A model generated the notes under the pieces. The model worked only from the letters and a program-made list of their open reading frames with translations, had not been told where the DNA came from and did no database searches. A stretch of 64,000 bases of DNA, from the NCBI GenBank assembly GCA_052033375.1, contig JBPOJQ010000013.1, positions 2,255 through 66,254 of the forward strand, written 5' to 3'. The stretch comes from Candidatus Magasanikiibacteriota bacterium. GTDB lineage: Bacteria; Patescibacteriota; Patescibacteriia; Magasanikbacterales; UBA922. How positions within the stretch are numbered: the stretch's first letter is position 1; each line of letters begins with the position of its first letter. Position numbers and translations under genes: made by a program. Shown one piece after another: positions 1 through 64,000 of the stretch.

Positions 1-3000
1 ACAACCTCTACTCGATGCGAAAATGGAATTTGCACCTGTCCTAAATCCATCCCCACCACGACATTGGTATGGCACGCCAAAATTATAATCAGGGAATCCA
101 AATATTGGCGTCAACAAACTCTGCGTATTAGCCCCTAAAATCTCTGCATTTACGACACTCTGTGGAAGTGAACCATATGGTGCGATTCCGGTGGTCTGCC
201 CTTTGATTACTGAAAGAAGGCCATTTGCAGCCGGCTGATACACACTATGAGCCCACACTCGATCGGTCCACGCTTTATTATTATCCTCCATCAGACTTAC
301 TCGATTATCTACGACAGCACTATATTCGAGACATCGATCTTGCATCTTTGCGATTGTTGCGATTCTAATACCAGTCGCCTCTCCGCCACTATTTTCTGTT
401 GCCATACACCATCGTGCAATATACCCGAGAAATTCACCTTCTGCATTGAAATCCATTCCGATTGCGAGCCAGTTATTTTTTCCCCTCTGTTCACAGCGAA
501 CCTGGAATGGATCACTGAATGCGTCAATTGTATTTACTTCAGCATTCTGAAGTGCAGAAAATTCAACACTGTCGCTTCCAAAAACCACAGAAACATATCT
601 TCGCGCTATTTTATTTCTATCACGCATGTCTTCTGATTCGGGACGATTGTATAATTCCCAAATAAATCCTTCCGGACTAATTCCCGAAGAATCATAATCA
701 CAATATGATAACAATCCATTCACACCGCAACTTTCGCTATCACCTGTACGATTCAATACATACGAAATATTCGTCATGTTTGTCTCAGAATTGGTAACAT
801 TGTACGTATGCTGATCATCCGCTCCTCCGTCAGAGTAGGCTGGTACTGTATTTCGATATACCCGCTGATTTGCTGGGGCATTTTTTAATACACTAAATTC
901 AATCTTGACCTCTGCAGTGAGTAGAGCAGGATTCACCCCCTCTGCCCCATCCGTAAATGCAATTGGTACAAAATGAACACTCTCCAAATCATCCTCACGG
1001 AGCCCAGCTTCGACAACTCCATCTGCATGGATAAATGTATTTGAATCTCTAAAACCAGGGAGTAACCCTATTTCAGGCGAGAATGCCATGGTCCCAATTT
1101 TTCCAATCTCCTCACTCCCTGCGTTCATATAATATTCACCGATATGTGAATACCCACTCGAATTTTGTGTTGCACTAAATTTCCGTGGTGGATGCATCAA
1201 TACGCCCGTATCCTCTTCCAACAAATTACCACCACTACCCACAATCTCGGTAACCAGAGGCGCAAATGAATACACTTCTTTCCCCACCCCACCAAGATCT
1301 TCTGAATAATCTACTCGATCACCGCCCTTGGTATCCAGACGAAGCACACGCGCAGAAGGTCCAATATTTTTCCAACTCCATGCCTGGATTGCACGATACA
1401 CTTTCATTTTTTCAGTCGGGCCAGTACCAGTATCACTCATTAAATTACGGTAGACGCTCGTACCCCGATCGACTCGATAATTAGTCTGATTATCTATATC
1501 AAATACCTCACGATACTCAACACCACTATACAATGGTCGTGTAGATATCTGATCGATTGATGTCAGATTCGACCCAATAAATGTTCCCAAATTAACCAAG
1601 CTATTAAGTGATGTGTCATAATACCCTGCACCACGATTCGTGCTCTCCGTGCAATACGCATGTCCTCCACCAAGTGGTGAATCGTATGCCTGTACAGGAT
1701 AATACCCTGCCTGAGGATCAAGATTATTCAAATCCACTGCCGAAGCCGACACTTGAATTGGAAGCCACGTAAGACATGCAAATGCTTCATGCAGTCGAGC
1801 AGTCGCTTTTGAGGTGCCAAGTGGACGACTAAAATCATATTCAATACAAAGTCCTTTCTGTCCCACATATGTCCCACGCTGTTTTATCGTACTACATACA
1901 CCACCCACTCCACACTCAGTAGTGCTCGCGCATGGATTTCCATCACTGTCCCCACCAGTACAAATTCCTGGTGCAACCAATTCAGCGTCTGATGTCGCCC
2001 AATAGTCTACCACTCCATTCTTATATTCAACTTTGACATATTCACATGAACAATCTTCAGATGCACTGCCTGGCTGGCATACATTCGCTCGTTCATACAA
2101 TTCTTTTTTCTCAGTGAAATCTACTCGTGAAAATTCACCATTTTCTTTTACATCACTTTCATTTAGATCGCGTACGGCAATTTCAATCGAGAACGGACTT
2201 GTCTGTTCTGGATACGACTTACAAATTCCTGGCTGCAGCTGCTTCAACATATTCTGAATATTTGACGCAACTGCCGCATCGCTCGTCCCTGCTGCTGGAG
2301 TGAATGTGAATGTACCCTCAATCGGATAAATGCACCGCTCACGGTAGCATCGTCCACCATTATCAAATCCACACACAGCGCCATCGCTTTTTACATACGT
2401 CACACCTTCGCTAGTGTTTGTAGTTTCACGACATCCACGTGCCTCGTCTTCAGTAAAGAAACTATGGCTCATTTCATACCCCATGTATGCTTCCTTTCTA
2501 CCATCAAACAAAAGATATACAAAATTACTTGGATTGTACATGTTGAAGAATGAATAACCAGAATATTCCGTCGCGTTCCACCCTATATCGCGGGAAATAT
2601 ATTTTTCTTCCGTCATTCGAGAATTATCGAGTGTTGCATTTATCCGTTCAATACATTCTCCGGTTGGCCCAAATTTGCGACATCCCACATATTGCTGACA
2701 CAATACCTGTTTGTTTCCATTTTCATCAGTAACTGTAATCGAACTACCACATGCCAGCCATTCACTACACTGTCTATCACGATCTACTTTGAGCAGAATA
2801 TTCGCATCTAAATTCCCTGTAATTACAGGAGTGACCAGGCTATCTTGCGGATTCGCGCTTCGGCTCGCCTGATATGATGCTGACGTATTGTATACCTTAT
2901 CCAAATCTTCGGTCATGTCGAACAATACACATCCTTCTTTTTGACTCACTTTCCCCTGACACTGTGCAACACCCTCTGTCAGTCGATCATTCATGAGTAC

Positions 3001-6000
3001 GTAGTACGATTTGCCATTAGGTGTCGCTGGTGTAATTGCTGAACGATCTACCAATTCAGTACATCCATTATATGCACTTTCACACACACCCACCGCACCT
3101 TGATATTGCTGACTTCCTTGCGAATGAATACCATACTCATTTCCTGCATTAAGATACGTCGGATCACACGGAATAATACCAATATCAATACATTGGCCAT
3201 TACTGCCACACTCAGAATTGGTCCGACATTCCTGATTGCCCACGCTACACCGCCCAGTATCTCTAAACCATCCACTGTACGTCTGTGCCGAAGACCCTGA
3301 GCCGAGCGTCACCTTATCTTTGTATACACACTGTCCATTTCCGCTGTACTTAGGATCCTTGAAATACACCAGTGAATTATCATTTTTAAATGCCGCGCAC
3401 CCCACCTCATTACCTGTACACAATGTATCACCATAGATACGAGGATCATTCTTGATAAATACGTCTTGATAGCTATACGCATTCGCATTATCGGTATTTA
3501 CATTTTTTGTCTCAAGACCGACACGTGTACAAGCAAGATTTTCTTCCTGACATAAAAATTGATTTTGTGCTGCAAGATAAATCAAATCAGAGTCTTCCTT
3601 CACAACAACACTTGATTCATCAATAAATAGTTTATCTGAATTATCAACCGCACATGATCCATTAATCGAGATACACCTGCCGGACGTACCCGCAAAACTA
3701 CCCGATGTAATAGAGGCGTGTGTTGCCGCAGGTGGAATCACCACTGGATTTTGCACTCGGCATTCTCTTTCCCCTTTTGCAACCATACATGTATACGTTG
3801 CCGACACTCCAAGAGATTCAGTTAGAGTGACTGAGCACGGCGTCTGATTGGTGACAGTAGTCGATTTTCGACAAACCACACCATAGGCCTGCTTTTCTTC
3901 AGGTCGCACTCCAGATACAGTATTTTGCGTATCTACCAACGCACGACACCCCACGGCCTCCTCACGACACAATCGATCAAAACCAGTCAATGCAAAAGTT
4001 TGTCCATCGTTTCTTGTATATTCACGACATCCCAGATGTTCTCCAGGCAACCCATTATTCGGTGTGGAATCGCATGCGAGCGAAACCTCATACCCCTCTC
4101 CTGTACGCCATGAATTTTTTATGAGGAACACATGATCACTCGCGGTGCCACCAATTTGCACAAATTCGATATTGTCGAGAAAGAATACTTGATTCGATCC
4201 TTGTGTATTAAAATACAATTGTGTCTGCTTGGTACTATCCCCCGTAAACTGTACAGGTCCCACTCGGTATTCTTGCCACTGTGTTCCAATAGACACAGGC
4301 ACGTTGCTATTTGACGCAGGGTCGAATGTAAATGCATTTCCAATCTGTGCACCATCCTGACTAAATCCAATTGATAATTCAAAGGATGCATTACCCCGTG
4401 CCCAAAAACGAATCTCATACCAGGCACCTGGCTGCAATTTCCCTGATTCAAACGTATAATTCGTGCTTTGAGCATTTACCCGAAGTGAATGTAACCCTAC
4501 TTGCAAGGACTCTGCCTCAATTGACGTGTTTCCAAACCACCCAAGCTTTGCTTGATTGATTGCCCCAGCTGAGGTATCTGATGGTTCGAATCCAAAATTA
4601 GCAACTTCATACAAATTATTTCCCGTATTTCCAATATAAGATCTACATCCATTCGCACTCACAGGACAACTCGTTGCCTCTGCTTTAATCGATTGGTACA
4701 CACACGAGCCAATTCCTTCGGCGTTTAATTCATATCTTCCTCCGGATGCACATCTCTTACATTGACTATTTCCCCATACCCCACCTTTTGCTTCACATAG
4801 AGATGCGCCACCATTTTCTGCAGTAATATTAGTATCTACCACCAATTCTGAATTTGTTTTTCGAAGTGGCGAGCATGAATTTGATACTGTCACCGTATTT
4901 CTAAATACTCGATAAAAAATTTCTCCATTAGCATTATACAAAGCTCGACAATCAGGATCAGCAGCACGAGGATCATTTTGAGTATTATTTAATAAAATAT
5001 TATAAGATTCTTGATTACACTGATCATAATTACTCTGCATGACTGTTTTTACATCTTCCACATAGATTGGAGAGCCTACTGGAAATACAGTCGCAACTGA
5101 ATCACTCGTCTTGTAATTGAGCCCGAGTCCTGCAATATATTCAGCATCTGATTGAGTGATTGGTAATAACGTGTTTCGTCTCAATTGATACCCCTGACTC
5201 TCTGAACCTTCCCATGAGTAAAATACTCCGCTGTTGTTGCCATTCGGACGTTCACAGCGCTTGAGTGATGTGTAATATTCGAGTGACTCACCTCCCGCAT
5301 TTGCAGCATCAATATTCGTAAATTCATCACATCCTACCTGAAGCGCAGAACATGTTCTCCCACTCCCAGCAATGAAATGTAGCGGGAATTTGGTAGATTC
5401 AAACGCAGTCGCTTCTTGCTTGAATGTCTCATACCCCACACACTGTGTCGGACAGCTGTTGCCCCCAATAATACCAGCAACTGATGCACCACCACTCTTG
5501 GGTCGATACTCATCGCATCCCACTTCCTCTGCAGTACATGCACTTGCAAATTGCGAACATGATGCTGATTTTTGTTCTTCCAGTTTTACTATCTCTGCTT
5601 GTGTTTTTGGCCATTCAATGGTCTGCGGTGTTGTCACATCAGTATCGTAACACTGTAGATATTCAGGCGCTTTTTTCAAAAATACTTTTGCATCATCGCT
5701 TGAACTATCATTAACGAGTGGATCCATAAACAGAGAACATCCCTCAGCAGACGCAGGACATTGTGCGCTCAATGTGAAATGGATCGCCTGTGTGCGACCA
5801 GCAAATGCTAATACAGGATCCGCACTTGCAGAAGGAGTCCAGGTATTTCCTACCTTTTCCATACTATACGACCGGCAACCAATTGAATCTGCACTACATG
5901 ACTGTGTATCAAGCGTACGGGACAAATATGATCCTACCTGCCCACTCTCTACTGACACATACGTCTTACATGTATTAAACTGTGGTTCACAGGACTCTCC

Positions 6001-7644
6001 AGGCATGCTCCACATATTCTCTTCTTTGGTACAGTATCCAAATCCCGTACACTGACCATTTTCGTCAGTTTGTAGACAGGTAGAAAAATCTACACACTCC
6101 TCACGTCTATTTGCAGCAGATTCAGTCAGAAGTTCTGGGCCAGACACACGTGCCTCACAACGCGCTTCAGGTGACTTGAGTATCCAATTCGGATCGATCA
6201 ATTTGCAATATGGATACGCTGGACTCGGTTTACCACTAGGGTCGCACGCATTAAATCCGTCGACGACATCGCCAAGTGTCCATGGATTATCTGGACTTGA
6301 TTTTCGAACCGCAATTTCAAATCCGAGCGGTAAAATACGCGCTTTTCTTAATTTTTCCACATTCGAGATACAGTACGCTGAGCTATGACAATACTGTAAA
6401 TTAGTATTATCGGCAGTGCGCGCTTCTGGAATCAACGGCCAGTTTGGGTGGAGTAAATTCTGTTCCAGCGCTTCGGCAATAGTCATTGGTGTTTCTACTC
6501 GTGCGCGTTCAAGTGCCTGGACCAGTCCTGAATCCATGACACAATTATTCAATCCTGGATTATTTCCACACGTGCTAAATTCCGTCACCACGTCATACGC
6601 GGTCAATGGTCGCTGAGGGACGCTTGCAATTAAATAAGAAAATGCCTGTTCTGCAATCTGACGATTACTATTTACATTCGATGCATAAAAATCACCCACA
6701 GATGAAGGATCGCCTTTGCTCGGGAACAAGCCTTTTTCAACCACATTCTGAAGTAACGAATTTACTAATGTATTTGCAAAAACCGAGAGTGCCATCGGCA
6801 GAATTTGGACTGCACCTGCTCCATAAATTCCTGCGATTTGTTCAGTATTTAATTTGGTTTGAGCTGAAGCAGTCAATTGATTTTTTGTTTCAGTACTGAT
6901 TATTTGCGCAGGTGTTTTGATATCATCTGAAATCAATCCTGACACTGCTTTGAATCCTTCTCCTTCAAGTCGCTGTAGCTGAGCTGATAATTGTTTTTCA
7001 GCCACTAGCGTGTCTACTTTTCCCAAAATACCAAGCGCAACTCCAATATCTCCCTGAGATGTTTTGAGTGAGGCATTGAAATTTTCGAGTAAATTTCGAT
7101 CACCAATGACACTTTCTCTTGCGTTATCCCAATTTTCTTTAAACTGATTATATGTACAGTTGGGCGTAGGTCCCTCGACTGTGCGATTTAATTCATTTTC
7201 AAAAATATTTGAAATACTCACCTGTAGCCCAATCTGCATTCGGATATCTGGGGGTTTACAGATGTTCAAACCAAACGGTTTTCCCAATTCATCAAGCGCA
7301 TCAAATGCACTGTCTGCTGCAACAGTTCCCAAATATTCTCCGAAACCTTCCTGGAACGCTAGTGCCCCCTGTCCTTTTCCACCTGATGCGACATATTTTG
7401 CCGTATCATAGGCAACCTTACGCATAAAATAAGACACACCGTTGACCAGAGCACCCAATCCAGCCGCAAGCAGTGAATCTCCGATATTATCAGTGACATT
7501 TCTGATACCCTGATTGACATCAACCATACCCGCTCGTACAGGGGTCGGACGGAATATATTAAAGCCAAAGATACTCACTGACACCACAATTGCAAGTACT
7601 GTCAATGTGGAGTATTTACGTGTCTTTTGTGATAGGAAAAACAT
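1..7644 (-). CDS. Giant Cys-rich secreted/surface protein, N-terminal 2548 aa in window, C-terminus continues beyond position 1. It has an N-terminal signal/TM anchor, many Cys-rich modules and an internal jelly-roll/CBM-like domain.
   Basis: I translated the frame by hand from ATG (7644..7642) to position 1 and saw no in-frame stop. The N-terminus MFFLSQKTRKYSTLTVLAIVVSVSIF has a hydrophobic anchor. Cys content is high, with many CxC/CxxC spacings. The segment YEVANFGFEPSD...WYEIRFWARG...FLDNIEFVQIGG resembles CBM/laminin-G-like beta-sandwich domains. All listed ORFs in 1..7600 lie in other frames, as expected for shadow ORFs. Confidence 0.85.
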   Translation of the reverse strand, partial: MFFLSQKTRKYSTLTVLAIVVSVSIFGFNIFRPTPVRAGMVDVNQGIRNVTDNIGDSLLAAGLGALVNGVSYFMRKVAYDTAKYVASGGKGQGALAFQEGFGEYLGTVAADSAFDALDELGKPFGLNICKPPDIRMQIGLQVSISNIFENELNRTVEGPTPNCTYNQFKENWDNARESVIGDRNLLENFNASLKTSQGDIGVALGILGKVDTLVAEKQLSAQLQRLEGEGFKAVSGLISDDIKTPAQIISTETKNQLTASAQTKLNTEQIAGIYGAGAVQILPMALSVFANTLVNSLLQNVVEKGLFPSKGDPSSVGDFYASNVNSNRQIAEQAFSYLIASVPQRPLTAYDVVTEFSTCGNNPGLNNCVMDSGLVQALERARVETPMTIAEALEQNLLHPNWPLIPEARTADNTNLQYCHSSAYCISNVEKLRKARILPLGFEIAVRKSSPDNPWTLGDVVDGFNACDPSGKPSPAYPYCKLIDPNWILKSPEARCEARVSGPELLTESAANRREECVDFSTCLQTDENGQCTGFGYCTKEENMWSMPGESCEPQFNTCKTYVSVESGQVGSYLSRTLDTQSCSADSIGCRSYSMEKVGNTWTPSASADPVLAFAGRTQAIHFTLSAQCPASAEGCSLFMDPLVNDSSSDDAKVFLKKAPEYLQCYDTDVTTPQTIEWPKTQAEIVKLEEQKSASCSQFASACTAEEVGCDEYRPKSGGASVAGIIGGNSCPTQCVGYETFKQEATAFESTKFPLHFIAGSGRTCSALQVGCDEFTNIDAANAGGESLEYYTSLKRCERPNGNNSGVFYSWEGSESQGYQLRRNTLLPITQSDAEYIAGLGLNYKTSDSVATVFPVGSPIYVEDVKTVMQSNYDQCNQESYNILLNNTQNDPRAADPDCRALYNANGEIFYRVFRNTVTVSNSCSPLRKTNSELVVDTNITAENGGASLCEAKGGVWGNSQCKRCASGGRYELNAEGIGSCVYQSIKAEATSCPVSANGCRSYIGNTGNNLYEVANFGFEPSDTSAGAINQAKLGWFGNTSIEAESLQVGLHSLRVNAQSTNYTFESGKLQPGAWYEIRFWARGNASFELSIGFSQDGAQIGNAFTFDPASNSNVPVSIGTQWQEYRVGPVQFTGDSTKQTQLYFNTQGSNQVFFLDNIEFVQIGGTASDHVFLIKNSWRTGEGYEVSLACDSTPNNGLPGEHLGCREYTRNDGQTFALTGFDRLCREEAVGCRALVDTQNTVSGVRPEEKQAYGVVCRKSTTVTNQTPCSVTLTESLGVSATYTCMVAKGERECRVQNPVVIPPAATHASITSGSFAGTSGRCISINGSCAVDNSDKLFIDESSVVVKEDSDLIYLAAQNQFLCQEENLACTRVGLETKNVNTDNANAYSYQDVFIKNDPRIYGDTLCTGNEVGCAAFKNDNSLVYFKDPKYSGNGQCVYKDKVTLGSGSSAQTYSGWFRDTGRCSVGNQECRTNSECGSNGQCIDIGIIPCDPTYLNAGNEYGIHSQGSQQYQGAVGVCESAYNGCTELVDRSAITPATPNGKSYYVLMNDRLTEGVAQCQGKVSQKEGCVLFDMTEDLDKVYNTSASYQASRSANPQDSLVTPVITGNLDANILLKVDRDRQCSEWLACGSSITVTDENGNKQVLCQQYVGCRKFGPTGECIERINATLDNSRMTEEKYISRDIGWNATEYSGYSFFNMYNPSNFVYLLFDGRKEAYMGYEMSHSFFTEDEARGCRETTNTSEGVTYVKSDGAVCGFDNGGRCYRERCIYPIEGTFTFTPAAGTSDAAVASNIQNMLKQLQPGICKSYPEQTSPFSIEIAVRDLNESDVKENGEFSRVDFTEKKELYERANVCQPGSASEDCSCEYVKVEYKNGVVDYWATSDAELVAPGICTGGDSDGNPCASTTECGVGGVCSTIKQRGTYVGQKGLCIEYDFSRPLGTSKATARLHEAFACLTWLPIQVSASAVDLNNLDPQAGYYPVQAYDSPLGGGHAYCTESTNRGAGYYDTSLNSLVNLGTFIGSNLTSIDQISTRPLYSGVEYREVFDIDNQTNYRVDRGTSVYRNLMSDTGTGPTEKMKVYRAIQAWSWKNIGPSARVLRLDTKGGDRVDYSEDLGGVGKEVYSFAPLVTEIVGSGGNLLEEDTGVLMHPPRKFSATQNSSGYSHIGEYYMNAGSEEIGKIGTMAFSPEIGLLPGFRDSNTFIHADGVVEAGLREDDLESVHFVPIAFTDGAEGVNPALLTAEVKIEFSVLKNAPANQRVYRNTVPAYSDGGADDQHTYNVTNSETNMTNISYVLNRTGDSESCGVNGLLSYCDYDSSGISPEGFIWELYNRPESEDMRDRNKIARRYVSVVFGSDSVEFSALQNAEVNTIDAFSDPFQVRCEQRGKNNWLAIGMDFNAEGEFLGYIARWCMATENSGGEATGIRIATIAKMQDRCLEYSAVVDNRVSLMEDNNKAWTDRVWAHSVYQPAANGLLSVIKGQTTGIAPYGSLPQSVVNAEILGANTQSLLTPIFGFPDYNFGVPYQCRGGDGFRTGANSIFASSRGC

Positions 7645-7646
7645 AG

Positions 7647-8309
7647 TTATTGATCAGTCGTAGTCGCTGATTTATTTTGTAGCGCACTATATTCAGTTAT
7701 CATTTCTTCTGCCAATTGTTTGAGTGTGGCATCATCAATTTTTTCCAATTCTTCTTTTGAAATTTTTCCTGTATTCAGAATCAGCTGTCGTAGCTGCGCC
7801 GGATCTCTCAAAATCATTGCGACTGCTTCTGGATCGATTGCACCGCCACTCACATTTCCGAGCTGGCTTTGAAGTAAAATTTCACTTGGTGAAACAGCAC
7901 TCTCAAGCAAGGGAGATTCGGGCGAATTTTCTTCGCCTGTTCCTGCGCCAAATTCGTTTTCACACATCTGCCCTTCTGGACAGAGCGGATTAGTACCTTC
8001 TGATATCTCAGTCGCGTCAGTACGTTTATCACTATCTGTGTCAGGAAGATACGGACTCGTATTGAAATCGTAAATTTCTTCATAATCAGACAACGTGTCT
8101 TTATCCGTATCAATACTCTGGAGTCTGACCGTCTCGCTATATTCTCCTAGCTGTAAATCAGGCGTCTGCTGTCTCACGGTGAATCTCCCATATACAGTAT
8201 TTCTCAGATGCAAAAAACTAAACGAAAAAGTCACTAAAGCAAATATAAGCAAAGAAATAAATCCTGCTTTTTGCGCGGAATCGAGTTGTCGAGGCTCCGA
8301 CGAATTCAT
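7647..8309 (-). CDS. Small membrane-anchored acidic protein with Asp-rich, thrombospondin-type-3-like Ca-binding repeats, co-transcribed immediately upstream of the giant gene
   Basis: 220 aa ORF. It has an N-terminal TM (FISLLIFALVTFSFSFL) and the repeats DTDKDTLSDYEE and DTDSDKRTD. Its TAA stop is 2 nt from the giant gene's ATG. A TTGTGA-17-TATACT promoter-like sequence lies upstream at about 8325..8360 (minus strand). Confidence 0.75.
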   Translation of the reverse strand: MNSSEPRQLDSAQKAGFISLLIFALVTFSFSFLHLRNTVYGRFTVRQQTPDLQLGEYSETVRLQSIDTDKDTLSDYEEIYDFNTSPYLPDTDSDKRTDATEISEGTNPLCPEGQMCENEFGAGTGEENSPESPLLESAVSPSEILLQSQLGNVSGGAIDPEAVAMILRDPAQLRQLILNTGKISKEELEKIDDATLKQLAEEMITEYSALQNKSATTTDQ

Positions 8310-8370
8310 GAAATCAGAGCTTAAATATCTTTGTACTCAAGTATAGCAAAAAAACACGCTCCTCACAAAA

Positions 8371-9195
8371 TTATCTTGTGAGTAAGTCTGAAAATTTTTC
8401 CCATTGTTCGATTGACAATTCTTCTGCTCTGCTATTTTTATCAAGATTCAAATGTTCGTATATACCTTCAACCGTCTCTTTTGAAAGACCGTAGGCTTCA
8501 ATGACATTGTTGATTAATTTCTTTCTCTTATGATGAAAGCCCGCTTTTACCAACCTAAAAAATGTATCGCTTCCAGGACGTGGTCGGATGTTTTTAATTG
8601 CAATAATCGCTGAGTCTACCTTTGGACTAGGCCAAAACGATCCTCGATGCACCTTCCCGACCATCTGCGGTTTTCCAAAATACTGAATCGATACCGCAAG
8701 AATACTCATCTCCCCCGGTCCTTTGACTATGCGCTCAGCGACTTCTTTTTGTACCATGCAAACGACTTCTGTCGGCGGATTTTTTGACTCAAGAATAATC
8801 TGAAGTGCTTCAGAGGTGATCTGATACGGAAGATTGGCCAATACTTTATATGGGAGACGTTCGGAATCAGTATACTCGCCCCATTGTCGTAATACATTTC
8901 CCCAGACAATTTCTAGCGTAGGATACGCCGCCTCATACGTTTCCCAATATGGTTTGAGTTTCTGTTCAATTTCAAATGCTCGAACTCTCGCACCTGCTTT
9001 CAATAATTCAAATGTCAAAATACCAAACCCAGGACCAATCTCATAGACGACTTCATCAGGCACCACTGCCGCAGCCGTAATCATTTTTTGTATTGGAATT
9101 TCTGAAATCAAATAATTCTGTCCGTATTTTTTACTCGGGGTAAGAGAATACTTTTCGCACAATTGTTTGATTTTGGTTGGAGTCAACAGGCTCAT
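8371..9195 (-). CDS. rsmA: 16S rRNA (adenine1518/1519-N6)-dimethyltransferase
   Basis: 274 aa. The SAM-binding motif EIGPGFGILT and a KsgA-family C-terminal region are present, with length typical for KsgA. Confidence 0.9.
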   Translation of the reverse strand: MSLLTPTKIKQLCEKYSLTPSKKYGQNYLISEIPIQKMITAAAVVPDEVVYEIGPGFGILTFELLKAGARVRAFEIEQKLKPYWETYEAAYPTLEIVWGNVLRQWGEYTDSERLPYKVLANLPYQITSEALQIILESKNPPTEVVCMVQKEVAERIVKGPGEMSILAVSIQYFGKPQMVGKVHRGSFWPSPKVDSAIIAIKNIRPRPGSDTFFRLVKAGFHHKRKKLINNVIEAYGLSKETVEGIYEHLNLDKNSRAEELSIEQWEKFSDLLTR

Positions 9196-9358
9196 AGAAT
9201 GATGATTATACGATTATTTTTGTTTTTGAAGTCTGACAAATACATTTGATTTTTTACCTAATTGCGTATACTCACCTTTCCAAATTTCACGTTCATGAAG
9301 ACATGCATATTCCATACCCCTCCCTAATGTATAATGTAATCCCCGATCTTATTATCTT

Positions 9359-9982
9359 TCAATCGTTCAAAATTATCTCTCCTTGTCTCAAAATTATTTT
9401 TGATCCGTCTTCTCCGACTCGGACTACCGTAGACGGGCTATGATGGGCTAGATTCCCTGCGTCAATAATAAGATCAGGTACATGTTCCTGACCATCAAAC
9501 ATCTCGGTGATGTAGCGGATATCGTAGGGATTCGCATATGAACTGATGTTTGCTGAGGTGGAGACAAGCGGTGCGTTCAAATTTTTTGCACAGGCGACTG
9601 CGTAGGGATGATTGGTCACCCGAAATGCCAAGGTATCATCGCTTCCGATTACACCAGGGGCAAGCTCAGCACGATAACGTGGTTGTATGTTTGCAACAAT
9701 TGTCAAAGGTCCTGGCCAATAGGTGCGCGCCAATTCATCAATTGTTTCATTCCATTCTACATACCTCATAGCAACCGAGACATCATGTACCAATACCAAC
9801 ACAGGTTTACCTGACTCTCGGACCTTGATTTTGAACACATTCTCAACCGCCTTTGCACTTCTTGCATCGCACCCAAGCCCATAACAAGTCTCTGTCGGAT
9901 AGATAATAGTGCCCTCCTCTCTGAGGACGGTGAGGGCTTTTTCTATCGAAAGCGGGTCATGTATTGATACAATACGCAACAT
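9359..9982 (-). CDS. tsaC: L-threonylcarbamoyladenylate synthase (YrdC/TsaC family)
   Basis: 207 aa. YrdC-domain motifs are present (YPTETCYGLGCDA, SANISS). It is a single-domain TsaC rather than Sua5. Confidence 0.85.
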   Translation of the reverse strand: MLRIVSIHDPLSIEKALTVLREEGTIIYPTETCYGLGCDARSAKAVENVFKIKVRESGKPVLVLVHDVSVAMRYVEWNETIDELARTYWPGPLTIVANIQPRYRAELAPGVIGSDDTLAFRVTNHPYAVACAKNLNAPLVSTSANISSYANPYDIRYITEMFDGQEHVPDLIIDAGNLAHHSPSTVVRVGEDGSKIILRQGEIILND

Positions 9983-10121
9983 ATGCTGTAAGCATAGCGT
10001 AGTTGTATGGTATATGCAATATATAGAAAGGGCTTGATTTTTTTTCTTAATTATCGTATACTATAGCTATATTTCATCGAATTACCCGATGGTACTTATT
10101 TCTTAATATACTAACCTGTAT

Positions 10122-10337
10122 ATGGGACTTCCCTCAAAACGTCGCACCAAACGTTCACAACGAGAACGCCGAGCACACCACGCATTATCAAAAGTTCATG
10201 TAACATATGATGCTGATGGCAATCCTCAGCTCCCTCACCGTGCAAATAAAACGACTGGTGCATACAAAGGAAAAACTGTAGTTGACACTACCAAACGAAA
10301 AGCACGATACGCTCGCGCACACAAAGCCGCTAAATAA
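10122..10337 (+). CDS. rpmF: 50S ribosomal protein L32
   Basis: N-terminus [19 protein letters not shown] matches the L32 signature (KRRxSKSRRDxRRxHxAL), on a small basic protein. Confidence 0.85.
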
Positions 10338-10344
10338 TTACGGT

Positions 10345-10821
10345 ATGTCCAAACGCCACCTCGCCCGATCAATCGCCATGCAGACACTCTACCAATGGGA
10401 TTTTCGAGGCAACCCTTCTTCTGCTATCCCTGCAATCATCGCAGAAACAATGCATGAATTTGGCGTCGGACTCGAAGAGCATGGACAATTCGTAGAATCT
10501 CTTATTGATGGTGTCATTGAACACCAAAAAGAGATCGATCAATACATTGCAAAATACGCCATACATTGGTCAGTCGAACAGATGACACTCGTCGATCGTA
10601 ATATTTTGCGTATTGGTATTTATGAAATTCTTCATAGTACTGCTGATGTCCCACCCAAAGTGGCAATCAACGAAGCCATCGAACTTGCAAAAAATTATGG
10701 CGGACCATCTTCAGGAAAATTTGTTAATGGAATTCTCGGGGCTCTCTACAAAGATCTTGTTGCTGAAGGTATTGTCGTAGAAACCCCGCAAAATCCAGCT
10801 CAAACTGAACACAGTACCTAG
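10345..10821 (+). CDS. nusB: Transcription antitermination factor NusB
   Basis: [20 protein letters not shown] matches the NusB N-terminal motif (ARxxAxQxLYQ). I set the start at the ATG at 10345, after the rpmF stop. The track ORF starting at 10282 overlaps rpmF. Confidence 0.8.
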
Positions 10822-10937
10822 CGGGCATACTCCTCAATTCAATTACATTACACTAAATTATACTACTTTACCCAAGTATTCTGCACCGTAGCCGTTTAGA
10901 ATAATTAGGTCAATTAGAACAATTTCGACGCTCCCTT

Positions 10938-11699
10938 ATGACTTTTGCACTCTACGAAGAAAAAGGATTTCAGACAATTGAAGAAACGATCGGGATTGTC
11001 TTTACTGATAAAAAACTATTAGTGCAAGCACTCGTACACCGATCATATCTCAATGAAAATCGTGATTTTCCTCTCGGACATAATGAACGTCTTGAATTTC
11101 TCGGAGATGCAATTCTCGAACTTGCGGTGACTGAATTTTTGTTTGAAAATTATCTCAATCCTGAGGGAGAACTCACCAATTGGCGTGCCGCTCTCGTGAA
11201 TGGCACGATGTGTGCACGTGTTGCACGAGAATTAGACCTCGAGCAATTTTTATTTTTGAGTCATGGCGAATCAAAAGATACTAATGTCAAAGCCCGTGAC
11301 TACATCCTCGCAAATGCATTGGAAGCACTCATCGGTGCGATTTATCTGGATCATGGCTGGGAACTCGCAGAACAATTCGTCACTCGTTTTATTATTACCA
11401 AACTCCCCGAAGTACTTGAGCTCGGGCTTTGGATGGATGCAAAATCGCGTTTCCAGGAAGCTGCACAAGAAATCACCGGCATTACCCCCACATATAAAGT
11501 ATTACGTGAAGATGGCCCAGACCATGCAAAGAACTTTGTTGTCGGCATATTCCTTAATAAAGAAAAAATTGCGGAAGGTCTCGGTACAAGTAAACAAGAG
11601 GCGCAAACCGCTGCAGCCGAAGAAGCACTCAAGGTGAAGGGGTGGAAAGGACCTAAAGTATCAATCACTCCTCGCACGCCTGACGACCCTATTGGATAA
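10938..11699 (+). CDS. rnc: Ribonuclease III
   Basis: The RNase III signature ERLEFLGDAILEL and a C-terminal dsRBD (KSRFQEAAQE...GTSKQEAQTAAAEEAL) are present. Confidence 0.92.
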   Translation: MTFALYEEKGFQTIEETIGIVFTDKKLLVQALVHRSYLNENRDFPLGHNERLEFLGDAILELAVTEFLFENYLNPEGELTNWRAALVNGTMCARVARELDLEQFLFLSHGESKDTNVKARDYILANALEALIGAIYLDHGWELAEQFVTRFIITKLPEVLELGLWMDAKSRFQEAAQEITGITPTYKVLREDGPDHAKNFVVGIFLNKEKIAEGLGTSKQEAQTAAAEEALKVKGWKGPKVSITPRTPDDPIG

Positions 11700-11778
11700 A
11701 CGCTGGGTAGAGATTATCTGCAACTTGATTTTTTCTTCTACTTAGGCTATACTCGTGCTTACAAACTTTGTATGTTAT

Positions 11779-11851
11779 GGGCCGTTAGCTCAGCCGGTAG
11801 AGCAGTTGCCTCTTAAGCAAACGGTCGCAGGTTCGATCCCTGCACGGCCCA
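11779..11851 (+). tRNA. tRNA-Lys (anticodon CUU)
   Basis: Cloverleaf folded by hand. Acceptor GGGCCGT/ACGGCCC, anticodon loop CTCTTAA, T-arm GCAGG-TTCGATC-CCTGC. Confidence 0.85.
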
Positions 11852-11858
11852 CACCAAT

Positions 11859-11930
11859 GCCTCTATAGTTTAATGGATAAAACTACGGTCTTCGGAACCG
11901 TTGATGGGGGTTCGATTCCCTCTGGAGGCA
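11859..11930 (+). tRNA. tRNA-Arg (anticodon UCG)
   Basis: Acceptor GCCTCTA/TGGAGGC, anticodon stem ACGGT/ACCGT with loop CTTCGGA, T-loop TTCGATT. Confidence 0.8.
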
Positions 11931-11937
11931 CTAGTAT

Positions 11938-11967
11938 AAAACCACCCTTACCGGGTGGTTTTATTTT
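11938..11967 (+). terminator. Rho-independent terminator after the tRNA pair
   Basis: AAACCACCC-TTA-CCGGGTGGTTTTATTTT, a GC stem followed by a T-run. Confidence 0.75.
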
Positions 11968-12153
11968 GTATTGAGTTCAAAGGTACACACATCCGTTGTC
12001 GGAATACCCTCTAGATAACCATTGCAAAACTTTTCTGCTTCGTCATATGAATGTAATCTAGGGTATCCACTCACCCTACTGAATGGGAATATATAGATCG
12101 ACATTATACTACAAAAATTTTAAAAAAGAAAACAGAGAATGATATCTCTGTTT

Positions 12154-12429
12154 TTACTCTCCCGCATACTCAAATCTTTTCATTGTCTTTCCATCAACTT
12201 CCACATCACTTTCAAACATACTCTTTGGTCGTGCCCAGAGCTGATCGACTCCATTCTCATCAGGGTGAGAATACACGACCAATTCCTCGTCGGGATTTTC
12301 ACTATGTTTTGCGACACCGATCACTGTGCACATATGACCTTTGTAGTGCCGATATTTTCCAAGTTTAATCATACATGCATTTTTTTCCCTGCCTGCTGAC
12401 AGGTAGTGTGCGTTTTCATCGTTACTCAA
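12154..12429 (-). CDS. DUF1653 family protein
   Basis: The YRHYKG motif and a VVYSHPDENG...WARPKSMF region match the DUF1653 consensus. A minus-strand hairpin plus T-run overlaps the stop at about 12131..12160. Confidence 0.7.
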   Translation of the reverse strand: MSNDENAHYLSAGREKNACMIKLGKYRHYKGHMCTVIGVAKHSENPDEELVVYSHPDENGVDQLWARPKSMFESDVEVDGKTMKRFEYAGE

Positions 12430-14471
12430 CGAAGTTGAATCCCATCCCCCACTTTCTTTAGGGTTACCTGCGTGACCTGATCATCTGCGCTCATACGTAC
12501 TTTTGAGGTAAGATCTTTTTGCGTCGGATTATCTACGTTCAACACTACAGGAAATGTTGCTGAAAGAATATCGACGCTGGTGGGCATTTCAGGTATGGTC
12601 CAGGTGATTCGTTTACTCGTCTCATCATATGTCATTTCCCCTGCAGCAACCGTAAATTTGGATGGATCGACCACTACTTCACCATACACATCCATCTCCA
12701 ATTTGATATTTTTCAAACCATGAAAAGAATTTGATAACGCCCATGAAATATCATAGGTTCCAGCAGCACCACCAGTGCTGCCAAATTCATATTCTGTTTT
12801 GAGTGCAAAATCAGATACCAGCGTGAGATTAATCTGATTTGAAGAAATTGTCTTTCGATCATCTTTTTTTCCATGCGTAAAGCTCGACGTAAAGATAATA
12901 TTATTGGTAGTAAAATTACCCAAGGTAATCTGATCTCCTGACCGAATAGGAATTGATACATCCACCTGAACTTGTTCTCCCGGAGCAATTGATGCGAGCT
13001 CGGGCACATACGCCTTATTCCAACTGATTTTTCCTCGTCGAGTATCTGGTGTCAATTGTTCTCCATCTACCGCAGCATCACCTGTGATCACGAGATCCTG
13101 CCAACCGAGAATACTTCGATTACTGTATGACGGACCATCAATCACCGCGTCAATCACCACATCAGTCAGCACAGTTTCTCCTTTATTCTGGACAACAATA
13201 CTTGCTGATACTGTTTCACCCGGGGCAATTGTTGTATCACCCGCACCCCCATTGATGACTAAACTAATATTTGTCGTAGACTCAGTCAAAGACACTGATT
13301 GTGTGGCACGTCCGACGATATATCCGTCTCCTGTGCGCTGATCAGTCTCCCACCCCCGTAATTCGACCATAACATCACTGGTCGACGAAGGACTAGAAAA
13401 GGCGCCGGACAATTCGACTACTGTCTTTTCGGTTATATTATCAAAATCCCAGGTACATGGCATTCCTTCTTCAGAAGCAGGCGTACTCTTGATATCTGGT
13501 TGAAAATCCAGAGAAGTGCAGATGAGCCGTACGTGTGCAAGTACCACGCCAGATGCCGGAGTAATCGTGATTGTGATTGGAGTTTTTCCACCCCGAGGAA
13601 CTTCATTTGCGACACCAATCTCAATCACTGCTGCATCTGTATTCGCATGTATTTTTTTGACAGCTACAGCATGAAATGTGGAAGTAAAATTATCTGGTTT
13701 ATAGGAGAGTATTCCACGAATTGACTGCTCTGATCCGCTATCCCCGTACAAGATCCCTGTCACATCAATAAATCCACCGCTTCCAGGATCGAGGGTTCCC
13801 AATGTCCAACGATCATTTGATTCATCATCCCCTGCTTTAGTCGTTGTAGTTATCTTGAATCCTTCGGGAAAGCGCACCTCGAGTACTGACTCGTGCAGTG
13901 ACACACTCTGTGCATTCCGATAGCGTATCCGATATGTCACCTGACTTCCTGGAAGAACACTTTCCTCGCCTGTAATACCCAATGACACATCAGCTTCTGA
14001 AAAATGTGATTTCGGTTGTAGTAGAAATAATCCTGCCCAGGCTGCTCCGCCAAAAAAGATACATGAGATCAAAAAAATCACTAGCGCACGCACAAACGTA
14101 CTTGTTTTCCTACTTTCAAATGTCTTCATGTCTGGCATCGATCCATCACTATTTTCATAAATCTGAGATAATTGTTCGGCTATCACCTGCCCCCTCACAC
14201 TGTCTGTCGGAGCAGCATACGTCTCTTCCACATCAGCAATCTCTTCAGAGTCATCCTCGATATCTTTTTTTTCAGAGTCATGCGTCTGCTTTTTCTTTTT
14301 TTCATGCCCTATCTTTTTCTTTTCTTTTTTTTCTTTTTTTTCCCCTGTTTCCAAATCTTTTTCCACAAATGCACCGTGCTCATGTTCATCATGTGCCGGT
14401 GTTTCACCATTCCATTCCCGTTCCAACTCTTCTATATGTTCAGTGTCGTGTGATTTTTTTTCATGTGTCAT
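12426..14471 (-). CDS. Membrane-anchored surface protein. It has a K/E-rich low-complexity cytoplasmic N-terminus, one TM, then beta-rich repeated (DUF11/Ig-like) extracellular modules.
   Basis: 681 aa. The N-terminus HEKKSHDTEHIEELERE...KKEKKEKKK is encoded over poly-T/A tracts at 14276..14345. TM segment LVIFLISCIFFGGAAWAGLFLL. Repeats such as GSQVTYRIRYRNAQSVSL are DUF11-like. There is a 4-nt ATGA overlap with the downstream gene. Confidence 0.8.
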   Translation of the reverse strand: MTHEKKSHDTEHIEELEREWNGETPAHDEHEHGAFVEKDLETGEKKEKKEKKKIGHEKKKKQTHDSEKKDIEDDSEEIADVEETYAAPTDSVRGQVIAEQLSQIYENSDGSMPDMKTFESRKTSTFVRALVIFLISCIFFGGAAWAGLFLLQPKSHFSEADVSLGITGEESVLPGSQVTYRIRYRNAQSVSLHESVLEVRFPEGFKITTTTKAGDDESNDRWTLGTLDPGSGGFIDVTGILYGDSGSEQSIRGILSYKPDNFTSTFHAVAVKKIHANTDAAVIEIGVANEVPRGGKTPITITITPASGVVLAHVRLICTSLDFQPDIKSTPASEEGMPCTWDFDNITEKTVVELSGAFSSPSSTSDVMVELRGWETDQRTGDGYIVGRATQSVSLTESTTNISLVINGGAGDTTIAPGETVSASIVVQNKGETVLTDVVIDAVIDGPSYSNRSILGWQDLVITGDAAVDGEQLTPDTRRGKISWNKAYVPELASIAPGEQVQVDVSIPIRSGDQITLGNFTTNNIIFTSSFTHGKKDDRKTISSNQINLTLVSDFALKTEYEFGSTGGAAGTYDISWALSNSFHGLKNIKLEMDVYGEVVVDPSKFTVAAGEMTYDETSKRITWTIPEMPTSVDILSATFPVVLNVDNPTQKDLTSKVRMSADDQVTQVTLKKVGDGIQLR

Positions 14472-14481
14472 AGAAAAAAGA

Positions 14482-17151
14482 TTATTCTTGTTTCATTACA
14501 ATTCCAAACACTGCGTCCTCTGTCAGAATACCCTCGGTTGACGCTCCATTGAGGGAGAGTGAGATATCATCACTCGTTCTCCAAACCGGACGCCAGTGAT
14601 CAGGATAAATAACTGTATGTACAAACGCACTCGTCATACCAGACTGTTTTTGCATGACCATACTATATTTCGATGTATGCTCTACCGCCTGTGATAGTTT
14701 GGTAAGATATTCTTTAACCTTGTTCCCTTCTGTTTCTGCATGTTTATTTTCTTCATCGGAAAATGCACGAAAAGGTAGTCGATACGTGAAATATACTTTT
14801 GTCTCCGTATTAGGATACGTGACAATCCAATTTCCAAATGAAGTCTTACCAAATTCATTCACCATTCGAGTTCCTGATCCTTGATGAATACCTTTTTCGA
14901 TTTCATGTGTAGCAAGATCAGCGTCTTCGCGGTACCATTCAGGTGCCACGTGGAATGATGATTCATCAGGAAATACAAATCCACCAGCGTCGAGTAATTC
15001 TGCCCCCTCTGGCACATATACACGAATGTAGCTCGTATTTGGCTGACCAAAAAGTGTTGATTCATCACGCCCCTCATGTCTTCGTGTAATAATGACAGTG
15101 TCGATAATTGAACCATCAGCTTCAACTACGGCTTGATGTTCTACTGTCTGTGCAATATTCACATCACTCTTACCTCCGCCGATATTTGCATTGACGACCA
15201 TGAGATAATCCTGTGTGCGATCAGTCTGAATGATTTCTCCACTCCACCCATATGAACGAGCAAAATCCTGTACACGCGTATCAGTAAAATATGCCTGAAT
15301 TTCACGCTCACCCAGTGCGTCTGAGAGCTCGGTTACCAACGCAATCAATTGCTCCGGCTGAATCGTCTTCAGAATATCGGTAATCTGTCCAAACAGTACT
15401 GAGAGCACTGCCTTTGGTGTATTCAATCCATCCGCATTGTCATACGACTGAATTTCATAACTGAGATCTTTGATAGCTGACTCGCTCGTCAACATCACGT
15501 CATACTGTTCATTCTGCAATGGACCGATAATTTTTAATAGACGCTTGAGTACATCCGCATTAATTGCAATTACCCCATCGACAGTCGTATTTCTACTTTT
15601 TTGATAAAACCATGCAAGTTTTTCTCCTGTTGCTCTGAAATCAGGAAACCAATTCGCATCCTGAAATTCCCATCTATTATTAATTGACTGAAGTGGGACG
15701 GGAGGCTTCACAAATTCACTCAATTGCCCTTGCAAATCATAACTTCCGCCACCAGGAATATCGATGTTCAATATATTTCCATTCTGCACGTCGATTACCC
15801 CAAAACTTCCGATAAATCCTCCTGTCGGACGCAATTCATAGGGATTCTGGAATACGACTAGATACCGTTTGAATCCTTCTGAACCAAGCATGAGTTCAAT
15901 ACCAGAAATCACATCGGACACTTTTTGTACGTCTCCGACCAGTGTGTGAAATAACTCACGAAATTCACTAAATGATTCCTGATATTCAACGGGGAGCGAG
16001 GCAGGCGACACATGATCGAGACGTTCCAGTGCCTCGGTATATTGAGGCAGAGCTCCACGTATATGTACCCGGAGTGTTTTTAGGCGCTCAATATTTGAGA
16101 CATCAGTTGCCATGCGCACCTCATTGATACCCTTGATCAAATACGCATTCCCCAATGCGAGATAATGTCCTGCTTCCAATAATTCCTGTCTACTTTTGAT
16201 TTTTGTACCAACGACTGGTAATAGATCGAGTACATAGACCAATGCTTTATACTCTTTATCAACCATCGTCCGAGCGTTGCCAAAAGAGTTGAGCGCACTC
16301 GTCAAATCTAATTCTGCTTGTGGCAAATTCTGATTAAACGCAGCAACCGTCGAGGATTGGAGCGATAAAAATGCATTCGTACTCTCTGCAATGATTTCTT
16401 TGGTATTTTTTTCTACATCACGATAATACCCCAGTGCTTGGAATGGTGCTGCAGCAATGGTCACCAATATCAGGAGTGACAAAGCAAACTTTCGTATCTG
16501 AAATGAATGGTGTATTTTTTCTCGCGTACGCGCAATCGCGTCTTTCAGAGATACCCAGAACGAATGCCTCGTACGTGTCATGAGTACAGGGGTCAGTGGT
16601 ACTTCCACGTGATTATCGAGGGGTGACATGTTTTGTACAGTATTTTTCGGAGTGATTACATATGCCACGTCACGCACACCCTCGAGTCGTGCAATTTCTT
16701 TCAAAATATCAATGGCTGGTTTTTTGAGCGTATCTCTCGTCACCTGTGTTGCCGGTGCTGCATTTTTCTGATTTGCCAGACGCACCAACTGAGCAAAATC
16801 CACCGCCACCGGACGAGAATTTTTTTTTCTTGTGTCGGGACGATATACCTGAAGACTCTTCCATGCAGTGTCCAATTCTTCATTTTTGAGTGAAACCATG
16901 TGTGGAGATACCGGTGGTTCTCCTGGGGTGACATGTACCGTAATTGTTGGGGTTGTTTTTTTTGTTTTTGGACTGGTTACTATTGGTGTTTCTGGTTGTT
17001 TGTGAACCACGTTTATACCCAAAACAGGAGTTGATTTGTTCACTCCATTTTCGACACACGTACGCGCATTATGTCCCACTTTGTCGCATCGTGCACAGCG
17101 ACGCAGTGGTGCGCGTTTTTTGTTTGAGGATGTTTGAGAATAGTGCGGCAT
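14482..17151 (-). CDS. Large single-pass membrane protein with an N-terminal CCHC zinc knuckle and a large extracytoplasmic domain (possibly DUF4012-like), first gene of the polysaccharide cluster
   Basis: 889 aa. CARCDKVGHNARTC fits CX2CX4HX4C exactly. TM segment FALSLLILVTIAAAPF. C-terminal domain motifs RPTGGFIGSFG and NWFPDF are present. The DUF4012 assignment comes from memory and is uncertain. Confidence 0.8.
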   Translation of the reverse strand: MPHYSQTSSNKKRAPLRRCARCDKVGHNARTCVENGVNKSTPVLGINVVHKQPETPIVTSPKTKKTTPTITVHVTPGEPPVSPHMVSLKNEELDTAWKSLQVYRPDTRKKNSRPVAVDFAQLVRLANQKNAAPATQVTRDTLKKPAIDILKEIARLEGVRDVAYVITPKNTVQNMSPLDNHVEVPLTPVLMTRTRHSFWVSLKDAIARTREKIHHSFQIRKFALSLLILVTIAAAPFQALGYYRDVEKNTKEIIAESTNAFLSLQSSTVAAFNQNLPQAELDLTSALNSFGNARTMVDKEYKALVYVLDLLPVVGTKIKSRQELLEAGHYLALGNAYLIKGINEVRMATDVSNIERLKTLRVHIRGALPQYTEALERLDHVSPASLPVEYQESFSEFRELFHTLVGDVQKVSDVISGIELMLGSEGFKRYLVVFQNPYELRPTGGFIGSFGVIDVQNGNILNIDIPGGGSYDLQGQLSEFVKPPVPLQSINNRWEFQDANWFPDFRATGEKLAWFYQKSRNTTVDGVIAINADVLKRLLKIIGPLQNEQYDVMLTSESAIKDLSYEIQSYDNADGLNTPKAVLSVLFGQITDILKTIQPEQLIALVTELSDALGEREIQAYFTDTRVQDFARSYGWSGEIIQTDRTQDYLMVVNANIGGGKSDVNIAQTVEHQAVVEADGSIIDTVIITRRHEGRDESTLFGQPNTSYIRVYVPEGAELLDAGGFVFPDESSFHVAPEWYREDADLATHEIEKGIHQGSGTRMVNEFGKTSFGNWIVTYPNTETKVYFTYRLPFRAFSDEENKHAETEGNKVKEYLTKLSQAVEHTSKYSMVMQKQSGMTSAFVHTVIYPDHWRPVWRTSDDISLSLNGASTEGILTEDAVFGIVMKQE

Positions 17152-17245
17152 GGGTACACATCAAGCATATGTGTAGTATAGCATAGTTGCTCTCCCTATA
17201 TCTATGCTCACACATTCTTTTTGAATACCTGTTGTGTACAAGTAC

Positions 17246-18391
17246 TTACGGGACCATGTCCAGCGCCTTTTTATACACGTCACCTGTTTTTTGTATAAAC
17301 ACTGCTTCAGAGAAAAGCGCAGCCTGTTCACGCCCCTGTATCGAAAGTTCGCGACGCATTTCAGGGTCTCCCAATACTTGCGTCAATCCATATGCGATAT
17401 GATCCACACTCGTAGGATCAATATAGTACCCTGCGCCTCCTACTACTTCAGGTAGTGACCCCGCATGTGACACGATGACCGGTACCCCCCTACTCATTGC
17501 CTCTAATGCAGGGAGTCCAAATCCTTCGTGCAGACTTGGAAACACCACTGCCTCCGCACCGAGATATAATTCCGATAATTGAGCGTCTTCTACAAATCCG
17601 AGCATTCGCACACGACCAATTCCTTTGCGTATACATGATGCTTCCAATTGTTGATACCACTTATTTTTTCTTCCTACCAATATGAGCTCATGATTCGGAA
17701 AATTATGATATATCATCTTCCATGCGTCGAGCAGACGTTCCAAATTTTTATGCGGATATGCTGCGCCTACGTAGAGAAGATACGGATGATCGGGCAGTAA
17801 TTCGAGTCTGGACGCGTCCACGGTCGTTGATATCTTTGCATGCTGATACGGGGCCTGATACATCACTGATATACGTTCCTCAGGAGTACCACATGTACGC
17901 ATAATATCTTGCTTGGTATACTCACTCATTGCCATGATACTATCTGCATGTTTCAATGCGTGACGCACGACGAGACGGTGCACCATATCTTTGATCCAGA
18001 ACACCGGACGACTCCGCGTCGTCGCTTCATACCGAGAAAAATGAAACATGGTAAGATCGTGTATGGTCACGACATATTTTTTTCGATACAACAGTGGCAT
18101 ATTCCAATGTGGAAAATGCATCAACTCGTGAGATCCATTGTGTATGAGTGATAAAAATCTGGTCTGTTCATCCCATCCGTACCAATGCATCGGAGCCTCA
18201 ATGACATCAAAATTTCCGCCCGCCATGCGATAATTCCGTACTTCTTCTGGCTTGAGATATAGTGTATACGAAAAATCAGACTGATATTTCTGCAATCCGT
18301 GTACGAGTGATTCTACATACCGCGCAAGCCCAAATCCCTTTCCATACATCCGCGCGTCAATTGCAATTTTTTTTCCTGACATACTAGACAC
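17246..18391 (-). CDS. Glycosyltransferase family 4 (GT-B fold)
   Basis: The C-terminal GT1/GT4 signature is FPSLHEGFGLPALEAMSRGVPVIVS. Confidence 0.88.
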   Translation of the reverse strand: MSSMSGKKIAIDARMYGKGFGLARYVESLVHGLQKYQSDFSYTLYLKPEEVRNYRMAGGNFDVIEAPMHWYGWDEQTRFLSLIHNGSHELMHFPHWNMPLLYRKKYVVTIHDLTMFHFSRYEATTRSRPVFWIKDMVHRLVVRHALKHADSIMAMSEYTKQDIMRTCGTPEERISVMYQAPYQHAKISTTVDASRLELLPDHPYLLYVGAAYPHKNLERLLDAWKMIYHNFPNHELILVGRKNKWYQQLEASCIRKGIGRVRMLGFVEDAQLSELYLGAEAVVFPSLHEGFGLPALEAMSRGVPVIVSHAGSLPEVVGGAGYYIDPTSVDHIAYGLTQVLGDPEMRRELSIQGREQAALFSEAVFIQKTGDVYKKALDMVP

Positions 18392-18392
18392 A

Positions 18393-19520
18393 CTAAAAAT
18401 CTTGTAATAATTTCAATACACTCTGCGCCGCAGTACTCCATGAAAATTTCACTACACGTTTCCTGCCTTCGACACGATACCATTCTCGAAGTTCTGGACT
18501 ATATGCGAGATCACGCATGGCATGTGCGATATCTGAGGTAATATGCGGACGCACGAGATATGCTGCCCCGTCGCACACTTCAAGCAATGACGACCGATCC
18601 GAAGTGATGACTGGTACACCTGCACTAAATGCTTCAAGGATCGGAAGACCAAATCCCTCATAAAAACTCGGATATATCAATGCCAGAGCACCAGCAATCA
18701 ATCGTTGCTTCTCCGCATGATTCACATATCCGCGATATACCACTCCCGGAGTAGTCGTAAATTTTTTGACTACCTTCCGATATCGCCACCCTAGCCCACC
18801 GCAGATAATTAGCTGTATCCCATGTTTGTGCAATCCGCTCTCTTTGTATGCAGCGATGATTCCTTCAAAATTTTTGCGTGGTTCAATAGTCGATACTGCT
18901 ACAAAATAGGGCGTCGCAGAAGACGCTGTGTTTTCTCCTCCTGCTACATCTGATACATCTTCTGGCCGACCATGTGGTATCGTGCGCACACGTGTATGAT
19001 CAATGGTGTAGAGAAGTTTCAGATCTTCTGTAGTACTCCGCGAGGGAGTAATAATCGTATGTGCATGTGCAATCAGACGTTTGGGGCGCAGAATAGCATG
19101 CCACCAGATACGTTTGAGTGAATAATACTGCTTGAAACGTTCGAAGGTGAGATCATGCACCACAAGCATCATCTTGGTATGTTTGGATACAGAAATAAAC
19201 CCAAGATTGGGGAAGAAAAACCAATCCAACGCGGGAATTCCTGCTCGCGCGCATACAATACGATCGAGTGTGAATATCCGAAGAGAGAGTAAGAAATTGA
19301 ATATTTTATTCGGATATCGAGTAGAGACGAGATGGACGTGTGGTATATCGTGGCACAGATCGACAAGCGCTGGTGGTGCTATTTTTTTTCCCTGATTATA
19401 AAATACATACCACTCGATTGACGTATTCTGTATCAATTCGCCAACCAGTGAGTGCGTATATTGTCCGACTCCAGTCACTGTTTCCTCGACCAAACTTCTG
19501 ATGTCGATTGCAACTCGCAT
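18393..19520 (-). CDS. Glycosyltransferase family 4
   Basis: The signature YPSFYEGFGLPILEAFSAGVPVITS is present. The gene is adjacent (1-nt gap) to the upstream GT4. Confidence 0.88.
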   Translation of the reverse strand: MRVAIDIRSLVEETVTGVGQYTHSLVGELIQNTSIEWYVFYNQGKKIAPPALVDLCHDIPHVHLVSTRYPNKIFNFLLSLRIFTLDRIVCARAGIPALDWFFFPNLGFISVSKHTKMMLVVHDLTFERFKQYYSLKRIWWHAILRPKRLIAHAHTIITPSRSTTEDLKLLYTIDHTRVRTIPHGRPEDVSDVAGGENTASSATPYFVAVSTIEPRKNFEGIIAAYKESGLHKHGIQLIICGGLGWRYRKVVKKFTTTPGVVYRGYVNHAEKQRLIAGALALIYPSFYEGFGLPILEAFSAGVPVITSDRSSLLEVCDGAAYLVRPHITSDIAHAMRDLAYSPELREWYRVEGRKRVVKFSWSTAAQSVLKLLQDF

Positions 19521-19523
19521 ATC

Positions 19524-20651
19524 TTAGAGAGATAGAGTATCGTGTGCCTTGCGATATGTATGTTCTACCAATTCCCTCATACGTGTCTCAAATACTGTGC
19601 ACGAAAATGTTTCAGCATGCGCGCGGATTGTGGCTGGATTCCACGCCAGCGGATCAAAGGCGTTGACGGCATCGTAGAGCGCGTTCCATGATTGGGTCTT
19701 GAAAAATACTCCCGTGACTCCTTCGATAATGGTCTCCAATGCACCCCCGGCACCATAGGCAATGACCGGTCGTCCATTTGCCATTGATTCGATAGGTGTG
19801 ATACCAAAATCCTCAAGTTGCGGATGAATAAATGCTTTTGCTCGGGATAGTAATTTCATTTTTTCTTCTTCACGTATTCTTCCGGTAAATACAATATTTT
19901 CTTTTGCACGTTTTTTCAGTTCAATCATGCTTGGACCGTCACCAAAAATAATCAATTTGTGTGTGAGCCGGTTGAAGGCTTCGACAATCAAATCAAATCG
20001 TTTGTATGGCACCAATCGTCCTCCGGAAATAAAATACTCATCAATCGGAGTCGCAATCGTCGTGTGAGACATATCGACTGGCGGAAATATAATCTCACTC
20101 TCACGGCGGTAATATTTGAGAATGCGATCCTGTACTGTATGCGAATTCGCAACAAAGATATCGACTCTTCCTGCTCCAAGCTGATCGACTACCCGTAATC
20201 TATGTATCAATCGAGGTAAAAACATCTTCACGATCTGTGGATATTTCAAATCTGCGATATATTCCTGTGTATCAGTCCAGAGATAGCGGGTCGGTGTGTG
20301 ACAGTAGCAGATATGGAGTGTGCCCGGGGGTGTAATAATTCCTTTTGCAAAAGCACTCGTCGAAGAAATTACCACGTCAAACCCAGTAAAATCAAAAGAC
20401 TCGAATGCTTGTGGCATAAGTGGTAGATACCACTGATATTTCTTTCTGCCCCATGGCAGGCGCGCAATAAATGATTCACGAATATCCGCGCCATCAAAGC
20501 CACTCACTGTTCCTTTCTGGTGAAATAACGTAAAAATAGGGGCTTCAGGCCACATCCGATGCAAGGAACGGAGCACACGCTCTGCTCCCCCGTCTTGAGC
20601 CAAATAATCATGTACGAGGGCGATTTTCATATAGAGTCGTAAAGTCATCAA
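19524..20651 (-). CDS. Glycosyltransferase family 4
   Basis: The signature EDFGITPIESMANGRPVIAYGAGGALE is present. Confidence 0.85.
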   Translation of the reverse strand: MMTLRLYMKIALVHDYLAQDGGAERVLRSLHRMWPEAPIFTLFHQKGTVSGFDGADIRESFIARLPWGRKKYQWYLPLMPQAFESFDFTGFDVVISSTSAFAKGIITPPGTLHICYCHTPTRYLWTDTQEYIADLKYPQIVKMFLPRLIHRLRVVDQLGAGRVDIFVANSHTVQDRILKYYRRESEIIFPPVDMSHTTIATPIDEYFISGGRLVPYKRFDLIVEAFNRLTHKLIIFGDGPSMIELKKRAKENIVFTGRIREEEKMKLLSRAKAFIHPQLEDFGITPIESMANGRPVIAYGAGGALETIIEGVTGVFFKTQSWNALYDAVNAFDPLAWNPATIRAHAETFSCTVFETRMRELVEHTYRKAHDTLSL

Positions 20652-20681
20652 GTCACAAAGTCGAAAGTCAATACAAGTGAA

Positions 20682-21023
20682 CTAACGTAACGTTTTAATG
20701 AAACCGGAAAGGAGTTTTGAAATTTCGACTGACTGTTCATAGAGTTTACGGGTTTGTTCCTTGGAAGTAAAGCCCAGCTCACAGGATACATATAGCATCG
20801 ATCGAACTTCCCTGCACGAACCTTTAGTAATGTAGAGAAAATGAGAAAATTCTCTATCTCCTCGCCGTTCAAACCCTTCTGCAATATTATTCATGATCGA
20901 AAGCAATGCTCTTTGTATTTGGTCTCTAAACCCAAAATCCCGACATGATTTAAATACGGCATATACACCAAGAGTTAAGGATCGTGCCTTTTGCCACGTA
21001 ATAATATCCTCAAATTTTTCAAT
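20682..21023 (-). CDS. Four-helix-bundle protein (TIGR02436), probably with a non-canonical start codon
   Basis: My translation of the frame upstream of the TTG at 20906 continues to a stop at 21069 and reads ...IEKFEDIITWQKARSLTLGVYAVFKSCRDFGFRDQIQRALLSIMNNIAEGFERR..., a canonical four-helix-bundle family sequence. No ATG/GTG/TTG lies upstream in frame. An ATT sits 6 nt after an AAGGGGGG SD-like run. Confidence 0.6.
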   Translation of the reverse strand: MEKFEDIITWQKARSLTLGVYAVFKSCRDFGFRDQIQRALLSIMNNIAEGFERRGDREFSHFLYITKGSCREVRSMLYVSCELGFTSKEQTRKLYEQSVEISKLLSGFIKTLR

Positions 21024-21068
21024 ATATATATCCCCCCTTATGACTTTATGGACTTGTAACTTTTTGAC

Positions 21069-22559
21069 TTACTCTGCCTTTCTTTTTTTGAACAAAATAA
21101 ACGGAGTTTTGAGCATAATAATCAAATCAAGGAACAAGGTCCAGCGTTCGATATAGAGCACATCGAGTCTCATTTCTTCTTCGAATTCCAGATCTGACCT
21201 GCCTGAAATTTGTGAGAGTCCCGTGATTCCCGGCTTTACCGCAAACACGGTCGGATATGCATCTCGGTACAAATCTACTTCGCGCGGCTGATGCGGTCTG
21301 GGGCCCACGATACTCATAGTCCCAGCTAATACATTGAAAAACTGAGGTAATTCATCGATACTCCATTTTCTAATCCATCTCCCGACTGGCGTAATGCGTG
21401 GATCATTTCCAATTTTATAGATCGGGCCCGTGCGCGTGTTTTGTTTTTCTATCAATTGTTTTTCTCTTTTTTCAGCAAAGGTGCCTGCCCTACCAAATTG
21501 GGGACCGGTGCTATCTTTCTGATACATGGATCGGAATTTGTACGTAACAAAATCTTTTCCTTGATACCCTACCCGCTTATTTTTATACAAAATTGGACGT
21601 CCTGTCTCTATGAAAATAATCAATGCTACGAGAAGTAGTACAGGAGAAAACAGTATGATACACAGAAGACTAAAGACGATATCTGACACTCTCTTAATCA
21701 CCTTCCCCCATCCTTCGAGTGGAGTGCGTTTGAGCTCGACCATAGGCATTCCTGCGAGCGCGGTAATCGTTGTGTTCGCCGCGTACGCTGCGAACATATC
21801 TGCGCTATATTTGAACACAATATGATGACGAGTACAGTATTCAATAATTTTCAAAGCTTCTGCTTCGCGACCCCTCGGATGTGCAAATATGATTTCATCA
21901 ATTCCATGCTTCCCGAATTTTCGTGCATCAGTTTCAGTGAAATTTTTTGAAATCATGAGTACGCGATACCCCAGCTCTTTTCTGCGATCGAGCTCTTCGC
22001 CGATACGCTCAGCCACATGCTCATCCCCTACAATAATCACTTTTCGGAGACCCGCTCCCAGACGATACATCACCCCTCGAATAGCGCGCATGATAATTCT
22101 TCCGAACCCCACGTAGACAATCGTACACAGCCAGGTCACGACGAGGAGAAATCGGGATTCGAATTGTGTCGAGAAAAAAATAATCCCGAGTGCGACAAAT
22201 GCTAGCCCGACAGTCGACATCATGGCTACGCGCTTCAATATTTCGGCAAGCTTTCTATTCGGATCCGGAGTATAGAGCCCATCAAGTGCAAATATGACAA
22301 TCACCCCTATTCCGACTAGTGCTGTCCGCGCAAAAAATTCGGCGAGTGACAGATCGAATCGTATTGATCGCAAATCCACAAAAAATGGCAAAAAACGTAT
22401 GCCGTATGCTGTGACTGCCGCGAGTAAGATGAGGATGTAGTCGAGTGGTACCTGAAGCACCATGAGCATTCCTTCGGAGCGTTTCATAAGGAGAAAAATA
22501 TAGACATAGTATAGCAAAATATGGCTAAATTTCAAACTATCCAACTGTATAAAATACAT
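21069..22559 (-). CDS. Polyprenyl-phosphate glycosyl-1-phosphate transferase (WbaP/EpsB-type bacterial sugar transferase)
   Basis: 496 aa with N-terminal TM helices. The C-terminal domain carries KRVSDIVFSLL...GRPILYKNKRVGYQGKDFVTYKFRSM...SIDELPQFFNVLAGTMSIVGPRP. Confidence 0.9.
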   Translation of the reverse strand: MYFIQLDSLKFSHILLYYVYIFLLMKRSEGMLMVLQVPLDYILILLAAVTAYGIRFLPFFVDLRSIRFDLSLAEFFARTALVGIGVIVIFALDGLYTPDPNRKLAEILKRVAMMSTVGLAFVALGIIFFSTQFESRFLLVVTWLCTIVYVGFGRIIMRAIRGVMYRLGAGLRKVIIVGDEHVAERIGEELDRRKELGYRVLMISKNFTETDARKFGKHGIDEIIFAHPRGREAEALKIIEYCTRHHIVFKYSADMFAAYAANTTITALAGMPMVELKRTPLEGWGKVIKRVSDIVFSLLCIILFSPVLLLVALIIFIETGRPILYKNKRVGYQGKDFVTYKFRSMYQKDSTGPQFGRAGTFAEKREKQLIEKQNTRTGPIYKIGNDPRITPVGRWIRKWSIDELPQFFNVLAGTMSIVGPRPHQPREVDLYRDAYPTVFAVKPGITGLSQISGRSDLEFEEEMRLDVLYIERWTLFLDLIIMLKTPFILFKKRKAE

Positions 22560-22650
22560 ACTTTTACATTCCTCACTGTCCTATCTCATGCAATATCACT
22601 TATGTATTGACTTTTCTTATTCACTGTGGCATTCTATGTAAGCAAATTAA

Positions 22651-22732
22651 TGCTCAGGTGGCGAAATTGGTAGACGCACTACCTTGAGGTGGTAGCGCCG
22701 AAAGGCATGGAGGTTCGAGTCCTCTCCTGAGC
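22651..22732 (+). tRNA. tRNA-Leu (anticodon GAG)
   Basis: Acceptor GCTCAGG/CCTGAGC, anticodon stem CTACC/GGTAG with loop TTGAGGT, and a long variable arm. Confidence 0.85.
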
Positions 22733-22789
22733 ACGACCTTGAGAGACCCTGCTAGATGTCCGAGATGGATACTGCAGATGAGCTTAACA

Positions 22790-22818
22790 AAAAACACCCG
22801 AAATTGGGTGTTTTTTGT
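22790..22818 (+). terminator. Rho-independent terminator downstream of tRNA-Leu
   Basis: AAAAACACCC-GAAATT-GGGTGTTTTTTG. It lies inside the 5' end of the track ORF 22756..24336, so the real CDS start is probably downstream. Confidence 0.7.
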
Positions 22819-22869
22819 TTTACTCAAATAAATGATAATATCTATCTACGCACTATCTGTATTCCTCTT

Positions 22870-24336
22870 ATGAATGAAAAAGAAAAAACTATAAATCAAA
22901 AAATTATCATAAGTTCTGGATTAAATAAGTCAGAAAAGTATTTAGCTAAAATCTGCGGTAAAACTTTCTTATCTTTATGGAGTTATCCTAACCTATATCG
23001 CAATAAAGGAAAAGAATTATCGGATTTGCTTGTTGTTTTTGGTAATCATATTCTAATTTTTTCAGATAAATCATGTGCGTACCCAGTAAGTGAAAATCAT
23101 GAACTTAATTGGAGTCGATGGTTTAGAAGAGCTGTTGAAAAATCAGCAAAACAGTTGTGGCGGGCAGAACAATGGATTCGGCAGTACCCAAAGCAGATTT
23201 TTTTAGATCCAGAATGTACGCAACGTTTCCCATTTGATATAGATATACAAAAAACAAAAATCCACTTAATTTTAGTTGCACATGGAGTTTCTGCATCTTG
23301 CAAAAAGTATTTTAATGGTGGAAGTGGTAGTTTAATTATAAAAAACGATATTAAAAGTATTAATGAGCACACAGAGCCATTTGTTATTGGAGATCTCAAT
23401 CCTTCTAAAACTTTTATACACGTACTCGACGACATAACTCTCGATATAGTGATGAACGCACTTGATACCACATCTGATTTGGTTTCCTATTTTTCTAAAA
23501 AAGAAATTCTGCTTCGCTCAGATAAACATATAATGTATACAGGGGAAGAAGACTTACTTCCCTACTATATGACAAAAATTAAAAATGATGAACATGATTT
23601 TGTATTTCCTGAAGAATCAAATGGTATAGCGATTTTCGAAGGTGAATGGAAAAACTTTTGTAATAATCCACAAAGGAAAGCCCAATTAGAAGAAGATAAA
23701 ATAAGTTACTATTGGGATGCACTAATAGAACAATTCAATAAAAATGCTTTAAACGGCACGCAATATAATACTTCAGCAGGGGGTATAAAAGATTCTGAAA
23801 AAATAATGCGTTTCTTTGCAAGTGAAACTCGATTTCGTAGAAGAATTCTTTCAAAAACTGTTCTTGGTTTGATTGAAAAAACACCTAATGATATTTGTGG
23901 CAGAAGATTTAGTGTTCCTCTAACTAAAGATGGAACCTATTATGCTTTTATCACTTTTCCTAAAAAAAATCATCACACGGAACAACAATATCGAGCTTTT
24001 AGAAGCGAGTACTTAAAAATTTGTTGCATGGTTGTTCGCGCAGTATATCCTAATGCTAAAGATATAATTGGATTTGCAACAGAGTCTGGTAAAGAATTAA
24101 AAGGAAGATCAGAAGATGCTCTATATCTTGATGGAAGACATTGGAATGAAGGAATGCAAAAAGAAGCATTAGAGTTACAGAAGAAATTGGGAATTCTTAT
24201 GGAACCTAATTATTACAAAATGAGTGATACTGAATTTCCAGATGTTAATCCAACACAGATTCCTAAAGTTGGAAGAAATGAAAAATGCCCTTGTGGGTCA
24301 AGTAAAAAATATAAAAGATGTCACGGATTTAAATAA
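22870..24336 (+). CDS. Hypothetical protein with a C-terminal SEC-C metal-binding motif, in an AT-rich (about 28% GC) segment
   Basis: The C-terminus NEKCPCGSSKKYKRCHG is a SEC-C motif. I chose the ATG at 22870 (MNEKEK) because the annotated 22756 start would read through the tRNA terminator hairpin. GC content is clearly below neighbouring genes. Confidence 0.65.
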   Translation: MNEKEKTINQKIIISSGLNKSEKYLAKICGKTFLSLWSYPNLYRNKGKELSDLLVVFGNHILIFSDKSCAYPVSENHELNWSRWFRRAVEKSAKQLWRAEQWIRQYPKQIFLDPECTQRFPFDIDIQKTKIHLILVAHGVSASCKKYFNGGSGSLIIKNDIKSINEHTEPFVIGDLNPSKTFIHVLDDITLDIVMNALDTTSDLVSYFSKKEILLRSDKHIMYTGEEDLLPYYMTKIKNDEHDFVFPEESNGIAIFEGEWKNFCNNPQRKAQLEEDKISYYWDALIEQFNKNALNGTQYNTSAGGIKDSEKIMRFFASETRFRRRILSKTVLGLIEKTPNDICGRRFSVPLTKDGTYYAFITFPKKNHHTEQQYRAFRSEYLKICCMVVRAVYPNAKDIIGFATESGKELKGRSEDALYLDGRHWNEGMQKEALELQKKLGILMEPNYYKMSDTEFPDVNPTQIPKVGRNEKCPCGSSKKYKRCHGFK

Positions 24337-24364
24337 ATCTTTATCTTATTGCCAAAAATTTACT

Positions 24365-24787
24365 TTAAATTAAACATAATTTTTTATCTCTTAGTATTAG
24401 CCTATTTTTAACTACTTCTATAAGTTCTCTTTTCTCAAAGATCTTTCCTTCTTTCAAGATATATTTTGCATACTTCTTCATATCTAAATCTTTCTTTTTC
24501 TCTAATTCATCATTTTTTAAACCCAGAACTGCATACCTAAACTGACTATACCGATCTAGTTCTGCTTCTAATTTCTGTTTGATTCCCAGTTTATCTAGAC
24601 TCACCTTACCTATTATTTCTACTAGCTGCTTTATTACTTCGTTCTCATTCATACTCACTCCCCTGCAATTTTGATCCTTTGTTCTCGTGCACACATAGTA
24701 CACGTATCTATGAACATTCCCATTCTGCTGATGCTTGAATTTTTCATCTGCAGTAATACCTGAACCACAATTTCCACATGTCATCAT
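24365..24787 (-). pseudogene. Probable remnant of a large serine recombinase (recombinase zinc-beta-ribbon plus coiled-coil C-terminal region only)
   Basis: CGNCGSGI...YVYYVCTRTKDQNC followed by a K/E-rich helical tail matches the Zn-ribbon and coiled-coil region of large serine recombinases. No resolvase catalytic domain lies upstream. The 5' region is replaced by the 80-bp repeat. Confidence 0.45.
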
Positions 24788-24840
24788 TCTGGTGAACGCG
24801 AATTCTTTGTTCTTTTTCTTTTAGTACACGCTTCGCCTCT

Positions 24841-24919
24841 TTTACATTCAAAACCAAAGACGCTATACTTATTGACAATGCTATAAATTTGTGTAAATAT
24901 AGCGTAAAATCTTAACTTT
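24841..24919 (+). repeat. 80-bp direct repeat copy 1 (promoter plus 5' leader of secreted-protein paralog A)
   Basis: The two copies read tttacattcaaaaccaaagacgctatacttattgacaatgctataaatttgtgtaaatatagcNtaaaatcttaacttt. The only mismatch seen is G (copy 1) versus C (copy 2) at position N. It contains TTGACA and an extended -10-like TGtaaatat. Confidence 0.85.
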
Positions 24920-24920
24920 A

Positions 24921-26525
24921 TTGATTATGAACAGAAACACAAAAATATCTATTACGGCAGCAGTCGCCCTTGTACTCATTATTGGTGTTGGAATTGGATG
25001 CTACATACATAGTAAAAAAACTACTACAGTATCTACAGGACCAACAACCACCAGCACTCCAAATGTTGTGACAGATCCTACTCCAACCGCTAAAACACCA
25101 TATAACATCGGAGAATCCAGAACACTTAGCCCGATCGGCTATTCAGACTTTGATGAGTTTTTGAAAAAAGCTATTCAAAAAAAGACGGTGAAAAATACAC
25201 GCGATAATCTCAATTACACAGCATATCTCTTGAAACAAGAAGATGCAGATTTTCTTGGCTCATCACGTATTATTGTAAAAATTGATCTTGAACGAGATTA
25301 TGCACCACTTCCCTTTTTTGATACACAAATCAATGATGTAGATAGTATTGGTAATTTTCATGTAACCGACAGCGGTCTTGAACTTACGTCAAAAACACAG
25401 ACTTCTGAAGATGAACGCGCATATCTTCTTGAATTTTCACCTATCGTACTTGGAGATAATTATACTCCAGACTCACTGCGTGTAATGCGATTGGTTTCTG
25501 AATCAATCCGAAATAGCTATAAAAAAACTGTTGCTGATTTTTCTGCCGCACTTACGAAAAATGGTATTGCTAACGAATATAAAAATAATACGCTAGTGGG
25601 ATTTGATATTGGCACTATTTACCATATAACTCTTATAGATAATACAAACTATCAAATAAATGTAATGAGTCCTGATTTTAGTATTGGAATTGGCGAAGGA
25701 ATCCCTACATGGTTTACTCCTAATAAGGTAGATTTCACTGCGAGTACTGACATACTACATTCTCAATTTCTTTACCCTACTGACATCTTGTATTCTGATA
25801 AAATAACTATCGAGGGACAGCTGTCTTTTGTAATATTTACTTACTGCGGATATCCAGCATCAAATTATTGCGTACAGATTCGTACAAAAGACAGCCGAAA
25901 CATGGGATATGTAGTGAATATAGACGTTGATGATTCCTATAAAGAAAATCCTGAAATTGCGGTACAGAAAATTATAACCAGCCCATTGGTTAAAAATATA
26001 TTCTCATCAATCAATTCTCAAGAAAGTACTGCCCAGCCTACACGTGAACACGCTAAGAATGTTATTTCTGCACTTAGAAATGCTGATTTCTCACAACTCT
26101 CTACCTACACTCACCCCGAAAAAGGCATCCGTTTCTCACCATACATATATGTGCAGAAGGATTCACATCTGGTGTTTAAAGTAGATAGTATAAAAAATCT
26201 ACTGAATGATACAAAAGTATATACCTGGGGAACTTACGATGGTTCTGGATTCCCTATTGAACTAACCCCTAAAGAATATTATGATCAATTCGTATATTCT
26301 CGTGACTTTGCGAATGTAGCAAAGATTACCTATAATGATATATCCAATTATAATACCCAAAAAATACTTGAAACGTATCCACAGAGTACTATTGTGGAAT
26401 ATTATTATCCTGGCACCGATCCAAAATTCGAGGGCATGGATTGGCAAAGTTTGCGATTGGTATTTGAGGAATTTAATGGTACCTGGTATCTGGTAGGCAT
26501 TGTGCACGACGAATGGATGATCTAG
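24921..26525 (+). CDS. Membrane-anchored secreted protein, paralog A (N-terminal TM, Thr/Pro-rich linker, multi-domain ectodomain)
   Basis: 534 aa. TM segment ISITAAVALVLIIGVGIGCYI, then linker TTTVSTGPTTTSTPNVVTDPTPTAKTP. The central region NVMSPDFSIGIGEGIPTWFTPNKVDFTA is homologous to the 29310 gene. Confidence 0.8.
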   Translation: MIMNRNTKISITAAVALVLIIGVGIGCYIHSKKTTTVSTGPTTTSTPNVVTDPTPTAKTPYNIGESRTLSPIGYSDFDEFLKKAIQKKTVKNTRDNLNYTAYLLKQEDADFLGSSRIIVKIDLERDYAPLPFFDTQINDVDSIGNFHVTDSGLELTSKTQTSEDERAYLLEFSPIVLGDNYTPDSLRVMRLVSESIRNSYKKTVADFSAALTKNGIANEYKNNTLVGFDIGTIYHITLIDNTNYQINVMSPDFSIGIGEGIPTWFTPNKVDFTASTDILHSQFLYPTDILYSDKITIEGQLSFVIFTYCGYPASNYCVQIRTKDSRNMGYVVNIDVDDSYKENPEIAVQKIITSPLVKNIFSSINSQESTAQPTREHAKNVISALRNADFSQLSTYTHPEKGIRFSPYIYVQKDSHLVFKVDSIKNLLNDTKVYTWGTYDGSGFPIELTPKEYYDQFVYSRDFANVAKITYNDISNYNTQKILETYPQSTIVEYYYPGTDPKFEGMDWQSLRLVFEEFNGTWYLVGIVHDEWMI

Positions 26526-26535
26526 TATTTCCTAT

Positions 26536-27144
26536 ATGTCTACCACCCAACTCCATTTCCGTTACTCTCCCATCTACGACCGCTCTCTTGCAGCATTATC
26601 TTCTACAGAACTTTCTGACGATCAGATTTCAGAAGGTTTTTCTTTTGCCAATGATTTTGCTGCGTATTGGCAAGATAAAAACGACAAAATATTTAATTAC
26701 TATAGTGAACTAGGATTAGTGCTTGCAGATTTTTGGTTAGCATACCCGGTTCATGCACAAAAAAATATTGTTCCATTTAATGATCCTCTTACATTCTTCA
26801 TCAAAGATAATTTTGATGAATGTGCAGCAACAATTACTCATGAAATTTGTCACACGTTCTTTAGTTATTTTGCAAACAATGAACGTGCAGTAGAACTCTG
26901 GAAACCAATTGCAGAAAAATTCTCAGATGAACCAAATGACGTACAGGAACATATTTTAATTAATATGCTTGCATCTGGTGGATACTTCAGAATCTTTGAT
27001 AGTAATAAAGCTATTGAATTAATAAAAATGGAAACCGAATATTCTTCACTCGCTCGAAGCTGGAAGCTTATCTATGATGGTATTGGTGGAGATTTTGAGA
27101 AGCTTAAAGATCCTTTGGAAGCTCTCAAAATTCTTGCTACGTAA
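26536..27144 (+). CDS. Hypothetical protein with an HExxH motif (putative zinc metallopeptidase-like)
   Basis: 202 aa. ITHEICHTFF contains HExxH and is followed by an acidic helical region. Confidence 0.6.
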   Translation: MSTTQLHFRYSPIYDRSLAALSSTELSDDQISEGFSFANDFAAYWQDKNDKIFNYYSELGLVLADFWLAYPVHAQKNIVPFNDPLTFFIKDNFDECAATITHEICHTFFSYFANNERAVELWKPIAEKFSDEPNDVQEHILINMLASGGYFRIFDSNKAIELIKMETEYSSLARSWKLIYDGIGGDFEKLKDPLEALKILAT

Positions 27145-27148
27145 GACG

Positions 27149-27829
27149 TTAAATAGTTTTTCTCTTAAATTCAAAGACATAAAACATAAAAGACTTATTG
27201 TGGGCTGGTCTTTTATATACTTCTACAATTTCAAATCCATTATTTTCTGCCAAATGGAAAGGTAGGTAAATACTCAGATCAGCAAAATTTGCCCAACCGA
27301 AATAGATTCGACCACCAGGATTTAAGTATCTAGCTGCCTGGTTAAAAAACTTTTGTTTCATTAGATTATTTGGGTCCCAAAACATTTTATCGATAGCGTC
27401 CTTTGCACCATGATTGTTGTATGGTGGATTGCAGATAATAGCATCAAAGGTACCGGTAACATTTTCAAAAACATCAGACTGTAAAAACTGAATATTACTT
27501 ATTCCATTTTTCTCTGCATTCAATTTGCTGTTTTCTACCGCGCGTTCATTGATATCCACCCCTACCCCAGATTTTGCATACTGAGCAAGGTATAAACATA
27601 TTGTTCCAGTACCACATCCTATTTCTAAGAATGTTTGTCCTGGTTCCAGACATACCGATTGAGCCATAAGTTCGGTATCAACAGACGTTCTGTATACTCC
27701 ACTAAGCACTTGAATTGGAAGACCACAACACTCAATATCTAGTGGTTGCCCTGTTGTGTGTCTTTCTTGAAGTCTCTCTGTTTGAGACGGGACAGCTGGA
27801 ATATTGCTTTGCTCTAGAGTGAATTTCAT
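27149..27829 (-). CDS. Class I SAM-dependent methyltransferase with an NPPY motif (HemK/PrmC or TrmN6/methyltransferase-small-domain type)
   Basis: Motif I LEIGCGTGTICLYLAQ, acidic DIN, and NPPY (AIICNPPYNN) are present. Confidence 0.7.
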   Translation of the reverse strand: MKFTLEQSNIPAVPSQTERLQERHTTGQPLDIECCGLPIQVLSGVYRTSVDTELMAQSVCLEPGQTFLEIGCGTGTICLYLAQYAKSGVGVDINERAVENSKLNAEKNGISNIQFLQSDVFENVTGTFDAIICNPPYNNHGAKDAIDKMFWDPNNLMKQKFFNQAARYLNPGGRIYFGWANFADLSIYLPFHLAENNGFEIVEVYKRPAHNKSFMFYVFEFKRKTI

Positions 27830-27844
27830 AATTCAAAATAGTAT

Positions 27845-28078
27845 CTAAGACTTTCTCTTGAAAAAAAGGTTCTCAAGCTGCTCAAGTTCCTTTATTGGTT
27901 TTTCTTCAAAGAAACAGACGAATGATTCTTTGAGTGTTTCGTTTTCTAATACTATCTGGAATTTACCTTCATGACTAAAAATGCAATCAATTGGGAAAAA
28001 GTGATGATGCCACGGGATTCCGTTGATAGAATATGATTGGACGAGACGAATTATTTCTTCAAATTGAACAATCTTCAT
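27845..28078 (-). CDS. Small hypothetical protein
   Basis: 77 aa ORF, AT-rich, and co-directional with the neighbouring small gene. Confidence 0.4.
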   Translation of the reverse strand: MKIVQFEEIIRLVQSYSINGIPWHHHFFPIDCIFSHEGKFQIVLENETLKESFVCFFEEKPIKELEQLENLFFKRKS

Positions 28079-28087
28079 ATATTATAT

Positions 28088-28474
28088 CTATTTATTTTCC
28101 ATCACTTGTTTTAAATTTTCTAATATAGCTTGTGTAAATGGATTTTGTAACTCCCCAGTCTTTACCCATTCGTAATATTCTAATTCAGTCTGTGTATCTC
28201 CTATCACTGTATACGAATATCTAACATGATAATTCTCCGCCATATCTGAAAGAGTAAATACATCATATAGTTCATATTCTATTACTTTATAGGTATTCCA
28301 TTCAGTATCAGTGCCAGAATTTTTATACTGCGTACCAATATGCGGAGGATATTCCTCAGCAATTTCTTTTTGAATAGATGGAATCCATAAATGGGTATTC
28401 TCGGGATTGGTGGTAAATTCAAATACAACTGGGGCAGGCTTATCTATAATAATAGTTAGTTTATTTTCTTTCAT
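28088..28474 (-). CDS. Hypothetical protein (possibly SRPBCC/START-like fold)
   Basis: 128 aa. Alternating beta-strand-like hydrophobic patterns are visible. No definitive motif was found. Confidence 0.45.
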   Translation of the reverse strand: MKENKLTIIIDKPAPVVFEFTTNPENTHLWIPSIQKEIAEEYPPHIGTQYKNSGTDTEWNTYKVIEYELYDVFTLSDMAENYHVRYSYTVIGDTQTELEYYEWVKTGELQNPFTQAILENLKQVMENK

Positions 28475-28554
28475 AGATTGAAATCAGTATATCCCATAAA
28501 AAGCACGACCGTCCACAGATGTTCTGGGACGGTCGGCGAATGCGAGCGTAGTGC

Positions 28555-29034
28555 TCAGTAGCCTTTGGAAGGCGGGATGACCTCGTCTCCGACTCGGATG
28601 AGTCCGCACTGGAACACTTCGGCAACGAGACCGCCGCGATCGTAGAAGGCTTCCTTGAACCCCGGCTTGCCCGAGAGGTTGCTCGGACGATCACAAGGAT
28701 CGCAGTACTTCACGCCGAGGAACTTGGCGTCGTCAATCGAGAAGTACTTTCCGATGAGCCACATGAGCTCGACACCTTCGACGACGATGTTCCGTCGGCT
28801 ATCGACGTAGTCAAAGCCCGTCCCTGGGAAGAAGACCCCGTTGATGAACGTGACCTGTCGACGACCTTGGTTACCCTTGTTAAAGCTACCTTCACCCGTG
28901 CAGTAACGATCTCCTTCGAGACCCATACCTTCGAGCGCTCGGACTTCGTTGACCAGCTGCATGGGACCTCCAGCAGCCGGTGAGATGCAGATCGCTATGA
29001 CCTTGCCATTCGCCATACCCTGACTCCTTTTCAT
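28555..29034 (-). CDS. MOSC-domain protein (MoCo sulfurase C-terminal-like), in a high-GC patch
   Basis: 159 aa with conserved Cys and GDRY-type motifs (GLEGDRYCTGEG). Local GC is about 58% against about 39% in the flanks. Confidence 0.55.
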   Translation of the reverse strand: MKRSQGMANGKVIAICISPAAGGPMQLVNEVRALEGMGLEGDRYCTGEGSFNKGNQGRRQVTFINGVFFPGTGFDYVDSRRNIVVEGVELMWLIGKYFSIDDAKFLGVKYCDPCDRPSNLSGKPGFKEAFYDRGGLVAEVFQCGLIRVGDEVIPPSKGY

Positions 29035-29202
29035 GGGTTTGTGCCTATACTACCAGATATTTGAATAAGTTCAATAAGTGTCTTATTTACCACGGAAACA
29101 TGCTCCCCTGACCGAGAGGGTTTCCCCCATCCTTTCAAAAAGACCTTGAAAGAGCCCATGGTTGGCTGTAGATGTGATTATTTGGGCCGTGGTGGTGCAC
29201 AG

Positions 29203-29227
29203 AAAAACACCCGATGAGGGTGTTTTT
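29203..29227 (+). terminator. Hairpin terminator AAAAACACCC-GATGA-GGGTGTTTTT (bidirectional-capable)
   Basis: A GC stem flanked by A-run and T-run. It sits between MOSC (minus) and repeat copy 2. Confidence 0.65.
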
Positions 29228-29303
29228 ACATTCAAAACCAAAGACGCTATACTTATTGACAATGCTATAAATTTGTGTAAATATAGCCTAAAATCTTAAC
29301 TTT
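29225..29303 (+). repeat. 80-bp direct repeat copy 2 (promoter plus leader of paralog B)
   Basis: Near-identical to 24841..24919 (one G/C difference seen). It carries the same TTGACA and extended -10-like element. Confidence 0.85.
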
Positions 29304-29309
29304 TTACTT

Positions 29310-29999
29310 ATGAATAGAAATACTCAGATTGGTATACTCGTTGCAGTTGTTGTTCTTGTAGTGGGTGGATGGTTTGCATACGATATGTATACAACCAAAA
29401 ATACTCCTGTTGTAACTGATCCTAACGGTCAAACTCCTGTAGTTACTCCGACCAATACTGAACCTGGCGATGTTTTAGATTTCTCTAAAAAAATTGCAGA
29501 TATTAGTGCACAGCTGACTGCAAAAGGTGTTACTAATGAATATAAAGAAGTCACTGAATCATTGGATACTGGTAGACGTTTTATGTTTACCTTTGGAGAC
29601 CAGGCACCAGATTACCAGTTATATGTGATGAGTCCTGATTTCGCTCTTGGTGTTGGAGAAGGTGGCCCAACGTCGTTTACTCCTCGTGATATGGATTTTG
29701 CTGCACCTTGGTACGGTATGGTAGATCAATTACAAGAACTTGGATACTACCGCGAACAAAATATTCAAGATTCAAAAAAAGCTGAAATTAATGGAGTGTA
29801 TTTTTATTGGATCTTTGGAGATTTCGGATTTGTGGAACCAGACTTACATGTTCAAGCACTTGCAAATGACAAAGATACTATCGGATACCTACTTCATGTA
29901 AACACCTTTGATCTCGACTACACGGGCAAAGGCATGAAAGCGATTGAAGAAGTAGAGAATAATCCATTTGCACAAAAGATTTTTTCAGTCATCAAATAA
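29310..29999 (+). CDS. Membrane-anchored secreted protein, paralog B (short form)
   Basis: 229 aa. TM segment IGILVAVVVLVVGGWFAYDMY, then T/P linker TPVVTDPNGQTPVVTPTNTEPG. YVMSPDFALGVGEGGPTSFTPRDMDFAA is homologous to the central region of paralog A. Confidence 0.8.
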   Translation: MNRNTQIGILVAVVVLVVGGWFAYDMYTTKNTPVVTDPNGQTPVVTPTNTEPGDVLDFSKKIADISAQLTAKGVTNEYKEVTESLDTGRRFMFTFGDQAPDYQLYVMSPDFALGVGEGGPTSFTPRDMDFAAPWYGMVDQLQELGYYREQNIQDSKKAEINGVYFYWIFGDFGFVEPDLHVQALANDKDTIGYLLHVNTFDLDYTGKGMKAIEEVENNPFAQKIFSVIK

Positions 30000-30027
30000 T
30001 ACATTGCAATATAAAATGTGATCTTTT

Positions 30028-30603
30028 TTATTCTAACATTTTTCTTCGTACCAACAACAGCACCACAAAAGCTCCATTCATGATAATAAGAGAACTCGGG
30101 TATAGCCACGTGGCAAGAGAAAAGGAGTTAAGTGCGATAATTCCAAAAATCCATTTAACACTACTGAACGTATACATAATCGCTGTTTCTTCGTGTGGAT
30201 AGTGATAACCCTTTCGGAAGGTTGGCAAGAAGCCGATTGCGTCAGTAATCGTAATTAATACTACTGACCATGTAGGATCACTGGTAAATTTCCACAGTAA
30301 CATCGATACACATGCAGAGGCTAAACAAAGCCAATCAAACAAACTAAATGTTCGTTTTCCTTTAAATAACGCTAGAAAGAAAATAGTGAAACAAACTAAC
30401 GACGAAAATCCAGTTACCCATGCTCCAGCTCCTGCGTTTTCGGTAACTTGCGCAGCAAATGCGATACCGGTTAGTATTCCCCATACGAGCCAAGAAAATG
30501 CATGCGGTTTTGTCTGATTTTTAATAATATCCCGAAAATATGGAACATAGCCAATGAATGCAAGTATCGTAGCAATATATCCAAATGCAATTTTATAGTC
30601 CAT
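30028..30603 (-). CDS. Polytopic membrane protein with two PQ-loop/MtN3-like repeats (SWEET-like), paralog of 42056..42649
   Basis: 191 aa with 6-7 TM helices. The first repeat is GYVPYFRDIIKNQTKPHAFSWLVWG and the second is GFLPTFRKGYHYPHEETAIMY. Clear similarity to the 42056 gene. Confidence 0.55.
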   Translation of the reverse strand: MDYKIAFGYIATILAFIGYVPYFRDIIKNQTKPHAFSWLVWGILTGIAFAAQVTENAGAGAWVTGFSSLVCFTIFFLALFKGKRTFSLFDWLCLASACVSMLLWKFTSDPTWSVVLITITDAIGFLPTFRKGYHYPHEETAIMYTFSSVKWIFGIIALNSFSLATWLYPSSLIIMNGAFVVLLLVRRKMLE

Positions 30604-30739
30604 ATTGCCTTATTCTACACGAGATCAAAAAATTATGAAAACAAAAACAACCCAGTATCTGAGTTGTTTTTGATGGAACCGCGTTTGCACTCGACTCCAC
30701 CAGGCACACCGCGGTTGAATGTACCCGTTGTCTCAGATG

Positions 30740-31399
30740 TCAGGTTCGGCGACGAAAGATGAATAGACTGTCGACCACACCTCTCTTGGTCGGCAGGCTG
30801 GGCAGATGTGCGTTGCCTCTCGTTCTCACCGCGATCAGCGCCCGATAGGCTTCGAACACCGACTTGTACTGAGTGATGCCAGCTCTCGACAGGAGTAACT
30901 TCAAGAAACTGTACGACTTCGTCTGCTTCAGTTGCTCATCATTCTCCACGGTCTCCCATGCGAGCTGGAGATCAGACGTGTCGACGGTTGCACCACCACC
31001 CATGCCGTCCGAATCGACTCTCGCGACTTCCTCAAAATCTGAATCGTTGTGGAGCCTGGTAGCCACCTCCCACCAGTTGTTGCACACCACGAACCCCGGA
31101 GTGTTGAGGCAGTCGAGTGGACGAGAAGGCAGTGGTGAATTCCTGGCGAAAATCACGTCAGCGAGTTCGGGAAGGGTGAAGTTTTCGACATCTGACTCGT
31201 ACGCTTCATACCCTCGCTCCACCATATTCGACACCACTTTCGGATCAATGTCGAGATAGATGACACGTGCATCAGGGAACATATGCGTCGGCGCATCGTC
31301 ATCGCCACATCCGGGATAGTAGACGACCCGGACCGTGACGCTGATCGACGCGAAGTACGCCTGAATTGCCTTGACCTGGTTACTGTAATTGTCTTGCAT
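30740..31399 (-). CDS. Hypothetical cytoplasmic protein in a high-GC patch with a strong SD
   Basis: A GGAGG sits 7 nt upstream of the ATG at 31399 (MQDNYSNQ...). GC is well above the flanks. The track ORF start at 31447 lies upstream of the SD. Confidence 0.6.
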   Translation of the reverse strand: MQDNYSNQVKAIQAYFASISVTVRVVYYPGCGDDDAPTHMFPDARVIYLDIDPKVVSNMVERGYEAYESDVENFTLPELADVIFARNSPLPSRPLDCLNTPGFVVCNNWWEVATRLHNDSDFEEVARVDSDGMGGGATVDTSDLQLAWETVENDEQLKQTKSYSFLKLLLSRAGITQYKSVFEAYRALIAVRTRGNAHLPSLPTKRGVVDSLFIFRRRT

Positions 31400-31496
31400 G
31401 TTTTTTCCTCCGAAAGGGAAGGTACAGAAAAAAGAGATGCTCGTCAATGGCGTACGCCCACATGATATAGTTTTGATTTAAGTCAACGTTATGGAT

Positions 31497-31525
31497 TTAA
31501 AAACACCCGCTGGGGGTGTTTTTTT
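31497..31525 (+). terminator. Hairpin AAAAACACCC-GCTGGG-GGTGTTTTTTT (bidirectional)
   Basis: It sits between the convergent ends of the 30740 gene and the PEP-utilising enzyme gene. Confidence 0.6.
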
Positions 31526-31536
31526 ATTTATACACT

Positions 31537-33537
31537 CTACACCATCTCTATTTCTCCTGTCTTTCCATCTATTTGAACCATGGTACCAACCAATGTACTA
31601 TCAACTTCTGAATGGATGATGACCGGCATTTTTCTTTCTCGCGCGATGATTGCAAGATGCGACAGCATGCCCCCGCGCTTGGCACAAATTCCCTGTATAC
31701 GATCGAAATATTCAGTGAGTGACGGTGACAGTGTGTCTACCAATAATATGATGTTTTTTTCTGAAAATTTCTCTATAGAAGACATGTTGAGGAGAACTCC
31801 CTTTCCAATTCCTTCGGACACACCCATTCCTTTTTCAATATTCTTTTCAGCATATACTGAAGTGATAAGTGTATCTGTGTATTCAGGTAGATTATTGAAT
31901 ACTTTTTTTCTTTCTGCAATAACAGCATGATCAATAGCACCTGTAGCAAGTTCATCAAGTGTGACAAATAGATATTCATCTCGAGACAAATCTGCTCCTT
32001 TTGCAAGTTCTCGCAGTTTTGAAATATAGACTATAGTAATCCACCTTCCCATTTCACGTATACGTTCACCCTCTCTTGCAGCATTAATCTTACGTTCAAG
32101 ATATTTCTTTTTGCCGACTGAAAGTGTGTCGAGCCATGTCGCCACTACGTCATTTTTTGCATAATTCTTTAGCGGACCAATTGAAAATGTGGAAGTGTCT
32201 GAAATATCCAACCCATTTCCTGTGAGCCTCGGTAATTCCTTCTGTAATTCTGTATACTCTTCATCCAATTCAGAGCTACCTCTTAGCACGTCCAGCACAC
32301 TTACTGACTCTTTTTTCAATAAGATTTTCAGATACCCAAGAGACGTGCTCGCACACAAATTCGCATTGAATACATCCTGATACGCTACGGTAAATCGTTC
32401 TATCCATTCTTCAATAGTTGAGATATGTTCTACACGTCTCACATGTGTAGAAAAATTCTGTACAATTGGACGTGATTTTACATTAAGCACTGAAAGCTTC
32501 ACTAGATTTCGTATGGTTCGTATTACTCCTGATTGGAGTTTAAACGATTGTTTTCCTGTTTGTATGTTTACAATATAAGATGGTAGCAGTGTTTTAATTT
32601 CTTTTACATTATCAATATAGAGGGATTTTCCGAGTAAGGTAAAAAAATCTGTGTCCTTGTATTGTATTCTGTGTATTCTGTACGCTTGCGCAACTGGCCC
32701 CGTATCGCCGTAAATATACTCGAACAGGCTCATTGCTAAGGGATAGGGCACCCCAACAATATCTGTAATGTCATTTTTTACATATCGGTAGTCCGTGTCT
32801 CTTGGTAATGTTGATTCAAGCGAAATAATCTTTTCGTACTGGTCAGTGGTAATAGTCGTAATCGGACGAGACTGTACTACGTACCATACTCCATCTTTGA
32901 TACACCACTCAATATCCTGCGGATGTCCTGCCGTATCCTCCAATACCCTGAACGTCTTTTTCATGCCCTCCCAATTTGGTAGTTTGATTGGCGTGTGTTC
33001 CTGCCAATAAGCCTTGATGGTTTTTGGAGTGACCGCACCTGATACTAATAACTCCCCTGCTCCTTCATGATACTCTAGTACAAATTCTCTTCCTCCGTCT
33101 GGACTTCGGGTAAACAATACACCGGATATATCAGGATCAATATATTCTTGAATAATAATTGAAAATGATGATAATTTTCCGTTTAGATATGTTTTTGCAT
33201 GACGAATAACTTCTTGCAGTGCTTCTGCGATATTCGCTTCAAAAATATTACCCTTACTCATGAATTGACCTGCGTGCGATGATTCTTGTGCATCTTCAAT
33301 AAGCGCATTTGAGCGGATAATATAACGTTTTGCATGCAGAAGTTTTATCACTTCTTGTGCAACAGATTCATATATATCGTGTTTTGCAATGTCTACAATC
33401 TTTTTTGGGGGGATAACGACAAAAGCTGGAACGTTACACCAATTTGTTTGAAGCAATCGTAATCCTCTGGCTTTTCCTCCCCATTGTTTTGCAGGAATAC
33501 GATCCAGCTCTTCACTTACATAACAAAACTCATTCAT
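31537..33537 (-). CDS. PEP-utilising enzyme family phosphotransferase (PPDK-type N-terminal ATP-grasp domain plus C-terminal phosphohistidine swivel domain), similar in architecture to rifampin phosphotransferase
   Basis: The N-terminus WGGKARGLRLL matches the PEP synthase/PPDK nucleotide-binding domain. The C-terminus GICAKRGGMLSHLAIIARERKMPVI is the mobile His-domain signature. Confidence 0.75.
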   Translation of the reverse strand: MNEFCYVSEELDRIPAKQWGGKARGLRLLQTNWCNVPAFVVIPPKKIVDIAKHDIYESVAQEVIKLLHAKRYIIRSNALIEDAQESSHAGQFMSKGNIFEANIAEALQEVIRHAKTYLNGKLSSFSIIIQEYIDPDISGVLFTRSPDGGREFVLEYHEGAGELLVSGAVTPKTIKAYWQEHTPIKLPNWEGMKKTFRVLEDTAGHPQDIEWCIKDGVWYVVQSRPITTITTDQYEKIISLESTLPRDTDYRYVKNDITDIVGVPYPLAMSLFEYIYGDTGPVAQAYRIHRIQYKDTDFFTLLGKSLYIDNVKEIKTLLPSYIVNIQTGKQSFKLQSGVIRTIRNLVKLSVLNVKSRPIVQNFSTHVRRVEHISTIEEWIERFTVAYQDVFNANLCASTSLGYLKILLKKESVSVLDVLRGSSELDEEYTELQKELPRLTGNGLDISDTSTFSIGPLKNYAKNDVVATWLDTLSVGKKKYLERKINAAREGERIREMGRWITIVYISKLRELAKGADLSRDEYLFVTLDELATGAIDHAVIAERKKVFNNLPEYTDTLITSVYAEKNIEKGMGVSEGIGKGVLLNMSSIEKFSEKNIILLVDTLSPSLTEYFDRIQGICAKRGGMLSHLAIIARERKMPVIIHSEVDSTLVGTMVQIDGKTGEIEMV

Positions 33538-34883
33538 AATGATTCAGTGCCATCATAGAATGTTCTTCCCAAAAATGTATGTCCTTGTCTCTCAAGCTCG
33601 ATTCCCACCAACCGAGCATCAAAACAATCAACATAATTATCACACACCACAATAATTTTACTTTCAGGAGGAACTACAGATAGAATAGCATCCATTTGAC
33701 GTGTCGGCGTGTGCATAATCCTCAGTGGGATACCCCCTGCCAATGGTTTTTCTCGTGTTGTTGAAGGTTCTCGACTATCTATCAATACTACTCCCTCTTT
33801 TTTCAAATCAATTACTTGTTGTGAGGTAAATAGTTTTGAATACCGTTCTGCTTCATATACCGCACCAAACGATAACTCCCCTTCCCACCGCCCACCACTT
33901 TCAACCCATCCCTTTGCCCCATCTTTGAGGTAATACGCGTCAATACCTTTTGAACGAAGAAATGTAACCACCATGCTTCCACGAATCCCTGACCAACAAA
34001 AAACATACACAGGCACATCTTTCGGTAATTCTATCCATTGACCTCCTTCATCAAGATCCGCAAACTTTATATGCGTACTGCTCGGATAATGACCATACTC
34101 ATATTCTATTTGCTCACGCGCATCGAGTACAAATACTGTACTTGTTGTCTGTGTAATTTGTGCAAACAACTCATTAGTTATTTCGTGAGTTACTGTTGTG
34201 TCTATCGATGCTGTACCATTCCCCAGTTCTACAATATCTGCAGAATCCAGCGTGAGTGGATTTCCGCTTTGATCTAGAACAAGCGTCGTTAAGATTCCAT
34301 AGGTGGTCTCAGTTGAACCTTCGACCAGAACTACTCTCACTGAATACGTATATGGATCCATTTTTTCCACTTTCTCAACACGAGTATTTGTAACACTTGC
34401 ATACACAGATGCAAATTCTTCATATGTGCTTTGTTTTGCAGTCATCGCATATGCTGTAGTTAAATCTCCTATAGCAATATATTCGTAATACAGACGTATA
34501 AATGCACTCGCTGTAGCATCTTGTGCATCTTCTTTCTCTTTCTTTTCTTCCATTTTTTGAGTATATGTCTCCTGTTGAACTAAAATCTGTGCGTTTATTT
34601 TTTCCAATTGTTTGCGTTGAAAATGTAGATCAATTCCATATGCGACACCAAGGGAAATAGTGAAGATTCCCAAAATGCTAAAAATAATAATGATGTATTT
34701 ATGAGAAATCAGCCGACGGATAAACTGAAATGATACAGTAAAGCCAGTCACAAGAAATGCAAAAATCCAACCAAAAATAGGAACAATTTGAGATGTAATC
34801 TGCACAATAAATTCAGGCGGGGGTACTGCACGCGTAATTCCAGGAACGAAGAGTAAGACGAGTACCAAACAAAGGTAAATCAT
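33534..34883 (-). CDS. Membrane-anchored tandem rhodanese-domain protein (putative sulfurtransferase)
   Basis: Two N-terminal TMs. Rhodanese motifs YVFCWSGIRGSMVVTFLRSKG and IIVVCDNYVDCFDARLVGIELE are present. There is a 4-nt overlap with the upstream gene. Confidence 0.7.
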   Translation of the reverse strand: MIYLCLVLVLLFVPGITRAVPPPEFIVQITSQIVPIFGWIFAFLVTGFTVSFQFIRRLISHKYIIIIFSILGIFTISLGVAYGIDLHFQRKQLEKINAQILVQQETYTQKMEEKKEKEDAQDATASAFIRLYYEYIAIGDLTTAYAMTAKQSTYEEFASVYASVTNTRVEKVEKMDPYTYSVRVVLVEGSTETTYGILTTLVLDQSGNPLTLDSADIVELGNGTASIDTTVTHEITNELFAQITQTTSTVFVLDAREQIEYEYGHYPSSTHIKFADLDEGGQWIELPKDVPVYVFCWSGIRGSMVVTFLRSKGIDAYYLKDGAKGWVESGGRWEGELSFGAVYEAERYSKLFTSQQVIDLKKEGVVLIDSREPSTTREKPLAGGIPLRIMHTPTRQMDAILSVVPPESKIIVVCDNYVDCFDARLVGIELERQGHTFLGRTFYDGTESL

Positions 34884-35131
34884 GAAATTTTTGTAATTAT
34901 GTACTATATTTTAGCTTAAATTACTAAACATCGCAATTTATTGGGTTACCCACGACAGTCTCTCATTTCCCATAGAAACATACCCCCGACCGAGAGACGC
35001 CCACTCAGAAAACAGGCGATACGACTATTGAAAAAAACACCGTACTGTAGTACATTTCTCAATGTAGAGGTCAGTCTAGGAACAACTCTCCTGACCTACC
35101 AATTCACACACCTCAGAGGAGGTAACGCAAC

Positions 35132-35824
35132 ATGACGCGACGTGTTTTCCGCCTGTTCATTCTCATGGTATCACTCTTCTCCATGAGTGACTGCACGACT
35201 GACCGTCCAGGTCCCCAACCCGTGATCGTGAGCAATGCTTCGATCACGAAGATCAGCGAGCTCATCCAGGCTCGATGCTCCACGGGCGCCGACATCGTCA
35301 CACAGTCACTCAGAAACATCAATCTTCCGCAAGGACCTGATACATACGAAGTGTTCGCAAGTCACGAATTCACCAACTGCAAGAAAGGCAGGAAAGTCCG
35401 ATTCACGTCCCTCATCTACGAAATGCGCGCGGAACGTGTATTTCCCAATGGAAAGACCGTGCCCCTGGATCTCGTACAGAGCGACCAGATCATTCGGGTG
35501 AAGAAAATCATGAGCAATGACTTCAGCACAGGAATCGACATCACGCCGCAGCTGATGGATAGCCGAGCACACATCACTATCCGCGTGACGCCACACCCAC
35601 GTTCACCTGGAACAACAGTGGGTATTCCAATGGATCGCGACACCTGGACATTCAGTCTGCTCGGACGATTCAACCGCGAACAGTGCCAAACACCCTGTGC
35701 AGATATCTATGCCACCCGACTCACGTCTATCCAGGCAGTCGATGAGAATGGAAAGAATCTGCTATTCACGCCGATCGATGACACTGCGTTCACTCTGCAT
35801 ATTGCGGGTGACTACCGCAACTGA
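35132..35824 (+). CDS. Putative lipoprotein in a high-GC patch
   Basis: Signal peptide MTRRVFRLFILMVSLFSMSDC ends in Cys. A GGAGG SD sits 7 nt upstream. GC is about 55%. A terminator lies about 70 nt downstream. Confidence 0.65.
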   Translation: MTRRVFRLFILMVSLFSMSDCTTDRPGPQPVIVSNASITKISELIQARCSTGADIVTQSLRNINLPQGPDTYEVFASHEFTNCKKGRKVRFTSLIYEMRAERVFPNGKTVPLDLVQSDQIIRVKKIMSNDFSTGIDITPQLMDSRAHITIRVTPHPRSPGTTVGIPMDRDTWTFSLLGRFNREQCQTPCADIYATRLTSIQAVDENGKNLLFTPIDDTAFTLHIAGDYRN

Positions 35825-35889
35825 GGTTTCGAGCTCTTCTGTGGACTCACACCCACCGAGAGCTCGTACCTATTATATTCATAAACACC

Positions 35890-35915
35890 ACTCAAAAAAT
35901 GAGGGTGTTTTTGTT
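35890..35915 (+). terminator. Hairpin ACACCACTCA-A6-TGAGGGTGTTTTT
   Basis: An imperfect stem with a T-run. It shares the ACACC/GGTGT stem core with three other terminators in the window. Confidence 0.55.
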
Positions 35916-35923
35916 ATACTTAT

Positions 35924-36676
35924 TTATTCTGTAAATTTCCCTTCATCCAAGAAATGTACCACGGCATCCAATACTTCAGGAGCGTTCATAATCCAGGTAT
36001 GTTCTTTTGGGACAACCAAAAAATCCTGTACTCCATCGAGTTGCGCTTGTTCTGGTGATACCTTTTCATCATACGCACCCGCAATAATTCCCACTTCATA
36101 TGTCGGAATAGGCAATGTATTCACCAAACTCTTTTCGTCAGTGGTGAGTTCCTCAAGCGCAGGTCCCATCACACGACCGATCAGTGTACTCCCAATCCAT
36201 CGATCCGCGAGTTTACTTCCCTTGTTTGGCGGAGCGAGCATGACGAGTCGATGCATGCCTTCCAGTTCGTGGTGTGCCAAAAAATATCGAACCATGATTC
36301 CTCCCATTGAATGCGTCACAAAATTAATTCGTTTATTTGCATCCGTATATTGCTCTTCCACGAGTGGTTTCAATTTTTCCTCTACCAAATCTTCAATACT
36401 TCCACGAGTCCCCGGATAATTGATATTTATGACTCGATACCCCTCATGCGCAAGACGCACCCCCATCCGCTGCATTGAGAGCGAGGTCCTCCCAAGACCA
36501 TGTAACAAGACTACGTACTCACCTTCATTTTTGAGAGAGTGCCTAATTATGCTGTCATTACGCAACACATATATACCACACAGGAGTATGGTAATTGCAA
36601 TACCGATGCATATAACACTAATAATTTTCTTCATAAGATTTGATTGTACCATAGCCCGCACATATATGTTAAGCAT
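35924..36676 (-). CDS. Alpha/beta hydrolase (lipase/esterase, GxSxG) with an N-terminal TM anchor
   Basis: NFVTHSMGGIMVRYF contains the nucleophile elbow GHSMG. The N-terminal anchor is ISVICIGIAITILLCGIYVL. Confidence 0.75.
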   Translation of the reverse strand: MLNIYVRAMVQSNLMKKIISVICIGIAITILLCGIYVLRNDSIIRHSLKNEGEYVVLLHGLGRTSLSMQRMGVRLAHEGYRVININYPGTRGSIEDLVEEKLKPLVEEQYTDANKRINFVTHSMGGIMVRYFLAHHELEGMHRLVMLAPPNKGSKLADRWIGSTLIGRVMGPALEELTTDEKSLVNTLPIPTYEVGIIAGAYDEKVSPEQAQLDGVQDFLVVPKEHTWIMNAPEVLDAVVHFLDEGKFTE

Positions 36677-37302
36677 GAAGAATACCCATTGTTCTTCATT
36701 AGTAAGTATCTCATACTCTTATGCTCCTACAAAAAAATCCGTACCATTTCTGGTACAGATTTTTTTGTTTCATACTACTCCTATAAGCCGAATTTTGTAT
36801 CCCGACATAGTCGGGACGACGATCATTTCTCTAGTCTTACTGTTGCCAGTAAAATCATGAACGAGCTAACTTTTCGAATCCCAAATTGCTTTGGAAAACG
36901 CTGCTCTTTCTTCAGGTAGGGTTTGCCATCAATCTGTCTCGCGACAGAGGAAGTATCGTAGTATTGATACAGATGCATATGCGGACCGATCAATACACCA
37001 ATACACTTTTCACCTTTCATCGCATAGCGATTAGTATAGTCTCTGTGGCACTTTCCCGTCAGAACATTTTGCAATGCCTGAGGTGGGTGTTACCCACTAC
37101 CTTTTTTCTTATCTACTTGGTAGACAAGAGAAGTTCGGACTTTCCTCCCTTCTTCGCTCTTCACTGTGTTCAAGCTTCATACAGACCAGTACTCTCGTAT
37201 TCACAAACATATACGGTGTGTCTGGTGTGGCTCTAAACGTAATGAAGAACGAAGTCAGGCGATCATCCAGAGTAATACGAAACAGTGAGAGAATACCATA
37301 AA

Positions 37303-37330
37303 AAAACGGTCTTGTCAACCGTTTATCAAC
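37303..37330 (-). terminator. Rho-independent terminator downstream of the lipid kinase gene
   Basis: The minus strand reads AAACGGTTGACAAGACCGTTTTTTTATGG. Confidence 0.6.
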
Positions 37331-37407
37331 TACCAATGAACAAAAAACAAGAAGCAATAAATTCAATTCTTTACATTCCACTATGTGTATTTTCTATATA
37401 ATCAATA

Positions 37408-38169
37408 CTAAAACTTTCGCTCTTTTCCGACCACCATATCGATTCTACTCTTTGCGAGCCTGATCGTAATCTTCACCTCTTTCGTTATCTTTCCATCCGC
37501 TTCGACAGAGAATGGTTTTTTACTCGACACAATCATTTCTTCAAATGGAAAGATACTCGGTTCTTCAAATTGTTCTTTCTTAAAAAATCCCCCAGTCACT
37601 ACTGGCCGCAAAAAAGCTTCAAGTTTGTTATCTTGAGGATGTGCGATATAGCGTTTTCCTTTTCCCGTCCAGACAAAAGGTTTCAAATTACATACCACCA
37701 ACTCCATTTTTCCACTCGTGGTGGAAACATTAAAACGTTCATCGTATTGAATCGAAATATTACTTGGTGGAATGTGGAGTTGGGAAATAAAATACCGATT
37801 ATTAATCCAGCCTACATCCAAACGCAGCCGTCTACGGCGAGCAAGTGTATCGCAGGCATCAATTCCAATCGGAATACCCAATACTTCTGCAATGCTATTA
37901 TCTGGGCCTAACGGAATAAATGCAAAAGTAATATCATAAGAGGCCACATATGAAAGCACATGACCAAAGGTAGTATCATTTCCCACAATCACAATCGTCT
38001 TTGCCCCACGACGAATTTCTTCTTGAATCAGTAATTCAGAAGATGAATATTGTTGGAGACGAATAATTTTTCCTGCGATGCCGTAATCAGTGAGACGAGT
38101 TTCGAGTGCTTTAAGCACCGTCTCATATCGCCGGTGCCTCAAAAAGTTGTCGTAGAGATAGACATACAT
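37408..38169 (-). CDS. Diacylglycerol kinase catalytic-domain lipid kinase (YegS/BmrU-like)
   Basis: IVIVGNDTTFGHVLSYV corresponds to GGDGT, and PLGPDNSIAEVLGIP to PLGTGNDFAR. Confidence 0.75.
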   Translation of the reverse strand: MYVYLYDNFLRHRRYETVLKALETRLTDYGIAGKIIRLQQYSSSELLIQEEIRRGAKTIVIVGNDTTFGHVLSYVASYDITFAFIPLGPDNSIAEVLGIPIGIDACDTLARRRRLRLDVGWINNRYFISQLHIPPSNISIQYDERFNVSTTSGKMELVVCNLKPFVWTGKGKRYIAHPQDNKLEAFLRPVVTGGFFKKEQFEEPSIFPFEEMIVSSKKPFSVEADGKITKEVKITIRLAKSRIDMVVGKERKF

Positions 38170-38202
38170 ACCACCAAGTCAACAAGAGTAACTCCTAGTT
38201 TC

Positions 38203-38682
38203 TTACACCATCTCCTCGGTAGTTTCTTCAGGCATCAATTCTATTTTTGATTTGGTTCGAGTAGTCGTTCGTTTTCTTTCTGGACGAATATCTTCGATTT
38301 CAATATCAGTCATGGTCACTTTCCCATGTATAATAGCTCCTGACTCCACTTCGAGTACTCTGCAATAAATATCCCCGAGAACGCGCGCACTTTGTGTCAA
38401 TTCCAATTTTTCTTCTACTCGCATATTACCCTTTACTTCCCCGGCGACGAGGGCATCATTTGCTTTTACATTTGCCAATATTTTTGCGCCTTCTTCAACC
38501 GTCAAAAGTCTCCCTGTCTGCACATTTCCTGATACAGTACCTTTGACTAGGATATTCCCTTCTGAAGAGAAGTCCCCTTCGACTACTACTGACGGACCAA
38601 CGACGGTCTCGATTTCATCAGCTTGAGTACGTATAGTATTCATTGGTTGTGGTGTAGGCATATCTGAAGAACTTTTAAACAT
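38203..38682 (-). CDS. Bactofilin (polymer-forming cytoskeletal protein, DUF583)
   Basis: Repetitive beta-helix pattern VVGPSVVVEGDFSSEGNILVKGTVSGNV...ANDALVAGEVKGNMRVEEKLEL and a charged C-terminal tail are present. Confidence 0.85.
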   Translation of the reverse strand: MFKSSSDMPTPQPMNTIRTQADEIETVVGPSVVVEGDFSSEGNILVKGTVSGNVQTGRLLTVEEGAKILANVKANDALVAGEVKGNMRVEEKLELTQSARVLGDIYCRVLEVESGAIIHGKVTMTDIEIEDIRPERKRTTTRTKSKIELMPEETTEEMV

Positions 38683-38746
38683 AGGTGCACATTAGTGTTA
38701 AGGACGATTGGGGTAGTATATACAATTTTCTACCATTTCGCAAGAA

Positions 38747-40414
38747 TTATACATGTGCCTGCTTCTCAGGAACCCAAAAACCAAATTCACTTCCCTTGCC
38801 CAGACCTGCGCTTTGCGCCCATACATGCCCCCCATGTGCTTCAATAAACATACGACAAACGTAGATTCCAAGACCAGTGCCATTAACATTAGTTCCTTTC
38901 ACATTTTCTCCTCGATAAAATTTTTGGAAGAAATTTGCTTCATCCATATGCCCAAAGCCCACACCCTGATCTTTTACCCGTACATTCACCCCGCCATTTC
39001 CCATTTCTGTCGATACTACGATCTCTTTCCCATCTGTTCCGTATTTTATAGCGTTATCAATAAAGTTAAAAATCACATTTCTAATCTTTTCTGAATCCAT
39101 ATTTACTTTCTGAATCCGCGGTGAAGTATGCATTACAATCGTCAAACCTGCCTCTGCCGCACGTGGCTGCAATTCCTGTACCACATCCTCAACAATAGTA
39201 TTGATATCCATTTTTTCAAAAACATACTTTGTTCTCCCCTGCTCAATACGTGTAATATCTAAAAATTCATCAACCAACTTTACGAGTCGTTCATTACTCA
39301 CATCCATATCATGAAGGACACTTTCCAATTTTTTACTTGGCTTGCCATATGCACCATCCTCAATCAATTCAATATACCCTTTAATAATTGAAAGTGGGGT
39401 TCGCAACTGATGAGATGCGATTGAAAGAAACTCTGTTTTTTGCTGATCGAGTTCTTTTAATCTCACGTTTGCTTTTTCAAGTGAACGTGCGAGCTCAGTC
39501 ATTTCCTCACGACGCCTAACATCACGATGTACTCCAAAAACAAGGAGTATTCCCACAATCGTCGTAAATACTAGAGTAATAATGGTAATAAGTCTTGATA
39601 CTGTGTTTTGTTGTAAAAATATAAGTGCAAATTCGGCAAGCCAAAGTGCGCTTACCAACAATATCGATCCTGCAACCTTAATATTAAATGTTCGAAACCT
39701 TACAATTGTGTAGCCTAAAAACCCAATAAATACAGGCACTGAAAATAACCCAATTTGTGCAAAATTCCAATCTTCAGTAAAGCTACTTACGATATTGCCC
39801 CATGAAAAAGCAAGAAGGAAAAACACGATCCCCGTTGCAAGAAGTACTAATTCTCGACGCTTTTGTTTATCCAGGGTCTGTCTATGCCATTTGATAGCTA
39901 ATACTATCAGAAATATCGTATAAAATAACTCAACAGGATAAGTAGAATAAATAGAAACAGCGCCTTCTATACTAAGACAGCTATCTAAATCAAACCCTGG
40001 CAATGCAAGCGAGGTTGGCAACGTAAGGGCTATAAAAATACATGGTAAAAAGAATAGCAGCTTAGTTCTCAACCTAATCTCTTCTTTTTTAATTAACGTA
40101 TAAAATAAATATAGCCCACCAAGATGTACTAATGGCTCAAAAAGAATTTGTAGGGACCACACAAACATGATTGCATCGCTACTATTAGAAGCCCAAAATA
40201 TAGAATCAAGAAAAACCCAAATAAAGAAAAAAAATAGCGTCAAAAATAAAATAACATTTGGTCTGGAACGTCTATTAGCAAACAATACAAAAAGTCCAAC
40301 TATCAGTGCAACAGCTAGTACGGTGAAATGCGAGTAGTATACTAATGGCGGAACATTTTCAGAAAATAGTAAAAAACTAGGAGTTGGGTACTGACAAAAT
40401 GTTGGTGCTGCCAT
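38747..40414 (-). CDS. Sensor histidine kinase with a polytopic N-terminal membrane domain
   Basis: About 8 TM helices, then HisKA (SHQLRTPLSIIKGY) and HATPase_c (GTGLGIYVCRMFIEAHGG). No cognate response regulator is adjacent. Confidence 0.9.
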   Translation of the reverse strand: MAAPTFCQYPTPSFLLFSENVPPLVYYSHFTVLAVALIVGLFVLFANRRSRPNVILFLTLFFFFIWVFLDSIFWASNSSDAIMFVWSLQILFEPLVHLGGLYLFYTLIKKEEIRLRTKLLFFLPCIFIALTLPTSLALPGFDLDSCLSIEGAVSIYSTYPVELFYTIFLIVLAIKWHRQTLDKQKRRELVLLATGIVFFLLAFSWGNIVSSFTEDWNFAQIGLFSVPVFIGFLGYTIVRFRTFNIKVAGSILLVSALWLAEFALIFLQQNTVSRLITIITLVFTTIVGILLVFGVHRDVRRREEMTELARSLEKANVRLKELDQQKTEFLSIASHQLRTPLSIIKGYIELIEDGAYGKPSKKLESVLHDMDVSNERLVKLVDEFLDITRIEQGRTKYVFEKMDINTIVEDVVQELQPRAAEAGLTIVMHTSPRIQKVNMDSEKIRNVIFNFIDNAIKYGTDGKEIVVSTEMGNGGVNVRVKDQGVGFGHMDEANFFQKFYRGENVKGTNVNGTGLGIYVCRMFIEAHGGHVWAQSAGLGKGSEFGFWVPEKQAHV

Positions 40415-40417
40415 ATA

Positions 40418-40921
40418 TCACGTAAGTTTCTTGAGATATGATGATAGATAAGGAAAATATTTCTTTTTTTCTTTGCTTGTCAATTGTGAAAATGAAGGTA
40501 TTTTTCCACGACATTTTGCAGATCCACATTTGCATGGAATAGTAGCCTCAACCGCTTTTTCAGACCAAGTAAACTCGGTCATATAATATCCATACACTAT
40601 TTCCTCACCTGATTTGATCTCTCGTAAAGCGAACAGTGTTGGGAATCCATTCTCACGTGTCTTGACATAACAATTCGGTTCACATGAATGGTTCCAATAC
40701 TTTCCAGTCCATTTCGATGGAATGATGTGCGTTTTCAGTCCTATTTGTATTGAAAAATTTGAGGTTTGCTGATCAGATAACTTACCATACCCATGTGATA
40801 CCACTTCACCAGGCATTATATTTTTTAAAGCAAAAATAGCAAAACCATACCCTTTCGGACTTCGTCCACATCTAACTATTTTTTTATTTTCCCTGCTAAC
40901 GCTAGCCAACGCTTCTTTCAT
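40418..40921 (-). CDS. SET-domain protein (putative protein-lysine N-methyltransferase)
   Basis: NHSCEPNC and EIVYGY are SET motifs. The post-SET Cys cluster is CKCGSAKCRG. It ends 4 nt upstream of the histidine kinase gene. Confidence 0.8.
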   Translation of the reverse strand: MKEALASVSRENKKIVRCGRSPKGYGFAIFALKNIMPGEVVSHGYGKLSDQQTSNFSIQIGLKTHIIPSKWTGKYWNHSCEPNCYVKTRENGFPTLFALREIKSGEEIVYGYYMTEFTWSEKAVEATIPCKCGSAKCRGKIPSFSQLTSKEKKKYFPYLSSYLKKLT

Positions 40922-41212
40922 ATTTTTATTTATTTTTTGTTAAATCATCATTCCCTAGTCACTGTAACAACTACTTATCCGCCAGATTCTACCGCATTTG
41001 AACCCACCCCCTCACTAGAAGTCACATAATAGTCATGTCGAATATAGATTCTATAGTAGACTAAAGCTACAATAACAAACAAAAAAATAAACAAATATAA
41101 AATAAAATTTTTACTAGAAGACTCTTCGAATTTATTCTGTTCCATATACTATGCAAGGGATTATACATTTATTTTCTAAAAAATAAAAGTATTTAAACTT
41201 TCACACGTTCAC

Positions 41213-42046
41213 TTATTTTTCAAAATAAGCTTTAAAATTTTTATAACCTGTTCCAAATTTATATTTTACATGAATTCTGACTACATCATTTTTTTGAACA
41301 GAACGTTCCTCTAAAGGAATAATTACTGGTGCATTAAGCGCTTTAGTGTCTTCCACTGTCTTAGTACCTAGAATTGATTTACTCTCCAAAAGAATACTAT
41401 TAATTTTTCCTTTTTTTACTACCTTAAATTCAACAACCACATCACACTGTTCTTTATATGGATGTGAAAAATCAATCTTATTCAACAATTCTTTTTTTGC
41501 CATCTTACTTTTAATTGGATTATACTCCAGCCATTTCCATAAATGATTTACCATAGGAAATAAGTGCCCACAAACTTCAAAAGATGTGTCTACAGGTGTA
41601 ATGTATGTCTCTTGCACCCCTGGAATAAAAATTGTGCTTTTGTGTATATTCTTATGTCTATGTAGATTATTTATTGCCTGCACTTGATGTTCATCAACTA
41701 TTCCCGTGGTTAACATTTCAGAAATAACGATATCAAATTTTTCCTTTAAAGAAATTTTTTTTGCGTCATTTACAATCATTTTAATCTTATTCTTTAACCC
41801 ATTCACCTCAATATTCTTCTTCGCAATGCTCGCAATAAAAGGATCGTACTCTACGCAATACACTTGTTTTGCTCCAGCTTTAGCTGCAGCAATTGCCATA
41901 ATACCTGAACCAGTTCCTAAGTCTATTACCACACTTTCTTTCGTGACGACTTTATTAATAGCATCAACAAAGGCAGTGGTCCTCTTGCTATCTACAAGAC
42001 ATTGGAAAACAAAATCTACTGAACTAAATGCTTTATCTTCTGACAT
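41213..42046 (-). CDS. PRMT-like class I SAM-dependent methyltransferase (protein arginine N-methyltransferase fold)
   Basis: Motif I VVIDLGTGSGIMAIAAAKAGAKQVYCVE. FDIVISEMLTTGIVDE is a double-E loop. HLWKW is a THW-like loop. Order and spacing follow the PRMT core. Confidence 0.6.
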   Translation of the reverse strand: MSEDKAFSSVDFVFQCLVDSKRTTAFVDAINKVVTKESVVIDLGTGSGIMAIAAAKAGAKQVYCVEYDPFIASIAKKNIEVNGLKNKIKMIVNDAKKISLKEKFDIVISEMLTTGIVDEHQVQAINNLHRHKNIHKSTIFIPGVQETYITPVDTSFEVCGHLFPMVNHLWKWLEYNPIKSKMAKKELLNKIDFSHPYKEQCDVVVEFKVVKKGKINSILLESKSILGTKTVEDTKALNAPVIIPLEERSVQKNDVVRIHVKYKFGTGYKNFKAYFEK

Positions 42047-42055
42047 ACTGTTATT

Positions 42056-42649
42056 TTATTTTTTAATAAATGCTCTATTTTTATAAAACTTTCCCATTAC
42101 TAACGATAATAGTATAACTAGGTTTCCAAAAAACATATATATAGGGTAAACACTTAGTTCAAAGGACCATGACGCCAGTGCAAATATATTTATTAAACTA
42201 CCCAAAACTATAAGTAACCAAGATAATAAAAACTCTTCATGGGGCTTTTGAAGTGCATGTCGAACTGTAGGAAAAACACCACATACATCAATTAATAGAC
42301 TAAAGAGTAATGCGTTAACGGGGTTTTTTGTTACAAGCCATAAAATTATCCCTGCAACTGCGCCAATCATGCACATTTTATCTAACACATTCCATTTAAT
42401 ATATCCCGATCTTATTGAAAATGCCACAATCAACAAATCCTGTATTACATACACTAAAGGTACCCAAATCGTTGTTCGCGCTCCTGACTCATAGTAGCTT
42501 ACTAGAACTAGTGTATTTACAGAGGTCCAGATAATCCAAGACGCTATATTTGGTTTAATTTTTTTTTGAAAAACCAAATAAATATAAGGCAAAAATGCTA
42601 CTAATGAGACTAGTCCAGCAATTTGCCCTAAGATTATCTGTAAATTCAT
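42056..42649 (-). CDS. Polytopic membrane protein with two PQ-loop/MtN3-like repeats, paralog of 30028..30603
   Basis: AFLPYIYLVFQKKIKPNIASWIIW and GVFPTVRHALQKPHEEFLLSW align with the 30028 gene. Confidence 0.55.
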   Translation of the reverse strand: MNLQIILGQIAGLVSLVAFLPYIYLVFQKKIKPNIASWIIWTSVNTLVLVSYYESGARTTIWVPLVYVIQDLLIVAFSIRSGYIKWNVLDKMCMIGAVAGIILWLVTKNPVNALLFSLLIDVCGVFPTVRHALQKPHEEFLLSWLLIVLGSLINIFALASWSFELSVYPIYMFFGNLVILLSLVMGKFYKNRAFIKK

Positions 42650-42684
42650 AACTATTTTTTACAAAAAAATAACCATTGCATTGG

Positions 42685-43167
42685 TTATTTTTTTAGACGG
42701 TACCACACCACACTTCCAAACATGGTTGTCGACATTGCAGCCGAGAGCATACAATACGGGCAGACCGTGTATAGGATAAATAGTTGTAGGTAGACAAGAT
42801 AGAGACTGGTCAAAAATCCAAATGTAATGATTCCCTGCAATAGATGCCAGAGACGTATATTACGCACCCGATGAAGTTGGAATACAGTAATGCCGATAAC
42901 GGTATAGTACAATAATCCAAGATACGCGAGAGGAATACCCAATACTTCAGAATATATGCTCTGGAGAACAATATTACAGCTCCCCGGTGATCCTACGATG
43001 CAATTGATTGTACCATCCCCCCCAAACGTACCAATCATATGTTCAATTGAGAGATACAATGCGTCGAGGAATCCAATCCCAGCACATATGATGATTATAC
43101 GAAATAACCAGGTAGGTACTCGCGCCTCACGGACATCAGTAATTAATTGTTTTAGTATAGAAAACAT
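42685..43167 (-). CDS. Vitamin K epoxide reductase (VKOR) family protein
   Basis: Four TMs. Loop Cys pair CIVGSPGSC and active-site CPYC are present. Confidence 0.8.
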   Translation of the reverse strand: MFSILKQLITDVREARVPTWLFRIIIICAGIGFLDALYLSIEHMIGTFGGDGTINCIVGSPGSCNIVLQSIYSEVLGIPLAYLGLLYYTVIGITVFQLHRVRNIRLWHLLQGIITFGFLTSLYLVYLQLFILYTVCPYCMLSAAMSTTMFGSVVWYRLKK

Positions 43168-43175
43168 ATGATATA

Positions 43176-44894
43176 TTACATGTGTTCAACTGTTGTGATA
43201 CCTAAAAGGTCAAACCCACGCTCCATAGTATGAACCACTCTCTCGATAAGTGCAAGCCTGAATTCTTGTGTTGGTTCCGAAGCATTCAACACAGGACATT
43301 CATGATAAAAATGATTCGCGCTTTGTGATAATTCAAATAAATATTGGGCGATATACGACGGATCTCGTTTTTCCACAGCGAGACGTAGCGCAGCATCAAA
43401 TTCGCCGAGACACAATATGAGCTCACGTTCAGCTGATTCCATTACATCTGGAATATATAATTCTCGCCCATGCGATGCGGGTGCACGTTTGGACAAAATA
43501 CTTTTGAATCGAGCGACGATATAGAGAAGATACGGGCCACTGTCTCCTGAAGTGGAGATGGATTCTTGCATATCAAATACAATATCATTTACTCTCCCGG
43601 TTTTGAGAAATGCATATTTCACTGCACCCATAGAGACTCTTTCAACCGTTTCTGCTTTTTCTTCTTTCGACAATTTTGCTTTGATCTCACTTGTCTCCAT
43701 GTGTTCACGGATACTTTCTTTTACTTCTCCAATTAAATCCTCTGCAGTGACCACATTTCCAGTTCGCGAACTCATTTTTCCACCTTTAAGTGTGACCCAG
43801 CCATACGGTAAATGAAATTCTTTTCCCGTGCTTTCTGGAAGCGTTGATTCAAGTGCTTTAAATACTACTTTGAGATAATCTGCTTGTTCAGGACCAATTA
43901 CATGATAAATTGCATCTGGATTGAATTCAGAAAAATGTTTTTCAGCGAGCGCCAAATCTTTTGCTTCATATACCGGAAAACCTTTACTGTTCAAAAACAC
44001 CCGGTCATGCAAATCATGATCACTGCCTTTGAATATGACTGCTCCCTGACTTTTTTCAAATATCCCCTCTTTCAAACCGTCTCCTACGATTTCAACCGCT
44101 CTCTCAAACATTTCTGATTCAAAATAATATCGATCAAATGTGATATCGAGTGAGTTGTAAATACTCTCTAAGTATTCAAGACTCCATGAACGAGTGGTCT
44201 CATACACTTCTTTGATTGCATCATTTCTTTCATACACCATCTCATTGTATTTTTTTACTTCTTCTTGCACGCTTTCACTTTTTTCAAATTCAGTTGCTCC
44301 GTATGCATATACTTTGCCAATAAATTTCATTCGCTCTGACAATGGAGCTTCTTTAATTGCTTCATAATCACTCTTCATTTTTTCAATCCCCCAAAGACAT
44401 TTTGCAATATGCATTCCTACATCCCCTCCGTAGGTCGTACGGATGACTCGATAGCCCGCATATTCATGAAGACGGACTAGCGACTCACCAAGAATTGCAT
44501 TGCGAAGATGTCCGATATGAAAAGCCTTATGAGTATTGGCACAAATAAATTCAATAATAATTGTTCCTTTTGAATCAGAAACTGCCGGTTGTATATGGTT
44601 TTGAAGATTTAGAATAATCTGCGCCAATTCTTTGTCATTGAGAAAAAAATTGACATATGGACCAAATGCTTCTGCCCGTTCTACGAGCACATCTTCAGTT
44701 TCTATATTGAATTTTTCCGCGAGTAGTTTTGCCGCTTCTACGGGCGACATCTTATTCTCTTTTGCATACTGAAAAACAGGAAACGCCACATCTCCCATTT
44801 CTTTTTTTGGCGGAGTAGTAAGGATAATACCTGCTTCACCGATACCAATAGCTTCAAGAAGACCCCCAATGTGGTCTCGAACGTATCGAATCAT
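43176..44894 (-). CDS. argS: Arginine--tRNA ligase
   Basis: Class I HIGH-type motif AFHIGHLRNAILGE. The C-terminal DALR-type anticodon-binding region is present. Length 572 aa. Confidence 0.9.
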   Translation of the reverse strand: MIRYVRDHIGGLLEAIGIGEAGIILTTPPKKEMGDVAFPVFQYAKENKMSPVEAAKLLAEKFNIETEDVLVERAEAFGPYVNFFLNDKELAQIILNLQNHIQPAVSDSKGTIIIEFICANTHKAFHIGHLRNAILGESLVRLHEYAGYRVIRTTYGGDVGMHIAKCLWGIEKMKSDYEAIKEAPLSERMKFIGKVYAYGATEFEKSESVQEEVKKYNEMVYERNDAIKEVYETTRSWSLEYLESIYNSLDITFDRYYFESEMFERAVEIVGDGLKEGIFEKSQGAVIFKGSDHDLHDRVFLNSKGFPVYEAKDLALAEKHFSEFNPDAIYHVIGPEQADYLKVVFKALESTLPESTGKEFHLPYGWVTLKGGKMSSRTGNVVTAEDLIGEVKESIREHMETSEIKAKLSKEEKAETVERVSMGAVKYAFLKTGRVNDIVFDMQESISTSGDSGPYLLYIVARFKSILSKRAPASHGRELYIPDVMESAERELILCLGEFDAALRLAVEKRDPSYIAQYLFELSQSANHFYHECPVLNASEPTQEFRLALIERVVHTMERGFDLLGITTVEHM

Positions 44895-46072
44895 ACAATT
44901 TTCACAAAAAATCTTTTTCCTTTTTGAATTATATCTCCTGGACTGCAGACCTCTTCATAGGACGTTACTTTTTTATCATTAACTTTGACTCCCCCGCCCT
45001 CAATCGTTCTTCGCGCATCACTCGTGCTCGTTGCAAATTTTGCATCCTTAAGAACAGTGATAATATCGTAGGCGGTGGGTTTTAATTCTTCGATATCAGT
45101 TGGGATTTCTTTTTTTGCAAATGTCGCAATGAAGTATTCTTCTGCTTTTGTAGCCTCTTTTTGACCGTGATAAAAACGAACCAACTCAATTCCTAACTTC
45201 ACTTTAAAATCTCGTGGATTCCCGCCTTTTTTCATTTCTTGTGTAAACCCAATAACGGTTTCCATTGGCACCCGAGTCATGTAGGTAAAGTAAGGAATAA
45301 TGAGATCATCTGGAATACTCATGATTTTACCAAACATTTCGTTTGGTTCATCAGTGATATTGACCGTATTACCCCAGCTTGAACTCATTTTTCTCCCATC
45401 AGTACCCGCCACGAGTGGATTCATAATAATGTCTTGTGGCTCTTGTTTGTATGAAGCCTGGAGTGTGCGTCCAGCCAGAAGATTGAATCTCTGATCAGTT
45501 CCACCCAATTCCACGTCAGCTTTTACCGCAACAGAATCATACCCCTGCATAAGCGGATAGAGTACTTCCCGAAGTGATACACGGGTACCTGCATCAAGAC
45601 GACGACGTATATTGTCGCGTGCAATGAATTCAGCAAGTGAAAAAGCATTTGCCTGTTCGCCAAGCTCGTTGTAGTCAATTTTTGATAACCATTTACTATT
45701 GTACTGCACCTCTGCTTTTTTGATATCAATAATTTTTCCTGCCTGTTCTACATAACTTTTCATGTTCTTTTTCACTTGTTCTCGCTGAAGCATGGGTCGT
45801 TCACTGTCTTTGTCCGACGTGTCGCCGATAATACCAGTAAAATCGCCCACAATAAAGACAAGTTGGTGTCCGAGCTCCTGAAAATCTCGCATTTTGAGTA
45901 ATGGAATCGATCTACCTAGATGGAGATTCGGGCTTGTCGGATCAATACCTAATTTTACCCGAAGTTTTTCACCCGATTCGAGACGTTTTTTCAAATGATT
46001 TTTATCAATCACGCTCTCCACTCCTCGGGAGAGTAATTCTTCAATTTTTTTCTTGTCAGTTGAAACTTTCAT
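44891..46072 (-). CDS. tyrS: Tyrosine--tRNA ligase
   Basis: HIGH region PNLHLGR. KMSKS is seen as KMSSS. A C-terminal S4-like domain is present. 4-nt overlap with argS. Confidence 0.88.
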   Translation of the reverse strand: MKVSTDKKKIEELLSRGVESVIDKNHLKKRLESGEKLRVKLGIDPTSPNLHLGRSIPLLKMRDFQELGHQLVFIVGDFTGIIGDTSDKDSERPMLQREQVKKNMKSYVEQAGKIIDIKKAEVQYNSKWLSKIDYNELGEQANAFSLAEFIARDNIRRRLDAGTRVSLREVLYPLMQGYDSVAVKADVELGGTDQRFNLLAGRTLQASYKQEPQDIIMNPLVAGTDGRKMSSSWGNTVNITDEPNEMFGKIMSIPDDLIIPYFTYMTRVPMETVIGFTQEMKKGGNPRDFKVKLGIELVRFYHGQKEATKAEEYFIATFAKKEIPTDIEELKPTAYDIITVLKDAKFATSTSDARRTIEGGGVKVNDKKVTSYEEVCSPGDIIQKGKRFFVKIV

Positions 46073-46126
46073 AATACAGAAACTATAACAGTCACAAAAG
46101 TTAAAATCAAGCTACGTCGTGATCCA

Positions 46127-46507
46127 TTATGATGGAGCTTCACATTTTGTCTTCTCCGCAAGTTCAGCAAATGATTTTTCTCCTGTCACCATCGTCCCGT
46201 CGGAAAATTTCCAGGTAGGATATGATTGTACTCCTGCATCATTGCAGACCGGTAATTGTGATTTGCTCGGCGTCGAACATTCCACATAGGGAAGAAGTTT
46301 TGCTGATTTTCCAAATAGTGCTTTCTGTGACTGACAATGTGGGCACCAAAACGCACCATAAAATATAGCCCCGCTATCCTTGATACATGATGCAAATGCA
46401 TCAAATTCACCCGGCTGATTCTTCTTGTATACAGAAAGTCCAATAATGCCCCCAAGAATGAGAATTGCCGCAACCCACCATATAAGATTCTGCTTTTTTT
46501 TGTCCAT
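46127..46507 (-). CDS. Membrane-anchored thioredoxin-fold thiol-disulfide oxidoreductase (CPHC active site)
   Basis: N-terminal TM, then FWCPHCQ. Confidence 0.7.
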   Translation of the reverse strand: MDKKKQNLIWWVAAILILGGIIGLSVYKKNQPGEFDAFASCIKDSGAIFYGAFWCPHCQSQKALFGKSAKLLPYVECSTPSKSQLPVCNDAGVQSYPTWKFSDGTMVTGEKSFAELAEKTKCEAPS

Positions 46508-46522
46508 AGTATGTGAAATTAA

Positions 46523-49500
46523 TTACTCCGTTAATGATCCCAATTGATTGCGCAATGCCTCTAACTTTTGTCTGCTCTCCTCAAGTTTTTGTTGCTCTTT
46601 TTCCACCACTGCTCGCGGTGCATTTTTTACAAACTCTGTATTCGATAGTTTCTTTTCCATCTGAATCACATAAGGCTCTACGTTTGCAATCTCTTTTTCA
46701 ATTCTCACTTTTTCCTTTTTCATATCAACTGCACTACTCAAATCTATTTCTACTTCCACACCAGACTCAGTAAACGAAATTCCCTTTTCAAGTTTTTCGG
46801 CTGCAATTTTTTCGAGTCCTGCTAATCGAATTAACACTGGCGTATATTCTTTGAGTAATGTACTCATGCTCTCTACTCTTATGTTTGCAGTTATTTTCTT
46901 TGCTGGTTCCACTTTGTACTCAGTACGAATTGAACGAATTTTGGTAATAATATTTCGGAGCGTAGTATCAATGAATACAATATTATTATTCTCCTTCTTA
47001 CCTTTACCTAGCTTTGGATATTCTTCTACCATAAGTGGCGTGTCCCCGTATATCTCTTGCCATACTTGTTCTGTCACAAAGGGCATAAACGGATGCCAGA
47101 GTTTGAGAATCGTATTCAAAATATAATTCAAAATATTACTCTTCTCACCTTCTACTTTTGCAATTTCTAAATACCAATCAGCAAGTTCTCCCCAGGTAAA
47201 GTCTCGCAGTGTTTCACCTGCAATGGAAAATTGATATGAATCAAATGACTTACCCACCTGAGTAACTACGGTATGCAATTTCCATAAAATCCATTCATCT
47301 GCAGCAGTCTGTGCTTTTGGTTCTGTAATATCTTTCGCAGGTGTATCAATATTCAACAACATGAACCGGCTAATATTCCAAAGCTTATTGGTAAAATTAC
47401 GGAAACCTGCAATTTTTTCTTCTGACAATCGCATATCATTCCCTGGCGTCCCGCCAATGAGAAGCGATAGACGTGTCGCATCAGTCCCATATTTCTTGAT
47501 CATGTCCAACGGATCAATAATATTTCCGAGAGACTTACTCATCTTTCTTCCTTCTTCATCACGCACCAGTCCATGAAGATACACGGTTTTAAATGGAACT
47601 TCACCAAGGGCGTATGTACTCATAAGAATCATACGGGCAACCCAGAAAAAGAGAATATCGTATCCTGTTTCCAAAACTGAAGTGGGATGGAACACTTCTA
47701 TATCAGTCGATAATGAATTATCCGCAGCGTACACTCGAGTATCTGCCGTGGCCCTCTGTTGTATGGTGTCCCAGCTCTTTCCTGTAAGCGACGTACCGAA
47801 TTGTTTTAGAACTTCGAGCGTATCTCCATGAGATACAATTGCGATACGTTTTCCTCGATTTTTTTGCAATATTTCTAACAAAAAAGAATGTGTCCGTTCA
47901 CGCAAATCCACGTATGATTCCATCCCATAGGGTGTTTCAATCATCCATTCATGTTGGTCCCTCATTTTGTCAAACTCCTCTTCACTTCTACTATTGAACT
48001 CGCCCACACCCACTTCTCGAAGTCGAATATCTTCAATAACAGGAACTCCTAATTTTTTTGAGAGGATTTCGGCTGTCTCATGTGTACGCACAATTGGAGA
48101 TGCGTAGATAATATCCGGCTTTTTTTTCGATAATTTTTTGCTCAATTCCTCCACTTGTTTTCTCCCAACCTTGGTGAGGTGATATGAATTCGTATCTGAC
48201 ACATCGCTCACTACCCCTGCCACATTATTCTCTGCTTCTCCGTGACGAATAAACTGGATTTCAGTCGTAGGCCACCCAAGTGTAGAAAATGTCCACGAAC
48301 CTGAGGAAAACCAGGTATCGAGTGTATCTGAATCTTGAGTCCAACCTTTTCCTTCAGGTTTTGTTCCAACCACAGTCTCTTCACCTTTGTACCACACAGG
48401 AATTTGATGCCCATACCAAATCTGCCGACTGATATTCCAATCACGCAGATTATCAATCCAATGAAAGTATGTTTTATCGAATCGTTCAGGGATAATTTTA
48501 ATATCCCCAGTCTTGACTACGGTTTGCATCAATTGTTTCAAAGTAACCAATTGTCCTTTATTAATTGTCTTTAATCTTGAATCCTTAATCTTAAATTTTT
48601 TATTCACATCAATAAACCACTGGGTTTTTGGCAATGGCTCAACAATATCTCCAAACCGATCACTGGTCCCAACATTCTGAATTGTGTCTTCAGTTTTCTC
48701 AAGAAGTTTTTGCTTTTCAAGCCATGCAACTAACTTCTTTCGAGCTTCTTCAATCGTCAGCCCGGCAAAAGATTCACCTGCATTAGTAGTCATTTTTCCA
48801 TCCTCACCAATCACCTGAATCAGTCCAATATCTTTATTTTTCTGATAGATTTCAAAATCAGTCTGACTGTGTGCCGGAGTGACTCCGAGCGCTCCAGTAC
48901 CAAATGTGTCATCGACTCCAGCGTCTCCAATTACTTGCAATTTCAATGTATGTCCGGTTTGACCGAAGTTTTTTATAACAAAAGTTTTTCCAATATATTT
49001 TTTCCATTTTCCTTTTGGGTTGACTGCAATCGCTGTATCTCCGAGCTTGGTTTCTGGACGAGTCGTTGCGATAGTTATCGGACATTCTGGCCCGTATGTA
49101 AAATAATATAATTTTCCTGGACGCTCGACATACACGAGTTCATCATCACTGCACGTTGATTGACCTTTAACAGACCAATTAATCACGCGGTACCCTCGAT
49201 AAATAAGCCCGTCATCATACATCATTTTGAATATGGTGTTTACGGCCACATTTCGTGGATTATCTAGAGTAAATGCTTCACGCGACCAATCGAGCGATGC
49301 GCCCATTTTTTTCGCTTGATTTACAATCGTATCATGCGACTCACGTGCAAATTTTTCTACGTGTTTCAAAAATTTTTCACGCCCCAGCTCTGCTTTTGGT
49401 TTTTTCATTCCACCATCAATCAACATTTTTTCTACTTTTGACTCAGTTGCGACTGCTGCATGATCGGTTCCTGGAATCCAGAGGGTTTTGTCACCCTTCA

Positions 49501-49738
49501 TCCGATGATAGCGCGCCATCACATCCTGCACTGCGAGCATGACCGCATGACCCATATGGAGGGTTCCAGTCACATTTGGAGGAGGCAATACCATACTAAA
49601 AGACTCTCTCTTCGTATCATCCTTGATCCACTCTGGAGTGCTCTCAGGCGCAAAAAAACCGCCTTTTTCCCAGCGTTTGTAGATCTTATCCTCGTATATA
49701 TGAGGTTCGTAAGCTTTGGGTAATTCTCGAGGGGGCAT
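46523..49738 (-). CDS. valS: Valine--tRNA ligase carrying an inserted histidine-phosphatase (phosphoglycerate-mutase-like) domain
   Basis: HIGH (HMGHAV) and KMSKS are present. A C-terminal coiled-coil is present. A 192-aa insertion between ...FSTLGWP and FHPTSVLETGYDILFFW contains RHGEAENN and SHGDT. Confidence 0.9.
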   Translation of the reverse strand: MPPRELPKAYEPHIYEDKIYKRWEKGGFFAPESTPEWIKDDTKRESFSMVLPPPNVTGTLHMGHAVMLAVQDVMARYHRMKGDKTLWIPGTDHAAVATESKVEKMLIDGGMKKPKAELGREKFLKHVEKFARESHDTIVNQAKKMGASLDWSREAFTLDNPRNVAVNTIFKMMYDDGLIYRGYRVINWSVKGQSTCSDDELVYVERPGKLYYFTYGPECPITIATTRPETKLGDTAIAVNPKGKWKKYIGKTFVIKNFGQTGHTLKLQVIGDAGVDDTFGTGALGVTPAHSQTDFEIYQKNKDIGLIQVIGEDGKMTTNAGESFAGLTIEEARKKLVAWLEKQKLLEKTEDTIQNVGTSDRFGDIVEPLPKTQWFIDVNKKFKIKDSRLKTINKGQLVTLKQLMQTVVKTGDIKIIPERFDKTYFHWIDNLRDWNISRQIWYGHQIPVWYKGEETVVGTKPEGKGWTQDSDTLDTWFSSGSWTFSTLGWPTTEIQFIRHGEAENNVAGVVSDVSDTNSYHLTKVGRKQVEELSKKLSKKKPDIIYASPIVRTHETAEILSKKLGVPVIEDIRLREVGVGEFNSRSEEEFDKMRDQHEWMIETPYGMESYVDLRERTHSFLLEILQKNRGKRIAIVSHGDTLEVLKQFGTSLTGKSWDTIQQRATADTRVYAADNSLSTDIEVFHPTSVLETGYDILFFWVARMILMSTYALGEVPFKTVYLHGLVRDEEGRKMSKSLGNIIDPLDMIKKYGTDATRLSLLIGGTPGNDMRLSEEKIAGFRNFTNKLWNISRFMLLNIDTPAKDITEPKAQTAADEWILWKLHTVVTQVGKSFDSYQFSIAGETLRDFTWGELADWYLEIAKVEGEKSNILNYILNTILKLWHPFMPFVTEQVWQEIYGDTPLMVEEYPKLGKGKKENNNIVFIDTTLRNIITKIRSIRTEYKVEPAKKITANIRVESMSTLLKEYTPVLIRLAGLEKIAAEKLEKGISFTESGVEVEIDLSSAVDMKKEKVRIEKEIANVEPYVIQMEKKLSNTEFVKNAPRAVVEKEQQKLEESRQKLEALRNQLGSLTE

Positions 49739-49924
49739 AGGGTAAACAAATTCAACAATATACCTAAAATTCTATCCTAAACCTCAGAATTTAGCAAGAA
49801 TTAGGCTAATTTTCGCAAAAACATGGCATTTTTTGATCCCTATATATATCAAAAAGCCCATGGTTGACAATATTTTTGTGCTCTGGTATACTCCTCTATC
49901 CCCTTTTTACTTATACTAGAGGAT

Positions 49925-51070
49925 ATGGGATTGTATGTAATACAGCAAATAATCCGCACACTCGAAGACAAAAAGAATGTTCTGATTACATTTAAAAAAG
50001 ACTTTCATGGAGACGCTCTTGCAGCATCACTCGCATTGAAATTGTTCTTCGAGCAGCTCGGCAAAAAAATCCACCTCGCGTGTGATGGTTTTGTATTACC
50101 TGATCGTTTTTCTTTTCTTACCAATTCTCAATCTATCGCCTCTTCACTTGGTAGCCTCCACCAATTTGTGATTACTCTAGATATTTCAAAAAACGGGCTT
50201 TCCAATCTGAAATATGATATCAAAGATGATACACTCCGACTCTTCATCACCCCAAAAAATGGATACTATGGAAAAAATCTAATCCGCACCTCACAGACTG
50301 AATTCAAATATGACGCGGTCATTGTAGTCGATACGCCAGCACTCTCCGCACTCGGGGCAATTTATGCAAACAATGAAGAGTTCTTTTTCAAAACCCCAGT
50401 CGTCAATATTGACCATAAAAATTCAAATGAATATTTTGGACATATCAATCTCGTAGAACTTCCCGCGAGTACTTCATCTGAGGTGGTCTACGAATTATTG
50501 AATGCATACAAACCAGAGCTCATTACCCCAGAAATCGCACAAATCCTGCTTACAGGTATTATCGCAGGCACCAATAGCTTTAAAGATAAAAAGGTTCGTC
50601 CATATACGCTCACTGTCGCAAGCAAACTTGTAGAATTGGGAGCCGATCGTTCATTCATTATTGAACAACTTTTCCAAACCAAATCAATTTCCACCTTTAA
50701 ACTCTGGGGTGCCGCCCTCTCTCATATCACCTACGATGCCATACATGGCATTGTGTCGACCACACTTACACGCGATGACTTTATCCGTGCCAACGCACAC
50801 GCTGAAGATCTAAGTGCGATTATCGACGAGCTTATCTCTTTTTCACCTGACGCACGAATTATTCTAGTCTTATATGAGAATCCAGCTGATACGACTGGCG
50901 CGATACATGGCATGCTCAAGATTATCCCAAATTTCCATGCGACTGAAATCATGAAAAAATATGAAGCAGTGGGAGATGAAGATGATGCGACGTTCTCAAT
51001 TTCGGGTAAAGAATTAAAGGAAGTTGAGGAAGAGATAGTTACACATCTTAAAGAAAAAATTGCTGTATAA
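49925..51070 (+). CDS. DHH-family phosphoesterase (NrnA-like)
   Basis: The N-terminus FHGDALAASLALK is NrnA motif-like. The DHH-like motif is NIDHKN. A DHHA1-like C-terminal half is present. Confidence 0.6.
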   Translation: MGLYVIQQIIRTLEDKKNVLITFKKDFHGDALAASLALKLFFEQLGKKIHLACDGFVLPDRFSFLTNSQSIASSLGSLHQFVITLDISKNGLSNLKYDIKDDTLRLFITPKNGYYGKNLIRTSQTEFKYDAVIVVDTPALSALGAIYANNEEFFFKTPVVNIDHKNSNEYFGHINLVELPASTSSEVVYELLNAYKPELITPEIAQILLTGIIAGTNSFKDKKVRPYTLTVASKLVELGADRSFIIEQLFQTKSISTFKLWGAALSHITYDAIHGIVSTTLTRDDFIRANAHAEDLSAIIDELISFSPDARIILVLYENPADTTGAIHGMLKIIPNFHATEIMKKYEAVGDEDDATFSISGKELKEVEEEIVTHLKEKIAV

Positions 51071-51081
51071 TTTCAAATAAA

Positions 51082-51112
51082 TAAAAAAGACTTCCTACGA
51101 GGAAGTCTTTTT
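51082..51112 (+). terminator. Bidirectional hairpin terminator AAAAAGACTTCCTCGTAGGAAGTCTTTTTT
   Basis: A perfect palindrome flanked by A-run and T-run, between convergent genes. Confidence 0.75.
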
Positions 51113-51152
51113 TATTTTGTGTAACTTTAATTTTTGAATTCGAGATTTTCTC

Positions 51153-52730
51153 TTATATCAAACTTCTCCCCGTCATCTCAGGCGGTTGTTCGATGCCAAG
51201 AATGGAGAGCATCGTAGGGGCCACATCTGATAAAATTCCAACCGGATGCATCAAGCTCAAATCCCCTTCTGGAGGATCGCCTGTCGGACCTGCCTTACCT
51301 CGAAATTCATTACCAATAATCAGGAATGGTACAGGATTATTACTGTGCTCTTTATCCTGTTCACCTGTTTTCAAATTAATTACTTCTTCAGCATTTCCAT
51401 GATCGGCGGTAATCAATAACACCCCACCTTTTGCCTCTACGTATTCAGCTATTTTACCCAAACTACGATCAATCGTCTCACAGCCTACGATAGTCGCCTC
51501 AAGATTCCCCGTGTGTCCTACCATATCTGCATTCGCAAAATTGACCAAAATCACGTCATACGTATCAGACTCAATTGCAGCGATAACTTTCTTAGTCACT
51601 TCAGACGCGGACATTTCTGGTGCTTTATCATACGAGGACACATTGGGGGATGGAATGATTGCACGCTCTTCACCCTTAAACGGCTCCTCGACAGTACCAT
51701 TGAGAAAAAAAGTAATATGCGCATATTTTTCAGTTTCTGCTGCATGAAACTGCGTGAGTCCTGCTTTACTTATCACCTCAGCAAGACAATTATGCACCAC
51801 AATTGGCGGATATGCTACCACGACCGGAATTTCTTTTTCATATTCAGTCATAGTGACAAATAACAAATCGGTCACATACTCACGCTTAAATTTATCAAAT
51901 CCCGGCAATACAAATGCCTTGGTCAACTGTCGTGCACGATCAGGACGGAAATTAAAGAAAATTACGGCATCACCTTTTTCAATTTGTGCGGTAGGCTTGC
52001 CTTCTTTCCCAATCACAGTTGGAATAAACTCTTCATCATATACTTGTTTTTCATATGAGGCAGCAATTGCATCGACAGGATCCGTACTGTACGTTTCAGA
52101 AATTCCTTCAGCCATCGCTCGATATGCGCGTTCAATTCTATCCCATCGATTATCGCGATCCATCGCATAATATCGACCAGCGAGAGAAGCAATTTGTCCC
52201 ACTCCAATTTTCTTCATTTTTTCCTCAAGTTTGAGAACAAAATCTGTCGCACTATTGTAGAGCGTGTCTCGTCCATCGAGAATAACATGTACAAAGACTT
52301 TTTTTATTTTGTTTTTCTTTGCAAATTCTAACAGCGCGTACAAGTGATCTTGGCTTGCATGTACATTACCAGGACTTACCAATCCAATGAGGTGCAGTGC
52401 AGATTTGTGAGTCAAGACATGTTCTTTTGCAGAAAGAAATGCTTTGTTCTGAAAAAATGTACCGTCCACAATTGTTTTATTGATTCGAGGAAATGTCTGA
52501 TAATATACACGTCCTGCACCGATATTCAAATGCCCTACTTCGGAATTTCCCATTTCACCATACGAAAGTCCAACCTCATTTCCAGAAGCATATAACGACA
52601 TTGCAGGGTATTCTTCGATAAAACGATCCATGTGCGGAGTGTTTGCACGATAGACCGCATTCCCCTCACTCGGAGGCGCGACTCCCCACCCATCAAGAAT
52701 TGCGAGTACAACAGGTTTTGGCCTTGGCAT
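51153..52730 (-). CDS. gpmI: 2,3-bisphosphoglycerate-independent phosphoglycerate mutase (copy 1)
   Basis: N-terminus ILDGWG. SEVGHLNIGAGR matches the iPGM metal-binding and Ser-phosphatase motifs. Length 525 aa. Confidence 0.9.
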   Translation of the reverse strand: MPRPKPVVLAILDGWGVAPPSEGNAVYRANTPHMDRFIEEYPAMSLYASGNEVGLSYGEMGNSEVGHLNIGAGRVYYQTFPRINKTIVDGTFFQNKAFLSAKEHVLTHKSALHLIGLVSPGNVHASQDHLYALLEFAKKNKIKKVFVHVILDGRDTLYNSATDFVLKLEEKMKKIGVGQIASLAGRYYAMDRDNRWDRIERAYRAMAEGISETYSTDPVDAIAASYEKQVYDEEFIPTVIGKEGKPTAQIEKGDAVIFFNFRPDRARQLTKAFVLPGFDKFKREYVTDLLFVTMTEYEKEIPVVVAYPPIVVHNCLAEVISKAGLTQFHAAETEKYAHITFFLNGTVEEPFKGEERAIIPSPNVSSYDKAPEMSASEVTKKVIAAIESDTYDVILVNFANADMVGHTGNLEATIVGCETIDRSLGKIAEYVEAKGGVLLITADHGNAEEVINLKTGEQDKEHSNNPVPFLIIGNEFRGKAGPTGDPPEGDLSLMHPVGILSDVAPTMLSILGIEQPPEMTGRSLI

Positions 52731-52737
52731 AGTAAAA

Positions 52738-54348
52738 TTAAAACAAAGATTTCCCAGTCATATCTTTCGGCTGTGTACCACCTACCATCTTTATTATCGT
52801 AGGCGCAACATCAGCGAGTATACCATCTTTTAATCTAATCCCTTTGGTACTATTTCTAATCAATATACAGGGCACCGGATTCAAACTGTGTTCAGTATCA
52901 ACTTCCCCAGTCTCAATGTTTTTCATTTCTTCAGCATTTCCATGATCAGCGACAATCAACACTTGTCCATCACGCGAGAGCACCTCTTCAACAATTTTTT
53001 CCACACAGTCATCGACAACAGACACGGCAATTTTTGCTGCTTTGAAATTCCCGGTATGACCTACCATGTCCGCATTTGCAAAATTGATACAATAAAAATC
53101 ATACGCCTGTTTTTTTATCAATTTTATTACCGTATTCGTTATTTTCCCTGCAGCCATTTCGGGCTTGGTATCATGATGTGCGACAGTTGTTGATTCTATT
53201 TTCATTCGATCTTCCCCATTTACAGGATCAGAGTACCCGCCGTTGATAAAATACGTCACGTGGGCATATTTTTCTGACTCAGCAATATAGAGCTGGGTCA
53301 TATGTGCCAAGGTGAGTGGTAATGTATTGTATACATCGGGCGACGGAAATGCAGTCAAAATTTTTTCCAGATCGGGACCAAAATCAGTCAAAGCGACAAA
53401 CCTAATATTTTTGGGAACCTTGGTACGCCTAAAAGAACGTGGATTTTTCTGATTAAAATCATCCTGTACAAAAGCCTTGGTAATTTGTCTGGCGCGATCA
53501 GATCGAGCATTGAAAAAAATAATAACATCTGTATCTTCAATAGTGCCTACGGGTTTTCCATAATCGTCGACTATGACTGAAGGTGAGATAAATTCGTCAG
53601 TCTCTCCTCGATTATACGCCTGTTCAATCGCCTCTTCTGCATTTTTTACCTGATGTCCTCGCCCGAGAGTCATCGCTTCATATGCAGCTTGGGTTCGATC
53701 CCATATTTTATTTCGATCCATGCCATAGAGTCTCCCCATAATTGTGGCTATTTTTTCGGTATGGAGCATGTGTCCTCGCAGTTGGTGCAAGAACGTCGAT
53801 GCGGCATGCGGACCCGAATCTCGTCCATCAGTAAAGAGGTGCAGGTATACTTTATCAATACCCTCTCTCCGACATAATTCCAACAATGCATAGACATGTT
53901 CTGGATAGGAATGAGCGCTATTCTCATCAGTGAGCAACCCCATCAGATGTACGGCTGAATTGTATTTTTTTGTATGGAATAATGCTTGCCTAAATGCTTC
54001 ATTTTTGAAAAAAGTTCCATCATGAATAGTATCTGAAATAGAAACCAAATCTTGTTTTACAATTCTTCCAGCACCAATATTCAAATGTCCTGCTTCAGAA
54101 TTTCCAATTTGACCAGAGAATAACCCCACGTGTTCACCGTAGGTTTTGAGCTTTGACCATGGATATTTTTTGAGATATCCGAATATATGAGGTGCAGTAT
54201 GCGAAGTGATTGCATTACCCTCACGATCTTCGGGCGCCAAACCAAAGCCATCAAGAATAATAAGCGCCGTTGGAGCATGCATGTGCTGGGTAGATTGTTG
54301 TTTTCCTTTTGTTTTTTGCTTGAGTGACATACTACGTTCAAATTTCAA
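52738..54348 (-). CDS. gpmI: 2,3-bisphosphoglycerate-independent phosphoglycerate mutase (copy 2, tandem paralog)
   Basis: ILDGFG and SEAGHLNIGAGR are present, over a full-length 536 aa. Confidence 0.88.
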   Translation of the reverse strand: MKFERSMSLKQKTKGKQQSTQHMHAPTALIILDGFGLAPEDREGNAITSHTAPHIFGYLKKYPWSKLKTYGEHVGLFSGQIGNSEAGHLNIGAGRIVKQDLVSISDTIHDGTFFKNEAFRQALFHTKKYNSAVHLMGLLTDENSAHSYPEHVYALLELCRREGIDKVYLHLFTDGRDSGPHAASTFLHQLRGHMLHTEKIATIMGRLYGMDRNKIWDRTQAAYEAMTLGRGHQVKNAEEAIEQAYNRGETDEFISPSVIVDDYGKPVGTIEDTDVIIFFNARSDRARQITKAFVQDDFNQKNPRSFRRTKVPKNIRFVALTDFGPDLEKILTAFPSPDVYNTLPLTLAHMTQLYIAESEKYAHVTYFINGGYSDPVNGEDRMKIESTTVAHHDTKPEMAAGKITNTVIKLIKKQAYDFYCINFANADMVGHTGNFKAAKIAVSVVDDCVEKIVEEVLSRDGQVLIVADHGNAEEMKNIETGEVDTEHSLNPVPCILIRNSTKGIRLKDGILADVAPTIIKMVGGTQPKDMTGKSLF

Positions 54349-54460
54349 ATAAAAGTCTCATACGATATTCCACCATTCATGTCTGTGAGATGTCGAACAT
54401 ATCGAGAACAATCTTTTACAACTGAAAAGTAGATTGAGGGGATAATTCGCACGTACTGCG

Positions 54461-55738
<1,278 letters not shown>

Positions 55739-55754
55739 TCAGTATATCAAAAGA

Positions 55755-55785
55755 AAACGACCTTGAAAAGGCCGTTTTCGAAATT
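55755..55785 (-). terminator. Terminator downstream of the SIMPL gene
   Basis: The minus strand reads AAAACGGCCTTTTCAAGGTCGTTTTCTTTTG. Confidence 0.55.
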
Positions 55786-55799
55786 TATTTGTCGTATTT

Positions 55800-56693
55800 T
55801 TACCTCAATTCAAAGGTTACACCAACACGAATTACCACATCATTCGTACCAGCCTCAAGCGCAGGAGCTGATCCTCCACCGAGAGCCATATCATACATTT
55901 TTGCACCATAATATGACTCATTTGACGCTTCATATTCATCGTATGATACGATGCCTGAAAGTTTTAATCCGAGAAGATTTGATAATGTTTGCGCTTTTTC
56001 ACCCACTTTTTTCAACGCCTCTGATCGCGCCTCCTCGAGATATGCTTCCTTATCATCAATCGTGAAAGAGAGACCACTCACATTTGTAGCACCGACTTCA
56101 CCTGCAAGCGCTAAGACCTGATTTGCTTTACTCAAATCTCTAATCTTTATTGCAACATTCTGACTAATGGTATAGCCTCGAAGTTCAGGCGTTCCCACAT
56201 CAGCAGGATAATTATATACAGGATATACGCTGTAATCTCGTGTCTGCATATCAGCTGCGTCTATTCCCAATTCTTTGATCTTTGCGATCAATTTATTTAC
56301 TACCTCAGTATTTTTCTGCTGTGCTTCAGCTACAGTAGGCGACTCAGTAGTCACGCCCATAGTAGTCATTGCAATGTCAGGTTTCACACTTACTTTACCC
56401 TCACCTTCCACACGAATAGTGCGCTCTGGTTTATCTGCCATTCCAATAAAATCGTATTTACGTACTTCATTTCTAATCAATACACCCAAAAATACAATCA
56501 GGTATACAATCAAAATTCCAACAAATGTCGATAGGATTTTTTTTCCTACCCATCCACACCACCCTCGCTCTTCACACTTGTTATCTTTACAACAATTCAT
56601 CGAATGTTCTGGCTCGGTAGTCAGGGGAGATGTTACCACCGAAGCCATTGGCTCATCCATCATCGGACGAGCAAATGATTTTTTGACAGGCAT
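55800..56693 (-). CDS. SIMPL-domain (DUF541) membrane-anchored protein
   Basis: Cys-rich N-terminus plus TM, then TIRVEGEGKVSVKPDIA. Confidence 0.7.
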   Translation of the reverse strand: MPVKKSFARPMMDEPMASVVTSPLTTEPEHSMNCCKDNKCEERGWCGWVGKKILSTFVGILIVYLIVFLGVLIRNEVRKYDFIGMADKPERTIRVEGEGKVSVKPDIAMTTMGVTTESPTVAEAQQKNTEVVNKLIAKIKELGIDAADMQTRDYSVYPVYNYPADVGTPELRGYTISQNVAIKIRDLSKANQVLALAGEVGATNVSGLSFTIDDKEAYLEEARSEALKKVGEKAQTLSNLLGLKLSGIVSYDEYEASNESYYGAKMYDMALGGGSAPALEAGTNDVVIRVGVTFELR

Positions 56694-56934
56694 ATTTTAC
56701 AGAAGTAAAAAATAAAGAGTTAAAATAAAAAAATCAAATATTTTTCTATTGGAAGTATAGCACACAATGACTTTTTCTTCCGCAGCACTCTGTGGATAGA
56801 TGATACAAAATACAAAGGACACGCTACAAACAAATCATGCTGTTTAATTTCTTTTTTCTCTCCTATTTGCCGATTTGATTTGTTTGAGACTGTCCGATTG
56901 AGCACAGCCACATCGAGAAATATTCGACATGAAA

Positions 56935-58137
56935 TCAACTTGAGTGTTTTGTCACAATTTCCACTCCTGGAAGTTTTTTTCCGGATAAAAATTCCAACAT
57001 TGCTCCACCACCAGTCGAAATCATATCTACATATTCTGTCATACCTGTCTGATTCATAGCCTGAATTGTCTCTCCACCACCGATAACACCATATGCTCTC
57101 CCTTTCGATTGTGCTGCTACCAAGCGTGCGACTGAATATGTTCCGACTCCGTATGGTGTTTGTTCAAAATATCCCATTGCACCATTCCAAATAATAGATG
57201 TTGCCAATCTAATATCTTCTGCATACAGCCGAATGGTCGCTGGCCCAATATCAAAAATCGCTTCATCATCTGAACACAACACACATGGTTTTTTTGGAAC
57301 CGACACGACACGAACTCCTGAACCATCTTTTTTTCCGACCACCAAGTCGACTGGCCACTCAATGGAATGAATTGCTTTTAATTTTTTTGCCTCAGAAATC
57401 ATGCCTTCGTCTATGAGCGAAGCACCCACTCCAAAGCCCTGGGACTTGAGATACGTATTTACAATACCCCCTCCTACCAAAATAACCTCGACTTTATTTT
57501 TAAGATGAGTAATGACGGGAAGTTTTGTCTCTATCTTTGCCCCACCAATCAGTAGTACGCTTCCCTTTTTCTCCATTTCAAGCACATGTGTGAGTCCTGC
57601 CACTTCTTTTTCAAGCAACAACCCTGCGTATGATGGAATATAATTTGCGACACCTGTCACTGATGGACTCGATCGATGTGCCACCCCAAATCCATCAAGT
57701 ACAAAAATATCACCTAGCGATGCTAATTCTTTTGAAAAATACTCCTTATTATTCTCCTCCCCTTCAGCAAATCGAATATTATCAAACATTACAATGGTAC
57801 CTTCTTTTATTTTCGAAACTTCTTTCTCTATTTTTTTTACCTGTGACCAATCACCTGTTCTGATAATACGTATATTCTTGTGAATCAATTTTTCCAATTC
57901 TTTTGCAATAGGATCCACTTTTAGATCTTTCATCACCTTTCCGCCAGGCCTGCCACTATGTGTAATCAACACTACACATGCTTTTTTTTCAAGTAAAAAA
58001 TTAATCGTCTCAAGTGAGGCTGCAATACGGTATGGTTCCTCCACTTTTCCACGTTTGATTCCCACATTATAATCAACACGAACAAGTACTCTTTTTCCTG
58101 CGAGATCTTTTACGTGCTTGATAGAACGAAGATTCAT
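56935..58137 (-). CDS. pgk: Phosphoglycerate kinase
   Basis: RVDYNVG is at the N-terminus. GGGA is near the C-terminus. Length 400 aa. Confidence 0.92.
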   Translation of the reverse strand: MNLRSIKHVKDLAGKRVLVRVDYNVGIKRGKVEEPYRIAASLETINFLLEKKACVVLITHSGRPGGKVMKDLKVDPIAKELEKLIHKNIRIIRTGDWSQVKKIEKEVSKIKEGTIVMFDNIRFAEGEENNKEYFSKELASLGDIFVLDGFGVAHRSSPSVTGVANYIPSYAGLLLEKEVAGLTHVLEMEKKGSVLLIGGAKIETKLPVITHLKNKVEVILVGGGIVNTYLKSQGFGVGASLIDEGMISEAKKLKAIHSIEWPVDLVVGKKDGSGVRVVSVPKKPCVLCSDDEAIFDIGPATIRLYAEDIRLATSIIWNGAMGYFEQTPYGVGTYSVARLVAAQSKGRAYGVIGGGETIQAMNQTGMTEYVDMISTGGGAMLEFLSGKKLPGVEIVTKHSS

Positions 58138-58226
58138 AATACAGTATAGTTCATAATCAATAGCGAGACAGGCAATAGGAGATATACATTCGTATCACTA
58201 TGGACTACTGGCTCTGGACTTTCTTG

Positions 58227-59213
58227 TTATTTCTTCCCTGCAATTACCGCCATCTCCACTAATCGATTCGCATACCCCCATTCATTATCATACCACCCAA
58301 TTACCTTGACCAAATTCCCATCGACTACACGAGTAAGTTCAGCGTCCACAATCGCAGAATATGCATTGCCAATATAATCACTTGAAACTAAAGGTTCATG
58401 TGATACATCAAGAATTCCTTTCAAATAGGATTTTGAAGCTTTGATGTAGGCTTTGTTTATTTCTTCAACAGTTGTTGATTTTTTTAATAATACAGTGATA
58501 TCAGTAAGTGACACACTAATTGTCGGGACGCGAACTGAAAGACCGTCAAACTTTCCTCCAAGTTGTGGAATAGTTCGGGTCACCGCAATAGCAGCACCTG
58601 TTTTGGTAGGAACCATGTTTTGTGCAGCTGCACGAGCCTCACGCAAATCTTTTGAAGGTCCATCCTGGAGTACCTGAGAGGCGGTATATGAATGCACTGT
58701 GGTGAGCATTGCTTTTTCTATTCCAAATTCTTTTTCCAAGACCAGCATCATAGGTGCTGCACAATTGGTAGTACACGATGCATTGTCGAGAATCGCTTCA
58801 CCTGCGTACTCTTTGTCATTTACCCCACGGACATAGGTTTTCAATTCACCTTTTCCTGGCGCTGAAATGATTACTTTTTTTGCTCCTGCAGTAATATGTG
58901 CTTTTGCACTTTCCGCGTCAGTAAATCGTCCAGTTGATTCGATTACCACATCTACTTTGAGTTGTTTCCATGGCAATACCGTAGGATCTTTTTCCGCAAA
59001 TACTGGAATTTTCTTACCTTTTACAATAATATGTTTCTCATCAAAAGAAACCGGATATTCAAAATCATTGTATGCAGTATCATGTTTTAATAAATGAGCC
59101 AATGTCCTCGTATCAGTCAAATCATTGATACCTACAATATCTAGCTTTTTTTGAAATGCTATTTTGAATGCGTGTCGACCGATACGACCAAATCCATTGA
59201 TGGCAATTTTCAT
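58227..59213 (-). CDS. gap: Glyceraldehyde-3-phosphate dehydrogenase, type I
   Basis: NGFGRIGR is present. The active-site motif SCTTNC is present. Confidence 0.93.
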   Translation of the reverse strand: MKIAINGFGRIGRHAFKIAFQKKLDIVGINDLTDTRTLAHLLKHDTAYNDFEYPVSFDEKHIIVKGKKIPVFAEKDPTVLPWKQLKVDVVIESTGRFTDAESAKAHITAGAKKVIISAPGKGELKTYVRGVNDKEYAGEAILDNASCTTNCAAPMMLVLEKEFGIEKAMLTTVHSYTASQVLQDGPSKDLREARAAAQNMVPTKTGAAIAVTRTIPQLGGKFDGLSVRVPTISVSLTDITVLLKKSTTVEEINKAYIKASKSYLKGILDVSHEPLVSSDYIGNAYSAIVDAELTRVVDGNLVKVIGWYDNEWGYANRLVEMAVIAGKK

Positions 59214-59326
59214 ATTTTTGAAATAAATCTAATAGAATACAGATTACTAAGATTTCCGTGAAAATCTATGATTACATCCTAGGCAATCTGGGTAATCATG
59301 GCAATCTGTGTGCCATTATACCATAC

Positions 59327-59836
59327 TTATCTGGATACTTCCTCCATTTTTCTTGAAGCCGCACAGGTCAAGGCGATCGCCAGTGCATCAGCAGCATCGT
59401 CGGGAGTAATTTTTTTCTTTATTCCCAATAAAACTTTTACCATCATCTCAAGCTGAGTTTTGTCAGCCCTCCCGTATCCAGTGATACTTTGCTTTACTTC
59501 AAGCGGTGTATACTCGTGGACAGCAAGATGGGCTTTGGTAAGAGTCAATAGAATGACACCCCGCGCTTGCCCTACTTTGAGCGCAGTTGTGACGTTTTTA
59601 TAAAAAAATAATTCCTCGACTGCAGCACAATTGGGCTGATGTGTACGTATTATTTTTATCAACTCATCGGAAATATCCACCAATCGTTCAACGAACGTTC
59701 GTTTTGTATCCGTCTCAATACAACCATAGTCGACCACTCGAAACCGATCACCCGCAACGTCAATAATACCAAAACCTACTCGTCCAAAGCCTGGATCAAT
59801 GCCGAGAATGCGGATAGATTTTTGATGATGTTTCAT
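59327..59836 (-). CDS. ruvC: Crossover junction endodeoxyribonuclease RuvC
   Basis: ILGIDPGFGRVGFGI contains a catalytic Asp. Length 169 aa. Confidence 0.9.
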   Translation of the reverse strand: MKHHQKSIRILGIDPGFGRVGFGIIDVAGDRFRVVDYGCIETDTKRTFVERLVDISDELIKIIRTHQPNCAAVEELFFYKNVTTALKVGQARGVILLTLTKAHLAVHEYTPLEVKQSITGYGRADKTQLEMMVKVLLGIKKKITPDDAADALAIALTCAASRKMEEVSR

Positions 59837-59994
59837 AGGCTAACTCTAGTTTATCATGCTTCCCAAAATAAAGGCAGATTATTGACAAACATGATGAAAC
59901 TGGCTACATTGTACCGGGCTCTGGCTATGCAACCATCTCTTGGTTACACTGTCGGACACGCGTATATCTTACACCCAGCCAAAAGGATTCATCA

Positions 59995-60384
59995 ATGTGT
60001 ATCAGATGTGAGACACATGCTACTTACCTCGTTCGTTCCAAGCTCGCACATACCATCCTGCAATCGATGATGGCATCCTCCAACCCCTCTACTAACCCCG
60101 TCCTGATTCTGGGTGTCAGTATTCGGGCGATCCGCAATGCTCAAGTCACCTTCATCTGCATTCGGGATTCCTCTAGTCTGAGCGAGAACGGCACGCTGGA
60201 CAGCGACCGCTGGTCGGTCGTGCAAACTGGGACAAGAATTCTCGGAAGCAGTGAACGAGACAACCTGTGCGTCGAACGCCTCCGAAGGGCTGCAGAAGAA
60301 ATGTTCGGAGCAGGCCTCCGCATCTTCGCGGTCGATAATGACGAACCTGATCACAGCTGGCGAGTCGAGATACGTCAATTCTGA
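59995..60384 (+). CDS. Candidate small protein on the opposite strand, inside the GC-rich insert between ruvC and yebC. It has its own promoter-like and terminator-like elements. Function unknown.
   Basis: An AAGGA SD sits 9 nt before the ATG. A TTGACA-17-TACATT promoter-like element lies at 59881..59909. A hairpin terminator lies at 60438..60469. High GC yields ORFs in several frames, so the coding assignment is tentative. Confidence 0.3.
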   Translation: MCIRCETHATYLVRSKLAHTILQSMMASSNPSTNPVLILGVSIRAIRNAQVTFICIRDSSSLSENGTLDSDRWSVVQTGTRILGSSERDNLCVERLRRAAEEMFGAGLRIFAVDNDEPDHSWRVEIRQF

Positions 60385-60612
60385 CTCCAGCCGCCGTCGC
60401 AATGATACCTATACGGCCATCGCGACGGCACTACACAAAAACAGCCCTCTGAATAGAGAGCTGTTTTTGTGTAATCCTGCTAGGTCGTGCCATTCTGAGC
60501 GACCCCGAGCGTAGTCGAGGGGGAGTCGAAGGGAAGGATCCCCTGCACTATACAAGTCTTATTTTAAACAAGGGATTCCTCGACCCACCTGTAGGACTCG
60601 ATCGGAATGACA

Positions 60613-61344
60613 CTATCGAGCAGTCGTATATACCTCTTTGACATCATCAAGTTCATACAACGCTTCAACCAAAGCACCCAATACTTCTGATTGTTCGGGA
60701 GACAGCTCCATTGTTTCCTTTGCCATCCACTCAAGGCTCGCACTATCGGGACTAATCCCTGCCGTGTGAAGTACTTCTGACATTGCTTGAAATTTTTCTT
60801 TTGGCCCGACGAGCTCTACCCCATTCTCGCTTTCCCGAATATCATCAACTCCTGCGTCCATAAGCGCAAGTTCTAGCTCTTCCCAGTTTTTTATTTCTAC
60901 CTTTTTTTCAGCGCTAATACGAAGCACTGCTTTGTATTCAAATTGCCACGCAACCGCGCCTTTACTTCCCAATGATCCACCAATTTTGGTAAATGCATTT
61001 TTAATTTCGGTAAGTGCGCGATTGGTATTATCCGTGACTGATTCAATCAGCATTGCAACTCCGCCTGGTCCATATCCTTCATATACCAACTCTTGCAACG
61101 CAATACCATCTTTCAATTCTCCTGTTCCTTTCTTGATTGCTCGATCAATATTATCTTTCGGCATATTCACTTCCTTTGCCTTATCAATTGCGAGACGAAG
61201 TGAAAAATTCATTGCAGGATCCCCACCACCATTCTGTGCTGCAATGGTAATTGCCTTTGAGACTTTGGTAAATGCATGTGCCTTTGCCTTATCTGCTTTT
61301 CCCTTTTTCCCTTGTATATTGTGCCATTTTGAGTGACCGGACAT
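60613..61344 (-). CDS. yebC: YebC/PmpR-family DNA-binding transcriptional regulator
   Basis: The N-terminus is MSGHSKWHNIQGKKGKADKAKAHAFTK. Confidence 0.92.
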   Translation of the reverse strand: MSGHSKWHNIQGKKGKADKAKAHAFTKVSKAITIAAQNGGGDPAMNFSLRLAIDKAKEVNMPKDNIDRAIKKGTGELKDGIALQELVYEGYGPGGVAMLIESVTDNTNRALTEIKNAFTKIGGSLGSKGAVAWQFEYKAVLRISAEKKVEIKNWEELELALMDAGVDDIRESENGVELVGPKEKFQAMSEVLHTAGISPDSASLEWMAKETMELSPEQSEVLGALVEALYELDDVKEVYTTAR

Positions 61345-61467
61345 ATAAATTTATTCAAAAGTATATACACGATAACACGAAAATATAAGCTTTTCAAGCT
61401 TGTTGCCCGATATAATCTATAATGGTATACTCCCGCATATTAACGTACTATATACACATTATTATCT

Positions 61468-61731
61468 ATGGATAAAATAACACTGCTTGGACTTGTAGCT
61501 GCTATTTGTACCACGATCTCATACTTGCCTCAGGCGATAAAAACCATACAGACTAAAGAGGTAAAAAATATATCTCTTATCATGTATTCAATTCTTACTT
61601 TTGGTGTACTGTTATGGCTTATTTACGGCATTTTTATCAAGAATACTCCTGTAATTTTGGCGAATGGAATCACCTTTATTTTTGTTGCGACCACTCTTGT
61701 ATTGGTGATTAAGTACAAAAATAAGTCGTAA
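61468..61731 (+). CDS. SemiSWEET (single MtN3/PQ-loop triple-helix-bundle sugar transporter)
   Basis: 87 aa with three TMs. TTISYLPQAIKTIQTKEVKNISLIMY is the PQ motif. Confidence 0.8.
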   Translation: MDKITLLGLVAAICTTISYLPQAIKTIQTKEVKNISLIMYSILTFGVLLWLIYGIFIKNTPVILANGITFIFVATTLVLVIKYKNKS

Positions 61732-61797
61732 TTGTACCTCTTTACAAATTACCTACTCTGAGCTAGGATACTACCCATACCTAATGTATAAATTTTT

Positions 61798-62337
61798 ATG
61801 GAAAATCAAAACGCATGGCATTCAGTATCAATTGGAGAAAAATCTCCAGAAGTAGTCAACGCAATTATTGAAATCTCAAAAGGAAGTAAAGGAAAATTTG
61901 AACTCGACAAAGATTCAGGATTAATCAAACTTGATCGTGTTCTCTTCTCAGCAGTACACTACCCTACCAACTACGGATTCATCCCCCAAACTTATTGCGA
62001 TGATGGAGATCCATTGGACATTCTCGTTCTCACGACTGTCGATCTTCCATCTCTTTGTCTCGTAGAGGCGCGTGTAGTCGGTGTTATGGGAATGATTGAT
62101 GGTGGCGAGGGAGACGACAAAATCATCGCGGTTGCAAAGGATGACCCAAACATGAAACATATTAATGAATTGGAAGATCTGCCTCAGCATACACTCGATG
62201 AGATCAAACAGTTCTTCGAAGAATATAAGAAGCTCGAAAAGAAAACAGTCGAAGTAAAAGGATTTGAAGGAAAGAAACGAGCACTTGCGGTAGTAGAAGA
62301 AAGCATTGCACTCTATCAGAAGACATTCAAAAAATAA
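61798..62337 (+). CDS. ppa: Inorganic pyrophosphatase (family I)
   Basis: [10 protein letters not shown] and the KIIAV motif are present. Length 179 aa. Confidence 0.92.
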
Positions 62338-62349
62338 TACCACTCACAC

Positions 62350-62378
62350 AATACCCCCTGGCATCAGGGGGTATTTAT
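62350..62378 (+). terminator. Terminator of ppa
   Basis: ATACCCCCTG-GCAT-CAGGGGGTATTTAT. Confidence 0.75.
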
Positions 62379-62909
62379 ATAGTATCCGCTATAGACGTGA
62401 TTGCACTCCGACGAATATACAAAATAAAAAAAACTGCCAATTCAAAGACAGTTGTATACAGATGTGGCAGCGCCGGCCGTAGGAGTCCTACAGCCGGCGT
62501 CCGTCGCGTCTACCCGGCGACGACGTGCAAGATCAGGGCTACCAGGCCTGCGTACACCGCGAGGCCAAAGACACCCTTCGCACAGGTCTTCACCACCAGA
62601 CGCGCGAAATCGAACTGGTTCAGAAACATCCGCTCCCCCTCTCGTTGGTTGATCACCCAGTCCTCCCAACACAGTTGTTGGGACACAGCACAGTACCACA
62701 AAAAGGGTGTTTTGTCAATAGTTCTACTCACGGAAAAACAATAAAAAACGCTATAATTAGCTAAATTTTACAGACACTACCTATTTTCAAAATAGACAGA
62801 TATTAGAGTGGATCTCCTACTCTCTAGAGAAAAGCTCAGCACAATTCCAAAAGCTGTGCCTGTGCACATGCCGACCTATCTGATGCTGACAGTTTGACTG
62901 ATGAGTAAA

Positions 62910-62940
62910 AAAAGACCCCTACAATAGGGGTCTTTTAACA
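62910..62940 (-). terminator. Terminator of rpoC
   Basis: The minus strand reads AAAAGACCCCTATTGTAGGGGTCTTTTTTT. Confidence 0.75.
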
Positions 62941-62952
62941 CATGTAGCACTA

Positions 62953-64000
62953 CTAGTTCATCGCTTCTGCTTCTACTTCTTCTTTTTCTTGAACCAGTTG
63001 GATAGCTTGATCTACCGTGCCTGTCCCAGCAGGAATAAGGCGTCCGATAATCACATTCTCTTTCAATCCTTCCAAATGATCCATCTTTCCTGTAATTGCT
63101 GCATTTACCAAGACACGGGATGTTTCCTGGAAAGACGCACTAGAGAGGAAGCTCTGGGTGGTAAGTGAAATTTTACTAATACCCATGAGCATATCCCGCC
63201 CTCGAGCAATTTTCTGTTTATGTTTCAGTGCATCAGCATTTGCAATCATGAGCTGTGAACGCTCCACAATTTCTCCCGGAATCAATTCAGTATCACCAGT
63301 ATCTTCGATAAACACACGAGAGAACATCTGTTTGATGATAATTTCAATATGTTTATCATTCAAGCGCTGACCCTGTGAAGCATAGATTTCTTGAATTTCT
63401 TTTAAGATATATCGTTTTACCGCATCCTGACCTTTGAGATCGAATAATTCTTTCAAATCAATTGCTCCTTCAGTCAATTGGTCACCTTTTTCTACCGCAT
63501 CATTATTCTTCACCCACAATTTATATCCTAGCGGTACAATATATTCTTTGGTTGTCTTGCCATCATAAATATAGTGAAGTTTCATGCCATTGATAGACAC
63601 TTTTCCATCAAATTCAGCTTTGATTTCTTCACCTGAAGCTCCACGAATAATGAGTGTGTCACCTGCTGAAACTTTTTGTCCTTCTGCAAATTTTACATCA
63701 TCCTCACCATGAATATCATATACAATCTCATCAATTCCATCATGATGAATTTTGATAATCTTTTGTCCACGGCGACCTTCAAAGATTTTTCGTCCTGTTG
63801 GCCCCATCACCACTTTTCCGTCAGCATCTTCAATTTCAACAGTGCCTGCAACCTCTGAAAGCAATGCTTTTCGTTTTGGCATGCGGGCTTCAAATAATTC
63901 TTCTACCCGAGGAAGACCCTGTGTAATATCTCCACCAGCAACTCCACCAAGGTGGAATGTACGCATGGTGAGCTGTGTACCCGGTTCTCCGATAGACTGT
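62953..64000 (-). CDS. rpoC: DNA-directed RNA polymerase subunit beta-prime, C-terminal portion (gene continues beyond the window end)
   Basis: MRTFHLGGVAGGDITQGLPRVEELFEAR is a conserved rpoC segment. The frame stays open to position 64000. Confidence 0.9.
   Translation of the reverse strand, partial: QSIGEPGTQLTMRTFHLGGVAGGDITQGLPRVEELFEARMPKRKALLSEVAGTVEIEDADGKVVMGPTGRKIFEGRRGQKIIKIHHDGIDEIVYDIHGEDDVKFAEGQKVSAGDTLIIRGASGEEIKAEFDGKVSINGMKLHYIYDGKTTKEYIVPLGYKLWVKNNDAVEKGDQLTEGAIDLKELFDLKGQDAVKRYILKEIQEIYASQGQRLNDKHIEIIIKQMFSRVFIEDTGDTELIPGEIVERSQLMIANADALKHKQKIARGRDMLMGISKISLTTQSFLSSASFQETSRVLVNAAITGKMDHLEGLKENVIIGRLIPAGTGTVDQAIQLVQEKEEVEAEAMN

Follow-up and report, generated by a model that had tools for sequence, protein, structure and literature searches.

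A conserved gene pair of Magasanikbacteria encoding a giant cysteine-rich protein and a small TSP3-repeat protein, a candidate cell-surface attachment module

The means by which CPR/Patescibacteria attach to other cells and exploit them are still poorly understood. In the few cultivated species, which include Saccharibacteria, adhesin-like surface proteins and a type IV secretion system (T4SS) are essential (PMC11665869), and in another CPR lineage, the Peribacteria, large Cys-rich extracellular proteins have been proposed to function in attachment (Anantharaman et al. 2016, PMC4736985). Here, we describe a gene pair from a 64-kb stretch of DNA (hereafter, the window), encoding a giant protein of ~3000 aa and a small protein predicted to span the membrane; the coordinates given below for the pair and its neighbours ksgA and tsaC refer to the minus strand. 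A preliminary description of this DNA had considered proteins of this kind in reduced-genome or episymbiotic bacteria, and the source organism is indeed a reduced-genome CPR bacterium of the Magasanikbacteria. Like the Peribacteria proteins, the giant comes from a CPR bacterium, is very large and Cys-rich, has a predicted signal peptide, lacks functional annotation and is proposed to serve attachment. The Peribacteria set, compared here by description only, consists of 20 genes, including a 14-gene cluster, with an average product of ~1650 aa and ~7% Cys, and is strain-variable; in contrast, the giant is encoded by one single-copy gene, contains 3.6% Cys, is lineage-universal and is always paired with the TSP3 membrane protein.

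Giant adhesins are also found in other bacteria. The diderm RTX/BIg adhesins LapA, SiiE and MpIBP resemble the pair in giant size, Asp-rich Ca2+ motifs and distal ligand-binding domains, including carbohydrate-binding modules. In these adhesins, a C-terminal signal directs type I secretion, and RTX nonapeptides are combined with BIg repeats numbering in the tens; searches of Pfam and NCBIfam detected none of their secretion signal, nonapeptides or BIg repeats in the giant. Ebh/Embp of staphylococci and Giant1-5 of Apilactobacillus kunkeei are Cys-poor and consist of repeated domains in long tandem arrays. They share with the giant Sec export, a length of several thousand residues and a location on a wall-bearing monoderm surface, and their role is in adhesion or cell interaction (PMC12863079). 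Unlike them, the giant is non-repetitive, has ~55 putative disulfides and has a dedicated small partner. The genes for PrgB and the other surface adhesins of monoderm conjugative T4SSs lie upstream of VirB6-like, PrgI and VirB4 genes, a position that the giant gene occupies in relatives of the bacterium studied here, and both PrgB and the giant would supply cell-cell contact in pilus-less systems. However, PrgB is LPXTG-anchored and ~1300 aa long, whereas the giant lacks a sortase signal, is predicted to be disulfide-rich and is not located beside a T4SS in the window. Considering the features described below, we propose, with about even confidence, that the pair forms a cell-surface module of two proteins specific to the Magasanikbacteria lineage, in which a Sec-exported, disulfide-stabilised giant would be retained by its membrane partner and would serve attachment.

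The gene pair and its small membrane protein

Translation of the reverse complement of positions 1..7644 gave a single frame of 2548 codons with 0 stops. At ~43% GC, about one stop per 20 codons is expected by chance, so a stop-free run of this length is not attributable to chance. The frame starts with an ATG at 7644-7642, the closest in-frame stop 5′ of which is a TGA at 7654-7656, and remains open at position 1, where it continues past the window edge. A public full-length protein, P0001 (3026 aa), was 100% identical to the window part, which therefore corresponds to aa 1-2548, or 84%, of the giant. Thus, the gene was indeed one uninterrupted frame free of pseudogene fragments and its product exceeded 2548 aa, as had been claimed, and the C-terminus that the window cuts off was recovered. 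The preliminary description had also stressed that no ORF was annotated in this frame; this is not meaningful, because the ORF lister leaves out ORFs that run past the window edge. The other frames within 1..7644 contained no ORF longer than 129 aa, and no paralogue of the giant was found within the 64-kb window. The predicted mature protein would be ~320 kDa. Of the 110 cysteines of the full-length giant, 88 fall within the part encoded in the window, where they make up 3.5% of residues.

The small gene (7647..8309), as delimited by translation and family alignment, encodes 220 aa and ends with a TAA at 7649-7647, separated from the giant ATG by the 2-nt spacer CT (7645..7646), exactly the gap reported before. 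No Shine-Dalgarno-like sequence was visible upstream of this ATG, and translation of the two genes is probably coupled. The small gene orthologue lay immediately upstream of the giant gene in 64 of 66 distinct loci, with a gap of 2-20 nt in most relatives; even a divergent subfamily with a 2567-aa giant keeps the pairing, which is conserved across uncultivated Magasanikbacteria. On the other side of the small gene are ksgA/rsmA (16S rRNA dimethyltransferase; 8371..9195; TIGR00755, E 4e-61), syntenic in most loci, and tsaC (L-threonylcarbamoyladenylate synthase; 9359..9982; TIGR00057, E 2e-41), likewise syntenic. A consensus scan found a promoter-like site, TTGTGA-17 nt-TATACT with a TG before the -10 hexamer (8340..8368), in the 61-nt spacer between ksgA and the small gene; the regional count of such sites was not above that of shuffled controls, so the site is a candidate only. 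The two-gene operon suggested earlier is plausible from this site and the 2-nt gap, but the pair is part of a longer conserved block consisting of tsaC, ksgA, the small gene and the giant gene. Elsewhere in the window, an envelope glycan gene cluster is located at 17-22.5 kb.

The small protein comprises, in order, an N-terminal transmembrane (TM) helix, two TSP3-type repeats, the pair C110/C116, and a linker leading to a conserved helical segment at the C-terminus. The TM helix (aa ~15-35; 8205..8267) was detected with a hydrophobicity scan, for which we summed Hessa-scale values without positional terms; the sum was -1.3 in the window copy, with a family median of -2.3 and values below 0 in all members. 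The single TM-grade helix indicates that this is probably a single-pass (bitopic) membrane protein; the preliminary description had called it a TM protein. The TSP3 repeats and C-x5-C loop occupy aa 65-116 (DTDKDTLSDYEE...DTDSDKRTDATE...CPEGQMC; 7962..8117). Pfam TSP3_bac (PF18884) matched 47 of 50 orthologues (best E 4.1e-10), whereas the window copy by itself reached only E 0.27, below threshold; thrombospondin-type-3-like DxDxD repeats had been noticed in it earlier. Within the family, D67, T68, D69, D71, D75, E78, C110 and C116 were invariant, and the family profile gave weak PDB matches to EF-hand and Bap Ca2+ sites, consistent with putative Ca2+ binding by the repeats. The small protein shares DxDxDGxxDxxE-type repeats with other TSP3_bac proteins, but differs from them in having just two repeats, a 220-aa single-pass layout and its own conserved C-terminal segment. 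Because the TSP3 repeats and the Cys pair are of extracytoplasmic type, the helix would insert N-in/C-out; the K+R bias is slight (2.8 before the helix versus 1.9 after it). In this orientation, the two putatively Ca2+-binding repeats, the putative disulfide loop and the C-terminal helical segment would be displayed outside the cell.

The N-terminus of the giant and its proposed retention at the cell

The first 38 aa of the giant (7531..7644) have the n-h-c layout of a Sec-type signal peptide, with a predicted SPase I site, VRA|G; this layout was present in all family members listed. Among the relatives, Ala occupied position -1 in 49 of 49 and V, A or T position -3 in 49 of 49. The signal segment was the sole TM-grade hydrophobic window of the giant, the mature part containing none in the hydrophobicity scan, and a lipobox Cys was absent, the first Cys being at aa 129. 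These features suggest that the N-terminus most likely acts as a Sec signal peptide and is cleaved off, with cleavage predicted at A38|G39, and that the giant would be exported through Sec. A surface protein had been expected from the outset, but the preliminary description had read this segment as an N-terminal anchor. If so, the giant would be a type II membrane protein held by its own uncleaved signal anchor, and the small protein, instead of being a tether, would assist assembly or act as a chaperone or regulator. At ~18-19 residues, the h-region is in fact long, and its summed hydrophobicity (0.5 in the window copy, family median -0.6) places it at the borderline of TM grade, as a self-anchored protein would have it; nevertheless, the -3/-1 residues lie at a short, fixed distance after the h-region, and their invariance is expected of a processing site and not of a mere anchor, so we regard self-anchoring as rather unlikely.

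Reading the N-terminus as a cleaved signal peptide shifts the task of anchoring to the small partner. Lacking a TM segment, a lipobox, an LPXTG motif and SLH domains, the mature giant would have to be held non-covalently. In the module that we favour, the small membrane protein is the likeliest tether, as judged from co-occurrence and topology, and the tethering may be Ca2+-dependent. In essentially every relative the two genes are kept adjacent and co-directional (2 nt apart in the window).

Cysteines and domain architecture of the giant

The cysteines of the giant are far more conserved than its other residues: 94 of 110 were conserved at ≥90%, compared with 36% of other residues. The Cys count was even in 41 of 49 family members, and the non-conserved cysteines formed six variable pairs, the partners of which are adjacent in sequence. 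Conserved, even-numbered and paired, these cysteines point to a disulfide-rich extracellular protein with ~55 putative disulfides, in line with the Cys-rich surface protein of the preliminary description; the disulfides would make it a rigid, protease-resistant ectoprotein. The "dozens of Cys-rich modules" announced earlier were reduced on analysis to ~11 short C-x6-C loops within an otherwise non-repetitive chain, because individual module profiles cross-matched over 10-15 residues only, at 2-10 bits. This comparison revealed no long internal repeats, and the giant matched 0 NCBIfam families, including the Myxococcus-type cysteine-rich repeat models, at E ≤ 1.

Following the signal peptide, a conserved N-terminal domain (aa 39-350; 6595..7530) is predicted to form long helices in a low-confidence AF2 model and contains the invariant pair C129/C163; its conserved helices at aa 56-74 and 270-297 are moderately hydrophobic, below TM grade in the hydrophobicity scan. 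The next domain (aa 372-490; 6175..6531) is small, strongly conserved and mostly helical (AF2 pLDDT 57-84), with many invariant residues and the motif CYSNIQKLRKARILPLGFEIAALKSDPD, and matched no family or fold. A first Cys-rich region (aa 491-1000; 4645..6174), defined by the positions, spacing and family-wide invariance of its cysteines, carries recurring C-x6-C loops (C-x5-G-C-x2-[YF]). A second (aa 1180-2000; 1645..4107), defined by Cys spacing and conservation, contains C-x6-C loops together with C-x5-C-x5-C clusters; within it, aa 1830-2000 were modelled as beta-rich (pLDDT 60-84). AF2 pLDDT was ~30 in the first 370 residues as well as in the two Cys-rich regions.

Between the Cys-rich regions lies the jelly-roll/CBM-like domain (aa ~1010-1168; 4141..4617) that had been recognised in the preliminary description. 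In the window copy, Pfam gave weak matches to Endotoxin_C (E 2.7e-4) and CBM_4_9 (E 6e-3, below gathering score); CBM_4_9 matched 4 of 15 giant members tested (best E 1.7e-5). The AF2 model (pLDDT 74-87) had Foldseek matches in the PDB to CBM22, CBM4-2, CBM16, CBM61, Cry domain III and the iota-toxin Ib receptor domain, those to CBM22, CBM4, CBM16 and CBM61 with E 5e-7 to 1e-4. Modelling thus confirmed a CBM4/9/16/22-type beta jelly roll (galactose-binding-like fold), which could bind glycan. The fold is that of CBM4/9/16/22 and Cry domain III (Foldseek E 5e-7, TM 0.5-0.67 on target), but sequence identity is 11-17%, and the domain lies within a giant chain that is not an enzyme, whereas CBMs are appended to a glycoside hydrolase.

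The resemblance of this domain to Cry toxin domain III and the iota toxin Ib receptor-binding domain, together with a helical N-terminal domain carrying a conserved hydrophobic helix, would fit a secreted toxin or glycan-degrading enzyme, released to the medium or onto a host. We consider this highly improbable: the Cry-like similarity is limited to the generic jelly roll, which is separated from the helical domain by ~700 residues; searches of Pfam, NCBIfam and the PDB revealed no family with a catalytic or pore-forming function; and toxins are not typically inherited as universal, single-copy genes.

The rest of the chain is a hypervariable C-terminal third, the first part of which (aa 2001-2548; 1..1644), delimited by alignment length variation, is Cys-poor and indel-rich. 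Per 150 reference residues, the aligned segment measured 48 to 343 residues, with strong variation from aa ~1950 on. This third holds a conserved beta-sheet core, NWxAIGMDFNxxGEFLGYISRWC ... NKAWTNRVW (AF2 pLDDT up to 91). With a PKD domain defined as an Ig-like sandwich of ~80-90 aa plus a WDFGDG-type motif, the ~1100 C-terminal residues, modelled at fair confidence, gave no fold match in the PDB beyond one PKD-like sandwich, predicted within the hypervariable third. Strong purifying selection was observed across the N-terminal two-thirds. In the proposed module, these conserved two-thirds, including the CBM-like jelly roll, would form a scaffold, and the C-terminal third, including the PKD-like domain, would be distal and fast-evolving, contacting the surface of a partner, a host cell or a particle; the giant may mediate host or particle attachment, as the preliminary description had put forward.

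Several established classes were tried and rejected. A three-domain Cry toxin would have Endotoxin_N and Endotoxin_M, neither of which was found in 15 members, only Endotoxin_C scoring (21.8 bits, cutoff 21). The full-length C-terminus, ...GDGKIIILPVN (family consensus WTxYxGxIIVxP), with no TM segment after it, is not that of an LPXTG sortase-anchored adhesin. An RTX/BIg giant adhesin was discarded for want of such Pfam or NCBIfam matches and of long internal repeats, and for the N-terminal Sec signal found instead, and the S-layer protein class because Pfam and NCBIfam gave no SLH or related matches. Searches of Pfam, NCBIfam and PDB by sequence and by fold gave no match to characterised adhesin families, homology to which would have undercut the earlier claim. 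Most of the chain is without counterpart in Pfam, NCBIfam or the PDB, which makes it a likely source of new disulfide-rich folds.

Family distribution and type IV secretion neighbourhood

Members of the giant family were found in 283 species genomes, and at least 258 relatives were 2.8-3.3 kaa long; all named matches were from Patescibacteria. Among the loci fetched, there was one giant per assembly, save for genes split over two contigs. Judged from these sequences, the family is large and vertically inherited. A giant that is universal, single-copy and fixed in position among housekeeping genes is no less compatible with a structural role in the envelope than with that of an adhesin. A constitutive S-layer-like coat, cell-wall scaffold or spacer would also agree with the purifying selection on the N-terminal two-thirds and with a jelly roll that might bind wall glycan of the cell itself; the window contains a gene cluster for envelope glycan. 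Nevertheless, Pfam and NCBIfam detected neither SLH nor another known S-layer or wall-binding domain, and a protein of ~3000 aa whose C-terminal third is hypervariable is, to our knowledge, unlike known lattice-forming S-layer proteins, which leaves this alternative doubtful. We regard the pair as a good, concrete and lineage-wide candidate for an attachment structure at the cell surface, in which ~1% of a ~1 Mb genome is devoted to one predicted exported protein with near-invariant cysteines.

In 19 loci, the giant gene was followed by a same-strand T4SS cluster comprising a VirB6/TrbL-like gene (950-1870 aa), PrgI (VirB3-like), a TraC-like gene and the VirB4 ATPase; in Pfam, PrgI scored above threshold and TrbL weakly. 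The giant stop and the VirB6-like start were 9-3384 nt apart in the 16 loci with resolvable spacing, three of which had gaps of 9, 48 and 77 nt in a tightly packed array. In a rough NJ tree, the loci with this arrangement made up the basal branches and the most divergent ones; in the window's clade, the giant gene is followed by AspRS, an arrangement that looks derived. The preliminary description had missed that the pair directly precedes a T4SS gene cluster in basal relatives.

By analogy with PrgB in the enterococcal pCF10 system, the pair might be an accessory adhesin that makes and stabilises cell-cell contact for the monoderm-type T4SS of Patescibacteria. This would refine the tethered attachment module, not exclude it, and we hold it to be possible but improbable. 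The co-directional giant-VirB6/VirB3/VirB4 array of the 19 related loci, basal branches included, argues for it, and a survey of Patescibacteria T4SS loci detected no adhesins such as PrgB nearby (PMC12102498); the same survey, however, put the proximity of ksgA and virB4 down to a conserved origin-proximal region (PMC12102498), so that the adjacency of giant and T4SS genes may be synteny inertia. Moreover, ksgA and tsaC also stay beside the pair without a functional link, the 64-kb window contains no T4SS gene and has AspRS downstream of the giant, as in its clade, and the giant has no sequence or fold similarity to PrgB. The pair, being directly upstream of the cluster in basal relatives, may nonetheless be the missing adhesin of this T4SS. 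In its fullest form, a tentative reading that we likewise think unlikely, it would be a missing contact device, namely a Ca2+-dependent, membrane-docked PrgB analogue with a largely new, unrelated fold, and the array with VirB6/VirB3/VirB4 would be original and later split in the window's clade. If true, ultrasmall cells would be fixed to their partner by this pair during the exchange of DNA or proteins through the T4SS.

At 50% identity, a profile of aa 39-500 of the giant retrieved 1361 representatives, of which 998 had E ≤ 1e-30; the best 150 of the 1361 were all giants or giant fragments. With ~1000 or more clusters at 50% identity, the family is large enough for deep-alignment structure prediction and co-evolution analysis of the pair to be feasible now. 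Public copies of the giant are annotated as "hypothetical" and once as "carbohydrate binding domain-containing", in keeping with the earlier remark that proteins of this kind usually go unannotated.

A conserved gene pair encoding a giant and a small protein

In the reverse complement of positions 1..7644, a single frame of 2548 codons with zero stops begins at an ATG (7644-7642), downstream of an in-frame TGA (7654-7656), and leaves the window at position 1; the longest ORF in the other frames of this region was no longer than 129 aa. The preliminary description had proposed one uninterrupted minus-strand frame running past the window edge, and both points were confirmed: no in-frame stop was found in 1..7644 (-), leaving the gene intact, and a full-length sequence from a public collection (P0001, 3026 aa) was 100% identical to the window part of the protein, so that the window carries the first 84% of an intact giant gene. 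The ORF just upstream (7647..8309, -) encodes the small protein of 220 aa and ends in TAA, with the ATG of the giant 2 nt further on, as read earlier.

Searching by word index, we obtained at least 258 relatives of the giant, nearly all of 2.8-3.3 kaa, and screening a single genome for each species located relatives in 283 genomes. When aa 39-500 served as the profile in an exhaustive search, 1361 representatives (clustered at 50% identity) were obtained, of which 998 reached E<=1e-30; the best 150 of the 1361 were all giants of 2.5-3.3 kaa or fragments. Database labels for the relatives read "hypothetical protein", with one "carbohydrate binding domain-containing protein", and no published description of the family was found in the literature searched on Magasanikbacteria and cysteine-rich proteins and on Patescibacteria and giant genes. 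Among the fetched loci the giant was single per assembly, save for genes split across contigs, and no paralogue was present within the 64-kb window. The closest named relatives were all from Candidatus Magasanikbacteria or "Patescibacteria group" MAGs; NCBI taxonomy places Magasanikiibacteriota within the Parcubacteria group of Patescibacteria. Many MAG records carrying the Patescibacteria-specific block (the loci L005, L007, L008, L010, L012 and others) are titled "uncultured Gammaproteobacteria bacterium", and another with the same block (L081) is titled "Candidatus Udaeobacter sp."; given their ksgA-small-giant and type IV secretion system (T4SS) content, we regard these titles as placeholder or wrong taxonomic labels.

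The genes ksgA and tsaC lie directly upstream of the pair. In contigs of relatives at 54%, 42% and 37% identity, tsaC is followed by variable genes, then ksgA, then a small gene (220-235 aa) and finally the giant gene, and the same tsaC-ksgA-small-giant order was retained around a divergent subfamily member of 2567 aa. When 82 loci were searched by tblastn, a small-gene orthologue immediately preceded the giant in every case with DNA on that side, with ksgA next in most; ORF calling recovered the orthologous small protein at 64 of 66 distinct loci, the gap to the giant being mostly 2-20 nt. A candidate promoter (TTGTGA-17-TATACT, extended -10) lies inside the 61-nt spacer between ksgA and the small gene, and a promoter and terminator scan of the region gave counts no higher than those of shuffled controls. 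The two-gene operon proposed earlier is plausible, given the candidate promoter and the tight spacing, although such promoter-like sites are no commoner there than in shuffled sequence; the pair is part of a wider block. The gene pair is real, intact, widely conserved and uncharacterised, and a functional link between its two products is highly probable.

Export, cysteines and domains of the giant protein

Every family member begins with a predicted signal peptide (aa 1-38 of the giant) whose n-region is basic, whose h-region is hydrophobic and whose c-region is of the A-x-A type. In an alignment of 49 sequences, position -1 was Ala in 49/49 and position -3 was V, A or T in 49/49. Hydrophobicity was scanned as a sliding sum on the Hessa biological scale, a rough test without positional terms. 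A TM-grade window was found only in the signal region (family median -0.6), and the mature protein contained no TM-grade segment (median minimum +5.7, 0/49 members below +1). Two stretches considered as TM helices, aa 56-74 and 270-297, were rejected, with summed values of about +5 and 0/49 members below 1. A lipoprotein signal was excluded, there being no lipobox and the first Cys being aa 129. Since the -3/-1 site is conserved, the n-h-c layout is regular and a lipobox is absent, we read the N-terminus as a Sec signal peptide and infer its cleavage from these sequence features; the N-terminal anchor of the preliminary description was not borne out.

The window part of the giant contains 88 Cys (3.5%). 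Across the 49 sequences, 94 of the 110 Cys of P0001 were at least 90% conserved, compared with an average of 36% for other residues, and 12 poorly conserved Cys formed six sequence-adjacent pairs (1324/1331, 2306/2315, 2771/2788, 2805/2815, 2832/2846 and 2852/2863 in P0001 numbering). The Cys number was even in 41/49 members. Conserved, paired and even-numbered cysteines suggest a protein held by about 55 disulfides, and such a protein would be extracytoplasmic; judged from these patterns, the giant is very probably exported and disulfide-rich.

The N-terminal domain (aa 39-350) is among the better conserved parts; its cysteines C129 and C163 form an invariant pair, and two of its helices are conserved and moderately hydrophobic. 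Long helices were predicted there at a pLDDT of about 30. It is followed by a small, strongly conserved and mostly helical domain at aa 372-490 (AF2 pLDDT 57-84). The cysteine-rich regions, aa 491-1000 and 1180-2000, contain about 11 C-x5-G-C-x2-[YF] loops in addition to other clusters. Profiles of the Cys modules cross-matched over 10-15 residues only (the C-x6-C core), at 2-10 bits, and a tandem array of one module was rejected, just this core being shared. These regions are better described as a recurring putative disulfide-loop motif in a non-repetitive chain than as the dozens of Cys-rich modules proposed earlier. Apart from those modules and the N-terminal anchor, the earlier picture mostly stood, and the wider conserved gene block is added to it.

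The internal jelly-roll or CBM-like domain previously noted was confirmed at aa ~1010-1168, with weak Pfam matches (Endotoxin_C, E 2.7e-4; CBM_4_9, E 6e-3, the latter also in 4/15 relatives) and an AF2 pLDDT of 74-87. Foldseek matched it to CBM22, CBM4-2, CBM16, CBM61, Cry domain III and the iota-toxin Ib receptor domain (E 5e-7 to 1e-4). By the fold of the model a CBM4/22-type jelly roll is present, which may bind a glycan. The AF2 model of aa 1-1185, from a 12-sequence alignment, had a mean pLDDT of 44, with usable parts confined to aa 372-490, ~930-975 and the jelly roll.

From aa ~1950 to 2900 the giant is hypervariable in sequence and length around conserved cores, 48-343 residues being aligned per 150 reference residues. 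An AF2 model of aa 1830-3026 (29 sequences; mean pLDDT 68.8, pTM 0.62) had no match in a Foldseek search of the PDB (best E 0.25). The motifs VDWGDG ... YFEFxHxY ... VQVLDNWG, seen in family alignments, lie in the C-terminal part, which probably contains a PKD-like domain. At the extreme C-terminus (P0001 aa 3015-3026), WTxYxGxIIVxP is conserved and followed by 0-10 residues in the family alignments A1 and A5; no TM segment, LPXTG or known sorting signal was detected there. An Avd-like gene 4 kb downstream in one relative raised the idea of DGR-type diversification, which was dropped because no reverse transcriptase was listed there and the extreme C-terminus is conserved, not variable.

Pfam and NCBIfam searches of the giant returned only the weak jelly-roll matches and noise (INTS1_R4, Dumpy), and a profile built on 35 full-length members had no match among PDB sequences at E<=1; homology to a characterised adhesin family was thus not detected in any of these three. 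Large regions of the giant have no known fold.

The small partner and a proposed model of surface attachment

The small protein contains a single strong TM helix at aa ~15-35 (summed hydrophobicity -1.3; family median -2.3; all members below 0), followed by two Asp-rich repeats, DTDKDTLSDYEE ... DTDSDKRTDATE. Pfam TSP3_bac was matched by 47/50 orthologues (best E 4e-10), the window copy being sub-threshold (E 0.27), and neither the acidic residues of the repeats nor the C110/C116 pair vary within the family. These data agree with the TM protein with thrombospondin-type-3-like repeats recognized earlier; by its profile matches it is, at the family level, a genuine TSP3_bac repeat protein. A PDB profile search gave only weak matches, to EF-hand loops and to the part of the biofilm protein Bap that binds Ca2+. 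The C-terminal portion consists of a linker and a conserved helical segment. The TSP3 repeats and the Cys pair favor an N-in, C-out topology.

We propose that the small protein would sit in the membrane with its predicted Ca2+-binding repeats outside, and that the giant would be exported by Sec, lose its signal peptide and be oxidized into a rigid ectoprotein of ~320 kDa. Since the giant itself lacks an anchor, non-covalent retention is proposed, for which the obligatory small partner would be the most probable agent; we put forward this tethering role tentatively, at slightly less than an even chance. The conserved two-thirds of the giant would form a scaffold and the variable third a distal contact surface, and the pair would function in attachment to a partner cell or particle, a role that is about evenly balanced with its negation. 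The model draws on the intact pair, its strict co-occurrence and tight spacing, the export-type N-termini, the disulfide-type Cys pattern, the real TM segment in the small protein alone, the CBM-like and probable PKD-like domains and the variable C-terminal third; as a whole, we give it even odds.

By kind, the pair would fall with the giant surface proteins of bacteria and the Cys-rich exoproteins of CPR. The closest described kind, of the same broad class but compared by description only, comprises large extracellular proteins rich in Cys from Peribacteria, for which an attachment role was proposed (PMC4736985), and the giant differs from these in gene number, size and Cys density. It is not an LPXTG adhesin (no sorting signal), an RTX/BIg adhesin (no repeats, and a Sec signal), an S-layer protein (no SLH domain), a three-domain Cry toxin (only the generic jelly roll is shared) or a Myxococcus Cys-rich repeat protein (no NCBIfam match). 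What is unusual is the combination of a non-repetitive chain with ~55 predicted disulfides, a dedicated, putatively Ca2+-binding membrane partner and extensive stretches that lack a known fold.

Downstream genes in relatives and other features of the window

Relatives showed two arrangements 3' of the giant. AspRS followed it at 18 distinct loci, among which are all of the window's close relatives (the window itself ends inside the giant), and a T4SS cluster followed on the same strand at 19 loci. This cluster comprises a VirB6/TrbL-like gene, a pair of unassigned genes, the VirB3-like PrgI (33.7 bits in Pfam, where the cutoff is 27), a TraC-like gene and a VirB4-type ATPase. The distance from the giant stop to the VirB6-like start ranged from 9 to 3384 nt, and was 9, 48 and 77 nt in three loci with a tightly packed array. 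The VirB6/TrbL-like genes are very large (950-1870 aa; L048 13614..19235, L036 19688..24601 and other T4SS-type loci), with a weak TrbL match near the N-terminus only (E 0.006) and long extensions without a Pfam match. In the divergent relative (locus L083), a 650-aa Cys-rich protein (14624..16576, -; Cu-binding_MopE, faint Stig1) is encoded on the opposite strand between the giant and the VirB6-like gene. A rough NJ tree, rooted at the midpoint, placed the T4SS arrangement on the basal and most divergent branches and the AspRS arrangement in derived clades that include the window.

The Patescibacteria T4SS is described as a monoderm conjugation type that depends on surface adhesins, and near its genes "No adhesins, such as the MPF_FATA PrgB, were detected" (PMC12102498). 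In cultivated Saccharibacteria, both the T4SS, which has no known role, and surface proteins resembling adhesins are essential (PMC11665869). The adhesin gap in PMC12102498, together with the cluster 3' of the giant at 19 loci, basal branches among them, would suit a reading of the giant and small protein as the adhesin of this T4SS, and such a link, if true, would make the pair of greater interest. However, KsgA is common near virB4, which was ascribed to a conserved origin-proximal region (PMC12102498), ksgA and tsaC are equally conserved neighbors of the pair without a functional tie, and the 64-kb window contained no T4SS genes; for these reasons we consider this reading unlikely.

The rest of the window carries a typical reduced-genome housekeeping gene set, including nusB, rnc, tRNAs, RNase P RNA, aminoacyl-tRNA synthetases, lower glycolysis genes and an envelope glycan gene cluster. 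An envelope-related block (12426..22559, -) encodes a 681-aa DUF11-repeat protein, an 889-aa DUF4012 protein, three GT4 glycosyltransferases and a Bac_transf polyprenyl-phosphate sugar transferase. A low-GC island (~22000..28000; 34-37% compared with ~42% elsewhere) begins at tRNA-Leu (22652-22734) and contains ORFs of 526 aa (sole match, a C-terminal SEC-C motif) and 534 aa (no Pfam match); it could be an integrated element. The 1071-aa valyl-tRNA synthetase (46523..49738, -; tRNA-synt_1 E 3e-116, Anticodon_1, Val_tRNA-synt_C) is interrupted at aa 496-669 by a complete histidine phosphatase/PGAM-like domain (His_Phos_1, E 1.3e-35). Two paralogous genes for cofactor-independent phosphoglycerate mutase lie in tandem (51153..52730 and 52738..54348, both -; iPGM_N and Metalloenzyme, E 3e-82 and 3e-68) and adjoin the genes for enolase, PGK and GAPDH.

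Follow-up and report, generated by a model that had tools for sequence, protein, structure and literature searches.

tRNA-linked islands and prophage remnants with a broken integrase are a known and common kind of genomic feature, and the 3′ ends of tRNA genes are the classical targets of tyrosine integrases. Large serine recombinases (LSRs), among them the phage integrases phiC31, Bxb1 and TP901-1, are to our knowledge not classically tRNA-targeting. A minimal identity of 4-17 nt between attachment sites lies in the range typical for serine integrases, and we know of no characterised integrase of this class with a tRNA gene end as target, a conserved arm of about 115 nt or a linked LOOT RNA as found here. 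The locus described in the following is part of a window of 64,000 nucleotides, to which all coordinates refer, from the genome of an uncultured Ca. Magasanikbacteria bacterium. It is an island of this kind, tRNA-linked and with its integrase broken, in a lineage that has received little study. It resembles the described islands and prophage remnants in its position at a tRNA 3′ end, its absence in relatives, its atypical composition, an integrase pseudogene, a cargo of defence-type and metabolic genes and the tandem accretion at one site. It differs from them in that the recombinase is an LSR instead of the usual tyrosine integrase, that the window holds GCAC only and no duplicated tRNA 3′ segment, and that the host belongs to the Candidate Phyla Radiation (CPR). 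For the cargo, the closest described protein is 'Rugutis' of lactococcal plasmids, a SEC-C-motif single-gene antiphage protein of 359 aa with an N-terminal motif (PMC11381338).

The tRNA-Leu(GAG) gene (22652-22734, plus strand) was identified by ARAGORN and the Rfam tRNA model, and its last four nucleotides, GCAC (22731-22734), are the proposed crossover core on the attL side. The tRNA is followed on the same strand by a trailer, termed S2, and an intrinsic terminator (22735-22821), which were assigned by folding and by homology to trailers of relatives. A preliminary description of this DNA had placed a terminator immediately behind tRNA-Leu. The terminator is indeed strong (22735-22825 folds at -33.3 kcal/mol, z = -7.3 versus shuffled sequences), but it is separated from the tRNA by the 52-nt trailer, and the 15-bp hairpin (approximately 22786-22817) with its U-run extends over about 22786-22821. 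The next 2 kb are AT-rich as described, with a GC content of 29-34% in 500-nt windows and of about 32% in the genes rather than 28%. Relatives hold near-identical copies of tRNA-Leu with the same 3′ end, and in the comparison with the related locus L045 the last matching nucleotide is exactly 22734. The S2 trailer is homologous to the trailers located 3′ of tRNA-Leu in L008 and L010.

A comparison of 12 related loci revealed that at least nine relatives share the left flank, which reaches from RNase III to tRNA-Leu, and that the gene content to the right of tRNA-Leu is different in every relative. In L005 and L014, the conserved right flank (RNase P RNA and DAGK; DAGK/bactofilin block) is reached 1.4-1.9 kb past tRNA-Leu, and therefore the 13.2 kb at 22735-35902 are regarded as accessory. 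As in genomic islands, this region is inserted next to a tRNA gene and missing at the orthologous position (L005, L014); of an integrase of its own, it contains only a 3′ remnant. Homology with L005 starts again at 35903, and the conserved right flank, as delimited by synteny with relatives, comprises an abhydrolase gene (35924-36676) and RNase P RNA (36768-37192), both on the minus strand. Since the abhydrolase gene is also present in L005, the accessory region ends at about 35.9 kb and not at about 36.7 kb as initially proposed. Its accessory nature as such, which the preliminary description had put forward, is established at the level of synteny.

Within this region, the minus strand carries the 3′ remnant of an LSR gene (24365-24818), which was assigned by matches to Zn_ribbon_recom and phrog_95 and by homology to orthologues. 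The 140-aa ORF of this remnant (24365-24787) matches Zn_ribbon_recom (PF13408) with an E-value of 4.2e-7 and 30.7 bits (Pfam cut-off 25.3 bits) and the PHROG 'integrase' phrog_95 at profile positions 376-490 of 651; the fragment has a GC content of 32.2%. Intact orthologues of 431-433 aa are present in three Ca. Magasanikbacteria genomes (L006, L009, L011) at the same locus and on the same strand, 3.7-7.1 kb past tRNA-Leu. They share the Resolvase, Recombinase and Zn_ribbon_recom architecture of the phage integrases named above and show 76-77% amino acid identity to the fragment, which is collinear with residues 293-433 of the L006 protein (76% identity). Neither the Resolvase domain with the serine nucleophile (PF00239) nor the Recombinase domain (PF07508), which the L006 orthologue has at residues 186-276, was matched in the 140-aa ORF. 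Both domains are absent, because the frame upstream of the ATG closes after 12 codons and the next gene is only 133 bp away. Of the parts of a functional LSR, the Zn beta-ribbon and the inserted coiled coil were found, without the catalytic and recombinase domains. DNA homology to L006, L009 and L011 (81-82%) is confined to 24446-24818, and because homology to the intact genes ends at 24818, about 283 N-terminal codons have been lost. Profile matches and collinearity with the intact orthologues thus establish the identity and the truncation of the fragment, and they agree with the earlier proposal that only the C-terminal Zn beta-ribbon and coiled coil of an LSR, that is its C-terminal third, is encoded on the strand opposite to the preceding gene. 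The recombinase family has more than 8,000 homologues, the named ones being mostly from Patescibacteria, and is represented on 25 IMG/VR contigs, one of which has a tRNA-Gln 120 nt past the 3′ end of the gene. Among the relatives, recombinase identities do not follow core-gene identities. These features mark the family as element-borne.

The reading frame of the fragment is uninterrupted by stops, and the dN/dS versus the intact orthologues (0.04-0.07, with synonymous sites saturated) equals that among the intact genes, from which we conclude that the truncation is recent. The earlier term 'decayed integrative element' was therefore too strong with respect to decay; the element remnant itself was borne out. 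The intact ORF with its ATG start, the low dN/dS and the convergent arrangement with the SEC-C gene, from which it is separated by 28 bp, would also suit a functional two-gene module of the SEC-C protein and a domesticated Zn-ribbon/coiled-coil protein that is not a pseudogene. This is, however, very improbable: given the saturation, the low dN/dS mostly reflects the history before truncation, such a partner is lacking in all five other distinct neighbourhoods of SEC-C genes that were inspected (L001, L002, L016, L018, L048), and in a collection of 15 billion proteins the exact 140-aa protein is the only member of its cluster.

The breakpoint interval (24819-24839), delimited by alignments and reproduced in a Logan contig, consists of 21 unassigned nt between the end of the recombinase homology and a promoter-like unit of 80 nt. 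Repeat search and alignment detected just two copies of this unit within the window, copy A (24840-24919) and copy B (29224-29303), both on the plus strand and 99% identical; its left boundary recurs in L046 and L050. The near-identity of the copies suggests that a rearrangement or gene conversion took place later. As the source contig is MAG-like and the repeat lies 21 nt from the breakpoint, the truncation might also be an artefact of metagenome assembly, namely a chimeric join at the repeat. We consider this highly implausible, since a Logan contig from a separate assembly (run SRR34217543) matches 23788-24860 with 100% identity and spans the truncation junction together with the first 21 nt of the repeat; moreover, a mis-join via the repeat would swap its right side and not create the left junction.

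The anatomy of the intact elements was deduced from the relatives, in which five distinct units of constant polarity were found: tRNA-Leu or a conserved arm designated X, trailer, cargo, recombinase gene (minus strand) and LOOT RNA. The cargo slot contains a type II CBASS in L052, a ThsB-TIR gene (Thoeris-type TIR protein) in L009, an SF1 helicase gene in L006, L045 and L046, and a C5 methylase gene in L011; in L004, Shedu SduA is located directly 3′ of the tRNA. L052 and L046 overlap and together make up a tandem array that contains two complete units and a third, partial one. L045 and L046 are 99% identical over 5.67 kb, and the point where this block ends coincides with the tRNA 3′ end in L045 and with the end of X in L046.

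In the window, X is located at 29085-29203 (plus strand; conserved over about 115 nt, ending in ...GGTGGTGCAC) and was recognised by homology to relatives as the proposed attR-side arm; its identity to X of L046 is 76% over 96 nt (E = 1.5e-11). Copies of X are present in L009, L046/L047, L050/L051 and L052, always fused to sequence that elsewhere follows tRNA-Leu, and in four other genomes X is the far end of inserts at tRNA-Leu, in one of them with 17-nt direct repeats. This is L009, where a 4.9-kb insert between the repeats GCACACTGTTGGACACC has X at its far end. In L050, X-GCAC is followed by a trailer with 78% identity to the S2 trailer of the window, and in L052, X-GCAC is joined to the trailer type found behind the tRNA in L009. 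In the window, the ends of X and tRNA-Leu share GCAC, and behind X lies a displaced tRNA-type terminator, AAAAACACCCGATGAGGGTGTTTTT (29203-29228, plus strand), an exact match of 25 nt that the fetched loci otherwise contain only behind tRNA-Leu in L010 and L014, as its terminator. As GCAC alone is shared by the proposed att flanks in the window and by itself is indistinguishable from chance, the case for this junction rests on the homology of X and the identity of the terminator. At this level of comparison, the recurrent X/tRNA junction pattern is evident, and the shared 4-nt core is compatible with a serine recombinase, which needs no long repeat.

The attR search suggested in the preliminary description thus had a divided outcome. 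A direct repeat of the tRNA-Leu 3′ end was rejected as attR because no meaningful tRNA-derived match of at least 11 nt was found anywhere in the 64-kb window, and the class-1 trailer (ACTGTTGG...GGTGACCGCTAGTCAT) as a displaced attR had no match in the window at up to three mismatches; an attR-like junction at about 29203 was recognised via homology to the junctions of relatives. X was rejected as a known RNA (Rfam noise only at E ≤ 10; fold z-score -1.8), and a consensus fold of three copies showed no useful covariation. X was likewise rejected as the 5′ UTR of the neighbouring gene because the orientation of the neighbour varies between loci. Three scans of viral and metagenome collections did not find the X motif, and neither a free or circular form nor an attP x attB pair was recovered. 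L010 and L050, which are from the same assembly, could not be joined to one complete element, as the contigs end without overlap.

An enzyme other than the LSR, e.g., a tyrosine integrase that was lost or is located outside the fetched DNA, might move the inserts at tRNA-Leu, in which case the LSR would be a passenger or resident gene and the fragment uninformative on the origin of the island. The tRNA 3′ end is in accord with this, as is the 17-nt direct repeat of L009, which is long for a serine integrase. The L009 insert within the repeats encodes no recombinase, the nearest one being located outside, and therefore action in trans or decay must be assumed. In addition, the L045 recombinase unit shows no X arm at its far end (none within the 15 kb seen to the right). 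We nevertheless regard another enzyme as unlikely, because no tyrosine integrase was found among the genes examined at the tRNA-Leu-linked loci, and each tRNA or X junction leads with the same polarity to trailer, cargo and LSR gene. Furthermore, X has no copy of the tRNA 3′ half and the identity is down to 4 nt in the window and in L050, unlike in att sites of tyrosine integrases. From the sequence comparisons, we infer that the LSR catalyses the crossover at GCAC.

The mosaic cargo and the heterogeneous GC content (31-57%) could also have arisen without any site-specific element, at a generic recombination or deletion hot spot of the defence island type, with the recombinase fragment as by-product of a deletion in a resident gene. 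The gradual fading of the LOOT-side boundaries of the 99% L045/L046 block within lipoprotein genes and the 80-nt repeat, as a sign of recent homologous exchange inside the window, would fit such a scenario. It is, however, quite improbable in view of the nucleotide-precise junctions, which were found at GCAC in each of five genomes and invariably involve the same X arm, and of the clean 17-nt direct repeats flanking one insert.

The gene between the attachment site and the recombinase remnant (22870-24336, plus strand) encodes a SEC-C-motif protein of 488 aa with a putative NERD or PD-(D/E)XK-like N-terminal domain. The SEC-C assignment of the preliminary description was confirmed by Pfam: the sole match is the SEC-C motif (PF02810) at residues 469-486 (CPCGSSKKYKRCHG; E = 7.8e-8; 32.5 bits versus a cut-off of 20.4 bits). 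The protein thus has the C-terminal Cys/His zinc knuckle of SEC-C motif proteins, and a profile of 42 homologues matches the C-terminal peptides of SecA and YchJ (PDB). An upstream start (ATG 22756) giving 526 aa was rejected, since the reading frame would cross the terminator and the homologues (486-497 aa) align starting at residue 1. The gene has a GC content of 31.8% and a GC3 of 19.8%, compared to 40.9% GC for the whole window, and was found at none of the 12 related tRNA-Leu loci. The family comprises more than 1,691 homologues with 45-75% identity spread across phyla, and phrog_18195 matches the protein over its full length (E = 1e-77), although no homologue was found in INPHARED phage records. 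The family is present on 143 plasmids, 92 of which are conjugative; the plasmid matches listed include many Klebsiella plasmids of about 50 kb, and the one inspected was IncN. Elsewhere, the gene occurs as a single-gene insertion amid housekeeping genes. By all these indications, it is foreign, mobile, horizontally acquired cargo.

The AF2 model of the SEC-C protein (pLDDT 87) had no significant fold match, the best Foldseek E-value being 0.026; the weak top matches were enriched in PD-(D/E)XK nucleases. Residues 20-136 form an alpha-beta-beta-beta-alpha-beta core, and the invariant residues E49, D52 and D66-K67 are located on strands 2 and 3. In this core and these residues, the protein resembles NERD and PD-(D/E)XK nucleases (PF08378; Shedu SduA, Cas4 and RecE-type folds); it differs from them in that the motif reads S-D-K instead of (D/E)-x-K, with no match being significant. 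The NERD profile gave weak matches only, to three of the 42 family members (E = 0.0035). The protein is possibly a nuclease of the NERD or PD-(D/E)XK-like type carrying a zinc knuckle at its C-terminus. In PADLOC-DB v2, the protein body had no match, only the 20-residue motif matching the PDC-S12 and E2 models, and the neighbouring genes were not matched at all. Membership in a conserved multi-gene system was rejected, as no partner was common to the inspected neighbourhoods in other genomes and on two plasmids. Co-transfer with the recombinase was also rejected: the Nealsonbacteria locus L002 has a recombinase of the same family nearby, but with 45% identity and in another arrangement. With Rugutis, the SEC-C protein shares the stand-alone, plasmid- or element-borne occurrence and the SEC-C zinc motif in an otherwise unrecognisable fold, a likeness that implies no homology outside the motif; in the 488-aa protein the motif is C-terminal, unlike in the shorter Rugutis. 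Judged by association, the SEC-C protein most probably belongs to the defence-type proteins that act alone and spread horizontally.

To the right of the breakpoint, copy A is followed by a gene (24921-26525, plus strand) for a 534-aa protein that has a membrane anchor at its N-terminus, lacks any known domain and is 41% identical to the product of a 378-aa gene that L050 has downstream of a promoter of the same type. Its 229-aa paralogue (29310-29999, plus strand; 35% amino acid identity over 172 aa) follows copy B and has an 83%-identical orthologue within an element in L046. The right-arm cargo (26536-29034; Pfam, GC) includes a gene for a 202-aa protein of unknown function on the plus strand and, on the minus strand, genes for an MTS-type methyltransferase (27149-27829), an SRPBCC protein (28088-28474) and a MOSC protein (28555-29034; 56.5% GC), a 92%-identical copy of which adjoins an X arm in L050. 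The remaining accessory region (30028-35902; Pfam, GC) encodes, on the minus strand, proteins of 191 aa and 235 aa (54% GC), a PEP-utilising-enzyme-like protein of 666 aa and a rhodanese-domain protein of 449 aa, and on the plus strand a 230-aa protein (53% GC); this gene content has a counterpart at none of the related loci. With the paralogues, three genes of 53-57% GC and the methyltransferase, the downstream region is as heterogeneous as had been noted before. An import of the high-GC genes from high-GC donors is unsupported for the MOSC gene, whose family is widespread in Patescibacteria.

Taken together, the preliminary observation was confirmed and its interpretation is supported: the locus probably represents a recently truncated LSR element at a tRNA-Leu integration hot spot with the SEC-C gene in its cargo slot. 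According to this model, an integrative element built around an LSR inserted at the 3′ end of tRNA-Leu(GAG) and was truncated later, and the segment beside the tRNA would be its tRNA-proximal end. The inferred unit would start with GCAC, preceded by the tRNA or the X arm of an earlier element, and continue with trailer and terminator, cargo slot, a recombinase gene reading toward the tRNA, LOOT RNA, lipoprotein, HTH and ParB-methylase genes, further cargo and X arm-GCAC, followed by the old trailer or terminator. A crossover at or near GCAC would place the element's own terminator behind the tRNA and shift the earlier trailer or terminator behind X at the far end, and repeated integration would generate tandem arrays. 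The segment 22735-29203 may once have been one single element. It would have kept the trailer and terminator, the SEC-C gene as one cargo gene and the last 140 recombinase codons, and a deletion or rearrangement at 24818-24839 would have eliminated the element core together with the catalytic two-thirds of the recombinase. To the right of the breakpoint, right-arm cargo, X arm and displaced terminator would remain. Since only the 3′ remnant of the recombinase gene is left, the element is now non-autonomous.

CPR bacteria cannot be cultured on their own, and little is known about their mobile elements. The locus documents a precise integration hot spot in the CPR with tandem LSR elements and a defence cargo (CBASS, TIR, Shedu, helicase), and it ties the orphan LOOT RNA family to one recombinase family. 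Only tentatively, we extend this to a family of LSR elements in Magasanikbacteria, characterised by integration at GCAC of the tRNA-Leu 3′ end, tandem stacking, a LOOT RNA beside the recombinase gene and an exchangeable defence slot, in which the SEC-C/NERD-like protein, also encoded on about 140 plasmids including conjugative Klebsiella IncN plasmids, might be a new single-gene anti-phage or anti-plasmid nuclease. The large and highly conserved, uncharacterised family with the SEC-C C-terminus (phrog_18195), which is also found on clinical IncN plasmids, thereby becomes a candidate for a defence gene.

We compared the window with 12 loci of Ca. Magasanikbacteria and related Patescibacteria that were retrieved with the sugar-transferase gene left of the tRNA (41-91% amino acid identity). 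The left flank, with the order RNase III, tRNA-Lys, tRNA-Arg, DUF11, DUF4012, three glycosyltransferases, sugar transferase and tRNA-Leu, was collinear in at least nine of them, and right of tRNA-Leu the gene content was different in every genome compared. Since a conserved right-flank block (abhydrolase, RNase P RNA, DAGK, bactofilin and kinase genes in L005) begins 1.4 kb past the tRNA in locus L005 and 1.9 kb past it in L014, and homology of the window to L005 resumes at 35903, the segment 22735-35902 (13.2 kb) is accessory. Synteny thus supports an accessory region starting at tRNA-Leu, as proposed in the preliminary description, with an end at ~35.9 kb rather than ~36.7 kb. The bacterial class A RNase P RNA of the window is located at 36768-37192 on the minus strand (Rfam, 115.7 bits); a 116-aa ORF at 36886-37236 (plus strand) overlaps this RNA and was rejected as spurious.

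Behind the tRNA-Leu(GAG) gene (22652-22734, plus strand; ARAGORN and Rfam) come a trailer of 52 nt and a GC-rich 15-bp hairpin plus U-run (fold of 22735-22825: -33.3 kcal/mol, z = -7.3). The terminator is therefore present, but does not follow the tRNA immediately as had been stated. At ~22.8-24.8 kb, the GC content per 500 nt is 29-34% compared to 40.9% for the whole window, so that the segment is AT-rich as described, with ~32% rather than ~28% GC. It is occupied by two convergent ORFs (22870-24336, plus strand; 24365-24787, minus strand).

The ORF on the minus strand encodes 140 aa and is the 3′ remnant of a large serine recombinase (LSR) gene, as profile searches gave matches to the PHROG integrase family phrog_95 and, with E = 4e-7 and a score above the Pfam cut-off, to the zinc beta-ribbon of recombinases. 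Its frame is closed 12 codons upstream of the ATG, and the 133 bp to the next gene leave no room for catalytic domains. L006, L009 and L011 encode intact proteins of 431-433 aa with Resolvase, Recombinase and Zn_ribbon domains; their genes have the same orientation and are located 3.7-7.1 kb beyond tRNA-Leu. The DNA match to these genes (81-82%) is limited to 24446-24818, and because it stops at 24818, ~283 N-terminal codons are missing. A separately assembled Logan contig was 100% identical across the breakpoint. The 140 codons contain neither stops nor frameshifts, and dN/dS against the intact genes (0.04-0.07, with synonymous sites saturated) equals that between intact genes. Whereas the preliminary description was correct in that only the C-terminal part is left, these values mean that the fragment was truncated recently relative to divergence, rather than being decayed. 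The recombinase family has more than 8,000 matches at E ≤ 1e-30, those with a source name being mostly from Patescibacteria, and occurs on 25 IMG/VR contigs; on one of these, L023, a tRNA-Gln lies 120 nt past the 3′ end of the recombinase gene. The recombinase identities between L006, L009 and L011 (84-89%) do not track the core-gene identities (50-96%), which indicates that the family has moved horizontally.

Read in the orientation of the window, each unit consists of a junction at the tRNA end or at X, a conserved ~115-nt sequence, followed by a trailer with terminator, a cargo slot and the recombinase gene. Past the recombinase lie a divergent LOOT RNA (Rfam RF03000) and then three genes, for a lipoprotein or tRNA_anti-like protein, a small HTH/Sf6-terminase-like protein and a ParB-N6/N4 methylase. 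LOOT RNA was present in L006 (4378-4513) and its longer version L045, in L011 (2982-3114), L046 (8194-8329) and L052 (8376-8508), and in the viral loci L021, L025 and L039. In these four Magasanikbacteria loci and three IMG/VR contigs, this orphan Rfam family is located divergently ~50-350 nt upstream of the recombinase; in the window it was lost along with the 5′ part of the recombinase gene. L052 and L046, which have an overlap of 1,016 nt (99.7% identity), together form a tandem array in one Magasanikbacteria population, with two units complete and a third in part.

No tRNA-derived repeat of at least 11 nt was found across the window. Five relatives have a conserved trailer (S1) and a terminator behind the tRNA end (...GAGCAC); a second trailer type (S2) is present in the window, L008 and L010. 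A stretch of 5.67 kb with 99% identity is common to L045 and to L046, which, like L047, encodes a 100%-identical recombinase; it extends from LOOT RNA to S1 and includes the recombinase gene, a gene for a 901-aa helicase and a further 296-aa gene. This identity stops precisely at the 3′ end of the tRNA in L045 and at the end of X (...GTGTGCAC) in L046. L009 carries a 4.9-kb insert between tRNA and S1 with 17-nt direct repeats (GCACACTGTTGGACACC) at its flanks and X at its end; its genes (NUDIX, two dCTP-deaminase-like, methyltransferase, AlaX-like, S66 peptidase) include no recombinase. In L050, a shortened X is continued by GCAC and by a trailer with 78% identity to the tRNA trailer of the window, and in L052 X-GCAC is fused to the trailer type found after the tRNA in L009. 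The X copies are located at 4630-4765 (L009), 13638-13770 (L046), 9864-9902 (L050) and 14936-15077 (L052); the arm, which may be an RNA or a protein-binding arm, has two copies of a GTCTCATTT motif, a CCCCGACCGAGAGGG block and, at its end, the palindrome GTGCAC. In the window, X spans 29085-29203 (76% identity to L046 over 96 nt, E = 1.5e-11) and ends ...GGTGGTGCAC, followed by AAAAACACCCGATGAGGGTGTTTTT. Elsewhere in the ~600 kb of loci that were fetched, the only occurrences of this 25-mer are the terminators behind tRNA-Leu in L010 and L014. Because X is invariably joined to what usually follows tRNA-Leu, we regard this arrangement as the probable signature of an attR, and the window as having an attR-like junction at ~29.2 kb. 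The attR search suggested earlier thus yielded no tRNA repeat, but a candidate junction recognizable from relatives. The missing long repeat may be explained by the 4-17-nt core that the system appears to use, a length typical of serine recombinases.

In the simplest model, attB would be tRNA-GCAC-trailer(B) and attP X-GCAC-trailer(P), and integration would yield tRNA-trailer(P)...X-trailer(B). We read window 22735-29203 as one decayed unit comprising trailer and terminator, the cargo gene for a SEC-C protein, the recombinase remnant, the breakpoint (24819-24839), right-arm genes (534-aa membrane-anchored, 202-aa unknown, methyltransferase, SRPBCC, MOSC) and X; 29204-35902 is older accessory DNA. 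We infer that the two halves were once parts of the same unit. The MOSC gene adjoins X also in L050, where the protein is 92% identical. An 80-nt promoter-like sequence occurs at 24840-24919 and 29224-29303, 4.4 kb apart and 99% identical, upstream of the genes for two membrane-anchored paralogs with an identity of only 35%. It comprises TTGACA ... TAAATAT with an inverted repeat CGCTATA/TATAGCG, and copies with the same left boundary are present in L046 (84-85% identical) and L050 (77%). The repeat suggests a recent gene conversion, a Campbell-type event or a cassette-like promoter-plus-gene module; as it points to recent exchange within this genome, the present gene order is presumably not the original one. 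Overall, the features described earlier are confirmed, and the interpretation as a tRNA-Leu-adjacent remnant of an integrative element is supported, with refinements of its end, GC content, state of decay and attR.

Short genes with 52-57% GC (28555-29034, 30740-31447, 35132-35824, 59992-60402, 62397-62744; genome 41%) include the MOSC gene (28555-29034). Its close homologs (62-92% identity) are widespread and the few named ones are from Patescibacteria, so that a high GC content does not by itself show that a gene was imported from a high-GC donor. The other four had no family match. Paralogs are encoded at 30028-30603 and 42056-42649 (24% identity over 169 aa; one inside, one outside the island) and in tandem at 51153-52730 and 52738-54348 (43% over 530 aa). 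A 1,071-aa valyl-tRNA synthetase-like protein (46523-49738, minus strand) carries a His_Phos_1 (histidine-phosphatase) domain at residues 496-669, inserted within the tRNA-synt_1 catalytic region.

The cargo slot, i.e., the interval between the attachment site and the recombinase gene, holds defence-type genes that differ between genomes. By the recombinase, L052 carries a type II CBASS operon, complete with JAB, Cap2-like E1/E2, SMODS and SAVED genes (9919-14784, directly 3′ of a 457-aa recombinase gene). By the recombinase or the tRNA are located a ThsB-type TIR protein (L009), an SF1 helicase (L006/L045/L046) and a C5 cytosine methylase (L011), and immediately after the tRNA a Shedu SduA (L004).

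In the window, this slot is occupied by the SEC-C gene (22870-24336, plus strand), encoding 488 aa with the SEC-C zinc motif (residues 469-486) as sole family match. Its start was set to ATG 22870, because homologs of 486-497 aa align from the first residue; a 526-aa database call would cross the tRNA-Leu terminator and was rejected. More than 1,691 homologs (45-75% identity) were found in Patescibacteria, Acholeplasmataceae, Thermodesulfobacteriota and others, and phrog_18195 matches over the full length (E = 1e-77). INPHARED phage records contained no copy. In other genomes the gene is a single-gene insertion amid housekeeping genes, with no conserved partner in the neighborhoods inspected. 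Homologs occur on 143 plasmids (92 conjugative), many among the matches listed being plasmids of ~50 kb from Klebsiella, Citrobacter and E. coli. On the one inspected, L048 (NZ_KX881941.1, IncN), repA and a resolvase gene are close by: the homolog, a 491-aa "SEC-C metal-binding domain-containing protein" (5995-7470), is encoded between the genes for replication initiation and resolvase. It shows 33% identity to the window protein over the full length, as do copies on other such plasmids; we found no literature on it.

The AF2 model, based on an alignment of 42 homologs, was confident (pLDDT 86.9, pTM 0.84) and had no significant fold match in PDB or BFVD. The weak best matches were enriched in PD-(D/E)XK nucleases, and Pfam NERD matched three of the 42 family members weakly. 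Four residues (E49, D52, S65 and K67) do not vary and D66 hardly does; the model places all five on strands 2 and 3 of its alpha-beta-beta-beta-alpha-beta core. A defence function of the nuclease type is a reasonable, if tentative, guess. PADLOC recognized the zinc motif and nothing else. The lactococcal antiphage protein Rugutis (PMC11381338) is a loose precedent, but differs in architecture, carrying its SEC-C motif at the N-terminus.

In summary, the feature is a fresh example of an already known kind. It is of moderate interest through its comparative by-products, namely the grammar of the hot spot, the LSR units in tandem and their defence slot, the linkage to LOOT RNA and the SEC-C family.

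Follow-up and report, generated by a model that had tools for sequence, protein, structure and literature searches.

The window, by which we mean the whole 64,000-nt stretch of DNA that was analysed, carries two plus-strand genes of one protein family, and each has a copy of an 80-nt direct repeat on its 5' side. The features of the locus are as follows.

22652–22734, plus strand: tRNA-Leu(GAG), marking the ancestral locus of copy 1 (ARAGORN, Rfam)
22830–24839, no strand: low-GC (30–33%) insert of about 2 kb between the tRNA-Leu terminator and copy 1 (GC profile, Pfam; putative boundaries)
24365–24787, minus strand: large-serine-recombinase remnant lacking its 5' part, with only zinc ribbon and coiled coil left (PF13408)
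24840–24919, plus strand: putative promoter/leader element copy 1, 80 nt (repeat search; blastn E=3e-39 between the copies; nhmmer profile E=5e-22)
24841–24869 (copy 1) and 29225–29253 (copy 2), plus strand: promoter-like site P1, TTTACA-17-TATACT (sigma-70-like scan, 10/12)
24872–24900 (copy 1) and 29256–29284 (copy 2), plus strand: promoter-like site P2, TTGACA-17-AAATAT (read from the sequence)
24927–26525, plus strand: gene 1, 532 aa (ORF list, alignment; no Pfam match)
25645–25741 (gene 1) and 29608–29704 (gene 2), plus strand: conserved domain B core, VMSPDF..GEG.PT.FTP (71% nt identical; invariant alignment columns)
26536–27144, plus strand: HExxH ORF, 202 aa (ORF list; sub-threshold SprT-like match, E=0.087)
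27149–27829, minus strand: NPPY class-I methyltransferase, MTS domain (PF05175, E=7e-22)
28555–29034, minus strand: MOSC-domain gene with 57% GC, oriented divergently to gene 2 and marking the conserved copy 2 locus (PF03473, GC profile)
29060–29200, plus strand: conserved non-coding block 5' of copy 2 (homologous in L003, L006, L012 and L001)
29203–29227, no strand: symmetrical hairpin terminator, AAAAACACCC-N5-GGGTGTTTTT, the T-run reaching into the start of copy 2
29224–29303, plus strand: putative promoter/leader element copy 2, 80 nt (79/80 against copy 1, first 64 nt identical)
29224–29439, plus strand: 5' module of 216 nt, comprising promoter, leader and the first ~43 codons with signal anchor and linker start (blastn end points)
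29310–29999, plus strand: gene 2, 229 aa, short form with TM anchor, Thr/Pro linker and domain B only (ORF list, alignment)

The initial annotation had described two near-identical 80-bp copies with a single G/C difference, and this is what the repeat search in the window returned: the copies are 99% identical, lie 4384 nt apart and differ only at repeat position 65, with an exact match over the first 64 nt. The only other collinear DNA similarity between the two loci is the core motif (71%). If one gap is allowed, the similarity extends over ~101 nt at 94% and reaches the first five codons (MNRNT); three of these five are synonymously different between gene 1 and gene 2, so the identical tract ends before the ATG. 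Neither blastn nor an nhmmer profile made from eight copies detected a third copy anywhere in the 64 kb (for the latter, next best E>3).

Both genes encode proteins with an N-terminal hydrophobic helix and a Thr/Pro-rich linker, and alignment bears out the proposal that they are paralogues with a TM anchor, linker and shared core directly behind the repeat (35% identity over 172 aa, E=1e-24). Of the proposed sizes the 229 aa of gene 2 stands; the 534 aa given for gene 1 counts from TTG 24921, and a start at ATG 24927, giving 532 aa, is more likely. In gene 1 the TM anchor (with a possible lipobox, GIGC) and linker are followed by domain A (about 55–190), domain B (about 190–362) and an extra C-terminal domain (363–532) that matches P0009 and P0010 at 44–49%, while gene 2 has orthologues at 81–88% aa in L001, L009 and L006. 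The gene 1 protein has no Pfam match, and a search across 1.84 billion clusters gave only 19 family representatives at E<=1e-3. It is a new, very rare, unannotated and lineage-specific family, the members of which are predicted from their sequences to be membrane-anchored, extracytoplasmic (envelope) proteins. Family genes often adjoin secreted cell-wall metallopeptidases.

The repeat is best regarded as a predicted promoter together with the start of a leader, with putative activity and a putative start site. It would consist of two tandem sigma-70-type promoter-like sites, TTTACA-17-TATACT (P1) and TTGACA-17-(TGTGt)AAATAT (P2), followed by a roughly 20-nt A/U-rich unstructured leader that lacks a Shine–Dalgarno sequence. 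The promoter originally proposed, a TTGACA -35 with an extended -10, stands in part: TTGACA is present (24872–24877 and 29256–29261) and TGTGt, an extended -10 or TRTG-like motif, precedes the -10, but the hexamer is paired only with a weak AAATAT, and P2 is not listed by the promoter scan because this -10 matches at only 3/6 positions. The scan instead favours the upstream P1 as its top-scoring match in both copies (10/12) and the best in 10 kb. In an alignment of 11 copies the four hexamer blocks show little or no change, variation falls in two spacer blocks, and position and orientation relative to the gene are fixed. Both P1 hexamers are kept in 10/11 copies, with the 3' part of the spacer variable; the P2 TTGACA is invariant (11/11) and GTGTAAATATAGC occurs in 10/11, with the 5' 9 nt of the spacer variable. 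The end of the element lies 7–10 nt 5' of the start codon in all copies. A leader of this kind fits a genome that hardly uses the Shine–Dalgarno signal, which is missing in ~46/48 of the window genes checked. A cis-regulatory RNA (riboswitch or leader) was considered and rejected, as the leader gave no Rfam match at gathering score, only chance-level matches at E<=10, and no conserved RNA structure (RNAalifold -0.11 kcal/mol).

A search for further copies, absent from the rest of the window, yielded 11 independent copies in nine other assemblies; the same element precedes every close family member recovered. It lies 5' of all recovered MNRNT-type or A-only family genes, oriented alike and with constant spacing to the start codon. 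Comparisons between genomes show homology that begins at the promoter and breaks off sharply near codon 43: blastn homology of gene 2 to the long-form genes of L003, L010 and L011 ends at 29437–29439, and codon-window nt identity of 77–87% drops to about 50% after codon 40. The promoter repeat can therefore be redescribed as the promoter part of a larger 216-nt module common across genomes, in which promoter, leader and the first ~43 codons would together head family members whose ectodomains are very divergent. This arrangement, in which 5' UTR and signal sequence are conserved and the mature regions behind them diverge, is returned to below.

Flanking sequences show the two family loci to be anciently separate, with the long form at the tRNA-Leu/recombinase-remnant locus and the short form at the MOSC locus, each having orthologues and synteny in other genomes (L010, L011 and L015 for the former; L003 and L012 for the latter). 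On the copy 1 side, the tRNA-Leu 3' end recurs in L010 (58/59) and the element follows it after 43 nt; missing from L010 is the ~2-kb low-GC insert, which in the window carries a SEC-C-motif ORF and the recombinase remnant. That remnant lies 52 nt from copy 1, and remnants 61–65% aa identical to it adjoin the element in L011 and L015. On the copy 2 side, MOSC gene, non-coding block, terminator and element recur together in L003 (83% over 995 nt), where the MOSC protein next to the family gene is 91% aa identical. The same terminator arrangement is found in L003, L006 and L012, and the downstream DAGK/bactofilin/HisKA synteny recurs in L003 and L012. The non-coding block has no Rfam match and no covariation. 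Hairpins similar to the terminator occur at 22786–22819 and 31499–31523. Between the loci lie the HExxH protein and the NPPY methyltransferase that had been pointed out; the former, 10 nt 3' of gene 1, is probably co-transcribed with it, and the latter is not part of the system.

Between the two window genes the promoter is, as first noted, far better conserved than the coding sequence (99% vs about 45–70% nt), and the coding sequences are about 50–60% nt identical from codon 1 on. The comparison between genomes gives another picture. Among short-form orthologues the promoter is 81–89% identical against about 85% nt for the coding sequence, and orthologous promoters differ at 8–11/64 positions, about as much as coding, so that selection alone does not hold the promoter at 99%. 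Copies from different genomes match on average at 55/64 of the first positions, and the paralogous copies in the window (64/64) are closer to one another than this. Of these 64 positions, 25 vary between genomes, and the two window copies agree at all 25, including six at which their shared state occurs in at most 2/9 other copies. The identical tract is discrete with abrupt ends, starting at TTTTACA and ending between repeat positions 64 and 81.

Taking together the 64/64 match, the agreement at 25/25 variable sites and the separate, ancient loci, we read the identity as gene conversion, that is, as copying of the promoter between paralogue loci by non-reciprocal recombination. Recombination between paralogue loci, one of the two options first put forward, is the best-supported reading given that each locus has orthologues elsewhere. 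One gene's promoter would recently have been overwritten by that of the other through non-reciprocal homologous recombination, over a converted tract of between 64 nt and about 85 nt, and both genes would now have the same promoter and presumably be co-expressed; the recombination mechanism, its direction and the co-expression are what we infer from these patterns. We put the probability of the explanation as a whole, including the promoter and envelope assignments, at roughly 0.7. The window is the only genome with both loci on one contig, which makes within-genome homogenisation a single case; a suggestive second one is offered by L001 against L011, L015 and L017 (62–63/64), these contigs being from different samples. 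The same pattern would arise if one promoter had been replaced horizontally, by DNA from a relative, and not by conversion within the genome.

Several other explanations were weighed. Purifying selection without recombination, in which a single regulator or sigma factor keeps all 80 bp functionally fixed, is an improbable account of the repeat: the near invariance of hexamers, TGTG motif and leader in the 11 copies speaks for real constraint on parts of the element, but not for the agreement at every position that varies between genomes, nor for orthologous promoters diverging about as much as coding sequence, and a GCTATA...TATAGC palindrome present in the window copies extends into a variable block and is not kept in the copies of other genomes. 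Recent duplication of an entire gene, promoter included, with very rapid divergence of the coding part afterwards, would suit paralogues that share an orientation and are separated by only 4.4 kb; it is the least credible of the alternatives, as divergence of the coding sequences has reached saturation (35% aa, about 50% nt), the domain architectures are unlike, synonymous differences begin with the first codons, and in other genomes the long and short forms each have orthologues with their own flanking synteny. An assembly artefact has to be considered for a window taken from a metagenome-assembled contig: the assembler would have made a chimeric join or swapped paths at the repeat, the 64-nt exact stretch offering a possible branch point in the graph, or consensus smoothing would have levelled out differences between two similar promoters. 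Both MOSC (L003) and the recombinase remnant (L011) occur beside a long form, and the assignment of each gene to its copy can therefore not be fixed by synteny. We nevertheless consider an artefact slightly less probable even than selection alone, since the copies have four unlike flanks on one contig and keep an internal difference, each kind of junction recurs in independent assemblies, and the leader variant of copy 1 (ATTGATT) is that of the long-form L010 while that of copy 2 (TTAnnT) is that of short forms. Moreover, a repeat of 64–80 nt is shorter than normal reads, and a path swap at the 64-nt stretch would leave the duplication standing.

The proximity of recombinase remnants raises the question of mobility. 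An att-like or transposable promoter cassette moved by site-specific recombinases, with the repeats marking a 4.4-kb insertion, would account for a left boundary that is sharp at TTTTACA in six contexts, for the recombinase or integrase fragments adjoining the element in the window, L011, L015 and L009, and for the tRNA adjoining it in L010. We rate this on a par with an artefact, because the boundaries have no terminal inverted repeats or target-site duplication, the remnants are without a catalytic domain, viral contigs gave no matches, the element is found only before family genes at fixed distance and orientation and nowhere else in the 64 kb, and both flanks of the 4.4 kb are ancient junctions found separately in other genomes. 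MITE, IS element and integron cassette were likewise rejected, there being no terminal repeats or attC and only two copies in 64 kb, both at family genes. Programmed phase or antigenic variation, through an invertible promoter or expression-site switching, would draw on the adjacent recombinase remnant and on the resemblance of conserved 5' UTR, signal sequence and divergent mature parts to vsp/vpma (PMC2268961), but is unsupported and distinctly less probable than a mobile cassette. The repeats have direct orientation, inverted repeats beside the promoters were not found, homopolymer and dinucleotide tracts are lacking, and every family gene has its own promoter copy, which leaves no silent cassettes. 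Inverted pairs nearby are imperfect (71–83% complementary, 20–43 nt) and none brackets either copy, the sole exception being the arms of the terminator hairpin, which extend into the start of copy 2; the locus has no intact recombinase, only the 140-aa zinc-ribbon remnant without catalytic domain. The suggested hallmark of variable surface-protein families thus holds only loosely, in the conserved 5' end and fast-diverging ectodomains, and the machinery of such families (inverted repeats, intact recombinase, simple-sequence tracts, silent cassettes) was not found here.

The phenomenon itself is already known, with well-documented counterparts in Helicobacter, Mycoplasma and others, and it is a well-known route in the evolution of surface-protein families. 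Among the nearest counterparts are the Helicobacter pylori bab genes (babA/babB/babC), paralogous envelope genes at separate loci that share their 5' (and 3') parts around a divergent middle, and in which intragenomic gene conversion at the 5' end makes chimeras and moves expression signals between loci (PMC4552749). There is no sequence relationship. In contrast to bab, the converted tract here would be the promoter itself, its end lying 5' of the ATG; a CT-repeat tract for phase variation is lacking; the proteins appear to be signal-anchored rather than beta-barrel OMPs; and only one genome has both loci. In the Mycoplasma vsp/vpma families the 5' UTR and signal-peptide coding sequence are highly conserved within the family and even across species, and the remaining coding sequence shares no significant homology (PMC2268961), a pattern which the 216-nt module repeats. 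The vsp/vpma genes, however, are clustered and have one shared promoter moved by Xer-type site-specific inversion, whereas in the present family a separate promoter copy stands before each gene, the repeats run in direct orientation, and an intact recombinase is missing. The locus would nonetheless show cleanly, at the level of sequence, how gene conversion homogenises the promoters of paralogous envelope genes, here in an uncultured bacterium not yet accessible to experiment, and it brings to light a family that combines a portable 5' expression and export module with fast-changing ectodomains.

A more speculative, joint reading, which we think doubtful but worth stating, is that the 216-nt module and the conserved 3' terminator hairpin act as homology arms for swapping ectodomain cassettes, and that these cassettes (long, short and A-only) are exchanged within and between genomes of this small-genome, uncultured lineage to give recombination-driven diversification of envelope proteins. 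If the module does mediate such exchange, it would amount to a diversifying cell-surface system in a lineage with essentially unknown surface biology. Family proteins may also be functionally coupled to the adjoining secreted peptidoglycan-type metallopeptidases (M23, M15-like, HExxH), in roles such as inhibitor, immunity factor or partner.

A hint of fold, which concerns the protein and not the repeat, comes from the AlphaFold model of domain B, for which the most probable Foldseek matches are DcrB (6e8a, probability 0.97–0.99) and PsbP (probability 0.5–0.8), the matches being weak (E>=6e-3; TM 0.2 by query, 0.43 by target). At this level the model may resemble the PsbP/DcrB/Mog1-like alpha-beta sandwich envelope proteins, with no sequence similarity to them and no Pfam match. 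DcrB is anchored on the membrane's outer face, as the proteins of this family are predicted to be.

The initial annotation had described two near-identical 80-bp copies with one G/C difference, each heading a gene for a protein with a membrane-spanning anchor and a Thr/Pro-rich linker. A repeat search and blastn (E=3e-39) bear this out, and the duplication of this predicted promoter is real and not a product of chance.

Element copies and the genes that they head
24840-24919, + strand: element copy 1, an 80-nt direct repeat, 99% identical to copy 2
24927 (ATG), + strand: gene 1, 532 aa; a start at the upstream TTG 24921 is less likely
29224-29303, + strand: element copy 2, a direct repeat 4384 nt from copy 1
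29310-29999, + strand: gene 2, an ORF of 229 aa

The sole mismatch (G/C) falls at repeat position 65, and with one gap the similarity runs to ~101 nt and takes in the first five codons (MNRNT), ATG included; since three of these five differ synonymously between the genes, the identical tract stops 5' of the ATG. For gene 1 the most likely start is ATG 24927 rather than TTG 24921, which changes its proposed length from 534 to 532 aa and leaves the 229 aa of gene 2 as they were. Both proteins have an N-terminal hydrophobic helix and then the Thr/Pro-rich linker, and they are paralogous, with 35% identity over 172 aa (E=1e-24); no Pfam domain was found in either, and the only other collinear DNA similarity between the genes is the core motif (25645-25741 against 29608-29704, 71%). 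Neither blastn of the 64 kb nor an nhmmer profile of eight homologous copies (copies 1 and 2 at E about 1e-22, next match E>3) found a third copy in the window, and further copies lie upstream of family genes in relatives.

The protein family is new, uncharacterised and tiny. Word-indexed searches of 5.8 billion proteins at E<=0.001 returned seven proteins for the 229-aa query and three for the 532-aa query, own entries included, and among 1.84 billion cluster representatives a full HMMER search with a profile matched 19 at E<=1e-3. On the contigs of relatives (L-numbers), the element precedes every family gene recovered that is A-only (ectodomain part A alone) or whose protein starts MNRNT. 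In all, 11 independent copies were counted, the window pair and those of L001, L003, L006, L009, L010, L011, L012, L015 and L017, all in one orientation and ending 7-10 nt 5' of the start codon. More distant family members on L014 and L019, and a more distant A-only member on a 0.91-Mb contig, are without it. A leader-core pattern matched only the L003 contig in the genome contigs database and nothing in the metagenome contigs database; a promoter-core pattern, which matches 17/17 known element-bearing loci, matched nothing in the metagenome and viral contigs databases. A MITE or IS was rejected, the element having no TIR or TSD and occurring only with family genes.

The alignment of the 11 copies is organised like a promoter region, and we predict a promoter here: four invariant or nearly invariant blocks (TTTTACA, TATACT, TTGACA and GTGTAAATATAGC) are conserved, and the variation sits in two blocks that form the spacers within a tandem pair of promoter-like sites. 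P1 (TTTACA-17-TATACT) agrees with consensus at 10/12 positions and is the top sigma-70-like match in the 10 kb scanned, and P2 (TTGACA-17-AAATAT, preceded by TGTGt) has a perfect -35, optimal spacing, an extended -10 or TRTG-like motif and a weak -10 hexamer. The TTGACA -35 and extended -10-like element first noted are thus both present, but the -10 hexamer belonging to them is weak and the upstream P1 scores best. A GCTATA...TATAGC palindrome was rejected as a conserved operator, its left arm lying within a variable block. The leader after the promoter sites is A/U-rich and without a Shine-Dalgarno sequence, and no conserved secondary structure was found in leader and early coding sequence (consensus -0.11 kcal/mol). 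At gathering score Rfam identified only RNase P and three tRNAs in the whole window, leaving the element unmatched, and neither the element nor the conserved block upstream of it found a match in the copy-2 region (E<=10) or in five related loci (E<=1); with no Rfam match and no conserved leader structure, a riboswitch was rejected. As Shine-Dalgarno sequences are absent in about 46/48 window genes checked, a short unstructured leader looks normal for the organism. Many window genes have a TATAAT-like -10 box 10-25 nt 5' of the ATG, a spacing that points to leaders that are very short or absent. The RNase P RNA itself (36768-37192, - strand) scores just 115.7 bits, the gathering score being 100.

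The two genes occupy different surroundings, and those of copy 1 include a tRNA gene and a recombinase remnant.

Features upstream of copy 1
22652-22734: tRNA-Leu(GAG), its 3' end matched in L010
24365-24787, - strand: large-serine-recombinase remnant (Pfam), 5'-truncated, 140 aa, with a zinc ribbon, 52 nt upstream of copy 1

Contig L010 starts with the 3' 59 nt of tRNA-Leu(GAG) (58/59 to the window) and has the element 43 nt downstream, and in L011 and L015 the element adjoins recombinase remnants of 61-65% identity. In the window an insert of ~2 kb (22830-24839, 30-33% GC) separates copy 1 from the tRNA-Leu terminator, with a 526-aa ORF carrying a C-terminal SEC-C motif and the 140-aa zinc-ribbon remnant; it looks like a decayed integrated element and has TTTTAC at both ends. 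In the window and in L011 (9-437, 61% aa identity) the remnant is truncated N-terminally at the identical point, and that of L015 (5692-6435) is longer, at 247 aa; either the truncation is old and the ORF has stayed open ever since, or the remnant has its own function. About 50 nt 3' of the tRNA (CCTGCTAGATGTCCGAGATGGATACTGCAGATGAGC, within 22735-22829) match, at 25/27, a segment of L003 and L006 that sits there between a conserved non-coding block and the terminator, and a hairpin of the same type follows at 22786-22819. The true start of ORF 22756-24336 is probably further downstream, because its annotated start overlaps this segment and hairpin.

At copy 2, an alignment of 995 nt (83% identical) between window 28461-29437 and L003 spans a MOSC gene (91% aa), the conserved non-coding block, a hairpin terminator, the element and 43 codons, and the DAGK, bactofilin and HisKA genes found 8-9 kb further downstream show synteny with L003 and L012. 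The recurrence elsewhere of the tRNA-Leu and remnant neighbours of copy 1, and of the MOSC/DAGK synteny of copy 2, indicates that each gene has its own ancient locus. The L003 contig differs in overall GC (about 45-55%); in the window, GC-rich islands at 28400-29200 and 30600-31450 (52-57% against a window average of 41%) hold the MOSC gene and ORF 30740-31447 (- strand), the latter without a Pfam match.

Conserved non-coding block
window: 29060-29200
L003: 3430-3607
L006: 190-408
L012: ~5880-6008
L001: 4988-5112

The block contains GTCTCATTT, which is repeated, CCCCGACCGAGAGGG and GGTGGTGCAC, with the hairpin terminator at its end, and lies immediately 5' of the element in four genomes and, in L001, by itself between convergent genes. 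The window copy folds with z=-2.6; among four sequences no covariation was found beyond the terminator, and Rfam gave no match. It may represent a small RNA not described before, or else a decayed remnant. The shared hairpin terminator was rejected as evidence of paralogy, being of a generic type that recurs elsewhere in the window.

Over their first 64 nt copies 1 and 2 agree at 64/64, against a mean of 55/64 for copies of different genomes; across the 11 copies 25 of these positions are variable, and at 25/25 the window pair carries the same base, which at six of them is found in no more than two of the nine others. Selection alone does not explain how both promoters would be kept at 99% identity, because the promoters of short-form orthologues (domain B only; window against L001, L009 and L006) are 81-89% identical and their coding sequences about 85%, so that the promoter varies like coding sequence and is under no exceptional constraint. 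A recent duplication of the whole gene is excluded by coding sequences that are saturated (about 50% nt), by the differing architectures of the two genes and by the separate ancient locus of each. Recombination between the loci, one of the two routes originally proposed, best explains the identity.

The agreement is best explained, from sequence comparison, by gene conversion between paralogous envelope-protein loci, an already known kind of mechanism. The simplest course would be non-reciprocal homologous recombination between the two promoter copies, with a converted tract of 64 nt or more, up to about 85 nt. Among the other copies that of L012, a copy-2-type locus, comes nearest to the shared sequence (60/64), which weakly suggests copy 2 as the donor, the direction being uncertain. 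The window is drawn from a metagenome-assembled contig of 82.7 kb, and a swap of assembly paths at the 64-nt identical stretch is conceivable but unlikely, and would leave the duplication itself in place; against a swap, each junction type is found again in independent assemblies and the leader variants fit the gene type downstream. Both loci were seen together in this genome only. The promoter copy of L001 (1796-1859), a short-form locus, has 62-63/64 identity with those of the recombinase-remnant loci L011 (517-580), L015 (6937-7000) and L017 (1273-1336), on contigs from different samples, and L001 and L017 also share ~24 nt immediately 5' of it (one indel, one mismatch); these copies could mark a second lineage whose promoters have been homogenised.

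The duplicated promoter belongs to a conserved 5' module of the family, predicted to serve expression and export. The copy-2 region is homologous to long-form genes (domains A and B) only as far as 29437-29439 in L003, L010 and L011, and in 20-codon windows the first 40 codons have 77-87% nucleotide identity and the remainder about 50%, which delimits promoter, leader and signal anchor as a sharply bounded 216-nt module (29224-29439). Behind it the ectodomains are just 33-42% identical, and the same syntenic locus holds a short form in the window, a long form in L003 and, in L012, a long form preceded by an A-only gene. L011 has an A-only ORF between the promoter and a second leader copy, and in L006 the A-only ORF is followed by a repeat of just the gene's conserved 5' end. 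A hairpin terminator on the 3' side (AGGAAGCCTCT...AGAGGCTTCTTATTT) is common to most family genes and absent after window gene 2. Such a constant-variable-constant layout would suit cassette exchange by homologous recombination.

The closest analogues are the bab paralogues of H. pylori, in which gene conversion at homologous 5' regions produces chimeras and moves expression signals between loci (PMC4552749), and the mycoplasma vsp/vpma genes, in which high conservation is confined to the 5' UTR and signal-peptide region and the remainder is unrelated (PMC2268961). Unlike these, the window loci show no programmed-variation machinery: the repeats are direct, the recombinase remnant lacks a catalytic domain, there are no repeat tracts, and each family gene has its own promoter copy. 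The pair fits the initial description as a hallmark of a variable surface-protein family only loosely, in that a conserved 5' end precedes ectodomains that diverge fast.

In an AlphaFold model of a long-form protein, P0005 (pLDDT 74.6, pTM 0.70), an N-terminal helix and a disordered linker precede two domains, of which A is beta-rich and B alpha/beta. All matches in a Foldseek search of the PDB were weak, the most probable being DcrB (probability 0.97-0.99, TM 0.20/0.43), PsbP and the T6SS immunity protein TplEi, and a viral structure library gave none. The extra C-terminal domain of gene 1 is common to two unrelated high-GC proteins; neither it nor the HExxH ORF downstream had a convincing Pfam match at E<=5. 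Directly downstream of the family gene(s), 5/11 loci have a metallopeptidase or a candidate for one.

Metallopeptidase-like neighbours
L001 2689-4788 and L009 1300-3399: Peptidase_M23, 699 aa, after the family gene
L015 7701-8996 and L017 1986-4010: VldE / Extensin-like_C protein with an HRDHIHVE motif, after the family gene(s)
window 26536-27144: HExxH ORF, candidate metallopeptidase, after gene 1
L003 4929-5234: M23-like fragment, in the position after the family gene

Their recurrence suggests a hypothetical functional pairing with the family proteins, for example as regulator, inhibitor or immunity protein. Elsewhere in the window, the valyl-tRNA synthetase ORF (46523-49738, - strand, 1071 aa) contains, as an insertion into its synthetase part, a histidine-phosphatase domain (His_Phos_1, aa 496-669, E=1e-35).
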